In this document: positions 1 through 64,000 of the stretch, piece after piece
Layout: every line of letters begins with the position of its first letter
Position numbering within the stretch: the first letter of the stretch is position 1
Source: Actinomycetota bacterium
Lineage (GTDB): Bacteria > Actinomycetota > Geothermincolia > Geothermincolales > RBG-13-55-18
Assembly (NCBI GenBank): GCA_014360645.1
Contig: JACIXD010000016.1
Coordinates: forward strand, 12,395 to 76,394
Length of the DNA stretch: 64,000 bases
Direction of reading: 5' to 3'
Program-made: the position numbers and the translations under genes
The notes under the pieces: generated by a model
Told to the model about the DNA's origin: nothing
Databases searched by the model: none
Seen by the model: the letters and a program-made list of their open reading frames with translations, nothing else

Positions 1-1
1 T

Positions 2-1021
2 TGCCGCCAGCTCGCCGGGCTGGGGCCCAGGCTGCTCCTCATGCTGGACAACGACGAGACGGCGCTGTTCGAGATGGAGCACGAACTGGCGCGCCTGCAG
101 AGCCCCTGTCCCTTCCACGCCGTGGTGGCGGACGTGCGCGACTTCGACCGCCTGCTCTCGGTGTTCCGGCGCTACCGCCCCCAGGTGGTCTTCCACAGCG
201 CGGCCTTAAAACATGTGCCCATGATGGAGTTCCACCCCTCGGAGGCGGTGAAGAACAACGTGCTGGGCACGCGCAACCTGGCGGAGGCCTCCATCTATTT
301 CGGGGTGGAGCGGTTCATACTCATTTCCACCGACAAGGCGGTGCACCCGGTGAACGTAATGGGGGCCACCAAGCGGGTGGCGGAGATGCTCATAAAAAGC
401 TACTCGGGCATCATCCACACCCTCTTCGCCGCGGTGCGCTTCGGCAACGTGCTGGGCTCGCGGGGGAGCGTGGTGCCCACCTTCATGCGCCAGATCGAGA
501 AGGGGGGCCCGGTGCTGGTCACCCACCCCGAGGTCACCCGCTACTTCATGACCGTGGAGGAGGCGGCGCAGTTGGTCATCCAGGCGGGGGCTTTCACCAA
601 GGGGGGCGACACCTTCATCCTGGACATGGGGGAGCCGGTGCGCATCATCGACCTGGCGCGGGAGCTCCTGCGCCTCATGGGCAAGGAGAAAGAGGTGGAG
701 ATAAAGGTCACCGGGCTGCGGCCGGGGGAGAAGCTGCACGAGGAGCTCGCCTTCCCCGTGGAGGAGCTCATGCGCACCCCCCATCCCAAGATAGACAAGG
801 TATGGCACGAGAAGGAGCTGCGCACCGACTTCGTGCAGCTCCTGGACCGCCTCATCGGGGCGGCCGCCTGCGACGATGAGGACAAGGTGCGGGAGCTGCT
901 CTCGGCGCTGGTCCCCTCGTACAAGCCCTCCGTCCCCGTGTCGGCGTCGCCGCGCGGCGGCCTGCGGGTGCTGCATACCGAGGCTGCGGCCGGGCAGGCG
1001 GTGGAGGCGAGCGAAGCGTAA
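2..1021 (+). CDS. Polysaccharide biosynthesis protein, CapD/WbpM-like nucleotide-sugar 4,6-dehydratase (C-terminal part; 5' end lies outside the window)
   Basis: Frame 2 is open from the window edge. The translation (…ISTDKAVHPVNVMGATKRVAEML…VRFGNVLGSRGSVVP…) matches the CapD/PglF family extended-SDR core. Confidence 0.75.
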   Translation, partial: CRQLAGLGPRLLLMLDNDETALFEMEHELARLQSPCPFHAVVADVRDFDRLLSVFRRYRPQVVFHSAALKHVPMMEFHPSEAVKNNVLGTRNLAEASIYFGVERFILISTDKAVHPVNVMGATKRVAEMLIKSYSGIIHTLFAAVRFGNVLGSRGSVVPTFMRQIEKGGPVLVTHPEVTRYFMTVEEAAQLVIQAGAFTKGGDTFILDMGEPVRIIDLARELLRLMGKEKEVEIKVTGLRPGEKLHEELAFPVEELMRTPHPKIDKVWHEKELRTDFVQLLDRLIGAAACDDEDKVRELLSALVPSYKPSVPVSASPRGGLRVLHTEAAAGQAVEASEA

Positions 1022-1023
1022 GC

Positions 1024-1052
1024 GGGGTCGTATCTTCAATCTTCGATGCCGG
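1024..1052 (+). repeat. REP1 copy (GGGGTCGTATCTTCAATCTTCGATGCCGG)
   Basis: First of more than 30 copies of a ~28-bp GC-rich repeat family seen on both strands in intergenic DNA. A degenerate second copy lies at 1090-1117. Confidence 0.7.
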
Positions 1053-1272
1053 TGACTTACGTGGCCACGTGCTGCCCAGCCGCCCGGGAGGTCCTCGATC
1101 TTCGATCAGGGTGACCCACAGGGGCAACCCCGAAGCTGCCGATCAGCCAACCCCCATGGCCTGGGCGGGGCCCCCATTGCGGCAGAACCCATTGCACCGT
1201 CGCTGCACGACAAAGGGAGAAACCATGTCGCTTCGAATAATTATCATGGGGAAAGGCAAAGGAGGTGGAAGA

Positions 1273-2697
1273 ATGGCGAAGGTTATCGGCCTGTCAGGTC
1301 CCTTCGGGGCTGGCTGCTCCACCGTAGCGGGGATATTAAAAGACGAGGGTTACCAGGTCATCAAGGCAAGCGCCTTCATCACGGAATGGGCCGAGCGGAA
1401 CGACGTTGGATTCGCGGTTCCAGAGGGGGACAGCACGGAAAGGAGGCATGCCCTACAGGTTGCCGGCAATATCCTCAGGATGCATGAAGGCAGTGATGCG
1501 ATCGCCAGGCTTGCGCTGGACTACATCAGAGAGCAAGAGGGGAGGAGCGAGCATCCCGAGAGCTTACGGTTCGTCATCGACAGCCTGAAAAACAGGGCGG
1601 AGACAGACTTTCTGCACGAACAACTGGGCGATCGCTTTACGGCGGTTTCCGTCTATTCGTCCGTCCAGAGCAGGGAGAAGAGGAGCTGCGTTGAAAACAG
1701 CTACAGCGGCAACCTGTGGCTGATGAAAAGAGATGACCGGAGAGACAGGGACGAATTCGGCTCCGACGTGGAATGGGGCCAGCAGGTCCTGCAGTGCGAC
1801 GTAGCCGCGGATATCTCCATCGATAACGATGAAAACGTCGAGACCAAAGAGGCGTGGGATTACAAGCTGGCCAACGCCGTTTCGCAATATGTCCTGAACG
1901 AGCATCCAGAGATCGATGCGAACACCCTTTTCATGTGGCGGGCGGAGCTGGAGGCGGCGAATTCCAGGTGCGGCAAGAGAAAGGTCGGAGCCTGCCTTGC
2001 AAAAGAAGAGGAGATAATCTCGGTAGGGTGGAACCGTGCTCCCGATGGCGTGGATGGATGTCTCGAGCACAAGGACTACAGGACCTGCTATCGCGACCAC
2101 CTTCGGTCGCAGAAGGAAAGAGATGATGCGGGCAGGGAGATAGACTGGGGCGATCTAGAGCTGGATGAATACGAGCGTGCGCTGATAAATGAGATCGATG
2201 ACGATGCGGAGAAGCGGAGGTATATCAGCCGCGTTGTCCTGGATGCCATCGACGGGTACTATTATGACTTCAAGACGTTGGAGGCGTGCAGGGCCCTACA
2301 TGCGGAGGAAGCAGCGATTCTTGCCGCTCTGGAGAGGGGAGCGGATATAAGGGAGGCCACCCTGTACACGACTACCTATCCTTGCATGGCCTGCGCCAAG
2401 AAGATCGCGCAACAGGGGATAAAGGAGGTCTATTTCATCGAGCCCTATCCCATCGAGGGGGCGAGGAAGCTTCTGGACGAAAAGGGCGTGAGGCAATACC
2501 GGTATCAGGGCTTGAGGTTGCGGTTTGCGCCACGCATACTTGATGACATGAGCGAAAGCACTAGGGGCAGGCTGGGAAGAATGAGCGGGAAGGATCTCGA
2601 GCCGGGGGAGGTGTATGACAGTGCATTTCAGATGTTCGCGCTGCAAAAAACAGTCAATGCAATACTCGGGCGGTGCGGGGAAGCTGATCTGCTATAA
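1273..2697 (+). CDS. AvcD-like P-loop-kinase / dCMP-deaminase fusion (putative anti-phage deoxycytidylate deaminase)
   Basis: The N-terminus MAKVIGLSGPFGAGCST resembles a CoaE/CMP-kinase P-loop, but the Walker-A Lys is replaced by Cys. The C-terminus has the dCMP-deaminase zinc motifs KRKVGACL…SVGWNRAPDG…C.E and HAEEAAILAA…PCMACAKKIAQQGIKEVYF. RBS GGAGGTGGAAGA precedes the ATG at 1273. An alternative start at 1225 (MSLRIII…) also has an RBS. Confidence 0.6.
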   Translation: MAKVIGLSGPFGAGCSTVAGILKDEGYQVIKASAFITEWAERNDVGFAVPEGDSTERRHALQVAGNILRMHEGSDAIARLALDYIREQEGRSEHPESLRFVIDSLKNRAETDFLHEQLGDRFTAVSVYSSVQSREKRSCVENSYSGNLWLMKRDDRRDRDEFGSDVEWGQQVLQCDVAADISIDNDENVETKEAWDYKLANAVSQYVLNEHPEIDANTLFMWRAELEAANSRCGKRKVGACLAKEEEIISVGWNRAPDGVDGCLEHKDYRTCYRDHLRSQKERDDAGREIDWGDLELDEYERALINEIDDDAEKRRYISRVVLDAIDGYYYDFKTLEACRALHAEEAAILAALERGADIREATLYTTTYPCMACAKKIAQQGIKEVYFIEPYPIEGARKLLDEKGVRQYRYQGLRLRFAPRILDDMSESTRGRLGRMSGKDLEPGEVYDSAFQMFALQKTVNAILGRCGEADLL

Positions 2698-2842
2698 CTG
2701 CGGGCTGGCCATAAGATGCAGCAATGCGGACAAGCTGTGGGATATATTGGGAAGCGATGACTTCGCCTTCATGGAGAGCTGGGAAAAGGACCTGATCCTG
2801 AGCGTGCACCAGGTCAATCACGGCACGAGCATGGCGGGATAG
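2615..2842 (+). CDS. Small Zn-ribbon protein (CxxC…CxxC) overlapping the 3' end of the deaminase gene
   Basis: RBS GGGGGAGGTG lies 4 nt before the ATG. The translation is MTVHFRCSRCKKQ…ICYNCGLAIRC. It overlaps the upstream gene by 83 nt in another frame. Confidence 0.4.
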   Translation: MTVHFRCSRCKKQSMQYSGGAGKLICYNCGLAIRCSNADKLWDILGSDDFAFMESWEKDLILSVHQVNHGTSMAG

Positions 2843-2882
2843 GCGCGCGGGGTGGCGGAACCCGTCCCCGTGGGGTCAGATC

Positions 2883-2911
2883 TTCGATCTTCAATGCCTG
2901 GAAAACGGGTG
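2883..2911 (+). repeat. REP1 copy
   Basis: GGGGTCAGATCTTCGATCTTCAATGCCTGG. Confidence 0.7.
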
Positions 2912-3033
2912 GGGATGGGAGCATGATTTCTGAATTCGGATTTCGTTAAGCGAGCCCCCGCCCCAGTGATTCCTTATCCTCTCTGAACTCATGGGCTTGA
3001 TAGGTTGACTGTATTTATCATTCAGGCGTCGTT

Positions 3034-3099
3034 GGGGTCATATCTTCATTCTTCGATCCCAGCCGTGGGTGGGGTCATATCTTCATTCTTCGATCCCGG
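3034..3099 (+). repeat. Two tandem REP1 copies
   Basis: GGGGTCATATCTTCATTCTTCGATCCC appears twice. Confidence 0.7.
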
Positions 3100-3215
3100 T
3101 AGTATTGGCCAAAGCGACTACATAAATCTCGAGTCATCGCCGAACTCCGGAAGCCCCTCTATTGGCCGCATCACATCAACACTTGTTGAATTCCGAAGAG
3201 CCCTGTATTGCCCGC

Positions 3216-3265
3216 AGCGAAGATCGAAGATACGACCCCATTAAGAAGATCGAAGATACGACCCC
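3216..3265 (-). repeat. Two tandem REP1 copies (reverse orientation)
   Basis: GAAGATCGAAGATACGACCCC appears twice. Confidence 0.7.
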
Positions 3266-3379
3266 ATTAACTATTGCATAACTTATCTATTTGTAATAAC
3301 ATAACGATATTATGCTGACGGTCGGAGAGTGGCGTAAGCGGTGGAGGAGCTATACAGCATCCATGCGAAACCGAACCCG

Positions 3380-3466
3380 GGGGTCACATCTTCGATCTTC
3401 GACTCCGGTAACTTATGGCCTGGTCAAGTTAAGTAAACTTGCATCGAAGATCGAAGATACGACCCC
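3380..3466. repeat. REPIN (inverted REP1 pair) immediately upstream of the RAYT gene
   Basis: REP1 (+) lies at 3380-3408 and REP1 (-) at 3442-3466, separated by a ~33-bp spacer. Confidence 0.65.
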
Positions 3467-3495
3467 ATCATTCCGCGGAGGTCAGTGCGAAAGCC

Positions 3496-4452
3496 ATGGC
3501 AAGACAGCTCAGAATCGAGTTCCCGGGCGCCCTATATCATGTCTTCTCCAGGGGCGTCGCCAAGCAGCCCATCTTCGAGTCGGATGAGGACCGCGCCAGG
3601 TTCCTGGACATCCTGGGCAAGGTGGTGGAGCGGCATAACTGGATAATCCACGCCTACTGCCTTATGGGGAACCACTACCACTTGCTGGTGGAGACGCCGG
3701 ATCCCAACCTCTCCCGGGGCATGCAGCTGCTGAACGGCGTCTACGCCCAGCGTCACAACGCCGAGCACGGACGGGTTGGCCATCTCTTCCAGGGGAGGTA
3801 CGGCAATACCCTCGTCGACAAGGAAGAGTACTTCCTCGTCGCGGCGTGCTACATCGTGCTCAACCCGGTGAGGGGAGGACTGGTGGAACACCCTTCCGCC
3901 TATCGCTGGAGCAGCTATAGAGCCACAGCTGGGGCTGAGAAGGCGCCGTCTTTCCTCCACATCAGCAGCATCCTGCTCTGCTTCGCGCCCGACCTGCACA
4001 TGGCGCAGAGGCTTTACCGTGAGTTCGTCGACGGAGGCATAGACGAGGAGACAGCACGGCGACTAGAGTCGGGCGGGGTCTGCGGCGGGGAGGTATTCCA
4101 GGCCTGGGTGGGCGAGATAGTCGAGGGGAGGAAACGGATACGGGAGATACCCCGCAGGCAGAGATACGTGGGGAGGCCGTCCCTGGCGCGTATACTCGAT
4201 GGGTGGGCGGACCAGCGGGAGAGGGACGAGAACATAGCGCGGGCGGTGCAGGACTTCGGGTACACCCAGAAGGAGGTCGCCGACCACCTAGGCCTTGCCC
4301 CCTCCACCGTGAGCGTCATCATGAAGAGGGTCGGGCAGGGATCGAGTGGTGCCCCGGGCGGGGTCAGATCTTCATCGGGCGGGGTCAGATCTTCATTCTT
4401 CGATCCCGGCAGTATTGAGCAGAGCGGGCAGAGCGATCTCGAATCCTATTGA
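3496..4452 (+). CDS. REP-associated tyrosine transposase (RAYT; IS200/IS605-like Y1 HUH transposase, TnpA_REP) with a C-terminal HTH
   Basis: The translation MARQLRIEFPGALYHVFSRG…MGNHYHLLVETP carries the HuH motif, and the catalytic Tyr region RWSSY follows. The C-terminus has an HTH (DFGYTQKEVADHLGLAPSTVSVIMKRV). The gene is flanked on both sides by REP1/REPIN copies. The last ~35 codons read through REP sequence. Confidence 0.75.
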   Translation: MARQLRIEFPGALYHVFSRGVAKQPIFESDEDRARFLDILGKVVERHNWIIHAYCLMGNHYHLLVETPDPNLSRGMQLLNGVYAQRHNAEHGRVGHLFQGRYGNTLVDKEEYFLVAACYIVLNPVRGGLVEHPSAYRWSSYRATAGAEKAPSFLHISSILLCFAPDLHMAQRLYREFVDGGIDEETARRLESGGVCGGEVFQAWVGEIVEGRKRIREIPRRQRYVGRPSLARILDGWADQRERDENIARAVQDFGYTQKEVADHLGLAPSTVSVIMKRVGQGSSGAPGGVRSSSGGVRSSFFDPGSIEQSGQSDLESY

Positions 4453-4479
4453 ATTCCGAAGCATCGGGCGGGGTCAGAT

Positions 4480-4696
4480 CTTCATTCTTCGATCCCGGCA
4501 GTATAGTCAGAGCGAGCACGTCGATTTCTAGCCATCTTTGCCCGCATCGAAGATCGAAGATGTGACCCCAGATTTCCTCATCGGGCGGGGTCAGATCTTC
4601 ATTCTTCGATCCCGGCAGTATAGTCAGAGCGAGCACGTCGATTTCTAGCCATCTTTGCCCGCATCGAAGATCGAAGATGTGACCCCAGATTGTTAA
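4480..4696. repeat. Two tandem copies (period 117 bp) of a REPIN: REP1(+) – 46-bp spacer – REP1(-)
   Basis: REP1(+) copies lie at 4480-4508 and 4597-4625; REP1(-) copies at 4555-4579 and 4672-4696. The two ~100-bp units are near-identical. A further REP1 and a half copy lie at 4370-4419. Confidence 0.75.
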
Positions 4697-5007
4697 TATG
4701 AATTCGGGAAGGCCTGTGCGATCAATGCAAGGGGATGATGGAAGCTGGATCGTGAAGCGAATGGCAAGGTCAACTTCCCGCCTCGCTGCCGGCTGATGCG
4801 CGAGCCCGCGGAAGCGGAGGAAGGCGGCTGGCGGGAAGCGGTGGTCTCTGCGGGTGATCACCTCAAGCGCGTCCTCGACGAGTACGTGGAGCTCGGCTTC
4901 GAGTGCCTGCTGGAGGAACTGGACGCCGAGGCCACCCCCGGATGCTCCGAGTGCTTCAAGTCCGGGGGAGAACGCGTCTACCGCGTCTATGTGCGGAGAA
5001 AGGGCGA

Positions 5008-5063
5008 AGGGGGTCGTATCTTCGATCTTCAATCGTAGGGGGGTCGTATCTTCAATCTTCAAT
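5008..5063 (+). repeat. Two tandem REP1 copies
   Basis: GGGGGTCGTATCTTCGATCTTCAATCG appears twice. Confidence 0.65.
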
Positions 5064-5172
5064 CCATCGAAGATGGTTGTGTCTTCAATCCAGGTAAGTG
5101 AGCATGCGCGGCAACATTGGTTGGGGAGCAAACATGGCGCTTCCGGGTTCTGCGGACCTCGCTGAGCCAAGC

Positions 5173-5244
5173 CATTCACATTGAAGAATGAAGATACGAC
5201 CCCAAAAGGAAGCTATTCACATTGAAGAATGAAGATACGACCCC
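5173..5244 (-). repeat. Two tandem REP1 copies (reverse) within a 40-bp tandem unit
   Basis: TTCACATTGAAGAATGAAGATACGACCCCAAAAG appears twice. Confidence 0.65.
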
Positions 5245-5415
5245 AAAAGTCGCGTGCCCGCTTGGGAACGCGGGGTCCTCCTCGCCGGGACGGGACCGCC
5301 CGGGAGCGGTCCCAGGGGTCGTATATTTAGCTCAGCCCTTTCCGTCCGGACCCCGGGAGCGCCGATAATGGTATTCCAATATATGGAAAGTAATTCAAGA
5401 TGCAAGACCTGACCC

Positions 5416-6207
5416 CTACATGAAGGCGCTGTAGACCATGGCGGCAATCCCCCCCAGGGCGAGGATGGCGGCGAAGGCGTATTGCAGGGCGGAGGAGCGC
5501 CTGATCTTCCGGGACAGCTCGGCCTCCATCTTGTGGCTGATGATGAAGGGGCTGTCCCCTTTGCCCACCGCCGCGACCTCGCCCGAGCGCTGGGCGGTCC
5601 CCAGGACGTAGACGGGCTGGCCGACGCGGATGAGCGATTCGGTTATCCTGTATCCCAGCACATCCTCGTAGTCGTCGTCCAGGGCGCTGAGGACGCTCTC
5701 CAGGATCGCTCCTCCCACTCCGGAGGATTCCAGGTAGTCGCGCCCGCGCCCGCGCCCCTCGTGGGTCCGGGTCTCGGCGATGTAGTCGGCGCCATCCGGG
5801 TAGACCAGGCACCGGCCGCTGGAATCGCTCACGTAGAAGGGGATCTCCTCCTTGCGGTCGTCGACGGTGTCCCAGAATTCGCTGGTCTTCATGGTGCCCG
5901 TCCGCTCGTCCCTCTCCCGGCGCTGCTTGCGGTGCTCCAGCTTGTAGCGGTAGTAGACGCAGGGGATCTGCGAGGTGGGGGAGAGCAGGGGCTCGTCCGC
6001 CTCCACCACCCCCACGAGCTCCACCCCGGCTCCGGGTGCGGAGAGCGCCATCTTGGACGCGTCGGCGGCGTTCACCGTGGGGGTCGCCTCCATGACCTCC
6101 AGCTTCTTCCTGCCGCGGTAGCCCAGGAAGGCGAGGACGACCCCGATGACGAGGGCGGCTCCGCCGATGCCCAGCACCACCCACTGTGAATTATCCACGG
6201 TCGCCAC
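5416..6207 (-). CDS. Membrane protein with N- and C-terminal TM helices (possibly GIDE-domain-like)
   Basis: Clean 263-aa ORF with hydrophobic termini (VVLGIGGAALVIGVVLAF… and …AFAAILALGGIAAMVYSAF). An SD overlaps the GTG start; an alternative GTG start lies 9 nt downstream. Confidence 0.5.
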   Translation of the reverse strand: MATVDNSQWVVLGIGGAALVIGVVLAFLGYRGRKKLEVMEATPTVNAADASKMALSAPGAGVELVGVVEADEPLLSPTSQIPCVYYRYKLEHRKQRRERDERTGTMKTSEFWDTVDDRKEEIPFYVSDSSGRCLVYPDGADYIAETRTHEGRGRGRDYLESSGVGGAILESVLSALDDDYEDVLGYRITESLIRVGQPVYVLGTAQRSGEVAAVGKGDSPFIISHKMEAELSRKIRRSSALQYAFAAILALGGIAAMVYSAFM

Positions 6208-6395
6208 CTCCTGCTCCGGCGTCGCCGGACGTCCGCATCGTCAAACAACCCGGCCCGGGGAGCTGCCGGGTCGGCCGGGGCGAATCGTGTCGGCGGAGCG
6301 AGGCCGGCCCTCATCTCCCTGGCCGTAGACCCTTCACTTCATGGCGTCGGATACGGCACCGGTCCTTTCGCGATGCGAACAGCCGCTTGCCAGAT

Positions 6396-8051
6396 TCAGG
6401 CTTCGCCCTTGGCTTCCTTCTGCCTGGCGATCTCCTCCTCGCGCAGGGCGCGGCGCAGGATCTTGCCCACCATGGTCTTGGGCAGCTCAGGCCGGAACTC
6501 CACCATGCGCGGCGCCTTGTAGGGGGCTAGGCGCTCGCGGCAGAAGGAGATGATCTCCTCTTCCGTGCACTCCTCGCCAGGCTTTAGCACGATGTACACC
6601 TTCACCGTCTCGCCGCGGTACTCGTCCGGGATGCCCACCGTCACCGCCTCTTGCACTTTGGGGTGTTCGTAGAGGACCTCGTCCACCTCGCGGGGATATA
6701 TATTAAACCCGCCGGCGATGATCATATCCTTCTTGCGGTCCACGATATAGAAATAGCCGTCCTCGTCCATGGTGGCGATGTCCCCGGTATACAGCCAGCC
6801 GTCCCGCAGGGTCTCCGCCGTCTCCTCCGGCTTCTCCCAATAGCCCTTCATCACCTGGGGTCCGCGGATGATCAGCTCGCCGGGCTCGTTTGGGCCCAGC
6901 TCCTGCTTCCCCGTCTCCACGTCGACGATCTTCGCCTCGGTATCCGGGAAGGGGATGCCGATGGAGCCCACCTTGCGCATGCCCATGATGGGGTTGGAGT
7001 GGGTCACCGGCGAGGCCTCTGAGAGCCCGTAACCCTCGCAGAAGATACCCCCGGAGATGCGGCTGAACTGCTTGATCACCTCCACGGGGATGGGGGCGGA
7101 CCCGGAGTTGCACAGCCTCAGCTTGTCCACGCCGTAGTTGAGCGCCTCGGGGTGGCTGAGGATGGCCACGTAGAGGGTGGGGACCCCGGGGAAGAAATTG
7201 GGGCGGTACTTCTGGATGGCCTGCAGCATCATGTTGATCTCGAACTGCGGGATGAGGACCATGGTCGCGGCGTTGGCGATGGCAGTGTTCATGCCCACCG
7301 TCTGTCCGTAGGAGTGGAAGAAGGGGATGACGTCCAGGTAGATGTCCTTGCCGCGCTCGGTGAACTCCTTCGCCCACATGGAGCACTGCATGGCGTTGGC
7401 CAGCAGGTTGCGGTGGGTGAGCATGACCCCCTTTGGCAGTCCGGTGGTGCCCCCGGTGTACTGCAGGGCCGCGAGGTCGTTCTCGGGGTCGATCTCCACC
7501 TCGGACACCTCCGGCTCGGCGTCGGCGATGACCTCCTTGAGGTAGTAGGTGGAGGAGTCTTTCTCTACGTTGGGGTTGACCGGCGTCTCCATGTAGTCGG
7601 TGATACTGGAGGCAATGATCCGCTTGAGGGGGGAGTTCCCCTTCACCGCCTGGATGCGCGCGTCGAAGAGGTCGAGGTAGATGAGGGTCTCCGATCCCGA
7701 GTCGTTGAACTCGTATTCCAGCTCCCGCTCAACGTGCAGGGGGCTGATGTTGACCACCGTCGCCCCCGCTTCCAGCACGCCGTAATAGGAGATGATGAAC
7801 TGGGGGCTGTTGGGGAGCATGATGGCCACGCGGTCGCCCTTCTGGACCCCCATCCCCCGCAGGGCGGTGGCAAAGCGGCGGACCTGGTCCCGGATCTGCC
7901 CGTAGGTGAGCTGCTGGTCGAAGAAGATAGTGGCCACGTGCTCGTCATACTTCACGCAGGTGAGTTCCAGTAACTGGTAGAGAGGTATGTTTGGGTAACG
8001 TATGGTCTCGGGGACGAAATAGTCGTAGTTCTTGAGCCAGACCTTTTCCAT
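6396..8051 (-). CDS. Long-chain-fatty-acid–CoA ligase (AMP-binding family)
   Basis: AMP-binding motifs YTGGTTGLPKGV and TGD…GGFNIYPRE…GK are present. RBS GAAGGAGGGGG precedes the ATG. Confidence 0.85.
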   Translation of the reverse strand: MEKVWLKNYDYFVPETIRYPNIPLYQLLELTCVKYDEHVATIFFDQQLTYGQIRDQVRRFATALRGMGVQKGDRVAIMLPNSPQFIISYYGVLEAGATVVNISPLHVERELEYEFNDSGSETLIYLDLFDARIQAVKGNSPLKRIIASSITDYMETPVNPNVEKDSSTYYLKEVIADAEPEVSEVEIDPENDLAALQYTGGTTGLPKGVMLTHRNLLANAMQCSMWAKEFTERGKDIYLDVIPFFHSYGQTVGMNTAIANAATMVLIPQFEINMMLQAIQKYRPNFFPGVPTLYVAILSHPEALNYGVDKLRLCNSGSAPIPVEVIKQFSRISGGIFCEGYGLSEASPVTHSNPIMGMRKVGSIGIPFPDTEAKIVDVETGKQELGPNEPGELIIRGPQVMKGYWEKPEETAETLRDGWLYTGDIATMDEDGYFYIVDRKKDMIIAGGFNIYPREVDEVLYEHPKVQEAVTVGIPDEYRGETVKVYIVLKPGEECTEEEIISFCRERLAPYKAPRMVEFRPELPKTMVGKILRRALREEEIARQKEAKGEA

Positions 8052-8334
8052 ACAGGACCCCCTCCTTCTTGCGAGCGGGCGGACGCCCGCGCTCTACGGA
8101 CCATCCTGGTTCCCTCTCCGCTGCGCGGCGAGCGGAAGTCAGGCGAGCGCACGGCGCGGAAGAGTGCGCTGGCGCTGCCTTTCCGGGCTCATTTCCCCGT
8201 TCCTTTCTAGCCCCGCGCCGGGATGCGAGCATCTCCGGGGATGCGGGGCGCTGCTCTATCGCGAAACCTGACAGCCGACTTGTTAACCATTTTGCATTCG
8301 ACGACCAACCAAGTCAACCACCATGGGGTCGTGT

Positions 8335-8446
8335 CTTCAATCTTCGATTCACTAACACCATGGGGTCGTTCAATGAACTGGGGGTCAGATCTTCAATCTT
8401 CGATTCAATAAGGGGAACTGGAGGTCGGAACTGGGGGTCGGAACTA
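8335..8446 (+). repeat. REP1 copies and fragments plus GGGGGTCGGAACT x2 mini-repeats
   Basis: REP1 copies at 8335-8360 and 8381-8407, with partial copies between them. Confidence 0.6.
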
Positions 8447-8593
8447 GGGGTCAGATCTTCAATCTTCGATTCAATAGCGATTGGTGGTGTTAGTGGCGGG
8501 GTTTTCATTCAGAATATGCCTATGGCAGGTTCCACTAGCTGACCCCACAAGCGGTTGAGACCTGCCGGCATCGAAGATCGAAGATGTGACCCC
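8447..8593 (+). mobile_element. MITE-like element (~147 bp) bounded by inverted REP1 sequences; left copy
   Basis: REP1(+) at 8447-8473, a 96-bp spacer, then REP1(-) at 8570-8593. It is about 95% identical to the reverse complement of 11026-11172. Confidence 0.7.
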
Positions 8594-9038
8594 ATTATCT
8601 GTACCGAGCCCCGGCTACCTCTCCGACCTCATAGGCGAGTGGGAGCGCGAGCACGGGGCGGTGCTGCCGCGCCGGGGCACCGTGCACGACCTCGGGCCCT
8701 CGCTTACCCACAAGGCGGCCATCTGCCGCAAGGCCGTGCTGGAGGGCAAGCAGACCCCGGAGATCGCCCGGGAGACCCACCACAGCCCGGCCAGCGTGGA
8801 CCGCTACCTGCTGGACCTGGAGCGGGTGGCCTACGCCATGCTCAAGCACGGCATGAGCCTGGGCGAGATATGCTTCACCACCCAGATGTCCGAGGGTCTG
8901 GTCCGCCAGTATGCCCAGCTCGTTACCGAACTCGGGCTCTCGGAATCAAGCCCTTACCGAAAGGAGGTGGGCGCCAAACTTCCCATTGATTCAAGGTCCG
9001 CAACGACCAATGCCCAGCGGACCCAGCATACCCGATAG
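8586..9038 (+). CDS. Hypothetical DNA-binding protein with two HTH-like motifs (possibly a truncated IS-associated gene)
   Basis: The ORF begins inside the MITE-like element, so the true start is uncertain. The motifs QTPEIARETHHSPASVDRYL and MSLGEICFTTQMSEGLVRQY resemble resolvase/IS-OrfA-type HTHs. Confidence 0.35.
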   Translation: MTPLSVPSPGYLSDLIGEWEREHGAVLPRRGTVHDLGPSLTHKAAICRKAVLEGKQTPEIARETHHSPASVDRYLLDLERVAYAMLKHGMSLGEICFTTQMSEGLVRQYAQLVTELGLSESSPYRKEVGAKLPIDSRSATTNAQRTQHTR

Positions 9039-9091
9039 GATGGATGTCATATGACACAGCTATAGATACGACCCCAACGCTGACCTGCCGG

Positions 9092-9115
9092 CATCGAAGA
9101 TCGAAGATGTGACCC
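9092..9115 (-). repeat. REP1 half-site with flanking sequence matching the right arm of the MITE-like element
   Basis: CTGACCTGCCGGCATCGAAGATCGAAGATGTGACCC. Confidence 0.6.
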
Positions 9116-9123
9116 AATACAAA

Positions 9124-9156
9124 ATTGAATTATAATTGAATTATAATTGAATTATA
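9124..9156 (+). promoter_or_regulatory. AT-rich 11-bp direct repeats (TTGAATTATAA x3) upstream of the ligase gene
   Basis: Island of under 15% GC in a 65% GC genome, about 80 bp upstream of the 9233 start. Likely a promoter or binding site. Confidence 0.4.
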
Positions 9157-9232
9157 ATAATATAATGGTCGCGGATGCGATAGTTATCAGCGGGCTGCAG
9201 GATCGGGCTTGAGTTCGAGGGAGGGACATTCC

Positions 9233-11020
9233 ATGACCGATTTCCGGCATTTCTACGATGACATACTCGCGTCTTTCGCCAGGTACCCCGCTATCATCCA
9301 TGGAGATGAGGTCATCACCTACAGGGAGCTGGATGAGCGCACCAACCGCCTCGCCCACGCCATGCTGGAACTGGGGATTAAACGCGACCACAACGTGGGC
9401 ATAGCGGAATATAACACCCCCGCGTTCCTGGAGGTGGTGGCTGCCGCCTTCAAGGTGACCGCGCGTGCCGTGACCCTGAACTTCAAGTTCAAGGAATGGG
9501 AACTCAAGCATGTCATAGAGGACGCAGGCATGGAGACGGTGTTCTTCAACGAGGACATAGCCGACCGCATGGTGAACCTGCGCCCTGAGCTGCCGGGGGT
9601 GAAGAACTACGTCATCATCGGCGAGCGCCGTGTCGAGGGCATGCTCAACTATTCCGAGATCGTACGGGGTAGGCCGTCCACTGCCCCCACCCCGCCATGG
9701 CCAGAGTTCAGCGGCGACGACGTGGTGGTGCTCATGTACACCGGGGGCACAACCGGGTATCCGAAAGGAGTGATCTACACCCATGACCAGGTGTTAAGCG
9801 CGCCACTCGAGGCGATGATCCGCAATTTCGCGGGCGGACTGAGAGACCTCTCCAAGGCACCACCCCAGGTCTTCAAGGGCATCGAGAAGACCCTGAGAAT
9901 CCCCGGCGCCGCGCGCACCCTCCCTTGGCTGCTCTCGCGTGAGGCCACCCGCAGGGCGCTGATAGTCGTGGGCAAGAAGGCAGGCCCCTTCATCATCAAG
10001 GCCCCGGACCCCCTGATCAGGGCGATACTCTTCCTCAACGCCAGGCTCACGGGAGGGAAGGTGAGGATGCTGTTGGCCAGCCCCATGATGCACGCCTGGG
10101 CCTACAACCACGCCCTCATCGGCATGATCGGAGGTTTCACCAGCATCCTCCTGCCCTCCAAGAGCTTCGAGGTCTCGGAGATGATCTCGGCCATAGAGAA
10201 GCACCGCGCCAACGTGCTGGTGGCGGTGGGCGACGGGCAGTGCCGGCCCTTTGCCGATGAGCTCGACCGCGCCGCCGCCGAGGGGAAGCGTTACGACCTG
10301 GGTTCTCTCCTGGTTGTGCTCTCCAGCGGCATGGCACTCTCCGTAGACGTGAAGCGAAGGCTGCTCGAGCACCTCCCACAGCTCATCATCCTGGACGTGC
10401 TGGCCTCAACGGAGGGGCATTACATCTCCGTCACTCCCTACACCGCCGCGGACCGTGAGCTGGAGAAGACCGTCTTCAGGGTGAGCGACATGGTCAAGGT
10501 CATAACCGAGGATGGGAGGGAGGCCCGGCCGGGCGAGATCGGGGAGGTGGCGGTAGCCCGCGAGCACCAGGGCTCCTCGGGATATTACGGCGACGCCGAG
10601 AAGACGGCGCGCACCTACCGCAAGGTGGGCGGCAAGACCTACATCTTCACCGGCGACATGGCCTCAGTGGACGAGAAAGGACACATACACCTCATAGGCA
10701 GGGGATCCGGCTGTATCAACACTGGGGGCGAGAAGGTGTTCCCTGAGGAGGTGGAGGAGGTGCTCAACCGCCACCCCGCGGTGGAGCTCTCGGGTGTCAC
10801 CAGCGTTCCCCATCCCCGCTGGGGAGAGGCGGTCACGGCGGTGATACAGTTAAAGCCGGGGGAACAGGCCGACGAGGAGGAGATAAAGGCGTGGTGCAAA
10901 GAGTATCTGGCTGATTACAAGGCCCCCAAATACGTGCTCTTCGTGGACGAGCTGCCGCGCCTGATCACCGGCAAGGTACATTACCGCGAGATCAAGCAGT
11001 TGGTACAGGAGAAATTCTAG
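9233..11020 (+). CDS. AMP-dependent synthetase/ligase (acyl-CoA synthetase family)
   Basis: Motifs YTGGTTGYPKGV and TGD…GSGCINTGGEKV…GK are present. RBS GGAGGGA lies 6 nt before the ATG at 9233. An alternative ATG lies at 9209. Confidence 0.8.
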   Translation: MTDFRHFYDDILASFARYPAIIHGDEVITYRELDERTNRLAHAMLELGIKRDHNVGIAEYNTPAFLEVVAAAFKVTARAVTLNFKFKEWELKHVIEDAGMETVFFNEDIADRMVNLRPELPGVKNYVIIGERRVEGMLNYSEIVRGRPSTAPTPPWPEFSGDDVVVLMYTGGTTGYPKGVIYTHDQVLSAPLEAMIRNFAGGLRDLSKAPPQVFKGIEKTLRIPGAARTLPWLLSREATRRALIVVGKKAGPFIIKAPDPLIRAILFLNARLTGGKVRMLLASPMMHAWAYNHALIGMIGGFTSILLPSKSFEVSEMISAIEKHRANVLVAVGDGQCRPFADELDRAAAEGKRYDLGSLLVVLSSGMALSVDVKRRLLEHLPQLIILDVLASTEGHYISVTPYTAADRELEKTVFRVSDMVKVITEDGREARPGEIGEVAVAREHQGSSGYYGDAEKTARTYRKVGGKTYIFTGDMASVDEKGHIHLIGRGSGCINTGGEKVFPEEVEEVLNRHPAVELSGVTSVPHPRWGEAVTAVIQLKPGEQADEEEIKAWCKEYLADYKAPKYVLFVDELPRLITGKVHYREIKQLVQEKF

Positions 11021-11025
11021 GCGTT

Positions 11026-11172
11026 GGGGTCACATCTTCGATCTTCGATGCCGGCAGGTCTCAACCGCTTGTGGGGTCAGCTAGTGGATCCTGCCATGGG
11101 CATATTCTAAATGAAAACCCCGCCACTAACACCAACAAACGCTATCGAATCGAAGATTGAAGATCTGACCCC
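11026..11172 (-). mobile_element. MITE-like element, inverted copy of 8447-8593
   Basis: Its reverse complement aligns over ~147 bp to the left copy. Together they bracket the 2.4-kb segment 8594-11025. Confidence 0.7.
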
Positions 11173-11175
11173 CAA

Positions 11176-11427
11176 TTAGGGATTGAGGGGGCGGCGCCCG
11201 GCCGTGACCCGGATGGCGTTCTGGGCGCAGGCGGACAGACACTCCCCGCAGCCGTCGCAGAACGACACGAAGCGGGGGACGATGCGGTATCGGGGGTTCT
11301 CCCCGTGCCGGTCGTGGTCTTTTTCCCTGGGTACGGCGAGGAAGACACCGTGCGGGCAAGCCTCCTGGCAGCGGCGGCCACAGGCCTCGGCATCGCAGTC
11401 GGCGACCCTGACGCGGTAACGGGGCAT
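11176..11427 (-). CDS. Ferredoxin, 2x[4Fe-4S]
   Basis: The translation MPRYRVRVADCDAEACGRRCQEACP…CDGCGECLSACAQNAI shows two cluster motifs. RBS GGAGGTGG precedes the ATG. There is a 2-nt gap to the upstream gene. Confidence 0.7.
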   Translation of the reverse strand: MPRYRVRVADCDAEACGRRCQEACPHGVFLAVPREKDHDRHGENPRYRIVPRFVSFCDGCGECLSACAQNAIRVTAGRRPLNP

Positions 11428-11429
11428 CG

Positions 11430-12245
11430 TTACCACCTCCCCGCCGCCGCAGGAACGGTCTCTCGTCCCGCCAGGGACAGGGCTCCGCGCGGGCAGACGC
11501 CGCGGCACAGGCCGCATCCGAAGCAGTCCCCCGCGTGCACGTGCACCCGTCCAGCCTCGGGATCGTAGTGCAGGGCTCCGAAGGCACAGCGGGAGACGCA
11601 GACGGGTTCCTCGCAATAGCGGCATAGCAAGCGATCCACCACGCAGACCTCGTGGCCCTTGTAGATAGCCGCCTCTACGTTATTGGCCCAGCGCTGCTTG
11701 AGCGAGGTGCAGTAGCGCGCGTCGCAGTTGCAGATGCAGATGGGGAAGGGGACCTTGGCGTAAAGCACCTGGTGGAAATGGCCACGCTCCTCGCTGCGCC
11801 GTACCACTTCCTTGGCCTCTTCCAGGGTGATCTCCTCCATGGGTCCCTGGGGCATGTGGCGCCTCTGCAGTTCCTTCACCGGACCGAAGTTGAGACATAC
11901 CATGTCGTCCCGGTTCCCCACCAACTTGCGGCAGGCGCAGGGCAGGAGCACGAAATCCCGGGCGTATTCCAGCAGCGCGAGGGAATCCTCGAGGGAGACC
12001 ACCTGCCCGCCGTGCTCGTTGGGGGCCATGCGGTTGATGGCCGCCTTCACCGCCTTGCCGATCACCGGCAGGTTGACCAGCCGGGTCATGCGGGAGGTGA
12101 AGTCGATGTAGTAATCGATCCCCCAGCCCGCCACCTTCTCCAGGGTCTTCACGCGCTGGGGATCCTCCATCATCTTCTCGGAGAAGTTCTCGGGATTGAG
12201 GTACCAGCGGTTGCCCTGGCCGTGTTTCTCGCAGAACTCGCACAT
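11430..12245 (-). CDS. Fe-S cluster protein with a C-terminal 4Fe-4S dicluster domain
   Basis: N-terminus MCEFCEKHGQGNRWY…; C-terminus CVSRCAFGAL…CFGCGLCRGVCP. RBS GGAGGCG is present. Confidence 0.55.
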   Translation of the reverse strand: MCEFCEKHGQGNRWYLNPENFSEKMMEDPQRVKTLEKVAGWGIDYYIDFTSRMTRLVNLPVIGKAVKAAINRMAPNEHGGQVVSLEDSLALLEYARDFVLLPCACRKLVGNRDDMVCLNFGPVKELQRRHMPQGPMEEITLEEAKEVVRRSEERGHFHQVLYAKVPFPICICNCDARYCTSLKQRWANNVEAAIYKGHEVCVVDRLLCRYCEEPVCVSRCAFGALHYDPEAGRVHVHAGDCFGCGLCRGVCPRGALSLAGRETVPAAAGRW

Positions 12246-12313
12246 GAAGACGCCTCCAACACCGAAGATGCCCGCCGGGAGCTTTTATATTTTAACACAA
12301 CGGATCGCGTAAC

Positions 12314-12493
12314 GGGGTCAGATCTTCGATCTACGATACCAATATATGGGTAATATTCGTGATTTAAACGGCCAACGGCTACCTGATCGCATTGAAAAAG
12401 TAAGGGGTCAGATCTTCGATCTACGATACCAATATATGGGTAATATTCGTGATTTAAACGGCCAACGCTACCTGATCACATGATCACATTGAA
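12314..12493 (+). repeat. Two tandem copies of a 90-bp unit (REP1 plus an AT-rich segment CCAATATATGGGTAATATTCGTGATTTAAACGG)
   Basis: REP1 copies at 12314-12340 and 12404-12430. The units are near-identical. Confidence 0.7.
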
Positions 12494-12744
12494 AGAGAGG
12501 ATCGGGATCTCATTGAAAACGAAGATCCAAAATAATGCCTATGGCACTTTATCTATAATAACGAGGTCAAATTCTCGACGACGGCGACTTATGCTTTAGC
12601 AACTGAGCTGTGGGTACCCGTCTTATCCCCAACCCCGAGCGCAGCGCCTGTGCCTTGTAAGTAAAGCAAAATTGATGCCAGACCCCCGTTTGGCGTTGGC
12701 GCTGGCCGCGTCGATGTTCGGAGAGAACTCGATTGGCAGACAAT

Positions 12745-12944
12745 GCATCGATGATCGAAGATCGAAGATCTGACCCCATCGGGGAATGCATCGATGATCG
12801 AAGATTGAAGATCTGACCCCATCGATCATCTGACCCCATCGGGGAATGCATCGATGATCGAAGATCGAAGATCTGACCCCATCGAGGCCCCATCGAGGCC
12901 CATCGAGGCGCGTCAATGTGTCGAAGATCGAAGATCTGACCCCA
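12745..12944 (-). repeat. Array of four REP1 copies (reverse) within ~50-bp tandem units
   Basis: ATCGATGATCGAAGATCGAAGATCTGACCCCATCG is repeated. The last copy forms the 3' end of the downstream dehydrogenase ORF. Confidence 0.7.
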
Positions 12945-14106
12945 TGGTTACCATGCGCCGCAGCAGGGGAGGGGGGAGGAACGCGGGGCTCTTCGTCTCT
13001 TCGTACAGGCGCGAGGCCTCCGCGAGCACCGTGTCCAGCCCCAGGTTGTCGGCCATCTCCAGCTGCCCCATGGGCAGGTTGAACCCCAGGCGGGAGGCCC
13101 TGTCCACGTCCTCAGCTTCCGCTACCCCAGCTTCCACCACCCTTATCGCCTCCAGGATGCCGGGAAGCAAGAAGCGCATCAGGAGACCCTGGGAGTCACC
13201 TCTCTCCCCGGGGCCGCGCCTGGGCGCGGGGAGCATGTAGCTCTCCCTCTTCCCGCTTGCGTAGTCGTAGAAGCCGCGGCCGCTCTTGCGTCCCAGCAGG
13301 CCCGCGGCCACCATGCGCCGCAGCAGGGGAGGGGGTAGGAAACTGGGGTCGCGCGTGTCCTCGTAGATGGCCAAGGCGGCGCTGAAAGCCACCTCCAGTC
13401 CGGCGTTATCCATGATCTGCAACGGGCCTACCCCGGCCTCGAAGCCTCCCGTGGAACGGTCTATCTCCTCTGGCGTCGCCAGGCCCTCGTCCACCATGCG
13501 CACCGCCTCTATGGAGGAGGGGATATTCACGCGGTTGGCCACGAAACCGGCGTGGTCCTTCTGTACCAACACCGTCTCCTTACCCAGGCTGCGCGCCCAG
13601 GCGTCGGCGGATTCCATGGTCTCCTGCGAGGTGAGTAGGCCACGGATGATCTCCACCAGGCGCATGAGCGGCACCGGCCCGAAGAAATGCACCCCAACCA
13701 CCCGCTCCGGCCGGGAGGTCGCGGCGGCCAGGGAGGAGATGGGGATGGCCGAGGTGTTGGTGCCCAGGAGGGCATGCGGAGGACAGATGCCGTCCAGGAC
13801 GCGGAAGACCTCCACCTTGAGGGAGAGGCTCTCGGGCACCGCCTCGATGACCAGGTCCGCCCTGGAAGCCTCGCCCAGTTCGGTGGTGGTGGAGATGAGC
13901 TCCAGGGCGCGACCCGCACGCTCCTCATCCACCCTTCCCTTGGACACTAGCTTCCGCAGCGAGCTTCGGATGTTTTCCGTTCCCGCCCGCAGGGCCTCTT
14001 CGCTGACGTCGCAGAGAGTCACGCGGTAACCGGCCAACGCCGAGACCTGGGCGATGCCGTGTCCCATGAAGCCCGCTCCCACCACGAAGACGTTCTCTAT
14101 GCCCAT
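12913..14106 (-). CDS. 3-hydroxyacyl-CoA dehydrogenase (NAD-binding domain plus duplicated 3HCDH C-terminal domain)
   Basis: N-terminus MGIENVFVVGAGFMGHGIAQ, with RBS GGGAGGAGG. The C-terminal domain repeats (DPSFLPPPLLRRMVAAGLLGRKSGRGFYDY, then SPAFLPPPLLRRMVTMGSDLRSSTH). The second copy ends inside REP1. Confidence 0.8.
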   Translation of the reverse strand: MGIENVFVVGAGFMGHGIAQVSALAGYRVTLCDVSEEALRAGTENIRSSLRKLVSKGRVDEERAGRALELISTTTELGEASRADLVIEAVPESLSLKVEVFRVLDGICPPHALLGTNTSAIPISSLAAATSRPERVVGVHFFGPVPLMRLVEIIRGLLTSQETMESADAWARSLGKETVLVQKDHAGFVANRVNIPSSIEAVRMVDEGLATPEEIDRSTGGFEAGVGPLQIMDNAGLEVAFSAALAIYEDTRDPSFLPPPLLRRMVAAGLLGRKSGRGFYDYASGKRESYMLPAPRRGPGERGDSQGLLMRFLLPGILEAIRVVEAGVAEAEDVDRASRLGFNLPMGQLEMADNLGLDTVLAEASRLYEETKSPAFLPPPLLRRMVTMGSDLRSSTH

Positions 14107-14149
14107 GGCCTCCTCCCTTGCCGGTGGCCGGTTGCCCGATTTGTGGTCG

Positions 14150-14290
14150 CGCGCCGCGTCCGCCGGGCGCGCACATCCCGCGCCGCGTCCGCCGGGTGCG
14201 CATATCCCACCGCCGTCCGCCGGGTGCGCATATCCCACCGCCGTCCGCCGGGCGTGCAGCCGCCGTCCGCCGCGGCGCTCCGGTTCGGCA
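14150..14290. repeat. Tandem ~29-bp repeats (CGCCGYGTCCGCCGGGTGCGCATATCCCAC, 3 full and 2 partial copies)
   Basis: Read directly from the sequence. The repeats sit in the divergent promoter region between the dehydrogenase gene and the MBL-fold hydrolase gene. Confidence 0.7.
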
Positions 14291-14349
14291 TCCAGATTAG
14301 TATAATCGGGGTGGAGATGTCATCTGTTGCTGGGGAGAGGAGGGGAAGC

Positions 14350-15084
14350 ATGGCTTGCAGTGCCGCCATCGCGGGGGAGGTGGCCGGATCGCGGATCGTG
14401 ACCATCCGGACCGCCACCGCCAACTGTTACCTGGTGTTGGGTCCGAGGCCTTACCTCGTGGACACCAACACCCCCAAGGCGAAGACGAGGATAATGCGCG
14501 CCCTGGACGCCGGCGGTCTCAAAGTGGAGGACCTGGAATACATCATCATAACCCACCACCATTACGACCACACCGGCTGCCTGGCGGAGCTCAAGCGCCT
14601 CTCGGGTGCGCGGGTGGCCTCGGGGGCAGGGGACGCCCCGGTGATCACGGGTGACCAGGAGCCGCCGGGTCCGGGAGATATCAGCCCTGCGGGAAGGCTG
14701 CTGCGGAGGCTGCCCGCCTCCTGGCTGCAGAGCTATCAGCGTTTCGAGAGATGCGCGGTGGACCTGGAGCTAGTGGACGGCCAGGAGATCGAGGAGCTCG
14801 GCCTGGAGGTTCTGGAGCTCCCGGGGCACACCGAGGGAGGCATCGCCCTCTACAGCCGCTCCGAGAGGCTGGCCTTCATCGGGGACATGGTGAGCAACAT
14901 CATGGGCCGTCTCGGCCCGCCCTTCCTCTCCTTCAGCTATGATAAGGCGGCCATCCTCGCCTCCATGCGGCGCCTGGCGTCACTCGACCTGGACTATGCC
15001 TATCCCGGGCACGGCGCGGTCATCGGCCCCGACGCCGGGTCGAGGATCGGTGAGCTGGCCGATAAGCTCGCCCGCAGATGGTAG
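14350..15084 (+). CDS. MBL-fold metallo-hydrolase
   Basis: Metal-binding motifs THHHYDHTG and GHTEGG are present. An RBS precedes the ATG. Confidence 0.8.
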   Translation: MACSAAIAGEVAGSRIVTIRTATANCYLVLGPRPYLVDTNTPKAKTRIMRALDAGGLKVEDLEYIIITHHHYDHTGCLAELKRLSGARVASGAGDAPVITGDQEPPGPGDISPAGRLLRRLPASWLQSYQRFERCAVDLELVDGQEIEELGLEVLELPGHTEGGIALYSRSERLAFIGDMVSNIMGRLGPPFLSFSYDKAAILASMRRLASLDLDYAYPGHGAVIGPDAGSRIGELADKLARRW

Positions 15085-15127
15085 CACGGGGGGAGGGGAA
15101 AGGGAGGGAAAAGGGGCCGTGGCGTTC

Positions 15128-15168
15128 ATAATATATATTTATAATTAATATAATGATATATTATATTA
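15128..15168 (+). promoter_or_regulatory. Very AT-rich promoter-like segment directly upstream of the tRNA-like gene
   Basis: TTCATAATATATATTTATAATTAATATAATGATATATTATATTA. A TATATT hexamer ends 7 nt before the first G of the acceptor stem. Confidence 0.5.
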
Positions 15169-15257
15169 GGGAGCACGAGACTGGTGTCTCCCGCGGGCTG
15201 CAAACCCGTTGGCCGGCTCTGAAAAAGTCGGGGTGGGTTCGATCCCCACTGCTCCCC
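15169..15257 (+). tRNA. tRNA-like gene with a class-II-like long variable arm and anticodon loop CUGCAAA (GCA)
   Basis: Acceptor stem GGGAGCA/TGCTCCC (7 bp). T arm GTGGG-TTCGATC-CCCAC. D arm GAGAC-TGGT-GTCTC (5-bp stem, 4-nt loop). Anticodon stem GCGGG/CCCGT with loop CTGCAAA. The variable arm is ~22 nt (CCGGC…GTCGG). The discriminator is C and CCA is not encoded. Confidence 0.5.
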
Positions 15258-15334
15258 TCCAGCCATCTTCACCACCTCACGCTCTCCGGCCCCGAAAAGC
15301 GGTGGTGGCGGCGACCCGTTGCCGCTTATCACGG

Positions 15335-15880
15335 CCTTGCGTGTTCCTCCCACGTCACGCCCGGCTTACTTGAAAGATCCTCCCGGAAGTGAAAGTGACG
15401 GGTGCGGCATAGCGTGTTCCTCCCACGTCACGCCCGGCTTACTTGAAAGATCCTCCCGGAAGTGAAAGTGACGGGTGCGGCCTCGCGTCTTCTTCCCACG
15501 TCACGCCCGGCTTACTTGAAAGATCCTCCCGGAAGTGAAAGTGACGGGTGCGGCATAGCGTGTTCTTCCCACGTCACGCCCGGCTTACTTGAAAGATCCT
15601 CCCGGAAGTGAAAGTGACGGGTGCGGCATAGCGTGTTCCTCCCACGTCACGCCCGGCTTACTTGAAAGATCCTCCCGGAAGTGAAAGTGACGGGTGCGGC
15701 CTCGCGTCTTCTTCCCACGTCACGCCCGGCTTACTTGAAAGATCCTCCCGGAAGTGAAAGTGACGGGTGCGGCATAGCGTGTTCTTCCCACGTCACGCCC
15801 GGCTTACTTGAAAGATCCTCCCGGAAGTGAAAGTGACGGGTGCGGCATAGCGTCTTCTTCCCACGTCACGCCCGGCTAAC
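15335..15880. repeat. Tandem array of a 73-bp unit (8 copies of the core CACGTCACGCCCGGCTTACTTGAAAGATCCTCCCGGAAGTGAAAGTGACGGGTGCGG) with a 3-unit higher-order period
   Basis: Read directly. Unit variants A, B and C recur in the order A-B-C-A-B-C-A-D. There are no unique spacers. Confidence 0.85.
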
Positions 15881-15941
15881 CGCCGGCGGGTAGAGGAAAG
15901 GGGCCGGGTCTCCCCGGCCCCCCTAAACGCCCGAGGCGTTT

Positions 15942-16445
15942 CTACTTGATAATCTCGAAGTACTCCACGTCGTGGATGCTGCCGGTGCGGTTCTCCGCCC
16001 ACACGGCGCGCATGCGCATCCCCACCTCCAGCTCTTTCTCGTCGTAGACGTTGCAGAAGTGCATCATGCGCGTGTTGGCGCCGTCCAGGGTCACCCATAT
16101 GGAGGTGAAGGGGACCTGCTTCATGCCGCCGTTGTTGGCGTCTATATAGGGGAAGCGCACGATGGTGAAGCCCTCGAGGACGCCCTCGGGTCCCACTTCC
16201 ACCCACTCGTTCATCTCCACGTAGCACTTGCCGCAGACCTGGCGGGGAGGCATATACACCCAGCCGCACTCCGGGCATTTCACGCCCATGAAGCGCTTGT
16301 TGTCCCGCAGCTCAGCCAGGAACTTGCTCCAATAATACCCGAGGTGCCAGTGGAAGTCGTACTCCAGGTGGCCGGACTCGTGGGTGAGGAGCTCGTAGCC
16401 CTCGGGGGTATGGGTGCGCTTGCGCTTGTCTTCGTAAAGTCCCAT
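15942..16445 (-). CDS. DUF35 OB-fold/Zn-ribbon protein (thiolase-associated)
   Basis: Zn-ribbon motif CPECGWVYMPPRQVCGKC plus an OB-fold. RBS AGGAGG lies 8 nt before the ATG at 16445. Confidence 0.8.
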   Translation of the reverse strand: MGLYEDKRKRTHTPEGYELLTHESGHLEYDFHWHLGYYWSKFLAELRDNKRFMGVKCPECGWVYMPPRQVCGKCYVEMNEWVEVGPEGVLEGFTIVRFPYIDANNGGMKQVPFTSIWVTLDGANTRMMHFCNVYDEKELEVGMRMRAVWAENRTGSIHDVEYFEIIK

Positions 16446-16460
16446 AGTTCTCACCTCCTC

Positions 16461-17615
16461 CTATGGCAGGTCCGCGCCCAGGATCATCACGTCCGACCAG
16501 CTGCAGCCGCCGAACCCCGTGGCCAGCGCTTTTTTGGCGCCCTCAACCTGGCGCTCGCCGGCCCTTCCCATGATCTGCCAGGCGGCCTCTCCGATGCGGA
16601 TGAGGGCGGTGGCGCCGATGGGGTTGGTGGAGATGACCCCGCCGGAGGGGTTGATGGGCAGCTCGCCGTCCATCTCGAAGGTGCCCTTGCGGATGAGGGC
16701 GGGAGCGCCGCCGTGCTCGCAGAACCACAGGGAGTCCATCCACTTCACCCCGCAGGTGGAGGCGGGGATGTAGAGCTCGGCCACGTCGAATTCCTTGAGC
16801 GGGTTGGTTATCCCCGCCAGCTTGTAGGCCGCAGCCGACGCCCTCTCCAGGGTGGGCATGAACTTCCACTCCAGGTCCCCGAAGTGGGTGTAGTCGTGTC
16901 GAACCACCGAGGCGTGCACCCATGCCGGTTTAGGGCAGAGCTTCTTGGCCTTCTCCTCGCAGGCGAAGATCACCGCGCAGGAGCCGTCGGAGCGCGGGCA
17001 CATGTCCAGGAACTTGATGGGGTAGGAGAGCATTGGTGAGTTGAGCACGTCCTCCACCGTCACCGCCTGGCGCGAATGCGCGTAGGGGTTGCGCAGGGCG
17101 TTGTTGCGGTCGCGCGCCGCCACCATGGCCGCGTCCTCCTCGGTGGCACCGAAGGCCTTCATGTACATGGAGTACTCGGTGGCCAGGGGGCCGATAGCTC
17201 CCGCGAAGGGGTCCCTCTCAAGGGTGGGGTTGGCGCAGGTCGAGATGGCGGCTTGGGTGTCGGACTCCGAGTTCTTCTCCCAGCCCACCGCCAAGACCAC
17301 GTCGAAGAGGCCGCTGGCGACGTGGTAGTAGCCGCAAGCGCCCACGGTGGTACCGGTGGTCCCGCCGGTGGTCACCTTGAACACCGGCTTCATGCATGCT
17401 CCAAGCCCGTCCACCGCCCACATGTCCACGTAGTTGATGTTCTCGAAGTGGTCCATGTTGCCGATGACGATGGCGTCGATGTCCTTGATGGTGAGCTGCG
17501 CGTCGTCCAGAGCCCGGGACACGGCCTCGGCGATGAGCTCGACGCCGGAGGCATCCAGGCGCTTGGCGGCGTGGTGGGTCTGGCCTACTCCGATGATGCC
17601 TACTCTTTTACCCAT
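16461..17615 (-). CDS. Thiolase-like protein (SCP-x / archaeal-type acetyl-CoA C-acyltransferase family)
   Basis: N-terminus MGKRVGIIGVGQT, and a C-terminal GG…SGG thiolase fold. Confidence 0.8.
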   Translation of the reverse strand: MGKRVGIIGVGQTHHAAKRLDASGVELIAEAVSRALDDAQLTIKDIDAIVIGNMDHFENINYVDMWAVDGLGACMKPVFKVTTGGTTGTTVGACGYYHVASGLFDVVLAVGWEKNSESDTQAAISTCANPTLERDPFAGAIGPLATEYSMYMKAFGATEEDAAMVAARDRNNALRNPYAHSRQAVTVEDVLNSPMLSYPIKFLDMCPRSDGSCAVIFACEEKAKKLCPKPAWVHASVVRHDYTHFGDLEWKFMPTLERASAAAYKLAGITNPLKEFDVAELYIPASTCGVKWMDSLWFCEHGGAPALIRKGTFEMDGELPINPSGGVISTNPIGATALIRIGEAAWQIMGRAGERQVEGAKKALATGFGGCSWSDVMILGADLP

Positions 17616-17629
17616 TTCACGTCACCTCC

Positions 17630-18772
17630 TTATCTCCCCAGCACCCAGACACAGTGCGACTGCCCGCACATGCCGTTGATGCCGTGCACCAGCGCGGTCT
17701 CCACGCCGTCGAGCTGGCGCTCGCCCGCCTCGCCGCGAAGCTGCAGCACCGCTTCGGCCATGGCATAGAGGCCCGCGGACTGCACGGGATTGGCGGAGAG
17801 GCGCCCGCCGGAGACGTTCACCGGGAATTTTCCGTCGGCGTTGAACCAGCCGCGCTCCAGGTACTCGCAGCCCTTGCCGTCATCGCAGATCCCCAGCCCC
17901 TCCAGCCACAGCGGCTCCATGTAGGAGAAGGCGTCGTAGACCTCGGCGAAATCGATCTCCTTGAGGGGGTCGGAGATGCCCGCCATCTCGTAGGCGCGCT
18001 TGGCGGCCTTCTTCAGGGCTCGCATGTCGGCGAGGTCGCGGTCCCCCAGGCGGAAGGCGTCGGAGCAGTGGCCCACGCCCTTCATCCACACCCTCTTCTT
18101 GTTGGTGGTGAGTTTCTTGGCCTGCCTTTCCGCCGCCAGGATGAGGGTGCAGGCCCCGTCGGTCACCGGGGAGCAGTCGAGCACCTTGAGGGGGTCGGCC
18201 ACCTTGCGGGAGTTCATGACGTCCTCCACGGTGATGTCCATGGGGAGGAGCGCGATGGGGTTCTTCTTGGCGTTGCCGTGGTTCTTCACCGACACCAGGG
18301 CGAACTGCTCTTCCAGTAGGCCGTACTTGCTCATGTAGCGGCGCGCCTGTAGTGCGGCGGAGGACACGGCGTCCAGCCCCAGCTTGCGCTCAACCAGGGG
18401 GTCGAAGGCGCAGTTGGTGATGCCGTTCATGTTGCTCTCCGTGCCCTTGTGGTGGGCGCAGACGATGGAGACCCCGAAGGAACCCGAGAGGATGCGCATC
18501 ATGCCGTAGAGAGCGCCGAAGGTGCCGTCGCCTTCCACGGTGGTGATGTCCTTGCCGTAGGCTCCCGAAGCGTCGGAGATGGCCATGCTGGAGATGGTGC
18601 GCCCGTCCCAGAAATCGCTGGAGACCGAGACCACGTTGTCCACCTCGTCGCGGGTGATGCCCGCGTCCTCCAGGGCCTTGGTGGTGGCCTCGAAGACCAT
18701 CTCCGCGAAGGTCAGGGGGCTGTTCTGCGCGTACTTGGTATAGCCTACACCGATGATCGCCACTTTTTCCAT
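17630..18772 (-). CDS. Thiolase-like protein (second paralog)
   Basis: N-terminus MEKVAIIGVGYTKYA. RBS GGGGTGA precedes the ATG. Confidence 0.8.
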   Translation of the reverse strand: MEKVAIIGVGYTKYAQNSPLTFAEMVFEATTKALEDAGITRDEVDNVVSVSSDFWDGRTISSMAISDASGAYGKDITTVEGDGTFGALYGMMRILSGSFGVSIVCAHHKGTESNMNGITNCAFDPLVERKLGLDAVSSAALQARRYMSKYGLLEEQFALVSVKNHGNAKKNPIALLPMDITVEDVMNSRKVADPLKVLDCSPVTDGACTLILAAERQAKKLTTNKKRVWMKGVGHCSDAFRLGDRDLADMRALKKAAKRAYEMAGISDPLKEIDFAEVYDAFSYMEPLWLEGLGICDDGKGCEYLERGWFNADGKFPVNVSGGRLSANPVQSAGLYAMAEAVLQLRGEAGERQLDGVETALVHGINGMCGQSHCVWVLGR

Positions 18773-18790
18773 GTATCTCACCCCGCTTCC

Positions 18791-19264
18791 CTATGCCAGG
18801 GGACGGAAATGCCTGATGTCGAGGATGTTGCCCTCGCGCTCATCCTCGAGTACCGCCTCCACGCGCATGCCCACCTTGACCTGTTCCGGGTCCACGTCTC
18901 CGATAAAGTGGACTATGCCGGTGTCGGCGCCGTCCATCTTGATCACGCCGTACACGAAGGGGGCCTTGCGGGGGTGCATAGACGGCTCTTCATAGCGCAC
19001 CACGGTATAGGTCTCCACCGTGCCCGTGCCCGGGAGCTCCACCCAGTCGTGCGGCTCCTCGTAACAGTTTATGCACTTGATCTTCGGGGGAACGAAGGTC
19101 GTCCCGCAGCTCGGACAGCGGTTGGCCCAGATCTTGCCGTTGTCCCGCAGTTCGCAGTAGAAGCGGCTGAGCGTGCTTCCCACCGTCCAGGAATAAGGGA
19201 CGCTGATCTTGCCCTCGTGGACCAGTATCTCCACATCGTCCTTCCAATCAGACAACTGCTTCAC
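18791..19264 (-). CDS. DUF35 OB-fold/Zn-ribbon protein (second copy)
   Basis: Zn-ribbon motif CPSCGTTFVPPKIKCINC. The start may instead be the TTG 9 nt downstream, which has better SD spacing. Confidence 0.75.
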   Translation of the reverse strand: MKQLSDWKDDVEILVHEGKISVPYSWTVGSTLSRFYCELRDNGKIWANRCPSCGTTFVPPKIKCINCYEEPHDWVELPGTGTVETYTVVRYEEPSMHPRKAPFVYGVIKMDGADTGIVHFIGDVDPEQVKVGMRVEAVLEDEREGNILDIRHFRPLA

Positions 19265-19722
19265 CTCCCTTTACCTGACCCTGCTGCCGATAAGTGGTAC
19301 GTTCGCCGGAACCTCCATCCATCACCTCCTCACGGGGGCCGGATACCCTCCAGGACGTTGTCCGCCGTGCATCCCTCCTGGGGTGCGGCCGATGCCTTAC
19401 TATTTCCCGACTCAAGCCCCTTTTGGTCGTGTCCGCCGTCCGGGTCCTTGCGGGTAAAGACGACGGTGCCGTGACGTTTGGAAGAAAAATTCCTCACGGA
19501 GACTCCAATCGCGTTACGTCTCATCCCTCTACCCGAGCCGGCGGGCTGGCCGCACGTGGCCGTTTGCCGGAACAGATGCCCGTGTCCAGGGGCCGTGCCA
19601 ACAGATGCTTCGTAGCGTCGGGGCGCGCCCTCCTCCGCGCCCCCGAGCCGGCGCATAAAGCTTGTATTAAGCGAGCGTTAATATTCTATTACTTTTGCCG
19701 CCGTAAATAAATGGGGTCAGCC

Positions 19723-19817
19723 CCGGACATGGGACATTGTCGTTGAACATCTTTATCCAGGGTCAGCCCCGGACATGGGACATTGTCGTTGAACATCTTC
19801 ATCCAGCGCCACCGGAC
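19723..19817 (+). repeat. Two tandem copies of a 48-bp unit containing REP2 (GGGGTCAGCCCCGGACATGGGACA)
   Basis: Read directly. The copies lie in the 750-nt region upstream of the DUF35-thiolase operon. Confidence 0.75.
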
Positions 19818-19987
19818 ATCCGGTCCAAGCGTCTTTTCACCCCGTCCTGGAGAGACTCGTGAAACATACCGAGAGATATCGGTGCCGTGATCTTCCGGGG
19901 TTCCGGGCGACGGGTGATCGGCCGCTGCCCGCCGAGGAAGCATCTCGCTGACGGCGGAAAGATAGCGCGAGGGAAAGCGCTGCTTTT

Positions 19988-20011
19988 TGTCCCATGTCCG
20001 GGGCTGACCCC
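19988..20011 (-). repeat. REP2 copy (reverse), inverted partner of 19723-19817
   Basis: TGTCCCATGTCCGGGGCTGACCCC. Confidence 0.7.
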
Positions 20012-20012
20012 A

Positions 20013-21878
20013 TTATAGGTGGTTGGCGACGTCGCCGAGGCCGTATTTCTCGAGCGTCTCCCGGGTGGGAATGCCGTCCGGGGTCATGCCGCGGTACTCG
20101 TAGAACTCCCGCAGCATGGTGTCCATGTCCGGCACCGACCCGGCGATACCGCCGTCCTCCACCGGGGTCATGATGCGTTGCCCGATACGGTCATCGGCTC
20201 CGGTGGCTCCCCAGATGTGGCCCAGGCAGCGCTGCAGGAACCACACCCGCGCGCCCGCCTCCATCATCTTGGCCACGTCCCAGCCGTATCCCGCCACCGC
20301 GTTGAAGAGCTCCGCCCACTGGGTGACGGAATAGGCGGTGCCCGGGAACTCGCACCAGCAGGCGGAGTTCATGATGCAGCCCAGGTCGGCGGTGAGGGCC
20401 ACCGCCTCCGCCTTGTACTCCGCTGACTGCGGCATGTAGTTCTTGTCCAGGCCTATCTCGGGGTACTCGACGGCGCCCCATTCCAGGAGGAAGGTGAGGT
20501 TGGACACGTGGCAGGCACCGCGGATGGAGACGGCGTAGGCGAGGCCGTCGCCCCAGTTGCAGCGCGGGTCGTGCATGGGAGCCTCCAGCCCCTTGGAGTC
20601 GGTGAGGTAGGCTTCCGCCCCTCCACCCACCTCCTCCGCGGCGGCACGCGACCCCTTGGCCAGGAGAGAGGCCAGCCTGCCCTGCCTGGCCACCACGCTG
20701 GGCAGGAGCTCGATCACCGCGTCCACGTCGCCCCATTCCAGCTTCATGCCATCGTATTCCTCCGGCTTGAGGATGCCCACTTCGAAGCAGTCCATGGCCC
20801 AGGCGAAGGTGGCCCCCATGGTGATGGTGTCTATGCCGGCGCGGTTGCAGAAATCGTTGATCTTGCACAGAGCGGCCAGGTTGTCGTTCATGATCAGGGT
20901 GCCGAAGGCGGCCTGGGTCTCGTATTCCGGTCCCGGCCCGGGCCTGGCCATGGCGTAAGGGCCTTCCTTGACCTCCACCACCGGCTTGCAGCGCACCGCG
21001 CAGCCGCGGCAGCTGGCGTGGTCCACGACGAAGTTGTCGGCGAGGGCGATGCCGGAGAGCTTCTCCGCCCCCTCTTCCCATAACCCCCGTCCCCAGTTGC
21101 GGGTGGGGACGTCTCCCTCGAACATCTTGGCCTCCATGTTGGCGCCGGTGCCGAAGGCGGAGAGGGCGCCGCAGAAGATGTTGTCCTTGATCATCTCGCG
21201 GTGCTCCTCCTGCATGGCCTTGACCTTCTCGGGGTCGGCGAACTCCATTTTCTTGTTGCCCTCGCCCACAATGGCTTTGAGCTGCTTGGAGCCCATCACC
21301 GCCCCCATGCCCGCGCGGCCGAAATGGTGGCCGTAGTCGTTGGCTATGCTGGCGAAGGGGATGAGGTTCTCGCCCGCCGGCCCGATGGCCAGCACCTTGG
21401 CCCCCTTGCCGTAGCGCTCCTTGAGGACGTCGGTGGTCTCGTAGGTGTCCATGCCCCAGAGGTCGTCGGCGGGAAGGAGGTCCGCGGAGTCCTCGCCCAG
21501 CAGCAGGAACACCGGGCTCGCCGCCTTGCCCTTCAGGATCACCGCGTCATAGCCGCACCGCTTGAGCTCGGGGCCGAAGTTGCCCCCGCAGGAGGCCTGT
21601 CCCCAGATGCCGGTGAGGGGAGAGCGCGCTCCCACCGTGAGGCGGCTGGAGCCGGAGAAGCCGATGCCCGTGAGAGGACCGGCGGCGAAGATGAGCAGGT
21701 TGTCCGGATCCAGGGCTCCCGCCTCCAGGTTTCCCCGCTCGAAGAGCAGCCTGGCCGCCAGGCCCGCCCCACCGATATAGTCACGGTAGGTCTGCTCGGG
21801 GATCTCTATCTCCTGTGTGGACCCGGTCGAGAGGTCCACCTCCAGGACCTTCCCCATGTTGCCGAAAGCCATGTGCAT
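20013..21878 (-). CDS. aor: Aldehyde:ferredoxin oxidoreductase (tungsten-containing AOR family)
   Basis: Full-length match to AOR N-terminal and catalytic domains (MAFGNMGKVLEVDLSTG… and the …CRGCAVRC… Fe-S motif). RBS AGGAGGGGA is present. Confidence 0.85.
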   Translation of the reverse strand: MHMAFGNMGKVLEVDLSTGSTQEIEIPEQTYRDYIGGAGLAARLLFERGNLEAGALDPDNLLIFAAGPLTGIGFSGSSRLTVGARSPLTGIWGQASCGGNFGPELKRCGYDAVILKGKAASPVFLLLGEDSADLLPADDLWGMDTYETTDVLKERYGKGAKVLAIGPAGENLIPFASIANDYGHHFGRAGMGAVMGSKQLKAIVGEGNKKMEFADPEKVKAMQEEHREMIKDNIFCGALSAFGTGANMEAKMFEGDVPTRNWGRGLWEEGAEKLSGIALADNFVVDHASCRGCAVRCKPVVEVKEGPYAMARPGPGPEYETQAAFGTLIMNDNLAALCKINDFCNRAGIDTITMGATFAWAMDCFEVGILKPEEYDGMKLEWGDVDAVIELLPSVVARQGRLASLLAKGSRAAAEEVGGGAEAYLTDSKGLEAPMHDPRCNWGDGLAYAVSIRGACHVSNLTFLLEWGAVEYPEIGLDKNYMPQSAEYKAEAVALTADLGCIMNSACWCEFPGTAYSVTQWAELFNAVAGYGWDVAKMMEAGARVWFLQRCLGHIWGATGADDRIGQRIMTPVEDGGIAGSVPDMDTMLREFYEYRGMTPDGIPTRETLEKYGLGDVANHL

Positions 21879-21982
21879 CACTCCCCTCCTGGATGGCCGG
21901 GAGCGGACGCCCGCCGGCGGCGCGCCCCGGCTTTCTCACTCACTGCAAACCGTTGCCGGCCCCTCTGCCGTCGAGACGGGGT

Positions 21983-22399
21983 TCAGTTCAGGGACATGAT
22001 CTTGGTGAGCCTGGTAAGGGCTCCCAGGTGCGTGAACATCCCCTTGATCTTCAGCTCCCGCTTGAGGAGCTTCTTCACCACCGCCATGCCCGTCTCGTCG
22101 AAGTACCAGGGCATGCCGTACTTGATGTTGATGTTGGCCAGGTCGAGCAGGGAGGCGGCGTCGGTCTCGATGGAGAGGTCGGGGGTGCCTTCCCTGCCGC
22201 CGTAAACGGTCAGGCTACCCCGGTTGAAGTCCATGGTGATCTCCGTCTCCGCGTCCACGGCGTGGATATAGACGCGCGCCTTGAGCCGGTTGAACTCCTT
22301 GAGCTTCTCCGGTTTCTCGATGTTGGCCTTGAGCATGTCCGAGAGCATCACCGCCATGGCCACCTCGTCGGCGCCGGGCGCTAGCTTGACATCCGCCAT
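21983..22399 (-). CDS. SCP2 sterol-binding domain protein
   Basis: C-terminal SCP2 signature …LKIKGMFTHLGALTRLTKIM. RBS AAGGAGGT is present. Confidence 0.7.
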   Translation of the reverse strand: MADVKLAPGADEVAMAVMLSDMLKANIEKPEKLKEFNRLKARVYIHAVDAETEITMDFNRGSLTVYGGREGTPDLSIETDAASLLDLANINIKYGMPWYFDETGMAVVKKLLKRELKIKGMFTHLGALTRLTKIMSLN

Positions 22400-22461
22400 C
22401 TGTTTACCTCCTTTTCAGGTCAAGCGGCGGGACCGCGGCCGAAAGTCCGCGCGGGTTCCGC

Positions 22462-23625
22462 TCAGAAAGCCTTCTTGTACACCTCCATCACCTGCTCCGC
22501 CTCGAAGATCATCTTGGGGTTGTAGACGATGGAGCCGTCGCAGAGGGCCATGTCCGAGGCCTCGGCGAGCCCCTCCTCCTCCACGCCCACCTCGCGCAGC
22601 GACTGGGGCATACCGATCTTTTTGGTGAGCTCGAACACGGCATCCACCGCCGCGCCGGCCGCCTCCTCGTCGCTCATGCCCCTCTCCCTGACTCCCATGG
22701 CCTCGGCCACGAAGGCGTAGCGGTCGGCGCATTCGTCCATGTTGTACATCATCACGTGGGGCAGCAGGATGGAGTTGGCCACCCCGTGGGGCACCTTGTA
22801 GAGGGCGCCCACGCAGTGGGCCATGGCGTGCACCAGTCCGACCTGGGCGTTGGAGAAGGCGATGCCGGCCATGGTCGCCGCGATCTGCTGCTGTCCGCGC
22901 GCCACCAGGTCGGAGCCGTTCTCCACGCAGATGGGGAGATACTGCATGATGAGGCGTATGGCTCCGAAAGCAAGGGTGTCGGAGATGGGCTCGGCCTGGA
23001 GGGCGTGGATGGCCTCGATGGCGTGGGTGAGGGCGTCCATGCCCGTCATGGCGGTGATGCGCGGCGGCATGGTCGCGGTCATCTCCGGGTCGAGGATGGC
23101 GGTGTTGGGCATGAGGTAGTCGTCCCCGTAGAGCAGCTTCTGGTTCTTCTCCCAGTCTTTGATCACGAAGGCGTAGGTGACCTCGCTCCCGGTACCGGCG
23201 GTGGTGGGGATGACCACGTGAGGGGTGATGGGATGGGTGAGCATCTGGAACCCCTGGTAGTCCTGTAGGTTCCCGCCCTCAGAGACGATGATGGCCATGC
23301 CCTTGGCGGTGTCGATGACGCTGCCGCCGCCCACGCTCACCAGGCAGTCGGCGCCCTTTTCGCGCGCGATCTCGGCGGCCTCGTTGACGATGTGGTACCC
23401 GGAGTCCTGGGGCACGCCGTCGAAGGTGCCCACGTGGCGGTTCCCCAGGGCCTTTTCCACCTTCTCGACGAGCCCCGCCTCCACCAGGCCTTTGTCGGTG
23501 ACCACGAAGGCACGGGAGCACTTGAGGTGGTCCACCTCCGCTCCCAGGTCCTTCACCGCCCCGACGCCGAACACCAGCCTGGTGTAGTTCTTGTAGATGA
23601 AGGAGAGGTCCTTATCGTAGGCCAT
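22462..23625 (-). CDS. Iron-containing alcohol dehydrogenase
   Basis: Fe-ADH signatures GGGSVIDTAKG and …HAMAHCVGALYKVPHG. RBS GGAGGTGA is present. Confidence 0.85.
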   Translation of the reverse strand: MAYDKDLSFIYKNYTRLVFGVGAVKDLGAEVDHLKCSRAFVVTDKGLVEAGLVEKVEKALGNRHVGTFDGVPQDSGYHIVNEAAEIAREKGADCLVSVGGGSVIDTAKGMAIIVSEGGNLQDYQGFQMLTHPITPHVVIPTTAGTGSEVTYAFVIKDWEKNQKLLYGDDYLMPNTAILDPEMTATMPPRITAMTGMDALTHAIEAIHALQAEPISDTLAFGAIRLIMQYLPICVENGSDLVARGQQQIAATMAGIAFSNAQVGLVHAMAHCVGALYKVPHGVANSILLPHVMMYNMDECADRYAFVAEAMGVRERGMSDEEAAGAAVDAVFELTKKIGMPQSLREVGVEEEGLAEASDMALCDGSIVYNPKMIFEAEQVMEVYKKAF

Positions 23626-24114
23626 GCATATCACCTCCGGTCTGGTTCCCGGGGACCGGCGCCCCGGGGTCATCGGGTATTCATGCGCCGCTGGTGCGGC
23701 CGCTCTCTACCTCCAAGTCTCGGCGTCCGCAGGCAGGGAGCGGGCCGCCTGCCATCATGCCCGTTGCACTCCGGTGACGCCGTGATCGATCTGCTCTGCT
23801 CCGAAAACCGCGGGTGGAAGAGAATGCCTCCCCGCCGCGGCATGCAGGTCGCGATCGCGGTGGCGGACTCTTCCGGGCCGCTCTCCTCGCCGGGCGCCGG
23901 CCTCCGGGACGGGATGCTCGCCCGCGCGCACCGTGCGCGCGGGCGGGATTCCCTTTGCTCCCGCGCCTCGCGCTGCCTGCCGCCCTCTCTCCGTGACGGC
24001 TTCCAGCGAATAGCGCCTTACCGTCACGCCACGGGAGGAAGCCTCTTCCTGCGCGGGCTCCAGGTCTCGGTTCCGAAAGCCCGTCTGAAAGCGAAAGGCT
24101 ACCAGCTGCCCCGG

Positions 24115-24678
24115 CTATATCCCCAACTCCTCCTCGGCCCGCTTGAGCAGCGCGCGCAGCTCCTCCTTGCCGGCATCGTCCAGTTCGTCGGGGAAGCGTG
24201 GGTTGGTGGAGGCGGAGAGGTCCACGAGGCGGGAGGCCGCCTTCACCGCACGCACGATGGTGGGGAGGTCGCCCTTGAGCTTGAGCTTACCCTGCATCAT
24301 GCCCTTGACGGTGTCCAGCTCCTTGGCCATGACCGCCTTCCAGCGCTCGTACTCGCCGGTGATGACGTAATCCCCGGCCTCGCCCACCTCGGCGGGCACG
24401 ATGCGCACGTAGTTGCAGTCGCCGTGCCAGAGGTCCATGAACATGTAGAGGTCCTTGTCCAGCCCTATCTCCGGCTTGGCGAGGATCTTGATGACCACCG
24501 AGCCTTCCCAGGTCTTGGCGGCCTCCTTGTACTCGGCGTCGTTCTGGATGAGCTCCTCGTACTGCTTCACCCACTCCGGGGTCCCCATGATATAGGGGGG
24601 TGACTGGCTCTCCATCCTCTCCTTTACGATGTTGTTGTAGGCCTCAACCCATTCGTCGGTGCCATACGGAATTGCCAT
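24115..24678 (-). CDS. SCP2-domain protein (second copy)
   Basis: Translation MAIPYGTDEWVEAYN…GKLKLKGDLPTIVRAVKAASRL. RBS AGGAGGGAA is present. The annotated 652-aa ORF on this strand is an antisense shadow; only this C-terminal part is coding. Confidence 0.6.
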   Translation of the reverse strand: MAIPYGTDEWVEAYNNIVKERMESQSPPYIMGTPEWVKQYEELIQNDAEYKEAAKTWEGSVVIKILAKPEIGLDKDLYMFMDLWHGDCNYVRIVPAEVGEAGDYVITGEYERWKAVMAKELDTVKGMMQGKLKLKGDLPTIVRAVKAASRLVDLSASTNPRFPDELDDAGKEELRALLKRAEEELGI

Positions 24679-25122
24679 ACCATTCCCTCCTCTGACTAGT
24701 CGAGTCGCCCAGCAGTGTCTCGCCGGAGGCAGGCGCACGAGGCACGAGTCTACCGGCATGAACAATATAATTAGTTTGCATACGATTATGCAACCGATCC
24801 GGCTTGGCCCCGGCGCATGCGGGCGCGGGCCGAAAGCCGCACCCCCGCCGCGCAAGGGCGTCCTCGGTTCCCGGCGCGTGCGGGCGCGGGGGGAAGAGCA
24901 GACTTTCAAGCGCGACGGGGAGGGAGGGGTCCGCGACGCGCGCGGGCGTCTGGGTAGGGGATGGTCAAGCCGGCGCGGACCGGCCTCTCGAAGGGCGCCG
25001 GGGAGGCGGTGCGCTACCCCGCAGCCCATTCGCACAGCTCCTGAGGGGCTTGCCGCGCGGGCGTTGGGAGGCCGGTTGTGATAGATTATGGGCATAGGCC
25101 TCAGAAAAAAAGGAGGGAGAGG

Positions 25123-26112
25123 ATGTTCGAACGGGATAAATGCGACCTTTGCGGAGACTGCGTCTTTCTGTGCCCCTACGTGGACTACGACCGCGAGCAG
25201 TCCATAGAGCAGTTCCGGGCCCTCAAGGAGGGCGGCACGCCCGAGATCGTCAGCCAGTGCGTCACCTGCGTGGCCTGCAACCAGTTCTGCGAGAAGGGCG
25301 CCAACCCCTTCGACCTCATCCTGAAGCGCCAGGAGGAGACGGGGGTGCTGAACATCCCGGAGCAGAACACCGAGGTCTTCCGCAACCTCCCCAAGGCCCC
25401 GAGCCAGGTGATAGCGGGAGAGCCGGGCAGGCCGACCCTTTCCCTCTGCAGTGTGGGGGACTTTATCCCCGGCCTTTTCGAGGGACCGCTCTTCCAGGGG
25501 ATGACGGTGCTCAAGGGAGGCGATTATTTCTGCAACGTGGGCTGGGTGCACCTGGGTTACGAGACGCCGGTGCGCGAGGGAGCGCGGCGGGTGGTGGAAA
25601 ACCTCGCCGCCACGGGGGCCTCGGAGATCATCTTCTACCACGACGACTGCTACGCTCTCCTGGCCTCCATGGTCAAGGAGTACGGCATAGAGGTGCCCTT
25701 CCGTCCCGTGCACATCATAGAGTATCTGCTGGAACAGGTCAGGGAGCGGAGGGACGAGGTCAAGCCCTTGAACATGAAGGTAGCCTACCAGCAGCCCTGC
25801 GCCTCGCGCTATACGCCCTGGAAGGACGAGCAGCTGGACGAGCTCTTCGAGCTCATCGGGGTTGAGAGGGTGGAGAGGAAGCACGACCGCAGGTTCGCCC
25901 TCTGCTGCGGGTCGCCCATGATGCCCCGCGACCGCGACAAGGCCATGGAGATAAAGAGGCGCAACATCGACGACGCCGTGGAACACGGAGCCCGGGCCAT
26001 GGCCTATCTCTGTCCCCTCTGCGTGCTCAACCTGCGCAAGGTGGCCGACGCCGCCGGGCTGGAGGGCTATCACATCATCGAGCTCACCAGGAAGGCCCTG
26101 GGTTATGCATGA
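25123..26112 (+). CDS. Fe-S oxidoreductase, HdrD/GlcF-like (4Fe-4S dicluster plus cysteine-rich CCG domains)
   Basis: Motifs CDLCGDCVFLCP…CVTCVACNQFC, then …QQPCASRY…ALCCGSP…YLCPLC. RBS AAGGAGGGAGAGG is present. Confidence 0.7.
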   Translation: MFERDKCDLCGDCVFLCPYVDYDREQSIEQFRALKEGGTPEIVSQCVTCVACNQFCEKGANPFDLILKRQEETGVLNIPEQNTEVFRNLPKAPSQVIAGEPGRPTLSLCSVGDFIPGLFEGPLFQGMTVLKGGDYFCNVGWVHLGYETPVREGARRVVENLAATGASEIIFYHDDCYALLASMVKEYGIEVPFRPVHIIEYLLEQVRERRDEVKPLNMKVAYQQPCASRYTPWKDEQLDELFELIGVERVERKHDRRFALCCGSPMMPRDRDKAMEIKRRNIDDAVEHGARAMAYLCPLCVLNLRKVADAAGLEGYHIIELTRKALGYA

Positions 26113-26506
26113 GACCCCGGGCGTTGCTGCTGATGTTCCGAGAGACCCTTATCGGCTCGATTCCCGGGGGTCGCGGGCATGTCCGGCGGGGGGCGGGACG
26201 CGTGCCGCGATGCGTGGTCGGCGGAGACGGGCCGGGATGCCGGTACGCGGGATAAAGAAAGATCATCGGGCATGTGACGGGAAGTTGACCCCCGAATTGT
26301 AATAATTGTAATGACACCGGCGGGGGCCTTGTCGGCACGCGGGTTGCTCCGTGAGGGTTGGGGAAAAAGCCTGGCGGTCGGGATGCCTGCGAAGGCCGTT
26401 TTGAGATTCCCGCCCGGTATCTCTCGCACCATGCACCATATATGCCTTTGCCTTCTACATGAACGGGATGCCGCCGTGGACGGCTTGCGGCCGGCGTGCC
26501 CCCGCG

Positions 26507-27166
26507 TTAAAGACCCCCACGTGCCTTTCCGATCAGGGACCCGATGAGGGAGGGGGCCCCGGCGGCGCTCTCCCCGTAGCCGTCGGCCCCCATGTCGGCG
26601 GCCACGTCGGAGGAGAGAGGGGCTCCTCCCACCACGATGACGGGCCGCGGCTCCAGGGACCGCGCCAGCTCCACGGTGCGGCGCATGTTGGGCAGGGTGG
26701 TGGTCATCATGGTGGAGAGGGCAAGTACCCCGGCGCCGCTGGCCCTGGTCTCGTCCAGGAACCTCTGGGGCGGCACGTCGTAGCCGAGGTCGATGACCCT
26801 GTATCCCTCGGCCTCGAGCATGGCCGCCACGAGGTTCTTCCCTATCTCGTGGACGTCTCCCTCCACCACGCCCAGCACCACCGTCTCGCCCGCGTCAAGG
26901 GCACCGGACTCCCGCAGGGAGGGAAGCACAGCGCGCATGCCGGCGTGCATGGCCTCGGAGGCCATGAGCAGCTCCGGAAGGAAGTACTCGTGGCGCTCGT
27001 AGAGATCCCCGGCCTCCCGCATGCCCCGGCAGAGACCGTTCTGGATGATCTCCCGCGCGGCAACCCCCCCGGCCAGGGCTTCCTCGCACCGCGACGCGGC
27101 CACTTCTTCCGCGCCGTCCCTCACCGCCGCTGCTATGGACGACAACACCAGGTCTTTTTCTCCCAT
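26507..27166 (-). CDS. Cobalamin (B12)-binding corrinoid protein
   Basis: B12-binding_2 helical bundle followed by a Rossmann-like B12 domain (…VVLGVVEGDVHEIGKNLVAAMLEAEGYRVIDLG…). It abuts the methyltransferase gene. Confidence 0.75.
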   Translation of the reverse strand: MGEKDLVLSSIAAAVRDGAEEVAASRCEEALAGGVAAREIIQNGLCRGMREAGDLYERHEYFLPELLMASEAMHAGMRAVLPSLRESGALDAGETVVLGVVEGDVHEIGKNLVAAMLEAEGYRVIDLGYDVPPQRFLDETRASGAGVLALSTMMTTTLPNMRRTVELARSLEPRPVIVVGGAPLSSDVAADMGADGYGESAAGAPSLIGSLIGKARGGL

Positions 27167-27177
27167 CTTGCTCACCC

Positions 27178-28326
27178 TCACTTTATCGGGTATTTGCCGT
27201 AGATCTCCGCCGCCCGCACCACTGCCAGGGCGTTGACCAGCTCGATGTTGGGCGGGTACTCGCAAGCCGGCGCCAGGACGTAGCCGCCCCCCGGCGCCAG
27301 CGCCCTGATCTGCTCCCGGGCGAGTTCCATGATCCTGGCGGGCGGCTCCATGAGGATGCTCTGGGTGGGGATGAGGCCGGCGATGGCCGTTCTCTTACCA
27401 TAATTTACCTTGAGCTCCGCCAGGCTCTCGCAGTCGTCCGGAAGGTCAGCGAGGGATACCATGAGCGGCTCTATGTATTCGAGCTGCAGGTCCAGATAGG
27501 GCCTGGTGCCGCAGTTATGAAGGGCCACCAGGGCGCCGTTTCGCCTGATCTCTTCCGCGATACGCCGGACATAGACCCCTTCCATCTCCACCCAAAGCTC
27601 GCGGGATATACCGGACTGCGAGGCGAAGAGGGTGTCCAGCATCACCGCGTCCACGCCGGTGTCGCAGAGGGCCCGCGCGTAATCCGTGAGCACCTCGGTG
27701 ATGACCTCCAGGGCGGCCTTGACCTTCTCGGGATGTCGCACGCAGTCCACGAACAGCCTCTGGGCGCCGCGCATCATGGAGAGGACCCCCAGGGGGCCGA
27801 AGATGAACCCCATGACCGGGTAGCGTATCCCGGCCTTCCTAGAGAGGATCCTGCCCAGCTTGATGCACATACCCATGCGCGGGGTGCTGCGTGGGTCGAA
27901 GGGCTCGAGGCGCTCGTAATCGTCCACCGTGGCGATACGCGGCCTGCGATAGTCCGGATATGCGGTGCTGTAAGGGGGATATACCATCTCCTGGCCGAAG
28001 TCGGCGGCCTCCACCGAGAGGTCGATGACGGTGTAGAGGACGTCTCCGCCGATGAGCTGGTTGGCGGCGATATAGGCCTCCGCCGCCGCCTCGGGATCGC
28101 GCGAGAACCTCTCGTAGGATATGCCGGTGAGGCGGCGCGCCGCCCCGAGGAGGAAGTGGGTCACCGGCACGCGGTCGGGCTCCTTATGAAAGGCGGCGCA
28201 CAGCACGCGTTCCAGGGGCAGGAGTTCCCCCACCTTCGCGTGCGCGTGGAAGAGGCCGGCGGCGGCGCGCATCATACCCATGGTGGGCCTGATGAGCCTG
28301 CCCCCGACGCGAGGATAGACGGACAT
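27178..28326 (-). CDS. Uroporphyrinogen-decarboxylase-family methyltransferase (MtaA/MtbA-like methylcobamide methyltransferase)
   Basis: URO-D fold throughout (…ALHNCGTRPYLDL…). It lies in an operon with the corrinoid protein. Confidence 0.7.
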   Translation of the reverse strand: MSVYPRVGGRLIRPTMGMMRAAAGLFHAHAKVGELLPLERVLCAAFHKEPDRVPVTHFLLGAARRLTGISYERFSRDPEAAAEAYIAANQLIGGDVLYTVIDLSVEAADFGQEMVYPPYSTAYPDYRRPRIATVDDYERLEPFDPRSTPRMGMCIKLGRILSRKAGIRYPVMGFIFGPLGVLSMMRGAQRLFVDCVRHPEKVKAALEVITEVLTDYARALCDTGVDAVMLDTLFASQSGISRELWVEMEGVYVRRIAEEIRRNGALVALHNCGTRPYLDLQLEYIEPLMVSLADLPDDCESLAELKVNYGKRTAIAGLIPTQSILMEPPARIMELAREQIRALAPGGGYVLAPACEYPPNIELVNALAVVRAAEIYGKYPIK

Positions 28327-28454
28327 TTTATTCCTCACCACCCTTGCTCTGTCTGACTGCGGTGGTGCTATGGTAGCATCCGGAAGCATGATTTGGAAAC
28401 CGAATGCGGAGCCAGACGGCCCGCCCCCTTAAATTCCGTTCGGGATTGACGATA

Positions 28455-31373
28455 ATGTTCATGAAAACCGGTCTTTCGCAAGGGGGCGACTTGCGCGAGT
28501 TGCGACGCATGATGGCCGTGACGGCCTCTATATCGTTTCTCTTACTGATCGCCGCGCCGCCCGCGTCAGCGCTGGGGAGCGCGGCTCGGTCAGATGCCTC
28601 TGTGCCGGGTTCCGGGATGCCTTCGGTCCGGGCCGAGGGCACCGTCTTCTCTCTCCCGGAGGGCCGCGCGGCAGAGGAGGCAGCGGCCCCCGCCGCCACG
28701 CCTTTCACCCCCTCCTCCACCCCCGGCACGGTGGGGGAACGATTCGGGGTGGCCTCCAGCCACATCAAGCTCTACGACGGGGCGACGGTGGAGAGGGAGT
28801 TCGCCGCCGCGGAAGATGCCGGCGCAGCCTGGCTGCGCTGCGACTTCGCCTGGTCGGACCTGGAACCCCTGCCGGGGGTGTGGAACTTCTCCGGGGCGGA
28901 CGCGGTGGTGGAGAGGGCCGGGACCCACGGCGTGAAGCTGCTGGGCATCCTGGGGGCGGCTCCCCCCTGGGCCAACGGGGGACAGGACTGGAGGTATCCC
29001 CCCACGGACCTCGAGGCGTGGCGGGGATACGTGCGCACCGTGGCCGCGCGCTACCGCGGCCGGGTGGCTGCCTGGGAGGTATGGAACGAGGAGAACATCC
29101 ACGCCTTCTGGATGCCGGAGCCCGACCCGGAAGCGTACCTGGAGCTGCTGGCCGCGGCCTCCGCTGAGATCCGTGCCGCCGATCCCTCGGCCGCGGTGGT
29201 CATGGGCGGAGTGGCGGGCCTGGGCCCAGACTACCTGGACGCCTGCCTCTCCCTGGGTGCGGCGGAATATATAGACGCCATCGCCTACCATCCCTACGCG
29301 GAGACCGTCGGGGAGGAGGGGCAGCCGCCGGAGGACACCTACCGTCCCAAGGAGAGGCTCTGCCGTAACCTGGTGGCCTTCGTGCACTGGCTGGTCTCGC
29401 TGTACACGGCGAAGGACCTGCAGGTCTGGATAACCGAGGTGGGCTGGCCCACCAGTCCCGAGGCACCGAGCGGGGTGGACGAGGACACCCAGGCGGACTA
29501 TCTGCTGCGCACCCTCATAAACTACGCCTCCACCGACGTGGACCGCGTGATCTGGTTCAACCTGCGCGATACCCACCTCAACGACTGGGACCGCTACGGG
29601 CTGCTCAGGCGTGACTTCACCCCCAAGGCCTCGTATGCCTTCTACTCCACCTTCACGCGGGTGTTGGGGGCGGCTGCCGGGATAGACAACGCCACGGTCT
29701 CCTTTTCCTGTTCCCGGCCCCAGACCCTGGAGGCGCACTGTTTCCGCATGGCCGGCGGCGGACTGGCGCTTTCGGCCTGGAAGAGCGACGACGCGGCCGA
29801 TTCCCTCTCCTTCACGGTCAACGACCCTGACTACGCGGACCCGCAGCGCGTGGATCCCTTGAGCGGCGCGACCTCCGCCCTGGCGGGGACGTCGCGGGAC
29901 GCCGCGGGAAGGATCACGGTGAGCGGGCTCCCCGTGGGGAAGAGGCCGGTCATCGTCACCCTCGAGAGGGGAGCCCCAGAACCCGGGCCGGAGCCGGGCC
30001 CGCAGCCGCCGGAGGGAGGCAGCACTTTCTACTTCGCCGAGGGCTACACGGGAGAGGGTTTCCAGGAGTACCTCTGCGTGGGGAACGTGGACGAGGCCGA
30101 GGCGGAGGTCGAGGTGGATTTCCTCTTCTCCGATGGCTCATCCTCCGTACAGCGGTTCAGGGTGCCGCGAGGCTCGCGTTTCACCCTCGACGTGAACGCG
30201 GCGGTGGGTCCGGGCAGGGAGGTGTCCATGGCGGTCACCTCTGAGCGGAGGGTGGTCGCCGAGCGCCCCATGTATTTCACCTACGGGAAGGGGTGGACGG
30301 GGGGTCACGCGGTCATGGGGGCGCGGGGTCCCGCGCGGGAGTGGTATTTCGCCGAGGGCTACACGGGAGAGGGTTTCGATCAGTGGCTGTGCGTGATGAA
30401 CCCGGGAGGTGAGGCCGCGGAACTGACCTTCCGTTTCCAGACGGAGGAGAAAGGGGAGGTGGTGGTGGATAGGCTCGGGGTGGCCCCGCGCTCCCGCGCC
30501 ACCTTCCGGGTCAACGAACTGCTCGGCGACGGTTTCCAGAACTCCTGCGCGGTCCAGGCCTCCGTGCCGGTGGTGGTAGAGCGGCCGGTATATTTCGATT
30601 ACCTGGGAACGGGTTCGCATCATTGGGAGGGGGGCCACTGCGTGATGGGGGCCACGTCCACCGGGCGCCGCTTTCTCTTCGCGGAGGGCTCCACGCGGGA
30701 GGACTTCGAGGAATGGATAACCCTCCAGAACCCCAACCCTTTCCCCATCGAGGTCTCGGCCCTCTACGTGTTCGGGCCGGGACAGGGGGAGCCGCTGGGC
30801 CGTACCTACCGCGTGGAGGGCGGGAGGAGGTCCACCATATTCGTGCCCGCGGAGGTAGGCCAGGACAGGGACGTGTCGGTGGAGCTGACCTCAGGGGACG
30901 GGTTCCTCGCGGAGCGGCCCGTGTACTTCTCATATGGCGGGGCGGGGGCTGACGGATGGGAGGGCGGGCACTGCGTCATCGGTGCGGGCGTCGGGGCGGA
31001 CGAATGGCGGTTCGCCGAGGGATACACTGGAGAGGGCTTCCATAACTGGCTGTGCGTGCTGAACCCGGGCGGCGAGGAGGCGGTGGTGGAGGTCGCCTAT
31101 CTCACCCAGGAGGAAGGAGCCCTCGAGCCGCGCACCCTGAACGTGCCGCCGCGTTCCCGCGCCACCCTCTTCGTCAACCAGCACGCCGGCGCCGGATACC
31201 AGCTCTCCTGCCGGCTGCGCGTGCTCGCAGGTCCCGCGGTGGTGGCCGAGCGGCCTATGTACTTCTCGCATGACGGGCGCGACGGCGGGCACGCCGTATT
31301 CCCATGGGGTCAGCCCCGGACATGGGACAATTATTTGAACCCCATGGAGCCGGAGTCTCCGCCTGCACAATAG
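28455..31373 (+). CDS. Secreted glycoside hydrolase (clan GH-A TIM barrel) with four C-terminal ~95-aa FAEG-type repeat domains
   Basis: Signal peptide MFMKTGL…AAPPASA. Catalytic acid-like motif WEVWNEEN and nucleophile-like motif VWITEVGWP. Repeats begin FYFAEGYTGEGF…, WYFAEGYTGEGF…, FLFAEGSTREDF… and WRFAEGYTGEGF…. The last ~23 codons are encoded by a REP2 copy (31306-31329). Confidence 0.7.
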   Translation: MFMKTGLSQGGDLRELRRMMAVTASISFLLLIAAPPASALGSAARSDASVPGSGMPSVRAEGTVFSLPEGRAAEEAAAPAATPFTPSSTPGTVGERFGVASSHIKLYDGATVEREFAAAEDAGAAWLRCDFAWSDLEPLPGVWNFSGADAVVERAGTHGVKLLGILGAAPPWANGGQDWRYPPTDLEAWRGYVRTVAARYRGRVAAWEVWNEENIHAFWMPEPDPEAYLELLAAASAEIRAADPSAAVVMGGVAGLGPDYLDACLSLGAAEYIDAIAYHPYAETVGEEGQPPEDTYRPKERLCRNLVAFVHWLVSLYTAKDLQVWITEVGWPTSPEAPSGVDEDTQADYLLRTLINYASTDVDRVIWFNLRDTHLNDWDRYGLLRRDFTPKASYAFYSTFTRVLGAAAGIDNATVSFSCSRPQTLEAHCFRMAGGGLALSAWKSDDAADSLSFTVNDPDYADPQRVDPLSGATSALAGTSRDAAGRITVSGLPVGKRPVIVTLERGAPEPGPEPGPQPPEGGSTFYFAEGYTGEGFQEYLCVGNVDEAEAEVEVDFLFSDGSSSVQRFRVPRGSRFTLDVNAAVGPGREVSMAVTSERRVVAERPMYFTYGKGWTGGHAVMGARGPAREWYFAEGYTGEGFDQWLCVMNPGGEAAELTFRFQTEEKGEVVVDRLGVAPRSRATFRVNELLGDGFQNSCAVQASVPVVVERPVYFDYLGTGSHHWEGGHCVMGATSTGRRFLFAEGSTREDFEEWITLQNPNPFPIEVSALYVFGPGQGEPLGRTYRVEGGRRSTIFVPAEVGQDRDVSVELTSGDGFLAERPVYFSYGGAGADGWEGGHCVIGAGVGADEWRFAEGYTGEGFHNWLCVLNPGGEEAVVEVAYLTQEEGALEPRTLNVPPRSRATLFVNQHAGAGYQLSCRLRVLAGPAVVAERPMYFSHDGRDGGHAVFPWGQPRTWDNYLNPMEPESPPAQ

Positions 31374-31598
31374 CGCCTTCACCACCTGTCCGATGGCGTC
31401 CGTTCTTCATCTTTCCGGCTCGCCACACGGGGCAGGGGCGGGAGGCGCGGGTGCGTGTGTGGAGACCGGAGCCGTCCCCTTTCCTCCGCACGGTCCCGTC
31501 CGCGGCCCTCGAGACGCACCCCATGGAATTTGCCCTATCCACCCACGGGGAGTAACCTGTAAGCAAGTATGTACAAGGAGACTGCCGTGAGGGTCAGC

Positions 31599-31623
31599 CC
31601 CGGACATGGGACAAAGGCGGGAG
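31599..31623 (+). repeat. REP2 copy
   Basis: GAGGGTCAGCCCCGGACATGGGACA. Confidence 0.7.
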
Positions 31624-31712
31624 GCGCGGGTGTGGGCACGGAGACCGGAGCCGACCCGTCATCACCCCCCGCAAGATCCGACCGCCTGTTCTCGAGACGG
31701 CCACCGCGCGCG

Positions 31713-34700
31713 GTGTCACATCGAGTCGAGGGACCTTGCCCACGGCGCAGGGCTTTCCCGTTCCGGACCGCGGGCGGCAAGCTCGCCCTAGCCTGCGCGG
31801 CGGCGCTGATTCTTTTGGCAATGATTTCCTCTACGGGGAGCATCGCCGGCACGGGCTCCCCCGCTCGGAGCGAGCTGCCGGACACCGCCCGTTTCACGCG
31901 CGATCCCTTCACCGCTCGGACCGGTGAGCTGCTGGTCGGACTTGAGGCCGCGGCGGCAGAGGGGGTCGGAAAGATGCTGGAGGGCGCGGGCGCGGGCCGG
32001 GTGGAGGAGGAGCTGCTGCGTTCGGGAAGGGTGTCCCTGAAGAGGATACGCCTGGACAGCGGCCTCTCGCCGCGTGAGGCGGCGTCGCTTTTGGACGTCC
32101 TACCCCAGGTGCTCTACGCAGAGCCGGACCACGCGGTGCGCATGGATTATTCTCCCGTTGACCCCGCTTACCAGCCCGAGCAGTGGGGCCTCCACAACTA
32201 CGGCCAGCTTATCGGAGGAACGGAAGGCCTTCCCGGGGCGGATATCGGAGCCGAGGAGGCCTGGGACATCGAGCGGGGCCTCTCCAACCCCGTCACGGTG
32301 GCGGTGGTGGACACGGGCCTGGACCTATACCATCCCGACCTGGAGGACAAGATTTGGGTGAACGCGGGAGAGGTGCCGGGGAACGGCGTGGACGACGACG
32401 CCAACGGATATGTCGACGACACGCGGGGGTACAACTGGGCGGGCATCACCCAGGGCCGGTATTACTATTATGATTACGCCGAGAAGAGGTACTACACCAC
32501 CGCCTGGTATTTCGGCTACAGCTTAACCAACCGGTTGCTGGCGCAGTCCATAAGGGGTGCCGGCTGTCCCCTCACCCACGTGGGTATCATCCTGCAGAGG
32601 GTCGGAAACCCGGCGGAGGGCGTCACCGTCTCGCTGCGATCCTCCCTCTCCGGCGCGGACCTGTCATCCCTGTATATCGCCCCCGGTGAGGTGAGCGAGT
32701 CGGGGGGAGAGATCTACCTGCCCCTTTCCGTTCCCGTGAACCTGGCGGAGGGAGCCACCTATTACCTCGTCTTCCGGACCTCCAACCTCGATACCTCGAA
32801 CCATTACTACCTCTACCACAACTTCGTGGACGACCCGCCCGACCCCGACACCGACCAGTACGACCCTTACCTCGACGGCCGCGAATACCGGTGGACTGGA
32901 TCGGCGTGGGAGGAGTTCGGGAGCTGGGACTTCTACTTCCGCACCAACCCCAACCCCCGACCCCGCGACGACAACGGCCACGGCACCCACGTGGCGGGGA
33001 TCATCGGGGCCGAGGAGGGGAACGCGGAGGGAGGGGTGGGGGTCTCCTTCGGTGCCGGGATCATCCCTCTCAAGGTGCTGGACTGCTCGGGCAGCGGCTA
33101 TTACTCGGATATCATCTCCGGCATGAGGTACGCCGCTGACGGCGGCGCCGCGGTGATCAACCTCAGCCTGGGAGGCACGTCGTATTCCGACGCCATGCAG
33201 GAGGCGGTGGACTACGCGCGGGCGAAGGGCGCCGTGGTTCTGGCCGCGGCGGGCAACAGCGGGGACGGCACCGTGCTCTATCCCGCGGGATGCGAGGGGG
33301 TAGTGGGGGTGGGCGCTACCACCAACCGCGATGTGCGCGCCGCATTTTCCAGCTACAACCAGTATGTGGACCTCACGGCGCCGGGTTGGTTCGTCTATTC
33401 CACCATGCCCACCTACCCCGCCGCCCTTAACTCCCTGGGATACGGACAGGGTTACGACTATCTATCGGGCACCTCCATGGCCACCCCCATGGCCTCGGGT
33501 CTGGCCGCCCTGGTGCGTTCCCTGCGGCCGGGTTACGGACCTGACGAGGTGTGGGTCGCCATGCGGGACCACGCCAGGGACCTCGGGCCCCCCGGACGCG
33601 ACGACGAGTACGGCTACGGGCGCATAGACGCCGCCGCCACCCTGGAGAGCATTCAGGTCGCCCCCTACATCTCCTCCCTCGCGCCCTCCCGGGGAAGGGT
33701 GGGGGAGAAGGTGACCATCGAGGGCAGCGCCTTCGGGAGCGTCCGGGGCGCCTCATCCGTCTCCTTCGGCGGGGTGGAGGCCTCCCTCTACGACGCCTGG
33801 TCCGACACCGCCGTGACCTGCTACGTGCCCCCGGGCGTGGCGGGAGTGGTGGAGGTGACCCTGACCACCCCCGGTGGGATCTCCAACGCCCGCGCCTTCA
33901 GCGTCTTGCCTGCCATCTCCTCCCTCGCGCCCTCCCGGGGAAGGGTGGGGGAGAAGGTGACCATCGAGGGCAGCGCCTTCGGGAGCGTCCGGGGCGCCTC
34001 ATCCGTCTCCTTCGGCGGGGTGGAGGCCTCCCTCTACGACGCCTGGTCCGACACCGCCGTGACCTGCTACGTGCCCCCGGGCGTGGCGGGAGTGTTGAAG
34101 GTGACCCTGACCACCCCCGGTGGGATCTCCAACGCCGTGCCTTTCACGGTCGAGGAAGCACCCCCCTCCACCACCTGGTACCTCGCCGAGGGCTGCACGG
34201 AGGGGGGCATGGAGACCTGGGTGCTGGTGCAGAACCCGGGAGACGCCCCCGCCTCCATAGCCATGGATTTCCAGACCGCCACGGGACGGGTGGAAGGCCC
34301 CCGCGAGACGGTGCCCGCCCGCTCCCGCCGCACCTACGAGGTGAGCAGGTACGTCACCGCCTGGGACGTCTCCACCACCGTCACCTCCGACCTCCCGGTG
34401 GTGGCGGAGCGCGCCATGTACGGCGGGAACCGCACCTGGGCCCACGACTCCGTGGGGGTCACCGCCCCCTCCACCACCTGGTACCTCGCCGAGGGCTGCA
34501 CGGAGGGGGGCATGGAGACCTGGGTGCTGGTGCAGAACCCGGGAGACGCCCCCGCCTCCATAGCCATGGATTTCCAGACCGCCACGGGACGGGTGGAAGG
34601 CCCCCGCGAGACGGTGCCCGCCCGCTCCCGCCGCACCTACGAGGTGAGCAGGTACGTCACCGCCTGGGACGTCTCCACCACCGTCACCTCCGACCTCCCG

Positions 34701-34772
34701 GTGGTGGCGGAGCGCGCCATGTACGGCGGGAACCGCACCTGGGCCCACGACTCCGTGGGCTACACGCCCTGA
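31713..34772 (+). CDS. Secreted S8 subtilisin-like peptidase with 2 IPT/TIG-like domains and 2 FAEG-type repeat domains
   Basis: Catalytic triad motifs VAVVDTGLD, NGHGTHVAGII and GTSMATPMASG. Signal peptide …LALACAAALILLAMISS. The start is uncertain: a GTG at 31713 is proposed, and the ATG at 31569 would read through REP2. Two perfect internal tandem duplications are present (33661-34140 as 2x240 bp, and 34141-34740 as 2x300 bp). Confidence 0.7.
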   Translation: MSHRVEGPCPRRRAFPFRTAGGKLALACAAALILLAMISSTGSIAGTGSPARSELPDTARFTRDPFTARTGELLVGLEAAAAEGVGKMLEGAGAGRVEEELLRSGRVSLKRIRLDSGLSPREAASLLDVLPQVLYAEPDHAVRMDYSPVDPAYQPEQWGLHNYGQLIGGTEGLPGADIGAEEAWDIERGLSNPVTVAVVDTGLDLYHPDLEDKIWVNAGEVPGNGVDDDANGYVDDTRGYNWAGITQGRYYYYDYAEKRYYTTAWYFGYSLTNRLLAQSIRGAGCPLTHVGIILQRVGNPAEGVTVSLRSSLSGADLSSLYIAPGEVSESGGEIYLPLSVPVNLAEGATYYLVFRTSNLDTSNHYYLYHNFVDDPPDPDTDQYDPYLDGREYRWTGSAWEEFGSWDFYFRTNPNPRPRDDNGHGTHVAGIIGAEEGNAEGGVGVSFGAGIIPLKVLDCSGSGYYSDIISGMRYAADGGAAVINLSLGGTSYSDAMQEAVDYARAKGAVVLAAAGNSGDGTVLYPAGCEGVVGVGATTNRDVRAAFSSYNQYVDLTAPGWFVYSTMPTYPAALNSLGYGQGYDYLSGTSMATPMASGLAALVRSLRPGYGPDEVWVAMRDHARDLGPPGRDDEYGYGRIDAAATLESIQVAPYISSLAPSRGRVGEKVTIEGSAFGSVRGASSVSFGGVEASLYDAWSDTAVTCYVPPGVAGVVEVTLTTPGGISNARAFSVLPAISSLAPSRGRVGEKVTIEGSAFGSVRGASSVSFGGVEASLYDAWSDTAVTCYVPPGVAGVLKVTLTTPGGISNAVPFTVEEAPPSTTWYLAEGCTEGGMETWVLVQNPGDAPASIAMDFQTATGRVEGPRETVPARSRRTYEVSRYVTAWDVSTTVTSDLPVVAERAMYGGNRTWAHDSVGVTAPSTTWYLAEGCTEGGMETWVLVQNPGDAPASIAMDFQTATGRVEGPRETVPARSRRTYEVSRYVTAWDVSTTVTSDLPVVAERAMYGGNRTWAHDSVGYTP

Positions 34773-34872
34773 GCCCGTACCGCTCCCGCCCGGATGCGGT
34801 CAGGCCCTGAAGGACCCGTTCATTTATAATAGGGGAGGAAACCGGGAGACGGGAGAGGACGGGGGGTGTCGC

Positions 34873-36438
34873 ATGGAAGAAAGATACATCCTGGTCAACG
34901 ACGTGGGTACCACGGGGGTAAGGGCGGTGATCTTCGACCGCGAAACCAACGTGGTGCGGGAGGTCTACCGCGAGATCCCGCAGATATTCCCGCGCCCCGG
35001 CTGGACGGAACAGGACCCCGCCGACCTCTTCGAGGGATGCGTAGAGGTAACCCGGACGGCCCTGGAAGAATCAGGCATCAGGCCCGTGGAGATAGCGGCC
35101 ATGGGCATCGCCACCCAGAGGGCCACCAGCATGATCTGGGATTCCGAGACCGGAGAGCCGGTCTATAACGCCATCACCTGGCAGGACACCAGGATGTCCG
35201 ACGAGTGCGAGAGGATAAACCGCAGCGCCATGTTCCGGCTGCTGCATCTCGCCGGCGGGGCGTACCAGCGCATCGCGCCCTTGAGCGAGAGGCTGCGCCG
35301 CAACCTGGTGGGGAAGCTGCTCATCACCGCCGCGCATTTCACCGTCACCCCCGCGCAGTCCTCCGCCCATGCCCGCTGGGTGCTGGACAACGTTCCGGGA
35401 GCGGCGGAGAAGGCGGCGGCGGGAAAGCTGCGCCTGGGCACCGTGGACACCTGGCTGGTCTGGAACTACACCCGTGGAGCGGTGCACGCCACCGACTTCT
35501 CCAACGTCAGCGCCACCGGCATGTACGACCCCTTCGGCATGCGTTGGAGCCCCCTCCTGCTCAAGCCCTTCGGGCTTCCCGGCGGCCTGGTGTTGCCGGA
35601 GATCCGCGAGACGGCGGGGGATTTCGGGGTGACCGAGGTATTCGGCGACCCCATTCCCATCAGGTGCGTGGTCGCCGACCAGCAGGCGGCGCTCTTCGGC
35701 GAGGCCTGTTTCGAGAAGGGCAGCGTGAAGTGCACCAACGGCACCGGCTCCTTCATCGACGTGAACACCGGAGATGAGCCCATGGCCTCCATATACCGCC
35801 TCACCCCCCTCATCGCCTGGAAGCTGGAGGGGAAGACCACCTACATGATGGAGGGGATCATCTCCAGCGCCGGCTCCTCCGTGCAGTGGCTGAGGGACAA
35901 CCTCCAGATCATCAGGGACGCGGCGGAATCCCAGGAGCTGGCCCAGGCCTGCGAGGACTGCGGAGGGGTCTACGTGGTCCCCGCCTTCACCGGTCTCACC
36001 GCGCCCTACTGGGACCCCTACGCCCGCGGCACGGTCATCGGCCTCACCCGCGCCACCACCAGGGAGCAGGTGGTGAGGGCGACCCTGGAGTCCATCGCCT
36101 ACCAGTGCAAGGACGTCATCGAGGCCATGCAGAAGGACACCGGTATCGCGGTGAGGAAGATCAAGGCCGATGGGGGAGCATCCGCCAACGATTTCCTCCT
36201 GCAGTTCCTGTCGGACATCCTGGACGCGGAGGTGGAGCGCCCTCAGGTCTTGGAGGCCACCGCCCTGGGGGCCGCATTCTTCACCGGCATCGCGGCGGGG
36301 ATCTGGAGATATCCCGACGATATCTTGCGCATCCGGCGCGTGGACCGCGTCTTCAAGCCCGCCATGGACGCGGAGACGCGCGAGAGGCTATACGCCGGCT
36401 GGAAGAAGGCCGTGGAGCGCGCCTCTCGCTGGGCCTAG
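34873..36438 (+). CDS. glpK: Glycerol kinase-like FGGY family carbohydrate kinase
   Basis: FGGY N- and C-terminal domains (…ILVNDVGTTGVRAVIFD…, …GGASANDFLLQFLSDILDAEVERP…). Confidence 0.75.
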   Translation: MEERYILVNDVGTTGVRAVIFDRETNVVREVYREIPQIFPRPGWTEQDPADLFEGCVEVTRTALEESGIRPVEIAAMGIATQRATSMIWDSETGEPVYNAITWQDTRMSDECERINRSAMFRLLHLAGGAYQRIAPLSERLRRNLVGKLLITAAHFTVTPAQSSAHARWVLDNVPGAAEKAAAGKLRLGTVDTWLVWNYTRGAVHATDFSNVSATGMYDPFGMRWSPLLLKPFGLPGGLVLPEIRETAGDFGVTEVFGDPIPIRCVVADQQAALFGEACFEKGSVKCTNGTGSFIDVNTGDEPMASIYRLTPLIAWKLEGKTTYMMEGIISSAGSSVQWLRDNLQIIRDAAESQELAQACEDCGGVYVVPAFTGLTAPYWDPYARGTVIGLTRATTREQVVRATLESIAYQCKDVIEAMQKDTGIAVRKIKADGGASANDFLLQFLSDILDAEVERPQVLEATALGAAFFTGIAAGIWRYPDDILRIRRVDRVFKPAMDAETRERLYAGWKKAVERASRWA

Positions 36439-36455
36439 GCGGTCGGTTCCGGGCA

Positions 36456-36510
36456 GCGCCTCTATAGGCGCCTTCACAAGCGCCTTTATGCAAGCGCCTC
36501 TATAAGCGAC
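36456..36510 (+). promoter_or_regulatory. Hairpin GCGCCTCTATAGGCGC followed by direct repeats AAGCGCCTYTAT x3
   Basis: Read directly. It may be a terminator for the kinase gene and/or an operator. Confidence 0.3.
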
Positions 36511-36751
36511 TTCTCAGGAGTTCGTTTGCCTGCCGCCCGGCCTGCATATAGAGCGCGCGACCGGGACGCGGCGCCCTCTCTTTCGAACCGCCACCCGGTT
36601 CGTGCGAGGGTTTTCCGGTCCTTCCGCCGGCGGCCAAGGCCCCACCTCTTCGTTGTGTGCACGCGGAGGAAAGAAAGAACCACGCGAGCGGAGTCGCCGC
36701 AGGAAGCCCGGCTCGTTGACAATTCGCGACCGGGGGCCATAATATTATCGG

Positions 36752-36779
36752 TATGACGTTAACGTAAACGTCATACCTT
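36752..36779. promoter_or_regulatory. Palindrome GGTATGACG-N10-CGTCATACC (inner ACGTTAACGT) upstream of the acyl-CoA dehydrogenase operon; candidate MerR/TetR operator
   Basis: Perfect 9-bp inverted arms, about 115 bp upstream of the 36895 start. Confidence 0.45.
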
Positions 36780-36894
36780 GGGGGCGGCCGTCAAGGTCCA
36801 TATTTCCCATGCAGCCACACGAGCGCCCGACCCCGGCATGGCCGACGGTGCCGCCACGGAGAGTCGCGGTGGCGGCGGATAAAGGAGGAATGCC

Positions 36895-38532
36895 ATGTCC
36901 CTGCCGGACAGGAACAACCCCTACAGCTTCAACCCCTACCTGGAGTGGCGCAGCAAGGTCGATTACTATGCCGACGACCCCTTCCTCCAGGCCATGGTGC
37001 GCGCCTTCGCGGGCGAGGAGGCGGAGGAGGTGGACCGCGAGGCGAGGGAGTTCTCCAGGAAGGCCTCCTTCCGCTGGCGCGACTTCGCCGAGCGCATCGC
37101 CGCGCCGGAGAGACGCCCGTACATGATGCACTACGACGGTCACAAGAACCGCATCGACCGCATCGTCAGGCCCTACGAGGTCGAGGTCATGGAGAAGGAG
37201 GTCTTCTCCGAGGCCCTCTTCTCCCCACGCACCTCGCCCTGGACACGCTTCATCAAGATCGCCCTCCTGAGCCAGAACTCCGAGGCCGGGATACTCTGCC
37301 CCGTAGCCTGCACCTGGGGGCTGGTGGCGCTGCTGGAGAAATACGCGGACACCCCGGAGACCCTGCGCATCCTGGAGCACGCCAGGGACGGCATCGACGG
37401 CGACTTCGCCATCGGGGCGCAGTTCGTGTCCGAGATCCAGGGCGGCTCCGACGTCCCCGCCAACCTCGTGGAGGCGGTGCAGGAGGAAGGAGGCTGGCGC
37501 CTTTACGGCAACAAGTTCTTCTGCTCCGCGGCCCACGCGGACTACGCCGTGGTCACGGCCAAGCCCCGGGGCTCGGAGAGGGTGGGGCTCTTCGTGGTCC
37601 CCATGTGGCTGCCCGGGGACAAGGAGCGGGAGAGGCGCAACGGCTACACCATCGACCGCCTGAAGTGGAAGCTGGGCACGGTGGAGCTGCCCACCGCCGA
37701 GATCACCTTCGACGGCGCCCTGGCCTATCCCACGGGGCCGCTGGACCGCGGCGTGGCCAACGTAGTGGGCATCGTGCTCACCCTCTCCCGCCTGGTGGTG
37801 GGCATCGGCATGAGCAGCGGCATGCTGCGGGGCCTGCGGGAATGCCGGAAATACGCCGAGTTCCGCACCGCCTTCGGGCTGCCCATCGCCTCCTTCCCCA
37901 TGGCGGCGTGGCAGCTGGAGAAGCACGAGCGCCTGGCCCGCCGCAGCGTGGCGGGATGCTGCAAGCTCTACCGCGACTTCATCGCCCTGCCGGGCGGCCT
38001 GGCGCCGGGCCTTACCACCGACGAGCCTCTGGAGATAAAGAGGAAGCGCTTCGACGTGCGGCAGCTGGTGATGCTGCAGAAGATCACCACCGCCGCGGAC
38101 GCCAACGACATGTCGCGCCTGGGCATCAGCGTCTTCGGCGGCCACGGCGTTATGGAGGATTTTTCCAGCATCCCGCGCATGCTGCGGGACGGCCTGGTCA
38201 ACGAGCTCTGGGAGGGGCCGCGCAACGTGCTCCTCACCCAGATGCACCGCGATTTCCAGAGGGTGGCGGAGTGGTATCCCGCCTCCGAATGCGTGGCGAG
38301 CATCCTGCGGGGCGCCGACCCCGAGGTGATCAGAGGATTCGCCGCGGAGATAGAGGAGCTGCTCTCCATCCCGCATCTCTTCGAGATGAACCCCAGGACG
38401 CTGGAGATCTGCGAGCGCTGGGACGATTTCTGCGCCCGCTTCTTCCACGCCTACCAGGATCTGGCCTTGGCGGAGGCGGAGGCGGGGCCGCGGCGGGAAG
38501 AAAAGAGGATAGAGGAACTGGCGAGAAGATAA
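36895..38532 (+). CDS. Acyl-CoA dehydrogenase, long AidB-like form
   Basis: 545 aa with all three acyl-CoA dehydrogenase domains and a C-terminal extension. RBS AAAGGAGGAA is present. Confidence 0.8.
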   Translation: MSLPDRNNPYSFNPYLEWRSKVDYYADDPFLQAMVRAFAGEEAEEVDREAREFSRKASFRWRDFAERIAAPERRPYMMHYDGHKNRIDRIVRPYEVEVMEKEVFSEALFSPRTSPWTRFIKIALLSQNSEAGILCPVACTWGLVALLEKYADTPETLRILEHARDGIDGDFAIGAQFVSEIQGGSDVPANLVEAVQEEGGWRLYGNKFFCSAAHADYAVVTAKPRGSERVGLFVVPMWLPGDKERERRNGYTIDRLKWKLGTVELPTAEITFDGALAYPTGPLDRGVANVVGIVLTLSRLVVGIGMSSGMLRGLRECRKYAEFRTAFGLPIASFPMAAWQLEKHERLARRSVAGCCKLYRDFIALPGGLAPGLTTDEPLEIKRKRFDVRQLVMLQKITTAADANDMSRLGISVFGGHGVMEDFSSIPRMLRDGLVNELWEGPRNVLLTQMHRDFQRVAEWYPASECVASILRGADPEVIRGFAAEIEELLSIPHLFEMNPRTLEICERWDDFCARFFHAYQDLALAEAEAGPRREEKRIEELARR

Positions 38533-38552
38533 GGGCCGGCGAGAAGCGGGAG

Positions 38553-39032
38553 GGGATGCCGATGGGCGGCAAGGGTGGCGGGAGGAAGGCTCGCCCCAAA
38601 ACGACCATCTCCGAGCTGGCGGGGGAGTTCGGCATCACCCCGCGCACCATCCGCTACTACGAGGAGGTGGGCCTGCTCTCCCCCCACCGCGACACCCCCA
38701 CCAGCCAGAGGCTCTACGACGACCGCGACCGGGCGCGCTTGAAGCTCATCCTGCGCGGCAAGCGCTTCGGCTATTCCCTCGCCGAGATCAAGGACATCCT
38801 CGAGCTCTACGACGTGGACCCCACCCAGAGGAAGCAGATCATGCGCACCCTGGAATACGGGCTGCGGCATATCCGCGAGCTGGACGAGAGGATCGAGGAG
38901 CTGCGGGAGATACGCGGGGAGATGCTGGAGTTCGCCGCCGGCTTCCTGCGCATCCTGGAGGAGCGCGGGGAGGACGGGGAGTTCGTGAGCCGTGCCCGCG
39001 AGATCGTGGAGGCGATGGATAGAGGGGACTGA
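38553..39032 (+). CDS. MerR family transcriptional regulator (LiuR-like context)
   Basis: HTH motif ISELAGEFGITPRTIRYYEEVGLL plus a coiled-coil. RBS GGGAGGGG is present. Confidence 0.8.
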   Translation, partial: GMPMGGKGGGRKARPKTTISELAGEFGITPRTIRYYEEVGLLSPHRDTPTSQRLYDDRDRARLKLILRGKRFGYSLAEIKDILELYDVDPTQRKQIMRTLEYGLRHIRELDERIEELREIRGEMLEFAAGFLRILEERGEDGEFVSRAREIVEAMDRGD

Positions 39033-39084
39033 AGGCGGCGGGCGGGGCGGGATGCCCGACGAGACGGGGCAGAGGAGGAGAAAG

Positions 39085-40320
39085 ATGTTCGATTTCATCA
39101 TGAGCGAGGAGCAGAAGTCCCTGCAGCAGGAGGTGCGCGACCTGGTGAGCTGGGTCCCGCGCCAGCTCATCCTGGACATGGACGCGATGATCGCGCCCTT
39201 TCCCAGGTTCTTCCTGGAAGAGGCCGGAAAGCGCAACCTCCTCGGGTTGCGCTTCCCGCCCGCGTACGGGGGGCGGGGCCTGAAATGGGAGGACGAGATA
39301 ATCGCCATCTCCGAGATGTCCCTGGTGGGGGTGCCGCTCACCTGCCTCTACTCCCTGGTGAGCATCGTGGGCGAGTGCATCGTGCAGTTCGGCAACGAGG
39401 ACCAGAAGCAGCGCTTCCTAGTGCCCACCCTTAAAGGGGAGAAGGTGTGCGCCGAGGCCCTCACCGAGCCCCGCGGCGGCTCCGACTTCTTCGGCGCCAC
39501 CTGCACCGCACGCCGCGAGGGAGACCATTACGTGCTGCACGGCCAGAAGCGCTTCATCGTGGGGGCGGAGGGCGCCGACTATTTCATGGTCTACGCGCGC
39601 ACGGATCCCGACGCCCCGCCGCGCGACGGACTCTCCTGCTTCCTGGTGGAGCGCGACGACAGCGTGGAGGTGAAGACGGTCTACGGGCTCATGGGAGCGC
39701 GGGGGAGCGGCACCGGCAGGGTGCTCTTCCGCGACACCCGGGTGCCGGCGGAGAACCTGGTGGGGGAGGAGAACGGCGCCTCCCATATCTTCTACCGCAT
39801 GATGGTCCCCGAGCGCATGACCTCGGCGGCGGGCTGCGTGGGGGCGGCGCGGGAGGCCATCGAGCTGGCGGCCCGCTACACCACGCGGCGCAAGGCCTTC
39901 GGGGTGCAGATAAAGAACTTCCAGGCGGTCTCCTTCATGATCGCCGAGAGCCTGGTCAAGCTGGACTCCATGGCCAGCCTCATCTGGATGACCGCCCGGG
40001 CCATCGACTCCGGGGTGTCCCACGGGCGCATGCGCCGCATGGTCTCGGAGTCCAAGAAGTACGCCACCGAGGCGGTGTGGGACATCGTCTACAACGCCAT
40101 GCAGGCCATGGGGGGCATCGCCTACACCAACGTCTATCCCATCGAGAGGATGCTCCGGGACAGCCGCCTGCTCTCCATCTGGACGGGCACCAACGAGATC
40201 ATGAACCTCATCATCCAGCACGAGTTCTACAAGGAGCTGGAGGAGAAGGTGAGGGGGAAGCGCGACGTGGAGCTGGACGCCCCCGAGGCCTTCAACGAGG
40301 AGGAGAAGATCTACGAGTAG
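39085..40320 (+). CDS. Acyl-CoA dehydrogenase (short/medium-chain type)
   Basis: Motifs …ALTEPRGGSDF…, …GQKRFI… and …YPIERMLRDSRLLSIWTGTNEI. RBS AGGAGGAG is present. Confidence 0.85.
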   Translation: MFDFIMSEEQKSLQQEVRDLVSWVPRQLILDMDAMIAPFPRFFLEEAGKRNLLGLRFPPAYGGRGLKWEDEIIAISEMSLVGVPLTCLYSLVSIVGECIVQFGNEDQKQRFLVPTLKGEKVCAEALTEPRGGSDFFGATCTARREGDHYVLHGQKRFIVGAEGADYFMVYARTDPDAPPRDGLSCFLVERDDSVEVKTVYGLMGARGSGTGRVLFRDTRVPAENLVGEENGASHIFYRMMVPERMTSAAGCVGAAREAIELAARYTTRRKAFGVQIKNFQAVSFMIAESLVKLDSMASLIWMTARAIDSGVSHGRMRRMVSESKKYATEAVWDIVYNAMQAMGGIAYTNVYPIERMLRDSRLLSIWTGTNEIMNLIIQHEFYKELEEKVRGKRDVELDAPEAFNEEEKIYE

Positions 40321-40349
40321 CGGGCGGCGAGTACGGCCGCGCGCCGCCG

Positions 40350-40961
40350 TCAGGGCCGCGGCGCGAGGGAGGCGAGGAAGGGGCGCATGAGGACGGAGAC
40401 GGCTTCCTCGCCCCGGGGGATTAGCCAGTCCTCCTCGTAGGCGAGCATGTACACGAGGAAGAAGTAGATGAGCACCAGGATCCAGGAGACGAAGGAGGTG
40501 TCCAGGGCGGGGTCGAGGGTGCCCTCCTCGATGCCCGCCTGCATGAGCTTCTCGATCTCCTCCGCGCGCTCCGCGAGCAGGCCCTCGATGTTCTCCTGGA
40601 ACCCCCGCGTGGCCGCCTCGGAGATGGTGTTCACCACCACGCGCAGCATGTCCGGGTTTTCCACGCTGAAGCGGAAGTGGCTGCGCATGAGGGCGTCCGC
40701 CAGCTGGTTGAAATTGGAGGCTTCCGGGAGCTCCTTCCAGAGGTGGTCCACGATGGACCCGTACACCTCGTTGCGGACGGCGTAGAAGAGCTCGCGCTTG
40801 CCTGGGAAATAACGGTAGATGGCGCGCTTGGTGATGCCCGCCTCCCTGGCGATGTCGTTCATGGAGGCGCCGTCGTAGTTCTTGGCCGCGAAGGCCTTGA
40901 TGGCGGCGGCGATGATCTGCTGCCTGCGGGCTCCCCCCGACCTGCGTGTCCTCTCCGCCAT
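40350..40961 (-). CDS. TetR/AcrR family regulator
   Basis: N-terminal HTH motif …YDGASMNDIAREAGITKRAIYRYF. Confidence 0.85.
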   Translation of the reverse strand: MAERTRRSGGARRQQIIAAAIKAFAAKNYDGASMNDIAREAGITKRAIYRYFPGKRELFYAVRNEVYGSIVDHLWKELPEASNFNQLADALMRSHFRFSVENPDMLRVVVNTISEAATRGFQENIEGLLAERAEEIEKLMQAGIEEGTLDPALDTSFVSWILVLIYFFLVYMLAYEEDWLIPRGEEAVSVLMRPFLASLAPRP

Positions 40962-40965
40962 CTCC

Positions 40966-41580
40966 TCACCCCCTTCGCTCCGCCGCCCCGGCCGTCGCCA
41001 GCAGCCGGTCGATGAGGTCCAGGTATTCGGCCTTGTCTCGGAAGGGCACCTCCAGGCCGAGGGCGTTGGCGATATAGACGATCTCCACCAGGGAGATGAA
41101 GCTCCAGGCGAAGTCGGCCACCTCGAGGTCTTTTCTCACCGCCCCCTGGCGCTGTGCCTCCTCGAGCATGTAGGACACGGCGTTGTGCAGGCGGTGCAGG
41201 CGCTGCACTGGCGACCTGCGCAGGCCTCCCGAGCCCAGCTCGGGTATGGAGTAATAATAGGCGCGCATCTTACTGCGGTGGCGGACGGTGTAGTCGAAGA
41301 TGGCCTCGGCCGCTTCCCGCAGGCCCTCCAGGGGGGTGCTCCTCTTCAGCACCCGCTTGGTCACATACTTGGAGATGTCCTCCACCGTGGCGTTGCGCAT
41401 GCTCTCCACCAGGTCGGCCTTGTCCCGGAAATGCTGGTAGAGCACGGGCTCGGTGATGCCCGCCTCCGCGGCGATGTCCGCGGTGGTGCAGCTGTAGTAG
41501 CCCCGGCGCGCGAGGCATCTCTCGGCCGCCTTGATGATGCTCTGCTTCCTCTTGTCGGCAGGCAGCCTCTTTCTTCTCAT
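40966..41580 (-). CDS. TetR/AcrR family regulator
   Basis: HTH motif …YSCTTADIAAEAGITEPVLYQHF. Confidence 0.85.
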   Translation of the reverse strand: MRRKRLPADKRKQSIIKAAERCLARRGYYSCTTADIAAEAGITEPVLYQHFRDKADLVESMRNATVEDISKYVTKRVLKRSTPLEGLREAAEAIFDYTVRHRSKMRAYYYSIPELGSGGLRRSPVQRLHRLHNAVSYMLEEAQRQGAVRKDLEVADFAWSFISLVEIVYIANALGLEVPFRDKAEYLDLIDRLLATAGAAERRG

Positions 41581-42062
41581 CTCCCTCGACCTTCGTATCG
41601 ACGCAGCGGTCCCGCGACCGGGCCTCCAGGCCGCTCCCGTTTCGGGACGCCGCGCTTGAGAAAGGCTTCCGCTCCGGCATATAATACCACATCCGAAAGC
41701 CGTTTTCTCGTGGCATGGAATCCCGGAATATCGTTTTCACGGGAGTATATGCGGCAATCTTAGATTAGGGACCGTTTCCTTGCGTTGGGCCAGGGGGGAC
41801 GCCTTCCTCGCCCGCGGGAGGAACGCCGCTCTCGCCATCCCCTGCGCGCCTTTCCCTGGATCTGGCCCGCAGCCAGGCCTTGACGGCGCGCTTCTTGTCC
41901 TCGGGGTCGTCGAGGTCGAAGAGCTCCCCGTCTATCTCCACGCGTCTGCCTTCCAATACCCCACCCTGTCGGCATACGAAAATGGACTGTTTTATCCAGT
42001 TATTCGGAAGCTGCCGATGCTTTCTTGAACCGCGCCTGGCGGGATCGCTCCCGGCCGGGTGG

Positions 42063-42611
42063 TCAGGAACGTCCGGGGGGGAGCCCGAAGCGCTCCTGGG
42101 ACCTTGCCAGCAGCTTCACCACCGCGGGGTACATGCGCAGCTTGATTCCCAGCAGGCTGGTCTGTATGAACTCGAGGATGACCCCCACCGATTCCCGGGT
42201 GTCCAGGTACGCATAGTCGATGCGCATGCCAAGGCGCTTGAAGGTGCCCTCCTGCAGGATCTCGATACCCGCCTCGCGGCAGGCCCGCACCCGCTCCTCG
42301 AGGTCGCTCACCTCGAAAGCCAGGTGGTGCAGGCCTTCTTCGCGCCCGCCCAGGGTGTCAAGGTACACGTTGGGGCCCTCCAGCACCTGGATCAGCTCAA
42401 GCTGGACCTTGCCTGAGAAGGCCACGCCGATCTTGGACTTGAGCTTGGCCTTGCAGCCCTGGTACTCGCATCGCCTGGCCTTCATGGTCTGTACCAGCCA
42501 GGGCCCGATGCCGAACACCTCCTGGTAGCGGGCGATGGTCCTGTCCATGTCCTTGACGTAGATGCCTACCTGGGAGAGGCGAGGCATGCGCAGGCGGTCT
42601 CCCCTGGACAT
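42063..42611 (-). CDS. VOC (glyoxalase/bleomycin-resistance/dioxygenase) family protein
   Basis: Two β-α-β-β-β modules (…LSQVGIYVKDMDRTI…, HHLAFEVSDLEE…). The ATG at 42611 has an upstream SD; the annotated upstream extension is unlikely to be coding. Confidence 0.65.
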   Translation of the reverse strand: MSRGDRLRMPRLSQVGIYVKDMDRTIARYQEVFGIGPWLVQTMKARRCEYQGCKAKLKSKIGVAFSGKVQLELIQVLEGPNVYLDTLGGREEGLHHLAFEVSDLEERVRACREAGIEILQEGTFKRLGMRIDYAYLDTRESVGVILEFIQTSLLGIKLRMYPAVVKLLARSQERFGLPPGRS

Positions 42612-42627
42612 CGTGATCCCCCTTTCC

Positions 42628-43254
42628 TCACGAAGCTGTCCGGGCCGGGAGCCGGGAGAGGATGGCGGAGATGGCATCCACCAGGCTCTGTTCGTACTTC
42701 TCCGGCGGGCGGTCCTTGTTGTTCATCCAGTAGGTGACCGTGGACTCCACCATCCCGATGAGGATCACCGCCAGCACGTCGATGTCCTCCCTGGATACCC
42801 TGGCGGTGTCGGTGTAGGAGGCCACCACCCCAGAGACGACCTCGATGATGCTCTTGCGTATCTGGATCACGCGCTCCCTGGCTTTTGCGTCCACGTTGAG
42901 GTCGGTGTCGTAGATGAGGCGGAAGGCCGCCTCCGACCTGGTGACGAACTCGAAATAGGCGTGTACGCTGTGGCGGATGGAGGTGCGCCAGTCCATCTCC
43001 GACGGGTTGGGAAGGAGGAGGGAGGAACGCAGCTCATCTCCCGCGTTGTCGATGATGGCCAGCAGGAGGTCGAGCTTGCTGGAGAAATGGCGGTAGAGGA
43101 TGGGCTTGGTGACCTCGGCCCGCTCCGCTATGGTGTCCATGAGGGCTCCGTGATAGCCGAACTCTACGAAAGCGCTCAGGGCGGCGTCCAGGATCACCTT
43201 CCGGCGTTCCGCGGCCGGCAGGCGCCGCTTGCGATTCTCATCCGCTTCCTTCAT
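42628..43254 (-). CDS. TetR/AcrR family regulator
   Basis: HTH motif …YHGALMDTIAERAEVTKPILYRHF. RBS GGGGTGA precedes the ATG at 43254. Confidence 0.8.
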   Translation of the reverse strand: MKEADENRKRRLPAAERRKVILDAALSAFVEFGYHGALMDTIAERAEVTKPILYRHFSSKLDLLLAIIDNAGDELRSSLLLPNPSEMDWRTSIRHSVHAYFEFVTRSEAAFRLIYDTDLNVDAKARERVIQIRKSIIEVVSGVVASYTDTARVSREDIDVLAVILIGMVESTVTYWMNNKDRPPEKYEQSLVDAISAILSRLPARTAS

Positions 43255-43384
43255 CTCATCACCCCGCAACATATTAGCATCAAAGACTCCGCGCCGAGAA
43301 GTGCGCGAGCGATGCGAGCAGGCTCGATGCCGGATGCTCTCCTTTTGTCTGGAAGGCGGTCCCGCGTCCGTTTCCGCGTAAAGA

Positions 43385-45577
43385 TCATCGAGAGGCCGCG
43401 GGGATGGTGAAGAAGAAGGTTGTGCCCTTTCCGGGCTCCGATTCCACCCAGAGTCGCCCGCCCCAGCTCTCCACCGCCCTGGCGGACATGGCCAGCCCGA
43501 TGCCCAGGCCAGGCGCCGGGGTCGATCCCCGCCGGTAAGGGAGGAACAACTCCTCCTGGAGCTCGGGCGGGATGCCGGGCCCGTCGTCGCGGACGAAGAC
43601 CACCGTCTCGCCGTCTCCCCGCATGGAGCCGGCCTCCACGCTGGGGTCATGGGGACCCAGGTGATGCTTGAGGGCGTTGTCGAGGAGGTTTGCCATGCAC
43701 CTGCGCAGAAGCTCGGGATCGGCAAAGGCCTCGCGCACCCGGAAGGACATCTCCAGGCGGGGGTGAAGCCCGGGGAAAGAGGGGAGGAGCTCCTCCCAGA
43801 GCTCCCGCGTCATCGCCTCGAGGTCCACGCTTTCCTCGCCGCGGCCTCCGAGGTCCCGGCGTGCGAGATCCAGCAGGGAGCCTATGAGGCGCTCCATGTT
43901 CTCGCAGGCCGCGGAGCAGCGGTCCAGGCATTCGGCCTCCTCCGCGTCCAGCTTCCCCGCCGCCGACTCGCGCAGCAGATGGAGGTAACCGCCCATGCTG
44001 GTTAGGGGGGCACGGAGCTCATGGGAGAGAGTATGGGCGAACGTCTCCAGCTCCACGTTGCGGCGCCGCAGCTCGGCCTCCAGCTCCATGCGGGGGGTGA
44101 TGTCGATGTCCATGCAGAAGGCCTCAACGCTCCTGCCCTCCACCACCAGGGGGAAGAGGGTGGAGAGCACCCACCGCACGTTGCCCGCGCGGTCGCGGGT
44201 ATGCCACTCCCGGGGGGAGGAGGGACGCGACTCCCGCCATACCTCGGAGAGGAGCGCCCTGAACTCCGAAGCTCCCTCCTGGTCGAGGATGAGCTGATCC
44301 AGGGTCTTGCCCAGCGCCTCCTGCCGCGAAAACCCGTAGAGCTCCTCGGAGGCGCGGTTCCAGTAGGTGACGCGCCCTTCGGCGTCATATCCCTGCACCG
44401 CGACCAGGGGTGCCTGGTCGATGGCGAGCTTGAAGCGTGTGTCCGCCTCCTCGGCGATGCGCTTATCCACCTCGCTTTCGCCCTGTCCGGGCAGTTCCGT
44501 GACCAGCCCCAGCATCAGCCTGCGCTCCCCGAGGTCCACCGGGGTGCCGGTTACCGCGCATCGCTTGAGGGTGCCGTCCTTGCACCTGCCGGTGCCCACG
44601 AAGCCCTCGAACTCCCCGCGGCGGAGCTTCTCCAGCTCGCTCTCCGAGAGCTGCCGCTCCTCGGGGACGTGCAGGTCCTGCACGTACATGGAGCGCAGCT
44701 CCTCGAGGCTGTAGCCGGTGAGGCGGGAGGCGGCGGGGTTGGCCTCCAGGATGCGGCCGTCGAGCTCGCTCAGGATGATGGCCTCGTTGGCATGCTCGAA
44801 GACGAGGCGGAAGAACTCCTCCGCCTCGCGCTCCCTGGTCACGTCCCGCATCACCGCCAGGGTGGCGATGCCCTGGGAGTCCTCGATGACCGAGGCGGTG
44901 AGCTCTAGGGTTATCTCCCGCCCGTCCCTGCGCCTGACCCAGATGTCGTAGGTCTCCGGGATGCTCTCGCCCGCCCGCCGCCGTCGGTAGCGTTCCGCGA
45001 TGATGTCGCGGGAGGCCGGGGAGGCGAAGTCCAGGAAGGGACGGGAGGTCAGCTCCTCCTCGTCGTAGCCGAGGATCTCGCACAGCTTGGGGTTCACGTA
45101 CACGAAACGGTCGCCGCGCGCCAGGGCCAGGCCAGCGTTCATATGTTCCACCAGGTGACGGTAGCGCCCCTCGGCCTCCTCCCAGCCGCGCTGCGCCCGG
45201 TGTGCCTCCCACTGCTTACGCAGGGTCATGGCCATGCGCTTGAACTGCAGGGAACCCGAGCGCTTGATGAAGTAATCGTTGGCCCCCTCGTGCAGGGCAT
45301 GGGAGGCCACCTCCTCGTTCCCCTGCCCGGTGAGGAAGATGAAGGGTATGGCGGGGTCGCGCCGGCGCACCTCCCGCAGCAGGGCGAGGCCGTCCATGCC
45401 CCCGCCCAGTGCGTAGTCGCTGAGCACCAGGTCTATATGTTCCTCCGCCATGATACGTAGCGCCTCCTCGGCGCTCGCGGCGCCCAGCACCTCCAGCTCG
45501 GGGTCCTGCATGGCCAGGCCCCGCCGGATGAGCAGGGCGTGGTCCTGGTTGTCCTCCACGTGCAGAATGCGGATCAT
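43385..45577 (-). CDS. Hybrid sensor histidine kinase: N-terminal receiver, three PAS domains, then HisKA and HATPase
   Basis: Receiver D-box …DLVLSDYALGG. HisKA motif …HELRAPLTS. HATPase motif …DDGPGIPPE…GLGIGL. Confidence 0.85.
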   Translation of the reverse strand: MIRILHVEDNQDHALLIRRGLAMQDPELEVLGAASAEEALRIMAEEHIDLVLSDYALGGGMDGLALLREVRRRDPAIPFIFLTGQGNEEVASHALHEGANDYFIKRSGSLQFKRMAMTLRKQWEAHRAQRGWEEAEGRYRHLVEHMNAGLALARGDRFVYVNPKLCEILGYDEEELTSRPFLDFASPASRDIIAERYRRRRAGESIPETYDIWVRRRDGREITLELTASVIEDSQGIATLAVMRDVTREREAEEFFRLVFEHANEAIILSELDGRILEANPAASRLTGYSLEELRSMYVQDLHVPEERQLSESELEKLRRGEFEGFVGTGRCKDGTLKRCAVTGTPVDLGERRLMLGLVTELPGQGESEVDKRIAEEADTRFKLAIDQAPLVAVQGYDAEGRVTYWNRASEELYGFSRQEALGKTLDQLILDQEGASEFRALLSEVWRESRPSSPREWHTRDRAGNVRWVLSTLFPLVVEGRSVEAFCMDIDITPRMELEAELRRRNVELETFAHTLSHELRAPLTSMGGYLHLLRESAAGKLDAEEAECLDRCSAACENMERLIGSLLDLARRDLGGRGEESVDLEAMTRELWEELLPSFPGLHPRLEMSFRVREAFADPELLRRCMANLLDNALKHHLGPHDPSVEAGSMRGDGETVVFVRDDGPGIPPELQEELFLPYRRGSTPAPGLGIGLAMSARAVESWGGRLWVESEPGKGTTFFFTIPAASR

Positions 45578-45865
45578 CTCCGTCCTTTTTCCGTTTGCCG
45601 TATGGAATCTCAGCCGCGGGCTGCGACGGGTTGATGCGGCGCGCCGTCTTCCCGCGGCGGCAGCGGACCTCCTCACGGATGTTTACCCCTTGCTTTACAC
45701 ATTATAGCGCTACGGGCGCGTTTTGGCGCTCTTTAGGCGCGGGAGGCGGCGGGCTCGGTGGGCCGGCTGCCTCGCCGTATCCGCGGAGTCGTGGGGCGGG
45801 CGTGCCCTTTCTCGCCGGCCCGCGTGGCCGGGCGGTGGGGTCACGAGGGCGGAGCGCCCCGTGGG

Positions 45866-45873
45866 GTTTATAA
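45866..45873 (+). promoter_or_regulatory. -10 box TATAAT lying 8 nt upstream of the rnd ATG (leaderless transcript)
   Basis: TTTATAATAGGCGC-ATG. No SD is present. Confidence 0.35.
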
Positions 45874-45880
45874 TAGGCGC

Positions 45881-46996
45881 ATGACGGATTTCAGGTACGT
45901 GGACGACCCGGCCGCGCTGGAGGATGCCGTGGAGCGGCTGCGCGGCTGCCGCAGCATCTCCGTGGACCTCGAATCCGACAGCTACCACCATTATGCCGAG
46001 AAGATAGCCCTGGTTCAGGTGTGCGGCGGAGGGGAGATCTTCATCCTGGATCCCCTGCGCGTGGACCTCGCTCCCCTGGCGGACCTGCTGGCGGAGAGGG
46101 GTATCGAGAAGGTCTTTCACGACGTCGACTATGACGGACGCATGCTCCTGACCTACTTGGGGGTGAAGCCGGCTCCCGTCTTCGACACCATGATCGCGGC
46201 GCGGGTCCTGGGGAAAGAGAGGATCGGGCTGGCCGACCTGCTGGCGGAGTATTTCGGCCTGGCCATGGACAAGAGGTTCCAGAAGGCGGACTGGTCCCGG
46301 CGTCCTCTCGGCGTGGGGATGCTGGAATACGCCGCCCTCGACGTTGCCTACCTGGCTTCCCTCCGTGACCGACTCCACGACGAGCTGGTAGGGTGCAGAA
46401 GGGAAGCATGGGCGCGGGAGGAGTTCGAGCGGGCGGTGGAGGGCCTGGAGCCCATGCCCGAGCGCACCGTCGACCTGCGGCGGGTGAAGGGCGCGAGGGA
46501 ACTCTCGCCCCGCCAGCTCGCCGTGCTGCGCGAGCTGATGCGCTGGCGAGAGGAGCGCGCGCGGGAGAGCGACGTCCCCACCTTCAAGATCGTGGGCAAC
46601 GACAGGCTCCTGAAGGTAGCGCAGGCGTGCCCACGCGACCGCGGCCAGCTTGCTGCCTCGGGAGCCCTCTCCGAGAGGCAGATCGCGCGGTTCGGGCCGG
46701 AGATCCTCAAGGCGGTGGGAAGGGGGATGCGGGCGCCTCGCGAGGACCTGCCCTCTATGCCCGTCCCCGTACATCAGAGGCGCGACCTGGCGGCGGAGAA
46801 GATCCTGCGAGAGCTGAAGGCTGCACGCGACCGCAAGGCTGCCGAGCTGGGCATGGACCCCGGCTTCCTCCTCCCTAACGCCGTCTTGAAGGCCGTGGCC
46901 CGCCTCAAGCCCTCCGGAACCGCCGAGCTCGAGGAGAGCGGCCTGCTGAAGGGTTGGCGGCTGAAGATCATGAAGGATATACTCACCAGCGGATGA
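45881..46996 (+). CDS. rnd: Ribonuclease D (DEDDy 3'-5' exonuclease plus HRDC domain)
   Basis: Exonuclease motifs DLESDSYHHY, …FHDVDYD… and …YAALDVAYL, with a C-terminal HRDC domain. Confidence 0.8.
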   Translation: MTDFRYVDDPAALEDAVERLRGCRSISVDLESDSYHHYAEKIALVQVCGGGEIFILDPLRVDLAPLADLLAERGIEKVFHDVDYDGRMLLTYLGVKPAPVFDTMIAARVLGKERIGLADLLAEYFGLAMDKRFQKADWSRRPLGVGMLEYAALDVAYLASLRDRLHDELVGCRREAWAREEFERAVEGLEPMPERTVDLRRVKGARELSPRQLAVLRELMRWREERARESDVPTFKIVGNDRLLKVAQACPRDRGQLAASGALSERQIARFGPEILKAVGRGMRAPREDLPSMPVPVHQRRDLAAEKILRELKAARDRKAAELGMDPGFLLPNAVLKAVARLKPSGTAELEESGLLKGWRLKIMKDILTSG

Positions 46997-47120
46997 CCCG
47001 CCGCCGCAAGCCGTGGAGCACTGATCTCGACGGGGCATCTTCCATAATATTCCTCCACCGCACGCGCATGAACCGGCTCCCGCGGTCCCGTACCCGAAAC
47101 CGAGGGCGGGCCCCAGAGCT

Positions 47121-48077
47121 TCATGCGTGGGGCGTACCGCACCGGCGGCAGAACCGCTCCTGCGCCGATGCCCGGGGATGGCCGCACCTGCGGCAGTAAA
47201 GGGGCGTGGGCGCGGCGCCGCTCGCCTGGCCGCCGGGGATGTCGCCACCGGCTTCTGTCCCCATACCCCCATCGCCGGTCTCCGGGGCGGTGCCCGCGGC
47301 CGCCGGGGGCATGGGCTCGCCCGCGCCGGCCTGCGCGGCGGGCGGAGCATGAGGCGTCAGGGAGGCGGGAGCCCTGAAGGGAGCGGCCCGGCGGGTGAGC
47401 AGGAAGAGCAGCAGGAGCAGGGACACCGCCATGAGCAGGGAGAAGACGAGGATCAACAGGGTCTTGTTGGCCGCCAGGAAGCCTTTCTCCGCCTTCGCCG
47501 GGGGCAACCTGTAGGTGAGGGTGCCGGAGCTCTCGTCGAAACGGGCTTCCCGCGCGCCCGCAGGCAGGTCGATCACCACCCTCTCCTCCAGCCCCATGGT
47601 CTCGAAGAGGGTCCACTCGTTGTTGAGGGTCCAGTACGCCTCCAGGACCACCTCGTCGTCGCTCTCCCTGTCGAGGGCGTAGCCCGCGTATCCGAAGACC
47701 GTCCAACCGTCCTTGAGGTTATAGGCCAGGCCCGGGGTGCGGAAGGAGATGGTCACCGTGGCCTTGCGGGCATCCACCTTCACCTCGAAGTCCTCCACCT
47801 CCCCCACTCCGCTGTCGGAACGGTAGCGGCGGGAGAGGAGGCCGGGGTTCTCTTCGAACAGGTAACCGTACTCGTCAAACCAGCCCCGGTCGTAGGTGAT
47901 CACGTCGGTGATGCGGGCGTCTCCCACCTCGTCTATCTCCATCCGGTATTCCTCCCGGAGGCTGAACTCTCCCTCTTTGCCCAGTTCCTGCGCCGCCGCC
48001 CCCGGGGCGTAGGGAATGAGCAACGCGCACAGGAGCGCGAGGGGGAAAAGCGCGCGCAGGACCCTGCTGCCTACCAT
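47121..48077 (-). CDS. Secreted/membrane-anchored protein with a C-terminal TM helix and a cytoplasmic Zn-ribbon (CRRCG…CRRCG)
   Basis: Signal peptide, a mid/C-terminal TM helix, and a cysteine pair at the C-terminus. It overlaps the upstream gene by 7 nt. Confidence 0.5.
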   Translation of the reverse strand: MVGSRVLRALFPLALLCALLIPYAPGAAAQELGKEGEFSLREEYRMEIDEVGDARITDVITYDRGWFDEYGYLFEENPGLLSRRYRSDSGVGEVEDFEVKVDARKATVTISFRTPGLAYNLKDGWTVFGYAGYALDRESDDEVVLEAYWTLNNEWTLFETMGLEERVVIDLPAGAREARFDESSGTLTYRLPPAKAEKGFLAANKTLLILVFSLLMAVSLLLLLFLLTRRAAPFRAPASLTPHAPPAAQAGAGEPMPPAAAGTAPETGDGGMGTEAGGDIPGGQASGAAPTPLYCRRCGHPRASAQERFCRRCGTPHA

Positions 48078-49186
48078 ATCGGCATCACCCCCCGGCGCCA
48101 GGCATCCTCGATGTCGATGAGTATGTAGCTGCCTCCCTCTATCGCTTCGGCGATCTCATCCGCGGCGATGGTCACGCATTCCTCGGCGGTCACCTCGGGG
48201 CTCGTCTCCCCCGGGAAATGGCTCAGGGCATAATCCCTGTCCACGAAGGTCGATTCGATGGCGAAGAGTTCCCCGCTGCCGGGCAGCTCGATTACCGGTA
48301 TGGCGTGGCCGGGGATCAGGGCCACGAAGGAGCGGATGCCTATGGCCTCCATGAGGGCGGCCATGCATATGGCCAGGTCCAGGCAGGTGCCGGAGGCGCG
48401 CTCCAGGGTCTCGTGGGGATACTGCACGTACTGAGCCGTGCGCGACGACCAGTAGCTCAGCGGCTCCTGGATATACCTGACCCCGAGCTGGCGCATGACC
48501 TCGAAACAGCGCAGGAAGGCGGTATAGACGTCCTCGTCGCTGGTATTGGTCTCCAGCCCGGATCCGACGGCGTTGGCGACGCTCTTCACCGTCTCCTGGT
48601 TGGGGGTGACGAAGGCGGCGATCATGGGGTAGTTGTCGAAGGCGTCGGAGAAGGTGATGATGTCCTCCTCGGCGAGGTCGGTGAACACGAAGTCGTTGCG
48701 GCCTAGGAGGTAGATCTTCTCCGTGTCCTCCACGGGCTTGTCCAGGCCTTCGTATTCGTAGCGCATGGTGAGCTCGGCCGGGGTCTTGGAGGTGATGCCC
48801 TTCATCTTCTCGTCGTCGAGGTTGGGCCAGCAGTAGTCCCTCACCGTCTGGCCGGGCAGGATCTCGGGATATATCTCCGTGGAGGTCCAGTCGCAGTAGC
48901 CCTCTATCCTGTAAGAGATGCGGAAGTCGCGCACCGGGGTATCGCCGACGTTTTTGATCAGGGCCTTCGCGGCCCAGAAGTTCTGGTTGTCGTCGCCGTA
49001 GATCTTGTAGGCGGCGGTGAGGAGCTCCTCCCGGACGTGCAGCCTGACGTCGAGCTTCGCCTCCCCGCTCTCCCCCTTTTCCCCGGCGGTGAGGGCGAGG
49101 ACCAGCCCGGCTGTGGAGCCCAGGAAGATAAGAGCGAGGAGGAGGGAGAGAATCGTTCTGGCGGGCTTGCTCATAGTGTATCCCAT
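48071..49186 (-). CDS. Secreted transglutaminase-like (papain-fold) protein
   Basis: Signal peptide, then the core motif GTCLDLAICMAALMEAIGIRSFVALIPGHAIP. Confidence 0.55.
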   Translation of the reverse strand: MGYTMSKPARTILSLLLALIFLGSTAGLVLALTAGEKGESGEAKLDVRLHVREELLTAAYKIYGDDNQNFWAAKALIKNVGDTPVRDFRISYRIEGYCDWTSTEIYPEILPGQTVRDYCWPNLDDEKMKGITSKTPAELTMRYEYEGLDKPVEDTEKIYLLGRNDFVFTDLAEEDIITFSDAFDNYPMIAAFVTPNQETVKSVANAVGSGLETNTSDEDVYTAFLRCFEVMRQLGVRYIQEPLSYWSSRTAQYVQYPHETLERASGTCLDLAICMAALMEAIGIRSFVALIPGHAIPVIELPGSGELFAIESTFVDRDYALSHFPGETSPEVTAEECVTIAADEIAEAIEGGSYILIDIEDAWRRGVMPIW

Positions 49187-49267
49187 TCCCGTGCTGCTAA
49201 CGCAGCGCTCTTGGCCAACATCCTTCGACCAGCATTATACCCCGGGCGTGTGATAAAATCTCACTCT

Positions 49268-50338
49268 ATGGAACTGAAAGGGTTGATTCTTTCCGGGGGA
49301 GAGGGGACGCGCCTGCGCCCCATCACCCATACCAGCGCCAAGCAGCTGGTGCCCGTGGCCAACAAGCCCATCCTCTTCTACGGCCTGGAGGCCTTGAGGG
49401 ACGCGGGCATAAGCGACATCGGCATCATCGTGGGGGATACCGAGGCGGAGATAAGGGCGGCGGTGGGCGACGGCTCGGCCTGGGGGGCGCGGGTGACCTA
49501 TATACGGCAGGAGGCGCCGCTGGGCCTGGCCCACGCCGTGCTCACGGCGGCGGATTTCCTCGCGGACACGCCCTTCGTCATGTACCTGGGCGACAACCTC
49601 ATCAAGGAGGGGATCACCGCCTTCGTGGAGGAGTTCCGGAGCAAGGAAGTGGAGGCCCTCATCCTCCTCGCCCATGTGGAGGAGCCCCAGCGCTTCGGGG
49701 TGGCCGAGCTGGAGGGTAGCAGGATCGTCAGGCTGGTGGAGAAGCCCAAGGAGCCCCCCAGCGACCTGGCCTTGGTGGGGGCCTACATGTTCCGCCCCTC
49801 CATCATCGAGGCCTCCCGCGCCATCAAGCCCTCCTGGCGCGGGGAGCTGGAGATAACCGACGCCATCCAGCACCTCATCGACGTGGGGATGCGGGTGGAG
49901 GCGCACGTCATCAACGGCTGGTGGAAGGATACCGGGCGCCTGGAGGACCTCCTGGAGGCCAACCGCATGGTCCTGGAGGGCATCGCCTCCCGCTGCGAGG
50001 GGAGCGTGGACGGTGAGTCCAGGGTGGACGGCCGGGTGGTCATCGAGGAGGGGGCGGAGATCGTGCGCAGCGTGCTCAGGGGCCCGGCGATGGTGGGCAG
50101 GGGCTCGCGGGTGGTGGACTCCTTCGTCGGCCCTTTCACGTCCATATATTACGGCGTGACCCTGGAAAGGAGCGAGATAGAGCACTCCATCGTGTTGGAG
50201 AACAGCCGCATCTCCGATATCCCGGGGCGCATCGAGGACAGCCTCATCGGCAAGAACGTGGAAATCTCCAGGTCCGGGGCGCGCCCCAGCTCCTTCCGCT
50301 TCATGCTGGGAGACAATTCCAGGGTGGGACTGGTCTGA
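49268..50338 (+). CDS. rfbA: Glucose-1-phosphate thymidylyltransferase, long form with a C-terminal left-handed β-helix
   Basis: N-terminal signature GLILSGGEGTRLRPITHTSAKQLVPV. An extended -10 (TGTGATAAAAT) lies upstream. Confidence 0.8.
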   Translation: MELKGLILSGGEGTRLRPITHTSAKQLVPVANKPILFYGLEALRDAGISDIGIIVGDTEAEIRAAVGDGSAWGARVTYIRQEAPLGLAHAVLTAADFLADTPFVMYLGDNLIKEGITAFVEEFRSKEVEALILLAHVEEPQRFGVAELEGSRIVRLVEKPKEPPSDLALVGAYMFRPSIIEASRAIKPSWRGELEITDAIQHLIDVGMRVEAHVINGWWKDTGRLEDLLEANRMVLEGIASRCEGSVDGESRVDGRVVIEEGAEIVRSVLRGPAMVGRGSRVVDSFVGPFTSIYYGVTLERSEIEHSIVLENSRISDIPGRIEDSLIGKNVEISRSGARPSSFRFMLGDNSRVGLV

Positions 50339-50498
50339 GCCGGGCGGGCCCGGTCGCGACGGGCCCGTGTGGGACGGAAGGACGCTCTCCAGCCCTTGCG
50401 GCCCGCGGGGGCATCCGTCGGCAGGGCCGTCGGAGGGCGGAGATGGAGACGGAGGTGGAAACCTGTGTGGGAGAAGCGTGGCATCCCGGGGAGGTCTC

Positions 50499-50933
50499 GT
50501 GATAGCGGGGGTTGAGATCAGGGAACTGGACACGGATCTGGATGCGGCGGGGGCGACCACGGCGGTATGGGCCGAGGGAGCCGCGCCCCGCCTCTCCTCC
50601 CTGGACGTGAGGCGCCTCTTCCCCGGGGTGGTGGAGGCCTGGACGCTGCGCGAGGAAGCGGCGGAGCGGGTGTTCTGTCTGCAGGGGATGATCAAGCTGG
50701 TGCTCTGCGACCGGCGCGAGGGGTCGCCGACCCGGGACGAGGTCATGGAGCTCTTCCTCGGGGAATACCGCCCCCGCGAGGTGCTCGTCCCCCCCGGCGT
50801 GCTCAGGGGATGGAAGGCGGTGGGAGGACGGGAAGCCATGGTGTGCCTGGCCCTGGAGGGCGGCGGCGGAGCCCGCACCTTGTCCCGGGAGGAGGCGCGG
50901 GTGCCCTACGACTGGGAGATCGTCATGCGCTAG
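50499..50933 (+). CDS. dTDP-sugar 3,5-epimerase-like cupin (RmlC-like)
   Basis: Cupin strands …LVLCDRREGSPT…VLVPPGVLRGWKAV. A GTG start with RBS GGGGAGG is proposed. Family assignment is tentative. Confidence 0.45.
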   Translation: MIAGVEIRELDTDLDAAGATTAVWAEGAAPRLSSLDVRRLFPGVVEAWTLREEAAERVFCLQGMIKLVLCDRREGSPTRDEVMELFLGEYRPREVLVPPGVLRGWKAVGGREAMVCLALEGGGGARTLSREEARVPYDWEIVMR

Positions 50934-50982
50934 TCCGCGCGGGGCGCAGGGCGCGGGGAAAAGAAGGGAAGCGAAAGAGGAT

Positions 50983-51981
50983 ATGCGCCTGCTCGTGACC
51001 GGAGGCTGCGGGTTCATCGGCAGCAACTTCATACGCCTGGTGCTTCGGGAGCACCCGGAGGACGAGGTGATCAACCTGGACAAGCTCACCTACGCCGGCA
51101 ACCCCATGAACCTGAAGGAGGTGGAAGGGGATTCCCGCTACTCCTTCCTCAAAGGCGACATCTGCGAGCCCTCCGACGTGGGGGCGGCCTTCTCGCGCGA
51201 GCCGGACGCGGTGGTGAATTTCGCCGCCGAGACGCACGTGGACCGCTCCATCATCTCGCCCGAGGATTTCGTGCGTACCGACGTCCTGGGGACCTTCCGC
51301 CTGCTGGAAAAGGCCAGGGAGAGCGGCGTCAGGATGCTGCAGGTGAGCACCGACGAGGTCTATGGGAGCATCGAGGAAGGATCCTTCCGCGAGGACAGCC
51401 CGCTTCAACCCAACAGCCCTTACGCGGCCTCCAAGGCGGGGGCCGACCTCCTGGTGCGCTCCTACGTGCGCACCTACGGCTTGGACGCGGTCATCGTGCG
51501 CAGCTCCAACAACTACGGGCCCTTCCAGTACCCGGAGAAGGTCATCCCGCTCTTCGTGACCAATATCCTGGAGGGAAGGAAAGTGCCCCTCTACGGGGAG
51601 GGGAGGAACGTGCGCGACTGGCTTTTCGTGGAGGACAACTGCCGCGCCATCGACCTGGTGTTGCGGAAGGGAGAGGCGGGAGGCATATACAATATCGGGG
51701 CTGGACAGGAGAGGACCAACCTGGAGCTGACCCTGGCTATCCTGGAGATCATGGGGGCGGGAGAGGAATGCATCGAGTACGTGGCCGACCGGCCGGGCCA
51801 CGACCTCCGCTACTCCGTGGACAGCTCCAGGGTGAGGGCGCTGGGGTGGAGCCCGCGCCGGGATCTCATAGAGGGGCTGCGGGAGACGGTGCAGTGGTAC
51901 CGCGATCACCGCGATTGGTGGGAGCCCATCAAGAGCGGCGATTTCCGGCGCTATTACTTGGAGAAGTACGGCGATATCTGA
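50983..51981 (+). CDS. rfbB: dTDP-glucose 4,6-dehydratase
   Basis: Rossmann motif GGCGFIGSNF. Catalytic motifs YAASKAG and …PGHDLRY. Confidence 0.9.
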   Translation: MRLLVTGGCGFIGSNFIRLVLREHPEDEVINLDKLTYAGNPMNLKEVEGDSRYSFLKGDICEPSDVGAAFSREPDAVVNFAAETHVDRSIISPEDFVRTDVLGTFRLLEKARESGVRMLQVSTDEVYGSIEEGSFREDSPLQPNSPYAASKAGADLLVRSYVRTYGLDAVIVRSSNNYGPFQYPEKVIPLFVTNILEGRKVPLYGEGRNVRDWLFVEDNCRAIDLVLRKGEAGGIYNIGAGQERTNLELTLAILEIMGAGEECIEYVADRPGHDLRYSVDSSRVRALGWSPRRDLIEGLRETVQWYRDHRDWWEPIKSGDFRRYYLEKYGDI

Positions 51982-52059
51982 GGTCGCGGCCTCGGTGATG
52001 AAGAGGGCACGGGAAACCACGGCCGCGCACGGAGTCCGAGAACGGGGAGTGGTGGACAG

Positions 52060-52746
52060 ATGAAGCTTTCCATCGTCATACCGGTGTTCAACGAGCGCAA
52101 CACCATCAAGGAGATCCTGCGCCGCGTGAGGCAGGTCGACCTCGGAGACCTAGAGCGGGAGATCGTCGTCGTGGACGACGGCTCAACCGACGGCACTCGG
52201 GACATCCTGGCCATGGAGGAGAACTCCATGACGCGGGTCATCTATCACCCCCAGAACCGCGGCAAGGGAGCGGCGGTGCGCACCGGCTTCGACGCCGCCA
52301 CCGGCGACCTCGTCCTCATCCAGGACGCGGACCTGGAGTACGACCCCGAGGACTACCCCAGGCTGCTGGAGCCGGTGCTCAAGGGGAAGGCGCAGGTGGT
52401 GTACGGGTCGCGCTTCACCGGACCCCGCAAGAACATGCTCTTCTGGCACTTCGTGGGCAACCGTTTCCTGGCCCTGGTGACCAACATCCTCTACAACACC
52501 ACCCTCTCGGACATGGAGACCTGTTACAAGCTCTTCACCCGCGAGGCCCTGGAGGGCATCGAGCTCAAGTCCGACCGGTTCGATATCGAGCCGGAGATCA
52601 CCGCCAAGATACTGAAGAAGAGGATAAGGATCTACGAGGTCCCCATCTCCTACACCGGGCGCGAGATGGAGGAGGGTAAGAAGATAAGCTGGCGAGACGG
52701 CATCCCCGCCCTCTGGGCCCTCATCAAGTACCGCTTCACCGACTGA
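52060..52746 (+). CDS. Family-2 glycosyltransferase (Dpm1/GtrB-like)
   Basis: Motifs IVIPVFNE, …VVDDGSTDGT and …DADLEYDPED. Confidence 0.85.
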   Translation: MKLSIVIPVFNERNTIKEILRRVRQVDLGDLEREIVVVDDGSTDGTRDILAMEENSMTRVIYHPQNRGKGAAVRTGFDAATGDLVLIQDADLEYDPEDYPRLLEPVLKGKAQVVYGSRFTGPRKNMLFWHFVGNRFLALVTNILYNTTLSDMETCYKLFTREALEGIELKSDRFDIEPEITAKILKKRIRIYEVPISYTGREMEEGKKISWRDGIPALWALIKYRFTD

Positions 52747-52922
52747 CGGCGCCGGCACCTGCGTCCCTGGGGGGAGGAGGCGACGGAGCCCGGGGACGCG
52801 CGTATCCGGCGCGCGAGGTGAGTGGGGGCATGCAGGGGGATGCCGCGACGGAGCCGGGCCTTGAAGCGGGGCAGCGGAACAAGGCGGCCCATCCGGCCAT
52901 GACGGCGTGAAGGAGGAAGGAT

Positions 52923-53393
52923 ATGGAAGAGTGCCGCGGAACGGAGCCGCGGAGCCCTTGGCCGCCCTGGGTCTCCTTCCTGACCACGGCGTCGGCTCTT
53001 CCGGCAGCGGCCCTGGGGACGGTCTCGCTCTGGCGGGGCGGGAGGGGCAAGCTCCTCCCCTGGGCGGGGGCCTGGGGCCTCTTGACCACCGTCTCCCGCC
53101 GCTATATATGCGCCCGCTGCCCCTATTACGGCGAGCACTGCTCGACCCTCTTCGGCAGGTTGACCCCCCTGATGTGGGAGCGCGACGAGCGGCTCCTCAC
53201 CACGCGCTCCTTCTACTGGGATATCGCCCTGGCGCCTATCCTCTTCGTCCTGCCCGCGCCGGACGCCTACCGCGTCTCCAAGCGCCTCTTCATCGCTTAC
53301 CTCGCCGCCTGGGCCCTTTTCCTGGGCACCTTGCACACCCTGGGTTGCCGGCGCTGTCCTCTCACCGTGTGTCCCTTCAATCCCTCCCGGTGA
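52923..53393 (+). CDS. Cysteine-rich membrane protein (hypothetical)
   Basis: Three or four predicted TM helices. Cysteine motifs CARCPYYGEHC and CRRCPLTVCPF. Confidence 0.4.
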   Translation: MEECRGTEPRSPWPPWVSFLTTASALPAAALGTVSLWRGGRGKLLPWAGAWGLLTTVSRRYICARCPYYGEHCSTLFGRLTPLMWERDERLLTTRSFYWDIALAPILFVLPAPDAYRVSKRLFIAYLAAWALFLGTLHTLGCRRCPLTVCPFNPSR

Positions 53394-53441
53394 TCGGAGG
53401 GATGACCGTATCCGGACGATACCCGGCTCGCGCCGCCAAGG

Positions 53442-53726
53442 TCACTTCAGGCTCTCGATGAAGGAGTCCACGTCGATGGCCGGCAGGGTCATGATGCGCA
53501 CCGTGCCGCGCGAGGAGAGCTGCACCGAGATCTTGGCGATGGTCTCGTTGTTGGGGGCCTCCACGATGTTGATGAAATCGTACTGACCCAGGATGACGTA
53601 CTGAGAGAGCACCTTTCCGCCCATGGCCTCGACGTCCTTGTTGACCTCCTTGATGCGGTCCGGATTCTTGGTCAAGGTGGCGCATCCCTCGTCGGTGAGG
53701 CTGCTGATGAGGATGTAGGTAGCCAT
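53442..53726 (-). CDS. GYD domain protein
   Basis: Translation MATYILISSLTDEGCATL…GQYDFINIVEAP. Confidence 0.7.
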   Translation of the reverse strand: MATYILISSLTDEGCATLTKNPDRIKEVNKDVEAMGGKVLSQYVILGQYDFINIVEAPNNETIAKISVQLSSRGTVRIMTLPAIDVDSFIESLK

Positions 53727-54004
53727 GCCGTTCTCCTTTCTCTCGCCCCGTTTCCGGGTGAAGACTACACCTGGACGATATAGAAATCTACCCCTCCGGG
53801 AGGGAACCTAAACTGGTGCTGGAGCCCCGCCGCAGGGATCCGCCGCTCGCGGCCTCCTCGCGGCGCCTCTCACCCCGTGCACGTGACCGCCGAGCCCGGC
53901 GGTTGATGGAAGACGATGGCAGGGGGGGTGGTATGGGTTATACTCGTCTCGAAGGGGGCGTCCAGGCCCCTCGCCCGGGATCGCGGTGAACTTGCGGGGA
54001 GGTG

Positions 54005-54877
54005 ATGGGCTTGACGGAGGAGAGCGGTGGTACGTCCGGTGTTTACAGGGTTGCGGTGGTCTACCACCCCGATTTCTCCACCCGGGGATATCCCGCCCTC
54101 AAGGGACGCGTGGCGCCCGCTTTCCAAGAGCTGGAGTCGCGCGGCCTGCTGGAGCTGGAGGGAGTGCGGGTCCTGGAGGCGGAGCCGGCCGACGAGGAGC
54201 TGGCCGCCGAGGTGCACAGCGATTCCCACCTCCGCGGGGTGAGGGCCAGCGGTCATTACGATATCGCACTGCTCTCGGCGGGGGCGGTGATCCGCGGGGC
54301 CCGCGAGGCGGGGGAGGGGAGAGCGCTGGCTTCCTTCTGCTTCACGGGGGCGGCTGGGCACCATGCCTCCCACGACGGATTCTGGGGGTTCTGCTTCCTC
54401 AACGACGTGGCCATGGCGGTTACACACCTGAGGGAGGACGCGGGCTTGCGGCGCTTCGCGATCATAGACATCGATCCCCATTACGGGGACGGGACCAGGG
54501 ACATCCTCGGGCCGGACCCCGAGGTGCTGCACGTGAACTTCCATTCGGGTCCCGGCATGGGAAGGAACGGAGGTCCCCACAACCTGGACATCGCCCTTCC
54601 CCATGACGCGGACGACCGCCGCTTCCTGGCGGGGGTGGAGGAGGCCTTGGAGGCCGTGCGGGGGTTCGAGCACGACCTCCTCTTCATCATCTTCGGGCAT
54701 GACGGCCACCGCGACGATTACGGCGCCTTCGAGCTGGGAGACGAGGCCTACGCCTCCTTCGCGCGCAGGGTGAAGGAGGTCTTCCCGGAGCGCGTGTGTT
54801 ACGTGCTCTCGGGCGGCGCGGACGCCCGGGTGGCGCGCCGTGCGGTGGGGGACGTGGTGGAGGTGCTGGCGCGGTGA
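54005..54877 (+). CDS. Histone-deacetylase-family protein (AcuC/HDAC-like; arginase/deacetylase fold)
   Basis: Metal-binding motifs …HHASHDGFWGFCFLND… and …DIDPHYGDGT. Confidence 0.8.
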   Translation: MGLTEESGGTSGVYRVAVVYHPDFSTRGYPALKGRVAPAFQELESRGLLELEGVRVLEAEPADEELAAEVHSDSHLRGVRASGHYDIALLSAGAVIRGAREAGEGRALASFCFTGAAGHHASHDGFWGFCFLNDVAMAVTHLREDAGLRRFAIIDIDPHYGDGTRDILGPDPEVLHVNFHSGPGMGRNGGPHNLDIALPHDADDRRFLAGVEEALEAVRGFEHDLLFIIFGHDGHRDDYGAFELGDEAYASFARRVKEVFPERVCYVLSGGADARVARRAVGDVVEVLAR

Positions 54878-56832
54878 ACGCCGGGCGCTCGCCGCGGAGG
54901 GGACGAAAGAGGGACAAGGCCGCATCGCTCCTCCTGGTCGCCGCCCTGTCCCTTGCCGCCGTCCTCTGTCCCGGAGGTATGCCTGCCGGGGAGAGGGCGG
55001 CCGCCTCTTCCTCTCCCCGCGCCGTGCTCACCTTCGACGACGGCTACGGGTTCGACCACCGCATCCTCGACTTCCTGTCCTCGCGGGGCATCGCCGCCTC
55101 CGCCTTCGTCATCGGCTCCTGGGCGCAGCGGAACCCCGAGCTGCTCAAGGAGATGAACGCTCTGGGGTGGGACATCTGCAACCACACCCAGAACCACCCC
55201 TGGCTCACCAGGCTCACCGACGACCGGATACGGGCGGAGCTCAACGCCTGCCAGGCGGCGATCGCCTCCATCACCGGACAGAACCTCCCCGTCTTCCGCC
55301 CCCCCGGGGGCTTCATCGACGCCAGGGTCACCGCCGCGGCGGCCTCGGTGGGCCTCTCCCCGGTGATGTGGGACTTCGACAGCATGGACGCCCTCAACAC
55401 CTCCCTCTCGGTGCAGGAGCGCGTCAACCGTATGGTGGCCTCGGCCCGGGACGGCAGCATCATCCTCTTCCATTTCGGGGGACGCGGCACCATCGACCTG
55501 GTCACCGGAGTGGTCGAAGGCCTGCGCCGCAGGGGCTTTACCTTCGTGACCCTGAGCGAGCTATATGGATGGAAGAAGATGGTGCGGGGCGGAGAGGCCG
55601 GTCCCGGGGCCAGGGAGCCGGCCTTGCGCCAGGTCTTCGCCGAGGGCACCACGCGAGAGGGCTTCGAGGAATGGCTGCTGGTCTTCAACCCCAACCCCGA
55701 CCCGGCCGCCCTGCATGCCAGCTATTATGCCGGGGAGGAGTGGGTTCGGAAAGAGTACGAGGTACCGGCGCGGGGCCGCCTCTCGGTCGCCGTGAACCGG
55801 GAGGTGCCCTGGAGAGGGGACGTGGCGGCGGTGCTGGAGGCCTCTCTCCCCGTGGTCGCGGAGCGGAGCATCTATTTCAACCGCGGGGGCGGTTGCGGGG
55901 GCGGCACCACCGCCCTGGGGGTGGCGGAGGGCGCCACTGTCCACTATCTCCCCGAGGGCACGGTGAGGCTTGGATTCGAGGCCCACCTTGCCCTCTTCAA
56001 CCCGGGAGCGAGGACGGCGGCGGTGAGGGTGGCGCTGCACGGCGCGGCAGGAGAGGCCTGGTCCGGCGAGCTGGAGTTGAGACCGCTCATGCGCCTCACC
56101 CTGCGCCTCAACGACCTCGTGCCGGAGGGCGATTATTCCGCCACCGTGCACGCCACCGAGAAAGTGGCCGTGGAGCGCTCCCAGTATTTCGTCTACGACG
56201 GTTTCTGCCCGGGGGCGAGTTGTTCCCCGGGGATGACGGAGCCGGCCACGAAGCTCTGTTTCGCCGAGGGCACCACCCGCGAGCGGTGCGATTCCTACCT
56301 GGCCCTCTTCAACCCCTGCGCCTACGCTACGTGCCTGGTGCTGAGGATGCATGTGTCGGACGGCAGCGTGAGAGAGGAGAGGATGTGCCTGGGGGCGGGG
56401 GAGCGAAAGACGCTGCGCCTCGACCGCTATCTGCCGCCCGGCTGCGACTACTCCCTGGAGGTCCTTAGCCTCCTGCCAGTGGCCGCGGAACGCGCGGCCT
56501 ACTTCCAAGACCACAACCTCGCGGGAGGGTTCTGCGACGTGGGGGTGGCGGACCCCTCGCGGCGGTGGATCTTCGCGGAGGGAAGCACGGGGCCGGGGTT
56601 CAGGCAGTGGCTTATCCTCTTCAACCCCAACCCTCGAGAGCTGGCGGCTTCGGTCACCTATCTCTGCAGCGGGGAGGAGCTGGCGCGCGAGTACCCGCTG
56701 CCGCCGGGAGGGAGGGTCACGGTGGACGTGGGGGCGGAGGTCGGGGAACGTCCCGAGGTGGCCATGGAGGTCTCCTGCGAGGAGGGGATAGCGGCGGAGC
56801 GCGCCCTGTATTTCGACCGCATGATGCCTTGA
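54874..56832 (+). CDS. Secreted polysaccharide deacetylase (CE4 NodB domain) with four FAEG-type repeat domains
   Basis: The GTG start overlaps the upstream TGA (GTGA). The signal peptide has an R/K-rich n-region. NodB motifs TFDDGY, …HTQNHP… and …FRPPGG. Repeats begin VFAEGTTREGF…, HYLPEGTVRLGF…, LCFAEGTTRERC… and WIFAEGSTGPGF…. Confidence 0.75.
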   Translation: MNAGRSPRRGRKRDKAASLLLVAALSLAAVLCPGGMPAGERAAASSSPRAVLTFDDGYGFDHRILDFLSSRGIAASAFVIGSWAQRNPELLKEMNALGWDICNHTQNHPWLTRLTDDRIRAELNACQAAIASITGQNLPVFRPPGGFIDARVTAAAASVGLSPVMWDFDSMDALNTSLSVQERVNRMVASARDGSIILFHFGGRGTIDLVTGVVEGLRRRGFTFVTLSELYGWKKMVRGGEAGPGAREPALRQVFAEGTTREGFEEWLLVFNPNPDPAALHASYYAGEEWVRKEYEVPARGRLSVAVNREVPWRGDVAAVLEASLPVVAERSIYFNRGGGCGGGTTALGVAEGATVHYLPEGTVRLGFEAHLALFNPGARTAAVRVALHGAAGEAWSGELELRPLMRLTLRLNDLVPEGDYSATVHATEKVAVERSQYFVYDGFCPGASCSPGMTEPATKLCFAEGTTRERCDSYLALFNPCAYATCLVLRMHVSDGSVREERMCLGAGERKTLRLDRYLPPGCDYSLEVLSLLPVAAERAAYFQDHNLAGGFCDVGVADPSRRWIFAEGSTGPGFRQWLILFNPNPRELAASVTYLCSGEELAREYPLPPGGRVTVDVGAEVGERPEVAMEVSCEEGIAAERALYFDRMMP

Positions 56833-56914
56833 GCGCCCGGCGGGCGTAGAAATGCGAGCACGTTCGGGTATAATGTATGGGACGACAGGATCGACCAAGA
56901 AGGAGGTTGCATCG

Positions 56915-57145
56915 ATGGCGAACGAGAAGGACGAACTTCTGCAAAAGGAGATAGCGGGCTACGAGGAGGAGCTCAAGGTCCTGGCGGGGAAACTCCAGGA
57001 GCTGGCGGGCGTGGACTGCTCCTTCGGGGCCTGCGTCTTCGATCCCGAGATGCAGGACGTGGAGTCCAAGCTGGCGGAGATCGAGAAGAGGAAGAAGGTC
57101 CTCGCCGAGGTGATGGAATCCCTCAAGCAGTGCGGCATCGAGTAG
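56915..57145 (+). CDS. Small hypothetical coiled-coil protein with CxxxC
   Basis: RBS GGAGG precedes the ATG. Translation MANEKDELLQKEIAGYEEELK…CSFGAC…. Confidence 0.45.
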   Translation: MANEKDELLQKEIAGYEEELKVLAGKLQELAGVDCSFGACVFDPEMQDVESKLAEIEKRKKVLAEVMESLKQCGIE

Positions 57146-57195
57146 GAACCAGCCGCGGCCGGCTCCGTCTTTGACGGCCGGGAGCAAGGAAATAA

Positions 57196-57226
57196 GAAGG
57201 CTTCCCCTGGAAGCCTTTTCCTTTTT
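57196..57226 (+). terminator. Rho-independent terminator (AAGGCTTCC-CCT-GGAAGCCTT, then TTCCTTTTTG)
   Basis: Perfect 9-bp stem with a 3-nt loop and a T-run. It lies between convergent genes and may act in both directions. Confidence 0.6.
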
Positions 57227-57306
57227 GCGACGTTTACCCTCGCCCGCGTCACCCGCGGTGGGGGGCACGGGCGCCTCATTCCTCCGAGCGCAAACGGCGA
57301 CCGTAC

Positions 57307-57804
57307 CTATTCCACCTCGAAGAACTGGTCCTCGGGCGCGCCGCAGATGGGACACTTCTCGGGGATGACGTCGTCGGCCACGTACCCGCACACGCCGCAC
57401 ACGTAGTAATTCGGGATGCGGTCGGCGACCATGTGCTGCAGGGCGCCCTCGTAGAGCTTGGCGTGCCTCTCCTCCACGTCCCGCGCGTAGGCGAACATGG
57501 TGGCGGCCGCCTTCTCGCCCTCCGCCTCCGCCTCGGCGATGAAGGAGTCGTAGCCCACGGCGGCTATCTTCTGCTCGCTGGCCAGGGCCTCCTCCAGGTT
57601 GGTCTCGGTGTCCTTGATCTCCCGCAGCAGGCGCAGGTTGTTGAAGGCATGCACGGCCTCCGATTCCGCCACGGCGCGGAAGAGCTTGGCCACGCCCTCG
57701 TATTCCTCCTCCTCCGCTTTTTTCGCGAAGGCCTTTAGCCTGACCACCGCCTTGGACTCGCCGGTGTAGGCATCGTATAGGTTCTGTCTCGTCTTCTCTC
57801 CCAT
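57307..57804 (-). CDS. rbr: Rubrerythrin
   Basis: Ferritin-like di-iron domain (E…EAVH pairs) plus a C-terminal rubredoxin-like CGVCGY…CPICG. Confidence 0.9.
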   Translation of the reverse strand: MGEKTRQNLYDAYTGESKAVVRLKAFAKKAEEEEYEGVAKLFRAVAESEAVHAFNNLRLLREIKDTETNLEEALASEQKIAAVGYDSFIAEAEAEGEKAAATMFAYARDVEERHAKLYEGALQHMVADRIPNYYVCGVCGYVADDVIPEKCPICGAPEDQFFEVE

Positions 57805-57999
57805 ATCGCCCCCTTCATCTCCGGGCCGCGGCGCATGCCGCGGCGATCGACGTCTTGGTTCCGCACAGACTCCTTCTCCCGGATCACCTATAGATTACCA
57901 GCACTCTCCGGCACGCGCACGCTGCCCTGCCCCGTTTCGGGCGACTCGAGGCCCGCCCGTGACCGGGCGCCGGGAAAACGCGAGAGCTGGCCGTGTCCC

Positions 58000-58230
58000 T
58001 CATCCCTTTTTTCGCACGAATACGTGGTATTCGCCTTCCCGCTCCTCGATGCCCAGGAACTCGTGGCCGGTCTTTTCGCACCACGCGGGCATGTCGCTCT
58101 TTATGCCCCTGTCGTCGGCGATCACCTCCAGGATCTCCCCTTCCCGCAGCTCCTTTATCTCCTGGGAGGTCTTGACGATGGGCATGGGGCAGTAAAGGCC
58201 CACGCAGTCAAGGGTCCTGTCCGCCTTCAT
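58000..58230 (-). CDS. tusA: TusA-like sulfurtransferase (SirA/YedF family)
   Basis: Translation LDCVGLYCPMPIVKT. RBS GGAGGTG is present. Confidence 0.85.
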   Translation of the reverse strand: MKADRTLDCVGLYCPMPIVKTSQEIKELREGEILEVIADDRGIKSDMPAWCEKTGHEFLGIEEREGEYHVFVRKKG

Positions 58231-58451
58231 GTCCGCACCTCCTCTCCGCCGTCCTCACATCTCCGGTCTCTGCCTCTTACTGAAACGCCCGGCGGTACCG
58301 GAAAAAACGGCTCGGTGGGAGGCGGCCCCCACCTTTTCCCGCGCCGTCCTCCCGGCCCGTCGGCGGCGGCCCGCCCGCCGCCGCGACCGGGGTTCCGCGT
58401 CCGCGTGCCCGGAACGGCGTGCGCCGCGTGTGAGACCCGGAACCCCGCCTC

Positions 58452-58937
58452 CTAGATGAAGAGGTTTATCTTCGACCCCGCGGCCTTCTCCACGTAGGTG
58501 GCGGCGCCGGCGAACTCCTCCACCTCGGGGATGAAGTCCCCCTCCTCCAGCCCCATGAGGGCCATGGAGGTGGTGCAGGCGATGAAGCGCACCCCCAGCT
58601 CCCTGGCCATGGAGATCATCTCCTCCAGGGAGGGCATGCGGTACTTCTTCATCAACGACTTCATCGCTGCCCTGCCGCCCCCCAGCATGTCCAGGCGCGA
58701 CAGCCTGAGGCGTCGGGCGCCGCCCCGGTTCATCAGCCCCAGCATCCTCTGCAGAGGGCTCCTGCCGCTTCCTCCGGCTCTCTCCCTGGCCACCACGTTG
58801 AGCCCCCAGAAGGTGAAGAACATGGTCACCTCCATTCCCATGGAGGCCGCGGTGGTGGCGATGTTGAAGGCCGCCAGGGCGCGGTCGAGCTCGCCGCTGA
58901 AGACCACTATGGTCGCGCGCTCTCTTTCCTCTCCCAT
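58452..58937 (-). CDS. DsrE/DsrF-like sulfur-relay protein
   Basis: Translation …IVVFSGELDRALAAFNIATTAASMG…FFTFWG… and …RFIACTTSM…. Confidence 0.8.
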   Translation of the reverse strand: MGEERERATIVVFSGELDRALAAFNIATTAASMGMEVTMFFTFWGLNVVARERAGGSGRSPLQRMLGLMNRGGARRLRLSRLDMLGGGRAAMKSLMKKYRMPSLEEMISMARELGVRFIACTTSMALMGLEEGDFIPEVEEFAGAATYVEKAAGSKINLFI

Positions 58938-58958
58938 CTCCTCTGTGCCTCCTCGAGG

Positions 58959-59147
58959 TCAGGGTTTTCCCCCGCAGGAGGGGCAACTTTCGGCCCCCTC
59001 CCTCACCGAGGCTCCGCAGCTCCCGCAGGTCACGATGACCACCTCGCAGGGCACGCATGCCTGCGGCATATCGGCACAGAGCGCCGTCTCCTCGTCGCAG
59101 TACGGGCAGTTGCAGGAACCCTCGCTCCGCTTCTCCTCTTCCTTCAT
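58959..59147 (-). CDS. Small cysteine-rich (metal-binding) protein
   Basis: Translation …CNCPYCDE…CVPCEVVIVTCGSCG…CPSCGG. An SD-like sequence lies upstream. It is 4 nt from the IscU stop. Confidence 0.45.
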   Translation of the reverse strand: MKEEEKRSEGSCNCPYCDEETALCADMPQACVPCEVVIVTCGSCGASVREGAESCPSCGGKP

Positions 59148-59536
59148 CGCTCCCCACCCCTTCCCTTTCTATCCAGGTAGTCCTCGATGGCCTTGTGAAG
59201 CGCGTCCGCACCCAGGTTGGAACAGTGCATCTTCTGCTTGGGGAGTCCTCCCAGCTCCTTAGCCACATCGTCCCGGGTGATCTCAAGGGCTTCCTCCACC
59301 GTCTTTCCCTTGGCCATCTCGCTCACCATGCTGGAGACGGCGATGGCCGCCCCACAGCCGAAGGTCTTGAACTTCACGTCCTCAAGTCGCCCGTCCTCTC
59401 CGACCTTGATATAGAAGGTCATCATGTCCCCGCATACGGGGTTGCCCACTTCCCCCACGCCGTCGGCGTCCTCGATCTCGCCCACGTTGCGGGGGTTGGT
59501 GAAGTGGTCCATGACCACGTCGCTGTATTGCGCCAT
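59144..59536 (-). CDS. iscU: Fe-S cluster assembly scaffold IscU/NifU N-terminal domain
   Basis: Translation MAQYSDVVMDHFTNPRNVG…GNPVCGDMM…KTFGCGAAIA…HCSNL. RBS GGGGGT is present. Confidence 0.85.
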   Translation of the reverse strand: MAQYSDVVMDHFTNPRNVGEIEDADGVGEVGNPVCGDMMTFYIKVGEDGRLEDVKFKTFGCGAAIAVSSMVSEMAKGKTVEEALEITRDDVAKELGGLPKQKMHCSNLGADALHKAIEDYLDRKGRGGER

Positions 59537-59541
59537 GTCCC

Positions 59542-60720
59542 TTACCCCCTTTCCTTGATGTACCTGGCATAAAGCGGCGACATCTGCCGCAGCCTCTCCA
59601 CGATGGGAGGAAAGACCTCCAGCACGTGATCCACGTCCTCCATGGTGTTCTGGAGGCCGAAGCTGAAGAGTATGGACCCTTGGGCCCGCTCCGCGGGTAT
59701 GCCGCAAGCGGCGAGCACGTGGGAGCCCTTGAGGGCGCGGGAGGTGCAGGCGGAGCCGCTGGACACCGCCACGCCCTTCTGGTCCAGGAAGAGGAGCATC
59801 CCCTCGCCCTCGATGAACTCCACCGCGAAGCTGGCGTTCCAGGCCAGCCGCTCGGTGGGATGTCCCGTGAGGTAGAGGTGGTCTATCCTCTCCGGCAGGG
59901 CGGAGATGAGGGCGTCGCGCAGGGACGAAAGATGCGCGCTCCTCTCCGCCATATCCCGTTTCGCGGCCTCCGCCGCCACCCCCATGCCCACGATGGCCGC
60001 CACGTTCTCCGTGCCTCCCCGGCGGCCTCCTTCCTGTACCCCGCCGTCTAACAGGGGGATGAGGCGTAGCCCCCGTTTCACCCACAGCGCCCCCGCTCCC
60101 TGGGGGCCGTACAGGAGATCGGAGGCGACGGTCAGGGCGGAGACCCCCAGCCCCTTCACGTCTAAGGGCAGGGTGCCCGCCGCGGCCACCGCGTCGGTGT
60201 GGAAGGGCACCTCCTTCTCGGCGGCGATGCGGGCGGCAGCGGCGATGGGCTGGATGGTACCGATCTCGCCGTTGGCCGCCATCACCGAGACCAGCACGGT
60301 GTCGTCTCCGATGGCCACCTCCAGCTCCTCTAGGTCTATCCTGCCCGCGGCGTCCACGGGCACCAGGGTCAGCTCGTAGCCCTGTTTCTCGAGGGACCGG
60401 GCGGCATGCAGCACGGAGAAATGCTCGATGGCCGAGACCACGATATGTCTGCCCTTGCGCCGCGAGCCCGCCGCGATCCCCTTCACCGCCAGGTTGTTGG
60501 CCTCGGTGCCGCTGGAGGTGAAGATGATCTCCTCCGGCTCCGCGCCCAACAGGGCGGCGACCCTTTCCCTCGCCTCCTCGACCGCCTCGCGGGCGGCGTC
60601 CCCGCGGCTGTGCAGCGAGGAGGGGTTGCCGAAACGCTCTCCCAGGAAGGGGAGCATGGCCTCCCGCGCCTCGGGCAGAAGGGGCGTCGCCGCGTAGTTG
60701 TCGAGGTACACCTCCCTCAT
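59542..60720 (-). CDS. iscS: Cysteine desulfurase (NifS/IscS)
   Basis: Motifs …TSSGTEANN… and …SSGSACTS…. The PLP lysine region is present. Confidence 0.9.
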   Translation of the reverse strand: MREVYLDNYAATPLLPEAREAMLPFLGERFGNPSSLHSRGDAAREAVEEARERVAALLGAEPEEIIFTSSGTEANNLAVKGIAAGSRRKGRHIVVSAIEHFSVLHAARSLEKQGYELTLVPVDAAGRIDLEELEVAIGDDTVLVSVMAANGEIGTIQPIAAAARIAAEKEVPFHTDAVAAAGTLPLDVKGLGVSALTVASDLLYGPQGAGALWVKRGLRLIPLLDGGVQEGGRRGGTENVAAIVGMGVAAEAAKRDMAERSAHLSSLRDALISALPERIDHLYLTGHPTERLAWNASFAVEFIEGEGMLLFLDQKGVAVSSGSACTSRALKGSHVLAACGIPAERAQGSILFSFGLQNTMEDVDHVLEVFPPIVERLRQMSPLYARYIKERG

Positions 60721-60721
60721 C

Positions 60722-62554
60722 TCAACTTCCTCCTCCTTTGACGAAGCGCGCCTGTACGCCCTGTCCAGCGGCGCGCGTTACCCCGTATCCCGCGTGCGCA
60801 CGGGGATGGATCCCCAGCGCCTCCCTTAACGCTTCCGGCGAGACGGCTCGCAGGACGCATCTGTCCCTGGTGCAGAGCTCCGCCTCAGCCTCTATTGTTC
60901 CCGTTCCCCCCTCGGTCATAATCATCGTCCGCGCCCTGGAGGAGAGAGCGGCGGTCGCCAGCAGGGCGTCTCCCGCGGAGGACCCCGTGCCCCTCAGGCG
61001 CACCATCAGGGGTCCCCGCAGGTAGAGGTTGACCGCCAGGGCGAAGGGGGCGGCCAGAAAACCGTAGGCCGGCGCGTCGTCCGCCACGGCCTCGAGAGCC
61101 CGACCGGCCAGCTCGCGCCATTCCTCCCTGCCCCCGCAGGCCCATGCCGCGAGCATGGCGGAGGCGGCGCGCGACTGCGCCGGGAGCTCGGCGGGACGCG
61201 GCTTGAGGCCGGGCAGCTCCCACCCTGGCGCCACGTCCAGGAAGAGGCCGCGTTCCTCCGACCAGTGGCTTCCCGCCATCAGCTCCGCCAGCGTCTCCGC
61301 TCGCTCCATCCACCTGCGTTCGCCGCTGTATCCGTATGCCGCGAGGAACGCCGTCAGGGCTTCCGATGCGTCTTCCAGGAGTCCCCAGCGGTGCGCCCGC
61401 CCCTCCTCGTCCAGATAGTGCGCCATGCCCTCTCCGGCGAGGAAGGCCCGCGACCAGAGGTGTTCCAGGGCGGCCAGGCCGAGGCTCACGTATTCTCCTT
61501 TCCCAAGAAGGGAGCCCGCCTGAAGGAAGGACGCCGCGGCCTGCGCGGCCAGGTCGGTGTACACGGTGCGGTCGACGGGGGGCGCCTCCGCCTTCGCCCT
61601 CCCGGCGGCGGGGAGGAGGTAATACTCCTCGTCTGCGTCCTGGCTGCCGAAGAAACGCGCCTCTCCGTCGCTCAAGGTGCGGTAGATAAAGGCGGCGGTC
61701 TCGGAGGCCGTGAGCCTGAACACCTCCTCGCCCGTCAGGGCGTAGGCCCTGAGCAGCACCCGGATCAGGCCGGCGTTGTCGGCCAGCATCTTCTCGTAAT
61801 GGGGGACGGACCAGTCGCGGGTGGTGGAGTAGCGGAAAAAACCTCCCTCGACCCGGTCCAGGATGTTGCCCCGGATCATGGCCTCCAGGGTGGTGCGCGC
61901 GAACAACAGGTACTCGTCGATGCCCTCGTCGGAGTAGAGATCGAGGGCCAGCTCCAGGGCCTCCACCTGAGGGAACTTGGGCTCCCTGCCCAGCCCCCCG
62001 TGGACTCGGTCCCAGGCGCGCAGCAGGGCGGCCCCCGTCTCCTCCACCAGCGCCAGGTCCAGTCCCGGCCGGCGGACGGCGGCAGTCGGCAGCTCCACAT
62101 CCCTGCCGCCGAGGTCCACCTCGCGGTCGCGGTACAGCTCCGCGATCCTCTGCAGGGCGGCGCGCATGGTCTCGGGAGGGATGTAGGTGGCGCCCGCCAG
62201 GAGGTTTCCCTGCCCGTCCAGGAACGCGGTGGTGGGCCACCCCCCCTGGTTGTAGCGCCGGTTGATGTCGGGGTTGCGGTCGCTGTCCACGCGCACCGGC
62301 ACGTAGAGGCGGTTCACGAGGTCGATCACCGCGGGGTCAGAGTAGGTGGTCTCGTCCATGACATGGCACCAGTGGCACCAGACCGCGGAGATGGAGAGCA
62401 GCACGGGTTTTCCCTCCGCATCTGCCCGCCGGAAGGCCTCCTCGCCCCAGTTCATCCAGTCGATCTCCGCGGCGCGGTTGGGCCGGGGAGAAAACCTGAA
62501 GGGCTCCCTGAGGCCGGGTTCCCTCACGCCCGAAGCATCCTTTCCGCTTTCCAT
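60722..62554 (-). CDS. Thioredoxin-domain protein of the YyaL/DUF255 family (thioredoxin plus six-hairpin glycosidase-like fold)
   Basis: Thioredoxin motif …VWCHWCHVM…, then an N-acylglucosamine-2-epimerase-like region. The ATG at 62554 has better SD spacing than the annotated GTG at 62563. Confidence 0.8.
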   Translation of the reverse strand: MESGKDASGVREPGLREPFRFSPRPNRAAEIDWMNWGEEAFRRADAEGKPVLLSISAVWCHWCHVMDETTYSDPAVIDLVNRLYVPVRVDSDRNPDINRRYNQGGWPTTAFLDGQGNLLAGATYIPPETMRAALQRIAELYRDREVDLGGRDVELPTAAVRRPGLDLALVEETGAALLRAWDRVHGGLGREPKFPQVEALELALDLYSDEGIDEYLLFARTTLEAMIRGNILDRVEGGFFRYSTTRDWSVPHYEKMLADNAGLIRVLLRAYALTGEEVFRLTASETAAFIYRTLSDGEARFFGSQDADEEYYLLPAAGRAKAEAPPVDRTVYTDLAAQAAASFLQAGSLLGKGEYVSLGLAALEHLWSRAFLAGEGMAHYLDEEGRAHRWGLLEDASEALTAFLAAYGYSGERRWMERAETLAELMAGSHWSEERGLFLDVAPGWELPGLKPRPAELPAQSRAASAMLAAWACGGREEWRELAGRALEAVADDAPAYGFLAAPFALAVNLYLRGPLMVRLRGTGSSAGDALLATAALSSRARTMIMTEGGTGTIEAEAELCTRDRCVLRAVSPEALREALGIHPRAHAGYGVTRAAGQGVQARFVKGGGS

Positions 62555-62673
62555 CTCCTTCACCTTCCTTTCGAGCCGGGAGCTTCCTTCTCCCTCCGTC
62601 GCCTGACAGTTCCCGGTTCAAATACGTGAGGGGCGGGTGTTCCGCCCCTCACCGCCTTTCAGGCCTGGATGAA

Positions 62674-62818
62674 CTAGTTCTTCTTGCCGCGCTTTACCTG
62701 AGCCGCTATCTTCTCGCCTTTCCGCATCTGCTTTTCCATGGTCACGCAAGGATACTTGGAATCCGCGCAGTGGGGGCAGCAGAGGCCTCCCCTTTCCGTC
62801 GTTTCTTTTTTAGCCATT
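62674..62818 (-). CDS. 47-aa zinc-finger-like protein (MAKKETTERGGLCCPHCADSKYPCVTMEKQ…), absent from the supplied ORF track
   Basis: A strong RBS, AAAAGGAGGATAA, lies directly before the ATG. Four Cys are arranged as CCxHC…C. Confidence 0.5.
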
Positions 62819-62990
62819 TATCCTCCTTTTTATGCTCGCTTCGCCTTCCGACACGACTATAGCCCGCCCCGCGGGGAAAGCAAATGACCTATATCAAGAC
62901 CGGGATCATGACCCGCATCATGGCCGCCGGAGCCGCTTTCCTCCGGGGAGGAGGCGTTTTTACATCGCCACGCGGCGTCGCCGGCTTCCG

Positions 62991-63669
62991 TCAGATCCCG
63001 TCGAAGTAGGCGAGGAGGGCCTCCTTGTCCCTTACCACCAGCAGCTTGCCGTCGCTGGCCATGATGCCTTCCTTCTTCAGGCGGCTCATGATGCGGGAGA
63101 CCGTCTCCTCGGTGGAACCCACCAGGCCGGCGATGTCCCGGTTGGTGAGGGGGGTGTCGATGACCAGGCCGCACTTGTCGCTGATCCCGATCTCGTCCAC
63201 CATCTTCAGCAGCACGCAGGCGATGCGCTTCTCCACTTTTTCCCCCGCGATGCAGCGTTCCTTGTAGTAGGCCTGGTCCAGTTTCTCCACCACCAGCCTC
63301 ATGAGGTGCAGGGCGAAGAGCTGGTCGCGGGAGACCAGCCACTGCAGGTCGTCCCAGCTTATCCTCCAGGTGCGTGCAGGCTCGCGGGCCACGGCGGAAT
63401 AGGAGTAGATGCCGTCTTCGTGGAGGGCGCCCTCCCCGAATACGCCGCCGGGGTATAGGAAGCCGAGGATGAAGAGCTTCCCGTCCCCGTGCACGATGTT
63501 GGCCTCCACCGTGCCCTCTTCAACCAGGTAGAGGTGGGTGGCCTCCTCCTGGTCTATGAAGATGTACTGCTCGCGCTCGTGCCTCTCCGGCCGGAAGAGC
63601 TCGCGCGCTTCCTCGCGCAGCCCCTCCTCGAGATGGTTGAGGAACTCCCGCAAGTGGTGGTCCTCCAAG
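62991..63669 (-). CDS. Crp/Fnr family transcriptional regulator
   Basis: cNMP-binding β-barrel (…GTVEANIVHGDGKLFILGFLYPGGVFGEGAL…) plus a C-terminal HTH (TNRDIAGLVGSTEETVSRIMSRL). A TTG start at 63669 with RBS GAGGAGG is proposed, and TATAAT lies just upstream. Confidence 0.7.
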
Positions 63670-63781
63670 CTCGCCTCCTCGTTCGAAGGTATGTTTCGCG
63701 GCCTTTCGATTATAGCAACTGGGGAACGGAAAGAGCATGGCCTCCGTTTCGGGGACGTGGTCCTGTGGTGAGCGGGCCTCC

Positions 63782-64000
63782 TCATTCCCGGACATGGATG
63801 CCCTTGATGAGGTCGATGCGCGTGACCACCCCCACGACCTTACCCTCCTCGTCCACCACCGCCAGGAAACGGGTCTGGTCGGAGAACATCTTCATGATCG
63901 CGGCTTGGATGGTCGCCTTCGGGTCGATGGTCAGCGGGGGAGCGAACATGATGTCCTCCACCGTGCGGTAGGTGGGGGAGGCGGGGTCCCTGCGCGCGAA
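63782..64000 (-). CDS. CBS-domain protein (C-terminal part; start lies beyond the window end)
   Basis: Translation …TVEDIMFAPPLTIDPKATIQAAIMKMFSDQTRFLAVVDEEGKVVGVVTRIDLIKGI*. Confidence 0.6.
   Translation of the reverse strand, partial: FARRDPASPTYRTVEDIMFAPPLTIDPKATIQAAIMKMFSDQTRFLAVVDEEGKVVGVVTRIDLIKGIHVRE

Follow-up and report, generated by a model that had tools for sequence, protein, structure and literature searches.

The window analysed here, i.e., a stretch of 64,000 nucleotides from an Actinomycetota bacterium (contig JACIXD010000016.1), carries two overlapping genes at 1273-2842; the upstream gene encodes a fusion of a kinase-like and a dCMP-deaminase domain and the downstream gene a small zinc-ribbon protein. 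REP copies lie on both sides of this module, and a gene for a RAYT-type transposase follows downstream. The features of the locus, in window coordinates, are:

1024-1049, + strand: REP copy 5' of the module (GGGGTCGTATCTTCAATCTTCGATGC), with the exact 21-nt pattern at 1024-1044; repeat families D1 and D4
1092-1126, + strand: degenerate second REP-like copy, repeat family D2, 71% identical to 1033-1067
1213-1272, + strand: leader/promoter-proximal segment, containing the palindrome ATAATTAT and the Shine-Dalgarno sequence AAAGGAGG
1273-2697, + strand: kinase-like/dCMP-deaminase fusion gene, 474 aa from ATG 1273, DCD/AvcD superfamily
1288-1323, + strand: P-loop GLSGPFGAGCST, residues 6-17, with Cys15 at the Walker-A lysine position
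2044-2286, + strand: active-site cap insertion, omitted in alignments to the T4 and S-TIM5 dCMP deaminases and predicted to be helical (AF2)
2299-2394, + strand: catalytic Zn site, from HAE (residues 343-345) to PCxxC (370-374), with H343, A344, E345, P370, C371 and C374 invariant
2518-2694, + strand: C-terminal helical tail, residues 416-474, clade-specific (proteins P0001-P0005 only)
2607-2611, + strand: GGAGG ribosome binding site (RBS) of the Zn-ribbon gene, located within the deaminase coding sequence and invariant in the window, L001, L002 and L003
2615/2621-2842, + strand: Zn-ribbon partner gene, whose product has 75 aa if read from ATG 2615 and 73 aa if read from GTG 2621
2872-2897, + strand: REP copy 3' of the module, oriented like the copy at 1024
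3439-4452, + strand: RAYT-type Y1 transposase gene with a C-terminal HTH (Pfam Y1_Tnp, E 1.1e-10; HTH_23, E 4.3e-5)

We prefer ATG 1273, which is preceded at 7 nt by the Shine-Dalgarno sequence, as the start of the deaminase gene; longer versions starting at ATG 1225 or ATG 1246 were rejected, as in-frame conservation is absent in relatives. The original prediction, made from the sequence of this locus, had described the product as a CoaE/CMP-kinase-like P-loop domain joined to a dCMP deaminase in the manner of AvcD and DCD, and this description was borne out. All of the motifs quoted were found (KVGACL at residues 237-242, GWNRAP at 252-257, HAEEAA at 343-348, and PCMACAKK at 370-377), the Pfam model dCMP_cyt_deam_1 matched with an E-value of 1.3e-18, and the PADLOC dCTPase model matched residues 4-413 with an E-value of 2.4e-78; matches to P-loop models in Pfam were weak (AAA_18, 0.024; CoaE, 0.033). 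A structure prediction, which had been proposed as a check, recovered both domains: the AF2 model (pLDDT 88.2, pTM 0.86) consists of an N-terminal domain that resembles, in fold comparison, the adenylate-kinase-related structure 3lw7 (TM 0.82) and a C-terminal domain whose fold matches are dCMP deaminases. Tal et al. define their defensive deaminases as one polypeptide of >350 aa in which a kinase-like domain occupies the N-terminal part and a deaminase domain of the cytidine/dCMP type the C-terminal part, and the window protein, with its 474 aa, Pfam deaminase match and two AF2 domains, has this architecture. The NCBIfam model NF041025 (anti-phage dCTP deaminase, equivalog) aligned over its full length but scored 212 bits against a cut-off of 400; judged by these profile matches, the protein is a member of the DCD/AvcD superfamily outside the curated NCBIfam equivalog. 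Sequence searches for a solved AvcD/DCD structure with the window protein and with ETEC AvcD returned isolated dCMP-deaminase domains only. The catalytic signature (H/C-A-E ... P-C-x-x-C) is present, with H343, E345, C371 and C374 invariant, and D103, R134 and R137, also invariant in the family alignment, are read as putative Walker-B and lid positions of the kinase-like domain.

The Cys in place of the Walker-A lysine had been regarded as a departure from described proteins; this view did not survive comparison with homologues. The family alignment shows no variation at G14 or C15, and at least 111 of the 120 top-ranking homologues have a P-loop of the form GxxGxGC[ST] (G[PS]FG[SA]GC[ST]). 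In addition, G14-C15 align with G29-C30 of the E. coli AW1.7 dCTP deaminase, the two proteins sharing this nucleotide-binding loop (LVGLTGRTGSGCTT in AW1.7 DCD and VIGLSGPFGAGCST in the window protein), and defence by the AW1.7 protein is abolished by either G29A or C30A (Tal et al., 10.1101/2021.04.26.441389). The Cys P-loop is thus an already tested feature of the family.

An insertion of ~90 aa between the two halves of the deaminase domain, which had also been singled out, is indeed present, but it is neither as large nor as unusual as supposed: P257 and H343 have 85 residues between them, which is ~65-75 aa more than in minimal dCMP deaminases, and AW1.7 DCD carries a similar insertion (~82 aa) before HAE. 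As dCMP deaminases have an active-site cap in this region (PMC3239186), the insertion is simply the cap that is usual for the family, enlarged here. C233, C263, C272 and C339 are invariant and fit the structural Zn site. In sister clades that lack a separate partner, a CxxC...CxxC ribbon is found inside the cap insertion, and both types of ribbon occur in five loci.

With regard to the second gene, an overlapping Zn-ribbon ORF with an RBS of its own had been called and was recovered here. The GGAGG lies 3 nt from ATG 2615 and 9 nt from GTG 2621; GTG 2621, which is conserved in relatives, appears the more likely start because ATG 2615 is lost in L001. The two CxxC pairs occupy residues 7-10 and 26-29 of the 75-aa ORF (2633-2644 and 2690-2701). 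The ORF overlaps the 3' end of the deaminase gene by 83 nt, and it is kept, again overlapping (by 29-68 nt), in all four close relatives (L001-L004). The last 27 codons of the deaminase tail, which has predicted helices at residues 416-438 and 444-464 and a drop in pLDDT (AF2), are shared with the Zn-ribbon gene. Substitutions concentrate on third codon positions of the Zn-ribbon frame, and nucleotide identity with L003 is 79-80% in the overlap and 36-50% in the flanking stretches, a pattern that indicates purifying selection on the Zn-ribbon ORF and hence a genuine gene. A programmed frameshift that would join both ORFs by a +1 slip at the A6 run at 2645-2650 was rejected; the run is not conserved in L001-L003 and the fusion would lose the first CxxC. 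AF2 modelled residues 1-40 of the partner with pLDDT of 70-82 and its C-terminus with values <50, consistent with a C-terminal half that is poorly ordered and possibly disordered. Searches of Pfam, PADLOC, NCBIfam and PHROGs returned only sub-threshold generic zinc-ribbon matches as a family name, all 81 database relatives of the partner are without a name, and no DNA-binding domain was detectable in the 75-aa protein.

The partner is widespread in the family. Of 83 loci, drawn from many phyla, 48 have a Zn-ribbon ORF directly 3' of the deaminase gene, starting within a few nt of the deaminase stop and, outside the close relatives, often with a 4-nt ATGA overlap. The pattern expected of a type II-like pair, i.e., an adjacent, co-oriented and coupled small gene conserved together with the effector, is therefore seen at these 48 loci. 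These loci fall into one large clade, which spans Bacillota, Planctomycetota, Actinomycetota, Chloroflexota and some archaea, and into scattered branches, and the window locus is an ordinary member of the partner-bearing clade. Profile comparison (hhalign) of the window partner with the wider partner family gave a probability of 92% (E 6.6e-7), and reverse look-ups of two partner proteins found that both adjoin kinase-deaminases. The tails of the partners are basic in many Firmicutes versions, and Planctomycetota partners have an extra domain of ~130 aa (sub-threshold DUF2283 match in 5 of 8), which suggests an output or input domain. The original prediction had considered the partner foreign to described AvcD proteins; this holds for the characterised proteobacterial AvcD/DCD loci, which are without it, but not for the family at large. 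Our search of the literature found nothing on a zinc-ribbon partner of these deaminases. What is new here is thus a small zinc-binding partner gene that is tightly linked to the deaminase gene across phyla and was previously undescribed.

The module lies in an accessory, REP/RAYT-rich stretch, as had been proposed. The REP motif GGGGTCRNATCTTCRWTCTTC occurs in 30 copies on both strands, all within 1024-12943 (0 expected by chance), and copies in both orientations surround the RAYT gene (3380, +; 3446, -; 4381, +; 4549, -), i.e., many copies are clustered with a Y1 (HUH) transposase gene. A single REP unit has the look of GGGGTC plus a tandem ATCTTCR heptad and not of a palindrome; inverted pairs occur. 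GC content is 0.56-0.57 in the module and 0.65-0.69 in its flanks. The description of 1022-1272 as non-coding and REP-containing also stands, as no conserved ORF was found there and one exact (1024-1044) and one degenerate (~1092-1126) REP copy are present. Among phages, a full-length AvcD-type homologue was found in a Burkholderia phage of the Peduoviridae, with the integrase gene on one side and two AAA ATPase genes on the other; a phage origin was rejected, as this temperate phage is the only one with a full-length homologue, which is of AvcD type and without the Zn ribbon.

We lean, with modest confidence, towards reading 1273-2842 as a two-gene nucleotide-depletion defence operon of the DCD/AvcD superfamily in which the Zn-ribbon subunit gates the deaminase; its enzyme activity, its defence role, complex formation and the inhibitory direction of the partner are what we infer. 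Gene 1 would supply a kinase-like nucleotide-binding domain (with the G-x-x-G-x-G-C-[ST] loop) and a zinc-dependent dCMP/dCTP deaminase with an enlarged cap, and gene 2 a zinc-ribbon protein of ~73-75 aa, translated from the RBS inside the end of gene 1. The two proteins would form a complex, and in the uninfected cell the zinc-ribbon subunit would silence the deaminase, probably on or close to the active-site cap. Should a phage shut off the expression of host genes, or remove or occupy the small subunit in some other way, the freed deaminase would convert dCTP/dCMP to dUTP/dUMP and starve phage DNA synthesis, so that the zinc-ribbon protein would play the role of the AvcI RNA of Vibrio AvcID. 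That host shutoff would activate the enzyme by depleting a labile inhibitor is proposed by analogy with AvcID. The idea has precedent, because AvcI RNA inhibits AvcD and decays on transcription shutoff (10.1101/2021.03.31.437871; PMC10511110) and because T7 mutants that escape DCD map to modifiers of the host RNA polymerase (10.1101/2021.04.26.441389). The explanation is weakened by the distance to tested proteins (identity of only 23-28%), by the NCBIfam score below the cut-off and by window surroundings that do not form a defence island, and its inhibitor part also because the order enzyme first, partner second is less common in toxin-antitoxin pairs.

The same operon and enzyme could be at work with the zinc-ribbon protein as a sensor, activator or obligatory structural subunit instead of an inhibitor, a reading that we consider rather unlikely. 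A ribbon built into the cap, as in the sister clades, cannot act as a separately degradable antitoxin and therefore favours a structural or sensing role; together with the five loci that have both ribbon types, it fits a permanent enzyme module better, and the basic tails and the ~130-aa extra domain of some partners point the same way. The internal ribbons are, however, only putatively homologous to the partner, and tight translational coupling suggests roughly equal synthesis of both proteins, as in toxin-antitoxin pairs. Moreover, characterised AvcD relatives are constitutively toxic unless inhibited (10.1101/2021.03.31.437871; PMC10511110), which makes an inhibitor the simpler need. Alternatively, the regulator might be an AvcI-like small RNA from 1022-1272, with the zinc-ribbon protein as an accessory, and the original prediction had pointed to this region for such an RNA. 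AvcI is a non-coding RNA directly 5' of avcD, with which it is co-transcribed, and a gap is found 5' of the deaminase gene in the window (252 nt) and at every locus with gene calls inspected (230-460 nt); as AvcI sequences are not conserved among known homologues (10.1101/2021.03.31.437871; PMC10511110), poor conservation is indecisive. Yet upstream of the gene, L001 and L002, and L003 in part, can be aligned only over the ~60 nt by the start codon (1213-1272), the remainder being REP sequence. A promoter/terminator scan was negative, its sigma-70 consensus search finding no promoter, the region had no match in Rfam, neither strand is predicted to fold more stably than shuffled sequence, and the upstream regions of related Firmicutes loci gave no alignment. 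Across phyla, moreover, conservation falls on the protein partner, and we regard regulation by such an RNA as very improbable.

An ordinary metabolic role, i.e., a housekeeping dCMP/dCTP deaminase whose nucleotide-binding domain is regulatory and which, together with a small zinc-binding subunit, provides dUMP for thymidylate synthesis, would agree with the surroundings of the gene and with its score under the NCBIfam equivalog cut-off. Around the module in the window lie genes for acyl-CoA synthetases and a 3-hydroxyacyl-CoA dehydrogenase and one for polysaccharide synthesis, PADLOC gave no match on seven window neighbours, and the window is no defence island; one relative lies directly after rpsL-rpsG-fusA-tuf genes, and PADLOC on 116 neighbour ORFs of related loci gave only a handful of matches (a raw count without background). 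These contexts, however, vary even between close relatives, the closest of which has a MazE/PIN pair directly 5', and integrase-fragment neighbours occur in relatives. The low GC content, the REP/RAYT flanks, the strong match to a defence-derived HMM and a P-loop motif that is the one required for AW1.7 defence likewise argue against housekeeping. The original prediction had also staked itself on homologues that keep the small ORF and sit outside nucleotide-metabolism operons; the ORF is kept, and no such operon was found among the gene neighbourhoods inspected. Taken together, we consider a housekeeping enzyme improbable.

Under the favoured reading of a gated defence operon, the partner may control when the deaminase switches on. 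If the zinc-ribbon protein is a labile inhibitor or an infection sensor, the locus would represent an undescribed two-component form of nucleotide-depletion immunity, and this would point to the cap as the site of enzyme gating. It is also possible, although we put this forward tentatively, that the family uses interchangeable regulators, i.e., an upstream RNA in proteobacterial AvcID, a coupled zinc-ribbon protein in the large clade and a cap-built ribbon in further clades. In current annotation tools, dCTP-deaminase defence figures either as a lone gene or as a toxin-antitoxin pair under RNA control; a protein partner found across phyla offers a testable handle on regulation, and annotation pipelines should seek the second gene.

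Among known systems, housekeeping and phage dCMP deaminases (ComEB, T4 Cd [1vq2], the S. mutans enzyme [2hvw], and PBCV-1 bi-DCD [7fh4]) share the catalytic fold and the HAE and PCxxC zinc site with the window protein but have no kinase-like domain, a far shorter cap and no described partner gene. MqsR/MqsA is a type II toxin-antitoxin system in which the toxin gene comes first and the antitoxin binds zinc. Pairs of this type resemble the window locus in that the gene for a small zinc-binding protein directly follows the effector gene, with overlapping or abutting frames; profile searches found no sequence similarity to the window partner. E. coli AW1.7/U09 DCD (Tal et al.) has the same order of domains, the kinase-like one at the N-terminus and the zinc deaminase at the C-terminus, and is detected by the same PADLOC model, with 28% identity to the window protein over the alignable part. 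By contrast, AW1.7 DCD is longer (576 aa, with ~140 extra residues within the kinase-like domain) and has no downstream Zn-ribbon gene, and the window protein has the clade-specific C-terminal tail and falls below the NCBIfam equivalog cut-off. AvcID, a type III toxin-antitoxin system of Vibrio cholerae with tested homologues that include E. coli ETEC p58, likewise combines a P-loop-kinase-like and a deoxycytidylate-deaminase domain in its toxin; the ETEC and Vibrio AvcD proteins are 23-25% identical to the window protein and have degenerate P-loops that differ from the one in the window protein (GFAGCGMKT and GAVGTELTA). In both AvcID and the window, a small regulator gene, putative in the latter, adjoins the deaminase gene; the AvcID regulator is a 5' non-coding RNA, whereas the conserved neighbour in the window is a 3' translationally coupled protein.

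The operon consists of two overlapping genes, with a copy of the 21-nt REP motif GGGGTCRNATCTTCRWTCTTC on either side:

1273-2697, + strand: kinase-like/dCMP-deaminase fusion gene (ATG 1273 to stop 2697; 474 aa), with AAAGGAGG ahead of the start
2615-2842, + strand: Zn-ribbon partner ORF (75 aa; CxxC at residues 7-10 and 26-29), sharing an 83-nt overlap with the deaminase gene
1024 and 2872, same orientation: REP copies flanking the operon, one on each side

All motifs quoted in the original prediction for the 474-aa protein were found in the ORF at 1273-2697. Pfam identified the dCMP/cytidine deaminase zinc-binding region (E 1.3e-18) and, weakly, P-loop kinase models (AAA_18, 0.024; CoaE, 0.033); residues 4-413 matched the PADLOC dCTPase model (E 2.4e-78), and the NCBIfam "anti-phage dCTP deaminase" equivalog aligned end to end, though at 212 bits it fell short of its cut-off of 400. 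In Foldseek searches, an AlphaFold2 model based on 120 homologues (pLDDT 88.2, pTM 0.86) resembled adenylate-kinase-related 3lw7 (TM 0.82) and dephospho-CoA kinase in its N-terminal half and dCMP deaminases (S. mutans, T4, human, and the PBCV-1 dCMP/dCTP deaminase) in its C-terminal half. Given these profile matches and the two-fold structural result, the predicted fusion of a kinase-like and a deaminase domain is real, and its likeness to AvcD/DCD is borne out at superfamily level by the PADLOC match. An identical protein is recorded in an NCBI metagenome-assembled "Actinobacteria bacterium" genome; the closest relative (79%) is from Candidatus Solincola daggyaiensis. Judged by its sequence, the window deaminase is a superfamily-level AvcD/DCD member with intact catalytic and nucleotide-binding motifs, and the enzyme itself is one more member of an already known kind.

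The Cys-for-Lys Walker A is present as predicted, but it is not new to the family: G[PS]FG[SA]GC[ST] was found in at least 111 of the 120 best homologues, with G14 and C15 invariant in the homologue alignment, and the tested E. coli AW1.7 DCD shares it. The sequence in Table S5 of Tal et al. (10.1101/2021.04.26.441389), once translated, gives ...LVGLTGRTGSGCTT, and the same gene was found on the AW1.7 chromosome, annotated "anti-phage dCTP deaminase"; BLASTP pairs its loop with VIGLSGPFGAGCST of the window protein. Different degenerate loops occur in the AvcD proteins of ETEC p58 (GFAGCGMKT) and a Vibrio plasmid (GAVGTELTA), and the Walker-A mutant of V. cholerae AvcD is S52K; absence of the Walker-A lysine is thus normal in the superfamily. 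The Cys P-loop is characteristic of the family and has been probed experimentally in AW1.7, where G29A and C30A abolish defense. Further polar positions conserved in the N-domain (R58, Q62, R69, D103, E110, R134, R137, and D158) would be consistent with a site that can still bind nucleotide.

The overlapping Zn-ribbon ORF also proved real, and the arrangement is kept in all four close-relative contigs. In these relatives, deaminase identity to the window is 79, 77, 57, and 44%, partner identity is 82, 81, 56, and 28%, and the overlap is 62, 62, 68, and 29 nt, respectively. Across the window, L001 (the Ca. S. daggyaiensis locus), L002, and L003, GGAGG at 2607-2611 and GTG 2621 are invariant, whereas ATG 2615 is missing in L001; this makes GTG 2621 the probable true start, which would yield a 73-aa product. 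Downstream of the overlap, substitutions fall mostly at third codon positions of the Zn-ribbon frame (12/22, 13/24, 16/24, and 35/69 in four of the pairwise comparisons), and the same bias is seen within the overlap, where nucleotide identity between the window clade and L003, another close-relative locus, is 79-80%, versus 36-50% in the single-coding flanks. Double coding in which the small ORF imposes the stronger constraint would be expected to leave this pattern. The AlphaFold2 model of the partner is ribbon-like, with three short strands, at moderate confidence over residues 1-40 and has poor confidence in its C-terminal part.

The partner extends well beyond this clade. The locus scan took one genome per species and gave 80 loci, and the partner count rests on 83 loci with an identifiable deaminase ORF; in 48 of these 83, a Zn-ribbon ORF starts within a few nt of where the deaminase ends, in many cases through an ATGA overlap, with the consensus M..CPxCG....Y(D/N)xYFG.Y.C..C.W. 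The wider set spans Bacillota, Planctomycetota, Actinomycetota, Chloroflexota, Desulfobacterota, WOR-3, and Bathyarchaeia, and profile-profile comparison links the window partner to these wider partners (92% probability, E 6.6e-7). On a neighbor-joining tree, most deaminases with a partner group in a single large clade, to which the window belongs, and the others sit on a few scattered branches. When 5.8 billion proteins were searched with a partner profile, 81 relatives emerged, none with a name or Pfam domain; by reverse look-up, two of them lie directly 3' of 386-aa kinase-deaminases in differing genomic contexts. The partner is a conserved and, by its gene overlap, translationally coupled zinc-ribbon protein. 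In a Planctomycetota/Patescibacteria kinase-deaminase subclade (L071, L073, L078, L080, and L084), a different small ORF lies 10-80 nt past the deaminase stop; it encodes about 55-65 Lys/Arg-rich residues without cysteines, with the conserved end ...Y(S)xGPGDNI(Y/F)V(F/Y)G, and may be a second partner type.

The insertion between the deaminase halves exists, but it is a known cap and somewhat shorter than the ~90 aa proposed: 85 residues separate P257 from H343, about 65-75 of which are skipped in alignments to minimal dCMP deaminases. The insert of AW1.7 DCD at the equivalent position measures about 82 aa, and in Firmicutes relatives the same two motifs are separated by about 55-57 aa. In dCMP deaminase, the insert is held by a second zinc site and covers the active site (PMC3239186); the window cap is long and predicted by AlphaFold2 to be helical, and the invariant C233, C263, C272, and C339 fit such a second site. 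A CxxC...CxxC ribbon lies inside the cap in 21 partner-less loci by strict pattern and in about six more by eye, and in just 5 of 48 partner-bearing loci; loci with it include L018, L019, L024, L028, L029, L037, L038, L041, L050, L051, L054/L063, L055, L062, L067, L075, L077, and L081. Internal ribbon and separate partner are largely complementary (Fisher's exact p = 2e-6, uncorrected for phylogeny), a hint rather than proof that the cap is where zinc-ribbon modules act. This cis/trans pattern also speaks most strongly against the partner being a simple degradable antitoxin.

We lean towards a reading in which the zinc-ribbon protein would serve as a brake or gate on the deaminase, acting at the cap; by analogy with characterized relatives, phage infection would remove this brake, allowing dCTP/dCMP deamination and hence depletion of dC nucleotides. 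A role as a sensor or activator subunit is a weaker candidate. Planctomycetota partners of ~190 aa (L020 4188-4772, L027, L030, L049, L052, L053, L058, and L061) join the Zn ribbon to a conserved extra domain, with sub-threshold DUF2283 matches in five of the eight (best E 0.0068); FseA, a transcriptional activator, contains DUF2283, and QseM, an anti-activator, is weakly similar to it (PMC4755241). A housekeeping role for the enzyme is improbable.

Regulation by an upstream RNA appears less probable still. The region 1022-1272 is REP-containing, as noted originally (one exact and one degenerate copy), yet nothing supports the AvcI-like RNA proposed there: Rfam had no match, a consensus scan found no promoter or terminator, folding showed no excess over shuffled sequence on either strand (z = -0.10 and +0.83), and upstream regions of related Firmicutes loci did not align. 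Only the last ~60 nt (1213-1272) align, with L001, L002, and partly L003; this stretch contains AAGGGAGAAACC..., the perfect palindrome ATAATTAT, and a Shine-Dalgarno sequence, and could be a -10 region or operator. Since known AvcI RNAs share no sequence relationship with each other and every locus inspected at gene-call level has a 230-460-nt gap 5' of the deaminase, an upstream RNA keeps this small probability beside the favored brake or gate. In the Ca. S. daggyaiensis locus, the spacer 5' of the deaminase (2823-3000) holds three tandem copies of a different ~40-nt repeat (CAGACATGGGGGTCAGGCCTCGGTTCATGTC...), which, like the window REP, begins GGGGTCA.

The predicted REP/RAYT-dense accessory setting was confirmed. 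The REP motif occurs 30 times, versus none expected, on both strands and entirely within 1024-12943, that is, in the first 13 kb of the 64-kb window; the unit looks less like a palindrome than like GGGGTC followed by a tandem ATCTTCR heptad. Operon GC is 0.56-0.57, versus 0.65-0.69 in flanking genes. Genes around the operon include:

3439-4452: Y1-transposase (RAYT-type) gene with HTH
5416-6207, - strand: GIDE-domain protein (263 aa, E 8.9e-20), between REP clusters
8586-9038, + strand: DUF1670 ORF (150 aa; C-terminal half of DUF1670, E 2.3e-26; HTH-like region), between REP copies
Window neighbors: polysaccharide-synthesis gene, GIDE-domain protein, two acyl-CoA synthetases, ferredoxin-like protein, 3-hydroxyacyl-CoA dehydrogenase

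The GIDE domain is named for a eukaryotic mitochondrial E3 ubiquitin ligase, and the DUF1670 ORF is possibly a truncated gene. Just 3' of the RAYT gene is a perfect 113-nt direct duplication (4462-4574 and 4579-4691; 100% identity, 117-nt period), each copy carrying a forward and a reverse REP. PADLOC matched none of the window neighbors scanned, and the locus has the look of a lone acquired insertion, not of a defense-island member. Elsewhere, a MazE/PIN pair lies directly upstream of the L001 deaminase locus, an integrase fragment neighbors one relative's locus, and 116 ORFs neighboring related loci yielded a few defense matches (AbiEii, a type IIG restriction enzyme, MADS components, and a SAVED effector). 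In the temperate Burkholderia phage phiE094 (Peduoviridae; L095 687-4036), an AvcD-type kinase-deaminase directly follows two AAA-family ATPase genes downstream of an integrase gene, in what looks like a prophage defense hotspot. Polysacc_synt_2/epimerase genes lie within a few kb of the deaminase operon in both the window (41-1021) and an unrelated Firmicutes locus (L089 10636-12189), which may reflect chance or a common tendency to occupy variable surface-polysaccharide regions.

Of the variant deaminase-based defense module originally envisaged, the AvcD/DCD-like protein and its partner stand, the P-loop and insertion are not novel, and the small RNA lacks support. The partner is named in no library or database record searched, and we found no paper on it. 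As predicted, it is absent from described AvcD loci, with no Zn-ribbon ORF at E. coli AW1.7, ETEC p58, a second E. coli plasmid, the Vibrio plasmid, or phage phiE094. Unlike the characterized AW1.7 DCD and ETEC p58 AvcD loci, the window operon carries a zinc-ribbon partner, which sets it apart from the known forms of this defense system.

Follow-up and report, generated by a model that had tools for sequence, protein, structure and literature searches.

What kind of mobile system is represented by a tyrosine transposase gene that lies in a dense field of short inverted repeats? The window analysed here, a 64-kb stretch of DNA, carries such a gene at 3496-4452, embedded in and flanked by cognate short repeats (REP1), many of which form inverted doublets. 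This arrangement, reported in an initial annotation as a classical REPIN-RAYT system with a group 2/3 RAYT, was confirmed as an observation, and its interpretation was supported in part. The locus is best read, with a probability of roughly 75%, as a TIRtron, in which a TIRYT (TnpA-Y1 subclass 2.1) is surrounded by sequences amplified from the terminal inverted repeat (TIR) that belongs to it. This kind of system is already known and barely studied, and the locus is a further, unusually dense example of it.

REP1 is a non-palindromic repeat clustered in the first 13 kb of the window

The REP1 consensus, (A)T-GGGGTC-RN-ATCTTCR-WTCTTCR-RT, is 24-25 nt long and non-palindromic with the GGGGTC head outermost, and its logo consists of this head and two direct heptamers without dyad symmetry. 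The pattern GGGGTCRNATCTTCRWTCTTCRA, allowing up to 2 mismatches, gave 30 matches in the 64-kb window (mean of 0.00 in 100 shuffles), the head-only pattern GGGGYCRNRTCTT gave 31 (0 in shuffles), and an nhmmer profile detected 31 full copies together with partial heads at 4359-4374, 5315-5324, 5404-5416, 9064-9076 and 12828-12839. All 30-31 full copies and the 5 partial heads lie within 1023-12945, in keeping with the more than 30 copies previously reported for the first 13 kb, and the profile gave no significant match in the remaining 51 kb (13-64 kb; chance expectation 0). The TIRs of published TIRYTs carry the motif GGGGWSAS (PMC3733652), which the REP1 TIR also bears: 18 of 30 copies fit it exactly (GGGGTCAG or GGGGTCAC), one further copy (TGGGTCAC) departs at the first base only, and the remaining copies (GGGGTCGT or GGGGTCAT) depart at positions 7-8. 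Folding of six single copies gave differing structures with z scores of -2.7 to +0.24 and no conserved hairpin, and REP1 contains neither a GTAG nor a CGTC tag. More than 120 metagenome stretches bear the REP1 motif, and metagenome-assembled genomes (MAGs) labelled as several phyla contain it; it was not found in the viral contigs searched.

REP1 copies form solo repeats, doublets and nested arrays

The REP1 features outside the transposase gene are as follows (pattern scan unless indicated).

1024..1046, + strand: solo REP1, 3 nt past the stop of a polysaccharide-synthesis gene (41-1021)
2872..2894, + strand: solo REP1
3034..3265: double-TIR miniature element, with REP1(+) at 3034 and 3071, a core of ~90 nt, and REP1(-) at 3217 and 3243
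3380..3466: 87-nt heads-outward REP1 doublet (3380+/3444-), directly upstream of the TIRYT gene
4470..4686: two tandem REP1 doublet units (4470+/4547- and 4587+/4664-) with a period of 117 nt (self-comparison)
5010..5244: nested convergent array, REP1(+) at 5010 and 5040, REP1(-) at 5181 and 5222
5404..5416, - strand: variant head GGGGTCAGGTCTTgcatcttgaa, abutting the stop of a GIDE-domain gene (5416-6207, - strand; head scan)
8325..8593: three REP1(+) copies (8325, 8381 and 8447) followed by REP1(-) at 8571; the stretch 8447-8593 is a discrete 148-nt REP1-bounded unit
9064..9116, - strand: head-only remnant at 9064-9076 and REP1(-) at 9094 (pattern scan and profile)
11026..11172: second, inverted copy of the 148-nt unit, 6 nt past the stop of an AMP-binding gene (9209-11020; self-comparison)
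12314..12943: convergent array, REP1(+) at 12314 and 12404, REP1(-) at 12755, 12798, 12858 and 12921, the last overlapping the 3' end of a 3-hydroxyacyl-CoA dehydrogenase gene

Both the upstream inverted pair and the downstream tandem 117-bp units of the earlier description were recovered. The latter (4462-4574 and 4579-4691) are 100% identical at the 117-nt period, and the 46-bp spacer attributed to them holds when the longer arms are counted (~46 nt) but becomes 54 nt between the 23-nt cores. The doublet at 3380..3466 folds into a long ssDNA hairpin (-26.4 kcal/mol, z -7.0), and the tandem doublet units at 4470..4686 into one of -21.5 kcal/mol (z -3.6). Comparison with relatives showed that the solo copy at 1024..1046 is kept at the orthologous site in contig L127, and that L070 has three members of the element family of 3034..3265, with a conserved internal core, while L117 has one at the orthologous site. 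The L117 counterpart of the array at 5010..5244 has one (+) and two (-) copies, L058 has two (+) copies and only one (-) at the site of the array at 12314..12943, and symmetric arrays of 2+2 and 3+3 copies were also seen. The variant head at 5404..5416 resembles the TIRs of more distant TIRYTs (compare L025 and L026).

Scans of positions 1-14 kb gave 9 intrinsic terminators against 8.5 in shuffles and 5 sigma-70 promoters against 4; the terminator scan being at shuffle level, it gives no support for REP1 doublets as canonical terminators. The GC content of the first 14 kb is ~0.55-0.64, against 0.62-0.70 elsewhere, which is a weak hint of an island and is partly due to the repeats themselves. 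An integron/attC arrangement was rejected: gene orientation is mixed, RYYYAAC/GTTRRRY core sites are absent from REP1, and a Pfam scan of ten open reading frames (ORFs) from the first 14 kb gave no integrase-type match.

The gene at 3496-4452 encodes a Y1/HUH protein with a C-terminal helix-turn-helix

The gene and its parts were located as follows.

3496..4452, + strand: TIRYT gene, 318 aa, Y1/HUH tyrosine transposase-like with a C-terminal helix-turn-helix (HTH) (Pfam, AlphaFold)
3673..3681, + strand: HUH motif, codons H60-Y61-H62 (alignment)
3850..3852, + strand: catalytic tyrosine Y119, in the motif YIVLNPV (alignment)
4213..4338, + strand: C-terminal HTH, about aa 240-281 (Pfam, AlphaFold)
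4355..4452, + strand: REP1-encoded C-terminal tail, containing REP1 copies at 4360 (partial) and 4381 (full) (REP1 scans)

The ORF is intact and encodes ~285 aa once the repeat-derived tail is discounted; at least 8000 full-length homologs of ~285 aa were found. The Pfam Y1_Tnp model matched its product at 42.3 bits (cut-off 23), HTH_23 matched residues 247-283 at 23.8 bits (E 3.9e-5), just below the Pfam cut-off of 24.6, and HTH_28 matched at E 0.0018. The Y1 HUH transposase with an HYH motif and a C-terminal HTH that had been proposed for this ORF was thus borne out. In an alignment of 25 diverse homologs with 50-75% identity, H60, H62, Y119, N123, P124 and V125 were invariant; the catalytic residues on which the initial annotation had made its reading depend are therefore present, and the invariance of HUH and Tyr argues for retained catalysis.

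Since phmmer against the PDB gave no match, profile comparison and a predicted structure were needed to place the protein. A profile search reached E. coli TnpAREP (4ER8) at E 0.021, aligning HYH with its HMH and YIVLNPV with its YIYINPV. The AlphaFold model (pLDDT 81) found 4er8_A TnpAREP as its best Foldseek match (TM 0.75, E 5.8e-8, 16% identity), followed by the TnpA proteins of ISDra2 and IS608 (E 1e-5 to 1e-4), and predicted three C-terminal helices (240-253, 258-265 and 269-280) with pLDDT of 80-93. These helices belong to an extra C-terminal region of ~140 aa.

The final ~32 codons of the ORF (4355-4452), on which the initial annotation was silent, consist of REP1 copies. Homologs stop about 5-12 aa past the HTH and residues 282-318 are predicted to be disordered, and the REP1-encoded tail displaces the ancestral stop codon. 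That the window protein, a putative enzyme, carries such a repeat-derived tail speaks against the TIRtron reading.

The same terminal repeat bounds homologous genes in unrelated contigs

The window gene is flanked by inverted repeats that are not REP hairpins, REP1(+) at 3380 and REP1(-) at 4547, with more on either side, and the motif bounds TIRYT genes at fixed positions in many unrelated contigs, with fixed distances to the Y1 gene at at least 12 independent loci. Seven compact TIRtrons of 911-1122 bp with REP1-type or related TIRs were delimited (L094, L072, L092, L042, L025, L024 and L026); their left repeat (IR-L) precedes the start codon by 23-215 nt (23-100 nt in the four REP1-type elements), and their right repeat (IR-R) overlaps the stop codon or is at most 10 nt away. 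Close homologs of 62-75% identity (L020, L022, L148, L150 and L152) are all flanked by variants of GGGGYCGTNTCTTC..., and the REP1 motif flanks TIRYT genes that are only 35-48% identical to the window gene. The TIRYT of L072 matches Bac_DnaA_C at 39.7 bits, one of the C-terminal tails described for subclass 2.1, along with HTH_23 and HTH_28 (PMC6006769). Proteins with different C-terminal domains use the same TIR, which makes it less plausible that the heptamers are read by the HTH.

Unit structure and turnover of the REP1 field

In this lineage the REP1 TIR is found singly, in tandem arrays and in heads-outward doublets of 87-230 nt, the last behaving as discrete units without target-site duplication. 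Among 372 public copies, the 150 close pairs were arranged +- in 74 cases, ++ in 40, -- in 33 and -+ in 3; a convergent-to-divergent bias of 74:3 is the outcome expected of a mobile TIR-spacer-TIR unit. The two copies of the 148-nt unit (8447-8593 and 11026-11172) are in opposite orientation with 95% identity, the GGGGTC heads mark the exact limits of their homology, and neither shows a target duplication; the flanks of these copies and of 8 TIRtrons contained no direct repeat beyond a frequent T/A...A. A double-TIR family of ~200 nt with a conserved core is present at at least four sites, and REP1 doublets fold as ssDNA hairpins of -21 to -30 kcal/mol (z -3.6 to -7).

Most of the very recent copies are tandem duplications (repeat pairs D5, D6 and D8). 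The arrays were recognised as such because copies bring their flanks along; duplication of this kind needs no transposase. Relatives at ~93% nucleotide identity differ in REP1 copy number and arrangement, and the L117 ortholog of the TIRYT gene has an in-frame stop at codon 242 in a contig that still bears 21 REP1 copies. A systematic filled-site/empty-site search of all DNA compared revealed no REP1 insertion that was cleanly polymorphic; the candidates that emerged were a 145-nt indel with a REP2-like doublet and GGGGTCA bounding both sides, a deletion beside a REP1 and an unrelated element. Direct alignment of orthologous intergenic DNA, 12480-12960 with L058 and 34720-34900 with L074, showed too much divergence for insertion boundaries to be placed. 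The tandem origin of most very recent copies, the stop codon in L117 and the lack of a clean insertion speak against the TIRtron reading. Nearly all synteny block ends against relatives lie no more than a few nt from a REP1 copy, one such copy marks the point where a DUF1670 gene is cut short, and metagenome mis-assembly or lost alignability in arrays could mimic this pattern of breakpoints.

Alternative explanations

It is conceivable, though we consider it doubtful, that the TIRYT is active with the GGGGTC(A) head as both element end and preferred target, so that copies would insert beside copies by local hopping, nested heads-outward fields would build up around the gene, and close relatives would exchange REP1-bounded segments, ordinary metabolic genes among them, in loose analogy to ssDNA-hairpin cassette systems. 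Hints of such local hopping were noted in the synteny that ends at REP1, in the GGGGTCA-bounded 145-nt indel and in the symmetric 2+2 and 3+3 arrays. If true, it would make this the first natural system in which subclass 2.1 Y1 activity and target choice can be read from population polymorphism, and would explain the cross-phylum conservation of the 24-nt TIR.

An unlikely explanation is that host processes (slippage, unequal or ectopic recombination, gene conversion) spread the repeats at a recombination hot spot, the TIRYT being inactive or domesticated for DNA binding, perhaps as a regulator or nucleoid factor with REP1 as its putative binding sites. This would agree with the flanks carried along by tandem copies, with identical copies being tandem (D6, D8), with the loss of synteny at REP1 and the truncated DUF1670 gene, with the persistence of repeats beside the prematurely stopped L117 ortholog, and with the confinement of all window copies to 12 kb and the conservation of an intact HTH. 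It is at odds with HUH and Tyr residues that are invariant in the 25 homologs, with head-exact units at non-adjacent sites in opposite orientation, and with the recurrence of the double-TIR family and the 74:3 bias.

A classical REPIN-RAYT system, with a group 2/3 RAYT and palindromic REPs that merely form large units, is quite improbable, and this part of the initial annotation was not upheld. The gene is indeed flanked by repeats whose inverted doublets predominate and form long hairpins, many proteins of the family go by the name 'REP-associated tyrosine transposase' or 'RayT' at NCBI and JGI, and the closest solved structure is E. coli TnpAREP. However, a single REP1 has neither the conserved hairpin of a palindromic REP nor a GTAG-type tag, the protein scored 71 bits with the curated RAYT equivalog model NF047646 (cut-off 80), it combines 16% identity to 4ER8 with the additional C-terminal region and its HTH, and the motif is found across phyla, unlike lineage-specific REPINs. 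The literature also sets the class apart as TIRYT or subclass 2.1 (PMC3733652, PMC6006769).

That the doublets are ordinary MITEs moved by a DDE transposase encoded elsewhere, with the Y1 gene a bystander, is close to refuted: their heads-outward TIR-spacer-TIR plan of 87-230 nt and a GGGG start that we take to be reminiscent of Tn3-family ends would suit it, but no target-site duplication (TSD) lies beside the TIRs at unit or TIRtron ends, the same TIR bounds Y1 genes at the 12 or more independent loci with IR-R overlapping the stop codon, and a Pfam scan of 10 ORFs from the first 14 kb detected no DDE domain.

REP2 shares the head and plan of REP1

A second repeat, REP2, with the consensus (A)T-GGGGTCAG-CCCC-GGACATG-GGACA, was located by pattern scan.

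19713..20011: cluster of REP2(+) at 19713 and 19759 and REP2(-) at 19988, the last abutting the stop of an aldehyde:ferredoxin oxidoreductase gene
31306..31613, + strand: REP2 copies at 31306-31329 and 31590-31613

Five copies had been listed and all were found, with starts at 19713, 19759, 19988(-), 31306 and 31590; three of the listed coordinates deviate from these by ~10 nt. REP2 had also been called unrelated to REP1, which did not hold: the ATGGGGTCAG head and the plan of a head plus two heptamers are common to both, and the shared head (A)TGGGGTCAG had gone unmentioned. All three exact REP2 copies read GGGGTCAG, which fits GGGGWSAS, and the copy at 31306 appears to have an identical counterpart at the corresponding position in L074. 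As reported before, REP2 has no cognate gene in the window, a second Y1 gene being absent from the 64 kb, and no REP2 was seen beside any of the close homologs whose loci were examined.

Proposed mechanism and significance

Under the TIRtron reading, we infer for the cleavage site that the Y1 domain of this putative RAYT-like ssDNA endonuclease/ligase would cleave and rejoin one DNA strand at or beside the head, presumably through a covalent 5'-phosphotyrosine at Y119 by analogy with IS608 TnpA and E. coli TnpAREP. The inverted TIRs of one unit would pair within a single strand and so supply the stem that classical REPs or IS200 ends hold within each end, and the HTH may add double-strand or heptamer binding. 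Doublets would be non-autonomous elements mobilised in trans, which slippage and recombination could expand to arrays and turn into rearrangement junctions.

No report of biochemical testing of a TIRYT was found in the searchable literature, where the term itself occurs in three items that represent two separate studies. The locus and its metagenomic relatives offer a defined 24-nt end (head plus two heptamers) conserved even among widely diverged enzymes, discrete non-autonomous units whose ends are exact and free of target duplications, and close relatives that differ in copy number. This is material for asking how an HUH enzyme handles inverted-repeat ends rather than hairpins, and whether the system is still mobile. 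Nothing is overturned; an existing, neglected class is sharpened.

Comparison with known systems

The IS200/IS605 TnpA proteins (IS608, ISDra2) share the HUH/Tyr ssDNA transposase fold and the lack of target-site duplication. Their ends are differing subterminal hairpins, whereas those of the window are inverted copies of one non-hairpin motif, and their TnpA is ~130-150 aa long without an HTH and often accompanied by tnpB, in contrast to the 318-aa protein with an HTH described here.

REPIN-RAYT systems (Bertels & Rainey 2011, PMC3116915; 4ER8, PMC3479197) likewise have a Y1/HUH enzyme flanked by short repeats, inverted doublets that form long hairpins and act as non-autonomous units, and the same catalytic fold with YI..NPV. 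REPs are small palindromes with a GTAG tag that occur genome-wide and are lineage-specific and vertically inherited, whereas REP1 is non-palindromic with a GGGGTC head, locally clustered in the window and distributed across phyla, and the window protein has an additional DNA-binding domain.

Subclass 2.1 of TnpA-Y1 (subgroup 2.1.2; Quentin, Siguier, Chandler & Fichant 2018, BMC Genomics 19:475, PMC6006769), the largest RAYT-like subclass, present in ~15% of strains surveyed, includes 20 of the 26 published TIRYTs. It resembles the window system in having some of the longest Y1 proteins, an HTH_23/HTH_28/Bac_DnaA_C-like C-terminal extension and a patchy cross-phylum distribution; it differs in that automatic and manual searches found no REP-like sequences near its genes, whereas a dense TIR-derived field is present here.

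The closest likeness is to the TIRtrons and TIRYTs as defined by Di Nocera, De Gregorio & Rocco (2013, BMC Genomics 14:522, PMC3733652): a RAYT-like Y1 protein longer than RAYTs, here with HUH, Tyr and an HTH-type extension; long TIRs rather than REP hairpins flanking the gene; GGGGWSAS in TIRs that sometimes overlap gene ends; and TIR families that are moderately abundant in some genomes as singles, dimers and clusters. The present system differs from these in a conserved TIR of 24 nt with two tandem heptamers, against a published motif of 8 nt, that is common to TIRYTs only 35-48% identical and to MAGs labelled as several phyla; in its extreme local density (31 copies in 12 kb and 0 in the next 51 kb); in its symmetric nested arrays (2+2, 3+3) and conserved-core doublet families; and in its host, an uncultured Actinomycetota lineage near Ca. 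Solincola.

The TIRYT protein and its catalytic residues

The TIRYT product matched the Pfam Y1_Tnp model (42.3 bits, cut-off 23) and has a C-terminal HTH_23 domain (residues 247-283, 23.8 bits). Database matches to it (at least 8000, typically ~285 aa with 50-55% identity over the full length) span many phyla under varying names, including 'transposase', 'REP-associated tyrosine transposase' and 'RayT'. H60, H62, Y119 and N123-P124-V125 were invariant across 25 aligned homologs, and the profile built from this alignment matched E. coli TnpAREP (4ER8), pairing both the HUH and the YI..NPV motifs, so that the HUH and tyrosine catalytic residues proposed in the initial annotation are present. 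The top match of an AlphaFold model (mean pLDDT 81) was 4er8_A (E 5.8e-8, TM 0.75), followed by ISDra2 and IS608 TnpA. Given the invariant residues, the profile match and the fold match, the catalytic apparatus is intact. Homologs stop 5-12 residues past the HTH, and the window protein runs on for ~32 more residues, which REP1 copies encode and which are predicted to be disordered. The ortholog on the reverse strand of the syntenic metagenome contig L117 (87% identical) is interrupted by an in-frame stop at codon 242, ahead of the HTH domain; L117 carries 21 REP1 copies despite this stop.

Features of the REP1 field
3024-3275, ~200-nt element with doubled TIRs
3380(+)/3444(-), inverted REP1 pair 5′ of the TIRYT gene
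3496-4452(+), TIRYT gene
4355-4452, extra tail encoded by REP1 copies
4462-4574 and 4579-4691, tandem units 3′ of the gene (100% identical, period 117 nt)
8447-8593 and 11026-11172, inverted 148-nt units (95% identity)
8586-9038(+), DUF1670/HTH gene
12755-12943, four (-) REP1 copies

A local concentration of REP1

The dense REP1 field claimed in the initial annotation, like the inverted pair and tandem units beside the gene, was recovered: its pattern (≤2 mismatches) gave 30 matches at 1024-12943, with 0.00 expected from shuffles. Searching with a profile of 241 distinct copies recovered 31 complete copies plus five partial heads, all in 1023-12945, and matches at noise level only in the remaining 51 kb. 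Eighteen of the 30 copies start with GGGGTCAG or GGGGTCAC, and one further copy reads TGGGTCAC. Density is also high in same-lineage contigs (21 copies in 14 kb of L117, 16 in 10 kb of L070), whereas the rest of the window and the syntenic contig L074 are sparse in REP1; the field near the gene is therefore a local concentration over a lower background. The exact pattern occurred in 19 stretches of species-representative genomes, at least 120 metagenome stretches and none of the viral contigs searched. The MAGs behind the 19 stretches are labelled as Actinomycetota, Bacillota, Poribacteria, Entotheonella, WOR-3 and others. Among them GC content ranges from 42 to 66%, REP1 variants are lineage-specific, and copies usually form heads-outward pairs.

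REP1 is the terminal inverted repeat of the TIRYT gene

The REP1 logo (335 distinct copies from 140 sequences) is sharply bounded, (A)T-GGGGTC-RN-ATCTTCR-WTCTTCR-RT, with two direct heptamers inside and no conservation outside the motif. Single copies share no common hairpin (z -2.7 to +0.24, with differing structures). REP1 is the terminal inverted repeat of the TIRYT gene, and the same motif flanks compact TIRtrons of unrelated metagenome contigs; more distant TIRtrons retain the head and a TCTT-type heptamer. The TIRtrons are 911-1122 bp long and lack target-site duplications.

TIRtrons carrying the REP1 motif (first three lines) or its head and a TCTT-type heptamer (last three lines)
L094: 289 aa, 48% identity; IR-L 23 nt upstream; IR-R forms the last codons and stop
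L072: 328 aa; Bac_DnaA_C domain
L092 and L042: 330 aa, 35-38% identity; IR-L 35 nt upstream; IR-R overlaps the stop
L025, Bipolaricaulota: TIR GGGGTCAGGTCTTTACTTTTGA
L026, Sulfurivermis: TIR GGGGTCAGGTCTTGACAT
L024, Ca. Solincola sediminis: TIR starting GGTGCCGTGTCTTGATTCT...

Variants of GGGGYCGTNTCTTC... flank all of the closest homologs (62-75% identity; contigs L020, L022, L148, L150 and L152). Because L152 derives from Ca. Solincola quzhuomuensis, kinship of the window organism to that lineage is suggested. Near the 75%-identical homolog in L020 (411-679, 5639-5956) lie a 27-nt tandem array of ~9 copies, CCGCAAGGCTCCGATGCCGGCAAGCTC, and a purine-rich repeat block.

Arrangement and mobility of REP1

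Neighbouring copies within 300 nt (n=150) were convergent, with heads outward, in 74 pairs, tandem in 40 + 33 and divergent in 3, and the doublets fold into long single-strand hairpins. In the two inverted 148-nt units, homology ends exactly at the GGGGTC heads with no flanking duplication. A ~200-nt element family with doubled TIRs at each end and a conserved ~90-nt core occurs at 3024-3275, at the L117 ortholog and at three places in L070. Flanks travel with tandem copies, and REP1 arrays thus grow through tandem duplication. Among close relatives (L117, L058, L070, L127 and L074; ~93% nucleotide identity) copy number and arrangement differ, with four (-) copies versus one at 12755-12943, and an insert containing REP1 in L074 where the window has only a degenerate remnant. 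A clean filled/empty REP1 site was looked for and none was found, so REP1 transposition is inferred.

Two further presence/absence differences were seen in other contigs. A 145-nt segment at the 3′ end of a gene, adjoining a REP1 copy, in L034 (2788-2934) and L110 (4896-5042) is absent in L130, where the deletion sits between two TGAAGGG 7-mers. A 171-nt insertion in L055 (2266-2438) relative to L121 (~223-233; also L108), with internal inverted repeats and flanking ~10-nt direct repeats (AACGCTACRA), is a different, TSD-making miniature element without kinship to REP1.

REP2 shares the head and plan of REP1

The five REP2 copies of the initial annotation were found, at 19713, 19759, 19988(-), 31306 and 31590, three of them ~10 nt from where they had been placed; the description of REP2 as unrelated to REP1 did not hold. 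REP2 starts with GGGGTCAG, sharing the (A)T-GGGGTCAG head with REP1, and likewise continues with two tandem heptamers (GGACATG GGACA). Both repeats occur together in many contigs of the lineage. Sister families are found elsewhere; one, in L010 and L134, reads GGGGTCAGCCC-TCCACAT-TCCACAT. Given this common head, shared plan, co-occurrence and sister families, REP2 is another TIRYT-type end. Its cognate gene is absent from the window, as had been stated (there is no second Y1 gene there), and REP2 flanked none of the homolog loci examined.

L134 (2739-2885) has 145 nt more than the 98%-identical contig L010 (~4687), comprising a heads-outward pair of REP2-like repeats (GGGGTCAGCCCTCCACATTCCACAT ... 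inverted copy) and 56 nt, with a GGGGTCA 7-mer on each side; this could reflect either insertion into a head-like target or loss of the DNA between two heads. REP2-like heptamers in L010, L134 and L097, such as TCCACAT and TTGACAT, contain the DnaA box core (TTATCCACA), and some TIRYTs have a Bac_DnaA_C domain (39.7 bits in L072); the published DnaA box comparison covers the 8-nt head only.

Possible rearrangement around REP1

Nearly all ends of synteny blocks shared with relatives lie within a few nt of a REP1 copy. The DUF1670/HTH gene has lost its 5′ part (profile positions 122-220 are left), the break lying 12 nt from the REP1(-) 8571-8593 head; in contig L056 it runs on upstream past this point, and a head-only REP1 remnant (AGATACGACCCC) marks the 3′ boundary of the gene in both. 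Between conserved flanks with REP1 at the junctions, window 5246-6396 (a GIDE-domain gene) is replaced in L117 (8221-12137) by 3.9 kb with genes for a B12-binding corrinoid protein and a URO-D-type methyltransferase. These breaks fit repeat-mediated rearrangement, the alternative being metagenome mis-assembly at repeats.

A 542-aa deaminase-domain gene (1069-2697) contains 787 nt (1547-2334) missing in L070 (3116-3125), which could represent a polymorphism by loss or gain of a domain. The tRNA at 15169-15257(+), which follows a very AT-rich stretch of ~60 nt, scored as Rfam tRNA-Sec (59.2 bits), yet has a GCA (Cys) anticodon (loop CTGCAAA) and is called Cys by ARAGORN. It is similar to the selC* tRNA-Cys class that Mukai et al. 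(2017, PMC5389517) reported in Firmicutes, Thermodesulfobacteria, Nitrospirae and Proteobacteria, with no Actinomycetota among the hosts. In the window tRNA the discriminator base is apparently C and not U73.

Proposed mechanism and alternatives

The locus combines a Y1 fold and its catalytic residues with a cognate gene-TIR relation and discrete head-bounded units lacking target duplication. By analogy with IS608 TnpA and TnpAREP, Y119 would attack one of the strands at the head or next to it, inverted TIRs would pair within a single strand to give the stem normally recognised by the Y1 fold, doublets could be mobilised in trans, and the HTH may contribute DNA binding. Since one TIR serves proteins with differing C-terminal domains, these sequences suggest that most of the motif is read by the Y1 core rather than the HTH. 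It is also possible that the TIRYT is domesticated or inactive, for which the premature stop in the L117 ortholog counts, and that the repeats spread by slippage and recombination only, for which the mostly tandem position of identical REP1 copies counts. DDE-type MITEs are excluded by the absent target duplications and fixed gene-TIR geometry, and REP1 doublets were rejected as canonical terminators or promoters.

Comparison with known systems

The REPIN-RAYT reading of the initial annotation was right in spirit, in that a Y1 gene lies amid its own repeats, but named the wrong family, and a classical REPIN-RAYT is excluded on its defining features. The protein scored 71 bits against the NCBI curated RAYT model, under its cut-off of 80, and shares only 16% identity with TnpAREP. 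RAYT-like genes with long flanking terminal inverted repeats were named 'TIRtrons', and their products 'TIRYTs', by Di Nocera et al. (2013), who found GGGGWSAS common to the TIRs and sometimes moderately abundant families as singles, dimers and clusters. In the classification of Quentin et al. (2018), 20 of 26 TIRYTs belong to TnpA-Y1 subclass 2.1, whose hallmark is a C-terminal domain resembling HTH_23, HTH_28 or Bac_DnaA_C; these authors did not find REP-like sequences near subclass 2.1 genes. The locus is a new, unusually rich TIRtron/TIRYT of this already known and neglected class.

Follow-up and report, generated by a model that had tools for sequence, protein, structure and literature searches.

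A short gene with the anticodon GCA, a long variable arm and a D arm resembling that of selenocysteine tRNAs lies in the 64-kb stretch of actinobacterial DNA that was analysed here (the window), and it raises the question of which kind of tRNA this combination encodes. The sequence features suggest that it is likely a cysteine tRNA built on the plan of a bacterial selenocysteine tRNA, that is, a selC*/tRNAReC member acting via cysteinyl-tRNA synthetase (CysRS) and SelB. The gene belongs to this family, and charging with Cys and delivery by SelB would follow what has been published for other members. The family itself has already been described; unusual in the present case are the actinobacterial host, the stand-alone position of the gene and its A1·C72 pair.

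The site holds a true tRNA gene. ARAGORN called a tRNA-Cys (GCA) at 15169–15257 (89 nt), the sole tRNA gene in the 64-kb window, and the Rfam tRNA-Sec model RF01852 matched the same stretch with 59.2 bits (gathering score 47, E 1.8e-9). Additionally, a structural pattern for the tRNA gave one match in the window and none in 100 shuffles. The tRNA fold proposed in the initial annotation was thus supported by both predictors, with a score above the threshold rather than below it. Direct reading and folding confirmed the proposed D arm (5-bp stem, 4-nt loop), the T loop UUCGAUC and the long variable arm, which had been put at about 22 nt and measures about 23 nt with a 6-bp stem, while the CUGCAAA anticodon loop with GCA agreed with both the reading and ARAGORN. 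Judged from its sequence, the gene is probably functional. The coordinates of the features are collected in Table 1.

Table 1. Coordinates of the tRNA gene, its neighbouring elements and related loci. Positions refer to the window unless a locus number (L) is given.
Feature	Position	Strand	Description
Predicted tRNASec-like tRNA-Cys (tRNAReC/selC* type)	15168–15261	+	94 nt including encoded CCA; ARAGORN, Rfam, family model R1, fold
Acceptor 5' strand	15168–15175	+	AGGGAGCA
Acceptor–D linker	C15176	+	1 nt
D stem and loop	15177–15190	+	GAGAC UGGU GUCUC; 5-bp stem, 4-nt loop
Anticodon stem	15193–15197 / 15205–15209	+	
Anticodon loop	15198–15204	+	CUGCAAA; anticodon GCA at 15200–15202
Variable arm	15210–15232	+	about 23 nt; 6-bp stem 15213–15218 / 15226–15231
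T arm	15233–15249	+	GUGGG / UUCGAUC / CCCAC; 5-bp stem
Acceptor 3' strand	15250–15257	+	UGCUCCCC
Discriminator	U15258	+	family-register reading
Encoded CCA	15259–15261	+	family-register reading
Near-pure A/T block (putative promoter)	15128–15168	+	41 nt, directly upstream of tRNA
Two hairpins after tRNA	15270–15330	+	CACCACC...GGUGGUG 15270–15307; GCGGC-loop-GCCGC 15308–15325; then UUAUC
Tandem array	15332–15877	.	73-bp unit, 7.5 copies, 96% matches (TRF)
Syntenic MBL-to-ChsH2 spacer in relatives	L171; L168; L165		99 bp; 345 bp; 520 bp with unrelated repeats
Family loci with downstream selB-like GTPase	L092 1542–3400(-); L163 987–1058(+); L042, L046, L062, L100, L113, L145		
Phage tRNA(GCA)	L004 8525–8611(-); L005 5467–5552(+); L012 1849–1941(+); L037 8167–8251(-)		about 30 more viral loci (L004–L041)
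Cloacimonadota A/G-GCCA loci	L043, L048, L058, L061, L065, L068, L086, L093, L105		
Cloacimonadota A/G-GCCA loci, continued	L107, L119, L121, L122, L142, L148, L150, L152, L161		

Relatives of the gene were sought by scanning one genome per species with the pattern UGGU-R, 11 nt, CUGCAAA, a long gap and GGUUCRANNCC, which identified at least 120 loci. Among the matches listed, at least about 90 are Sec-like tRNAs with the GCA anticodon, and their hosts (again among the matches listed) include Desulfofundulus, Desulfotomaculum, Desulfovirgula, Carboxydothermus, Thermodesulfovibrio and other Nitrospirota, Thermosulfurimonas, Deltaproteobacteria, Armatimonadota, Cloacimonadota and at least three Actinomycetota MAGs. 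These are largely the taxa of the described selC* tRNACys/tRNAReC (PMC5389517, PMC7609411, PMC13582414). Matches of the first broad pattern to phage class-II-shaped tRNA(GCA) genes, and its protein-coding false positives (Prochlorococcus, IscU-like genes), were excluded from the family. A metagenome scan with a pattern tuned to the anticodon and T arms of the tRNA yielded three more distant members and no close relative.

At least 54 of the loci, including the window and its duplicate in assembly GCA_030018255.1 (L001), parse as an 8-nt acceptor strand followed by U and CCA, as a rule with a T stem of 5 bp. From this U73 group, 39 relatives were aligned with the window left out, and the alignment was the source of a covariance model (R1). 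Its RNAalifold consensus has an 8-bp acceptor stem, and covariation is strong, with double compensatory changes in 16 of 21 pairs; acceptor pair 3, for example, occurs as GC in 16 sequences, AU in 15 and GU in 8. Model R1 matched the window tRNA end to end (15168–15261, all 96 positions) with 88.1 bits and an E value of 4e-21, which places it at rank 31 of 89 among the matches listed and inside the range of the training sequences (80–102 bits). The tRNA is 73–80% identical to members from Desulfofundulus, Desulfotomaculum and Ammonifex. The check for conservation and covariation in related genomes, which the initial annotation had proposed, uncovered a family in which paired changes are widespread.

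The ends of the molecule were read differently by different methods. The ARAGORN parse has a 7-bp stem with C15257 as discriminator, and the initial annotation had likewise described 7/5 acceptor and T arms with discriminator C. This description was not borne out, as the family covariance model, built without the window, puts nucleotide 1 at A15168, the discriminator at U15258 and the CCA at 15259–15261, giving 8/5 arms, U73 and an encoded CCA. The 3' end of the tRNA accordingly reads UGCUCCCC-U-CCA. In the acceptor stem, the 5' strand AGGGAGCA, A15168 included, pairs with UGCUCCCC at seven of eight aligned positions; the eighth is the terminal A1·C72, the sole non-standard pair in the R1 alignment of the tRNA, and the T stem has 5 bp. 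Both ARAGORN and the initial annotation arrived at 7 bp plus C73 because the mismatched terminal pair was dropped, so the apparent anomalies of the 7/5 arms and C73 probably arise from the placement of the ends. Since the relatives end in an 8-nt strand followed by U-CCA and R1 sets the window in this register, 8/5 with a terminal A1·C72 is the better reading of the ends, and 7/5 with C is probably a mis-parse. Such genes are otherwise labelled as tRNA-Sec (Rfam) or as an odd 7/5 tRNA-Cys (ARAGORN), and the family register removes these anomalies for annotation.

The first acceptor pair matters for CysRS recognition (PMC5389517), and A1:U72 forms are a described subtype requiring a dedicated CysRS* (PMC5389517, PMC7609411). 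Among the matches listed, nearly all family members carry G1:C72; A1:U72 is present in one member (L113), and A·C at 1:72 recurs in a deltaproteobacterial MAG (L084). The rare A1·C72 variant, at a pair read by CysRS, is thus documented in the window and in L084. GCA_030018255.1 and four independent SRA assemblies (L174–L177) all contain the tRNA locus in identical form, and A1·C72 is therefore not an assembly error. The mismatch may be neutral, may weaken Cys charging or may alter 5'-end processing.

The closest relative among the matches listed is the tRNA of the Actinomycetota MAG Ch49 (L140, GCA_013178005.1), which is 91% identical, equal in length and has G1:C72 as its first pair. Between the window and this relative, the fourth and fifth acceptor pairs exchange places (A:U, G:C to G:C, A:U) and the second pair of the D stem changes from G:C to A:U, while in the variable stem one G:C becomes G·U and one C·A mismatch becomes U:A. 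These paired changes indicate that the structure of the tRNA is under maintenance. In the genome of the relative, the homologous tRNA occupies another locus, upstream of a large S8-peptidase-like gene. An AT-rich block was observed about 50 nt upstream of it, and downstream (L140 6150–6260, minus strand) an element of about 35 nt, AAAAGCRCATGCCTGCAATACATCCAATGCGCC, occurs twice, about 90 nt apart. The repeats beside the tRNA are not homologous between the two genomes.

Upstream of the window tRNA, the AT-rich block claimed in the initial annotation was confirmed as almost pure A/T, and it is rare, with just one other block in the whole window reaching 26 or more A/T positions out of 30. Candidate elements in and around it are TTCATA (15125–15130) and TATAAT (15149–15154), separated by an 18-nt spacer, and a sigma-70-like consensus scan gave two sites where 0.4 were expected. 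A candidate extended -10 element, TGATATATT (15154–15162), was also read from the sequence; transcription from it would start at about 15168/15169, coinciding with the predicted mature 5' end of the tRNA. The block is predicted to be the tRNA's own promoter. The other near-pure A/T block of the window (9115–9170), with a tandem TTGAATTATAA, lies upstream of an AMP-binding (acyl-CoA synthetase-like) gene at 9209–11020. Between the stop codon of the MBL hydrolase and the AT block by the tRNA, a purine tract with five G-runs, GGGGGGAGGGGAAAGGGAGGGAAAAGGGG (15088–15116), was observed, which could form a G-quadruplex.

On the 3' side, a terminator scan detected no canonical intrinsic terminator between the tRNA and the repeat array, and the two hairpins that follow the gene can therefore only be proposed as a possible stop, weak or factor-independent, for its transcript. 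The 73-bp array has 3.5 copies in GCA_030018255.1. Its period is not a multiple of 3, its fold z-scores of -0.02 and -0.73 are no better than those of shuffled sequence, an Rfam search of it was negative, and the other fetched loci all lack the unit. Short-read contigs stop within about 20 nt of the array start. The array is treated here as a neighbouring minisatellite, separate from the tRNA.

The genes flanking this region are bacterial and include beta-oxidation genes, AFOR, MerR, a PAS histidine kinase and DUF5719, in a window with a GC content of about 65%. The tRNA locus is also found on contig JASEGD010000027.1 of GCA_030018255.1. The MBL hydrolase upstream is annotated by NCBI as belonging to an Actinomycetota MAG, and Candidatus Solincola and Geothermincolia are among its relatives. 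Three relatives with a 77–79% identical MBL hydrolase lack a tRNA in the spacer between the MBL and ChsH2 genes; one of these syntenic loci (L165) belongs to the same MAG as the closest tRNA relative, L140. The tRNA, the AT block and the repeats thus represent a lineage-specific insertion of about 770 bp, and the gene may accordingly be a copy that moved or was duplicated recently. A normal tRNA in relatives at this position, considered in the initial annotation as a sign of a decayed duplicate, was not observed at the three syntenic sites. Nor did the synteny route yield intermediates by which the G1-to-A change could be dated.

The lineage is rich in intergenic repeats. In the window, dispersed copies were observed at 3219–3270, 4355–4396, 4462–4691, 5169–5249, 12309–12481 and 12742–12885, with the core GAAGATCGAAGATNTGACCCC / GGGGTCAGATCTTC, often as tandem or inverted pairs, and a related AAGATACGACCCC motif lies in the syntenic spacer of a relative (L165 4940–5210). 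These repeats are REP-like and specific to the lineage. An IS200-like (Y1 transposase) ORF with an HTH domain is located among them (3439–4452), about 11 kb from the tRNA.

The tRNASec-like tRNACys family, which came to light when its members were wrongly picked up by the tRNASec model, is called selC* tRNACys by Mukai (2017, PMC5389517); the name tRNAReC is credited in PMC13582414, PMC11415595 and PMC7609411 to Vargas-Rodriguez (2018, RNA Biol 15:471). CysRS identity depends mainly on U73 and GCA (PMC5389517), and U73 is used as a family criterion (PMC13582414, PMC5389517). The window tRNA combines the features by which the family is recognised, namely the RF01852 score, a length of at least 80 nt (94 nt), a long variable arm, the GCA anticodon (GCA or UCA being accepted for the family) and an aligned U73. 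The initial annotation, which had suggested as its first option a Sec-derived recoding tRNA reading Cys codons, was right in kind, but it did not recognise that the family was already known. Its statement that a long variable arm is not seen in any canonical tRNA-Cys is correct, although a non-canonical family of exactly this shape has been described.

The Sec-like tRNACys(GCA) of Desulfotomaculum nigrificans is reportedly charged by CysRS and carried by SelB, whereas EF-Tu ignores it, and it decodes UGA as Cys (PMC11415595, PMC13582414). By analogy, U73 and GCA would make the window tRNA a substrate for CysRS, and its Sec-like shape would exclude it from EF-Tu and hand it to SelB. Through this hand-over, Cys would be delivered to SECIS-directed UGA codons, possibly also to UGC, and selenoprotein genes would be read with cysteine.

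At the loci of at least eight family members, a selB-like GTPase gene starts about 50–150 nt downstream of the tRNA, which corresponds to the selC*-selB* arrangement. No selB-like GTPase was found beside the tRNA in the window or in L140; motif scans and Pfam detected no selB, selA, selD or cysS within the 64-kb window, and SelB/EF-Tu-type GTPase motifs were absent from it as well. A genome that encodes the Sec apparatus (selA, selB, selC, selD) is a further criterion for the family. No convincing in-frame UGA read-through gene was identified within the window, the best candidate being two adjacent genes for a dTDP-sugar dehydratase and a GT2 glycosyltransferase. In the actinobacterial locus L092, the selB-like G1 motif and the main ORF are apparently split by a frame break or a stop.

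The family assignment has to be weighed against readings in which the gene is no longer active or works in another way. The tRNA could be a copy in decay or without function, derived from a tRNAReC gene by transposition or duplication, which lacks the first base pair and is no longer active in translation. The A1·C72 mismatch is consistent with this, as are the tRNA-free syntenic sites in relatives, the different genomic position of the closest homologue, the repeats that surround the tRNA and the missing adjacent selB, which many family members have. However, all other stems are intact, the changes relative to L140 are compensatory, U73 and the encoded CCA are retained, and an AT-rich promoter-like block, of which the window has two in all, lies directly upstream; moreover, the sequence is invariant over six datasets, and the A·C pair recurs independently in L084. 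Decay is therefore considered unlikely. The same mismatch might instead act as a functional switch, a proposal that we regard as quite unlikely: with the terminal pair open, a Sec-shaped, class-II-like tRNA-Cys with a 12-bp branch would result, which would escape SelB and use EF-Tu for ordinary Cys codons, or would depend, like the A1:U72 forms, on a CysRS variant of its own. If true, this switch would be set in an actinobacterial lineage with a stand-alone gene and no selB beside it, with transcription perhaps beginning right at the mature 5' terminus under the control of the extended -10 element.

Three further readings depart from the family altogether. A novel class-II-shaped tRNA with a canonical 7/5 branch, C73 and a CCA added after transcription, carried by EF-Tu and reading Cys codons with an unknown amino acid, would match ARAGORN's own parse, and A15168 is unpaired in the MFE fold; on the model of tRNA-His and tRNA-Sec processing, RNase P may also cut after the unpaired A and leave a 7-bp stem. 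Against this stand the U-CCA that follows the stem in register with the U73-CCA of the family, the alignment of all family-model positions, and a length equal to that of the 8/5 relative L140, from which it differs by paired substitutions and not by indels. C73 is also no known identity element of CysRS or SerRS (PMC5389517), and this reading is very unlikely. It is still harder to regard the tRNA as a Sec or Ser acceptor with a Cys anticodon, charged by SerRS via its long variable arm, converted by SelA and inserting Sec (or Ser) at UGC/UGU. A natural tRNASec with a GCA anticodon does exist (PMC11415595), U73 is tolerated in presumed Ser-accepting allo-tRNAs (PMC5389517), and the Sec-like tRNA(GCA) genes of Cloacimonadota end in A/G-GCCA and not in U-CCA. 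Nevertheless, the window tRNA has both U73 and GCA, the two strongest CysRS determinants (PMC5389517), and groups with the U73 clade and not with the A/G-GCCA clade of Cloacimonadota, which makes this role highly improbable. The proposal in the initial annotation that the tRNA-like structure is the 5' module of a longer non-coding RNA running into the 73-nt array gained no support. Although no canonical intrinsic terminator separates the two, and the array and the promoter are on the same side, the tRNA has its own encoded CCA end followed by two hairpins, and the array lacks structure beyond shuffles and any Rfam match, varies in copy number between assemblies and is not conserved, with different or no repeats in the relatives, L140 included. 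Such a transcript is extremely improbable.

Other tRNA genes with the GCA anticodon were encountered in the scan. Large phage contigs carry 85–93-nt tRNAs with GCA, a long variable arm and an ordinary D arm inside tRNA arrays; the two commonest forms have U after the acceptor stem, and one of the contigs (L005) additionally encodes a normal 75-nt tRNA-Cys. These phage genes look like class-II-shaped tRNA-Cys, unlike the Sec-like family. In Cloacimonadota, the Sec-like tRNA(GCA) genes with A/G-GCCA ends form a tight clade, whose members may be genuine tRNASec that insert Sec at UGC through a Cys anticodon, and not tRNAReC.

For the window tRNA, the selC*/tRNAReC assignment adds an uncultured, deep-branching anaerobic lineage of Actinomycetota, together with at least three further Actinomycetota MAGs, to the hosts of Sec-shaped cysteine tRNAs. 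Compared with canonical bacterial tRNA-Cys, it shares GCA and U73, whereas the canonical form is a class I tRNA of about 74 nt with a variable loop of 4–5 nt, 7/5 arms, an ordinary D loop and delivery by EF-Tu. The allo-tRNAs of Acidobacteria, Clostridia and Proteobacteria (PMC5389517) have a Sec-like D arm, a long variable arm and a non-serine anticodon in common with it. However, their branch of 12 bp is 8/4 or 9/3, and they have Ser identity (G73/U73 and the variable arm), while the window tRNA groups with the U73/GCA Cys family and has an 8/5 branch (7/5 if the A·C pair is ignored) rather than a 12-bp 8/4–9/3 one. The allo-tRNA-like character considered in the initial annotation is accordingly not supported, given the 5-bp T stem.

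Bacterial tRNASec (selC, RF01852) is similar in overall shape, in the 13-position acceptor/T branch, in the long D stem with its tetraloop, in the long variable arm and in the CU-NNN-AAA anticodon loop. In contrast, canonical tRNASec has UCA and G73 where the window has GCA and U73, which sets it outside that class; the window tRNA also has a single acceptor–D linker nucleotide. Bacterial tRNASec accepts Ser and then Sec, whereas Cys would be expected here by analogy. Within the tRNAReC/selC* family, several differences were observed. Members mostly have G1:C72, or A1:U72 in a Desulfobacterales subgroup, and the window has A1·C72. Deltaproteobacterial selC* shows a modified 8/4 branch with a bulge, and in the Desulfofundulus-type members of the present set a single base bulges out of the T stem on its 5' strand, while the window tRNA has a clean 5-bp T stem and, in the family register, is 8/5 as in ordinary bacterial tRNASec. 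Furthermore, neither PMC13582414 nor the main text of PMC5389517 names Actinomycetota among the selC* hosts, and the adjacent selB*/cysS* of other selC* genes is not present beside this one. With tRNAReC/selC*, the window tRNA shares the Sec-like cloverleaf, the long variable arm, the 4-nt D loop, GCA and, in the family register, eight aligned acceptor positions (seven of them standard pairs), U73 and the encoded CCA.
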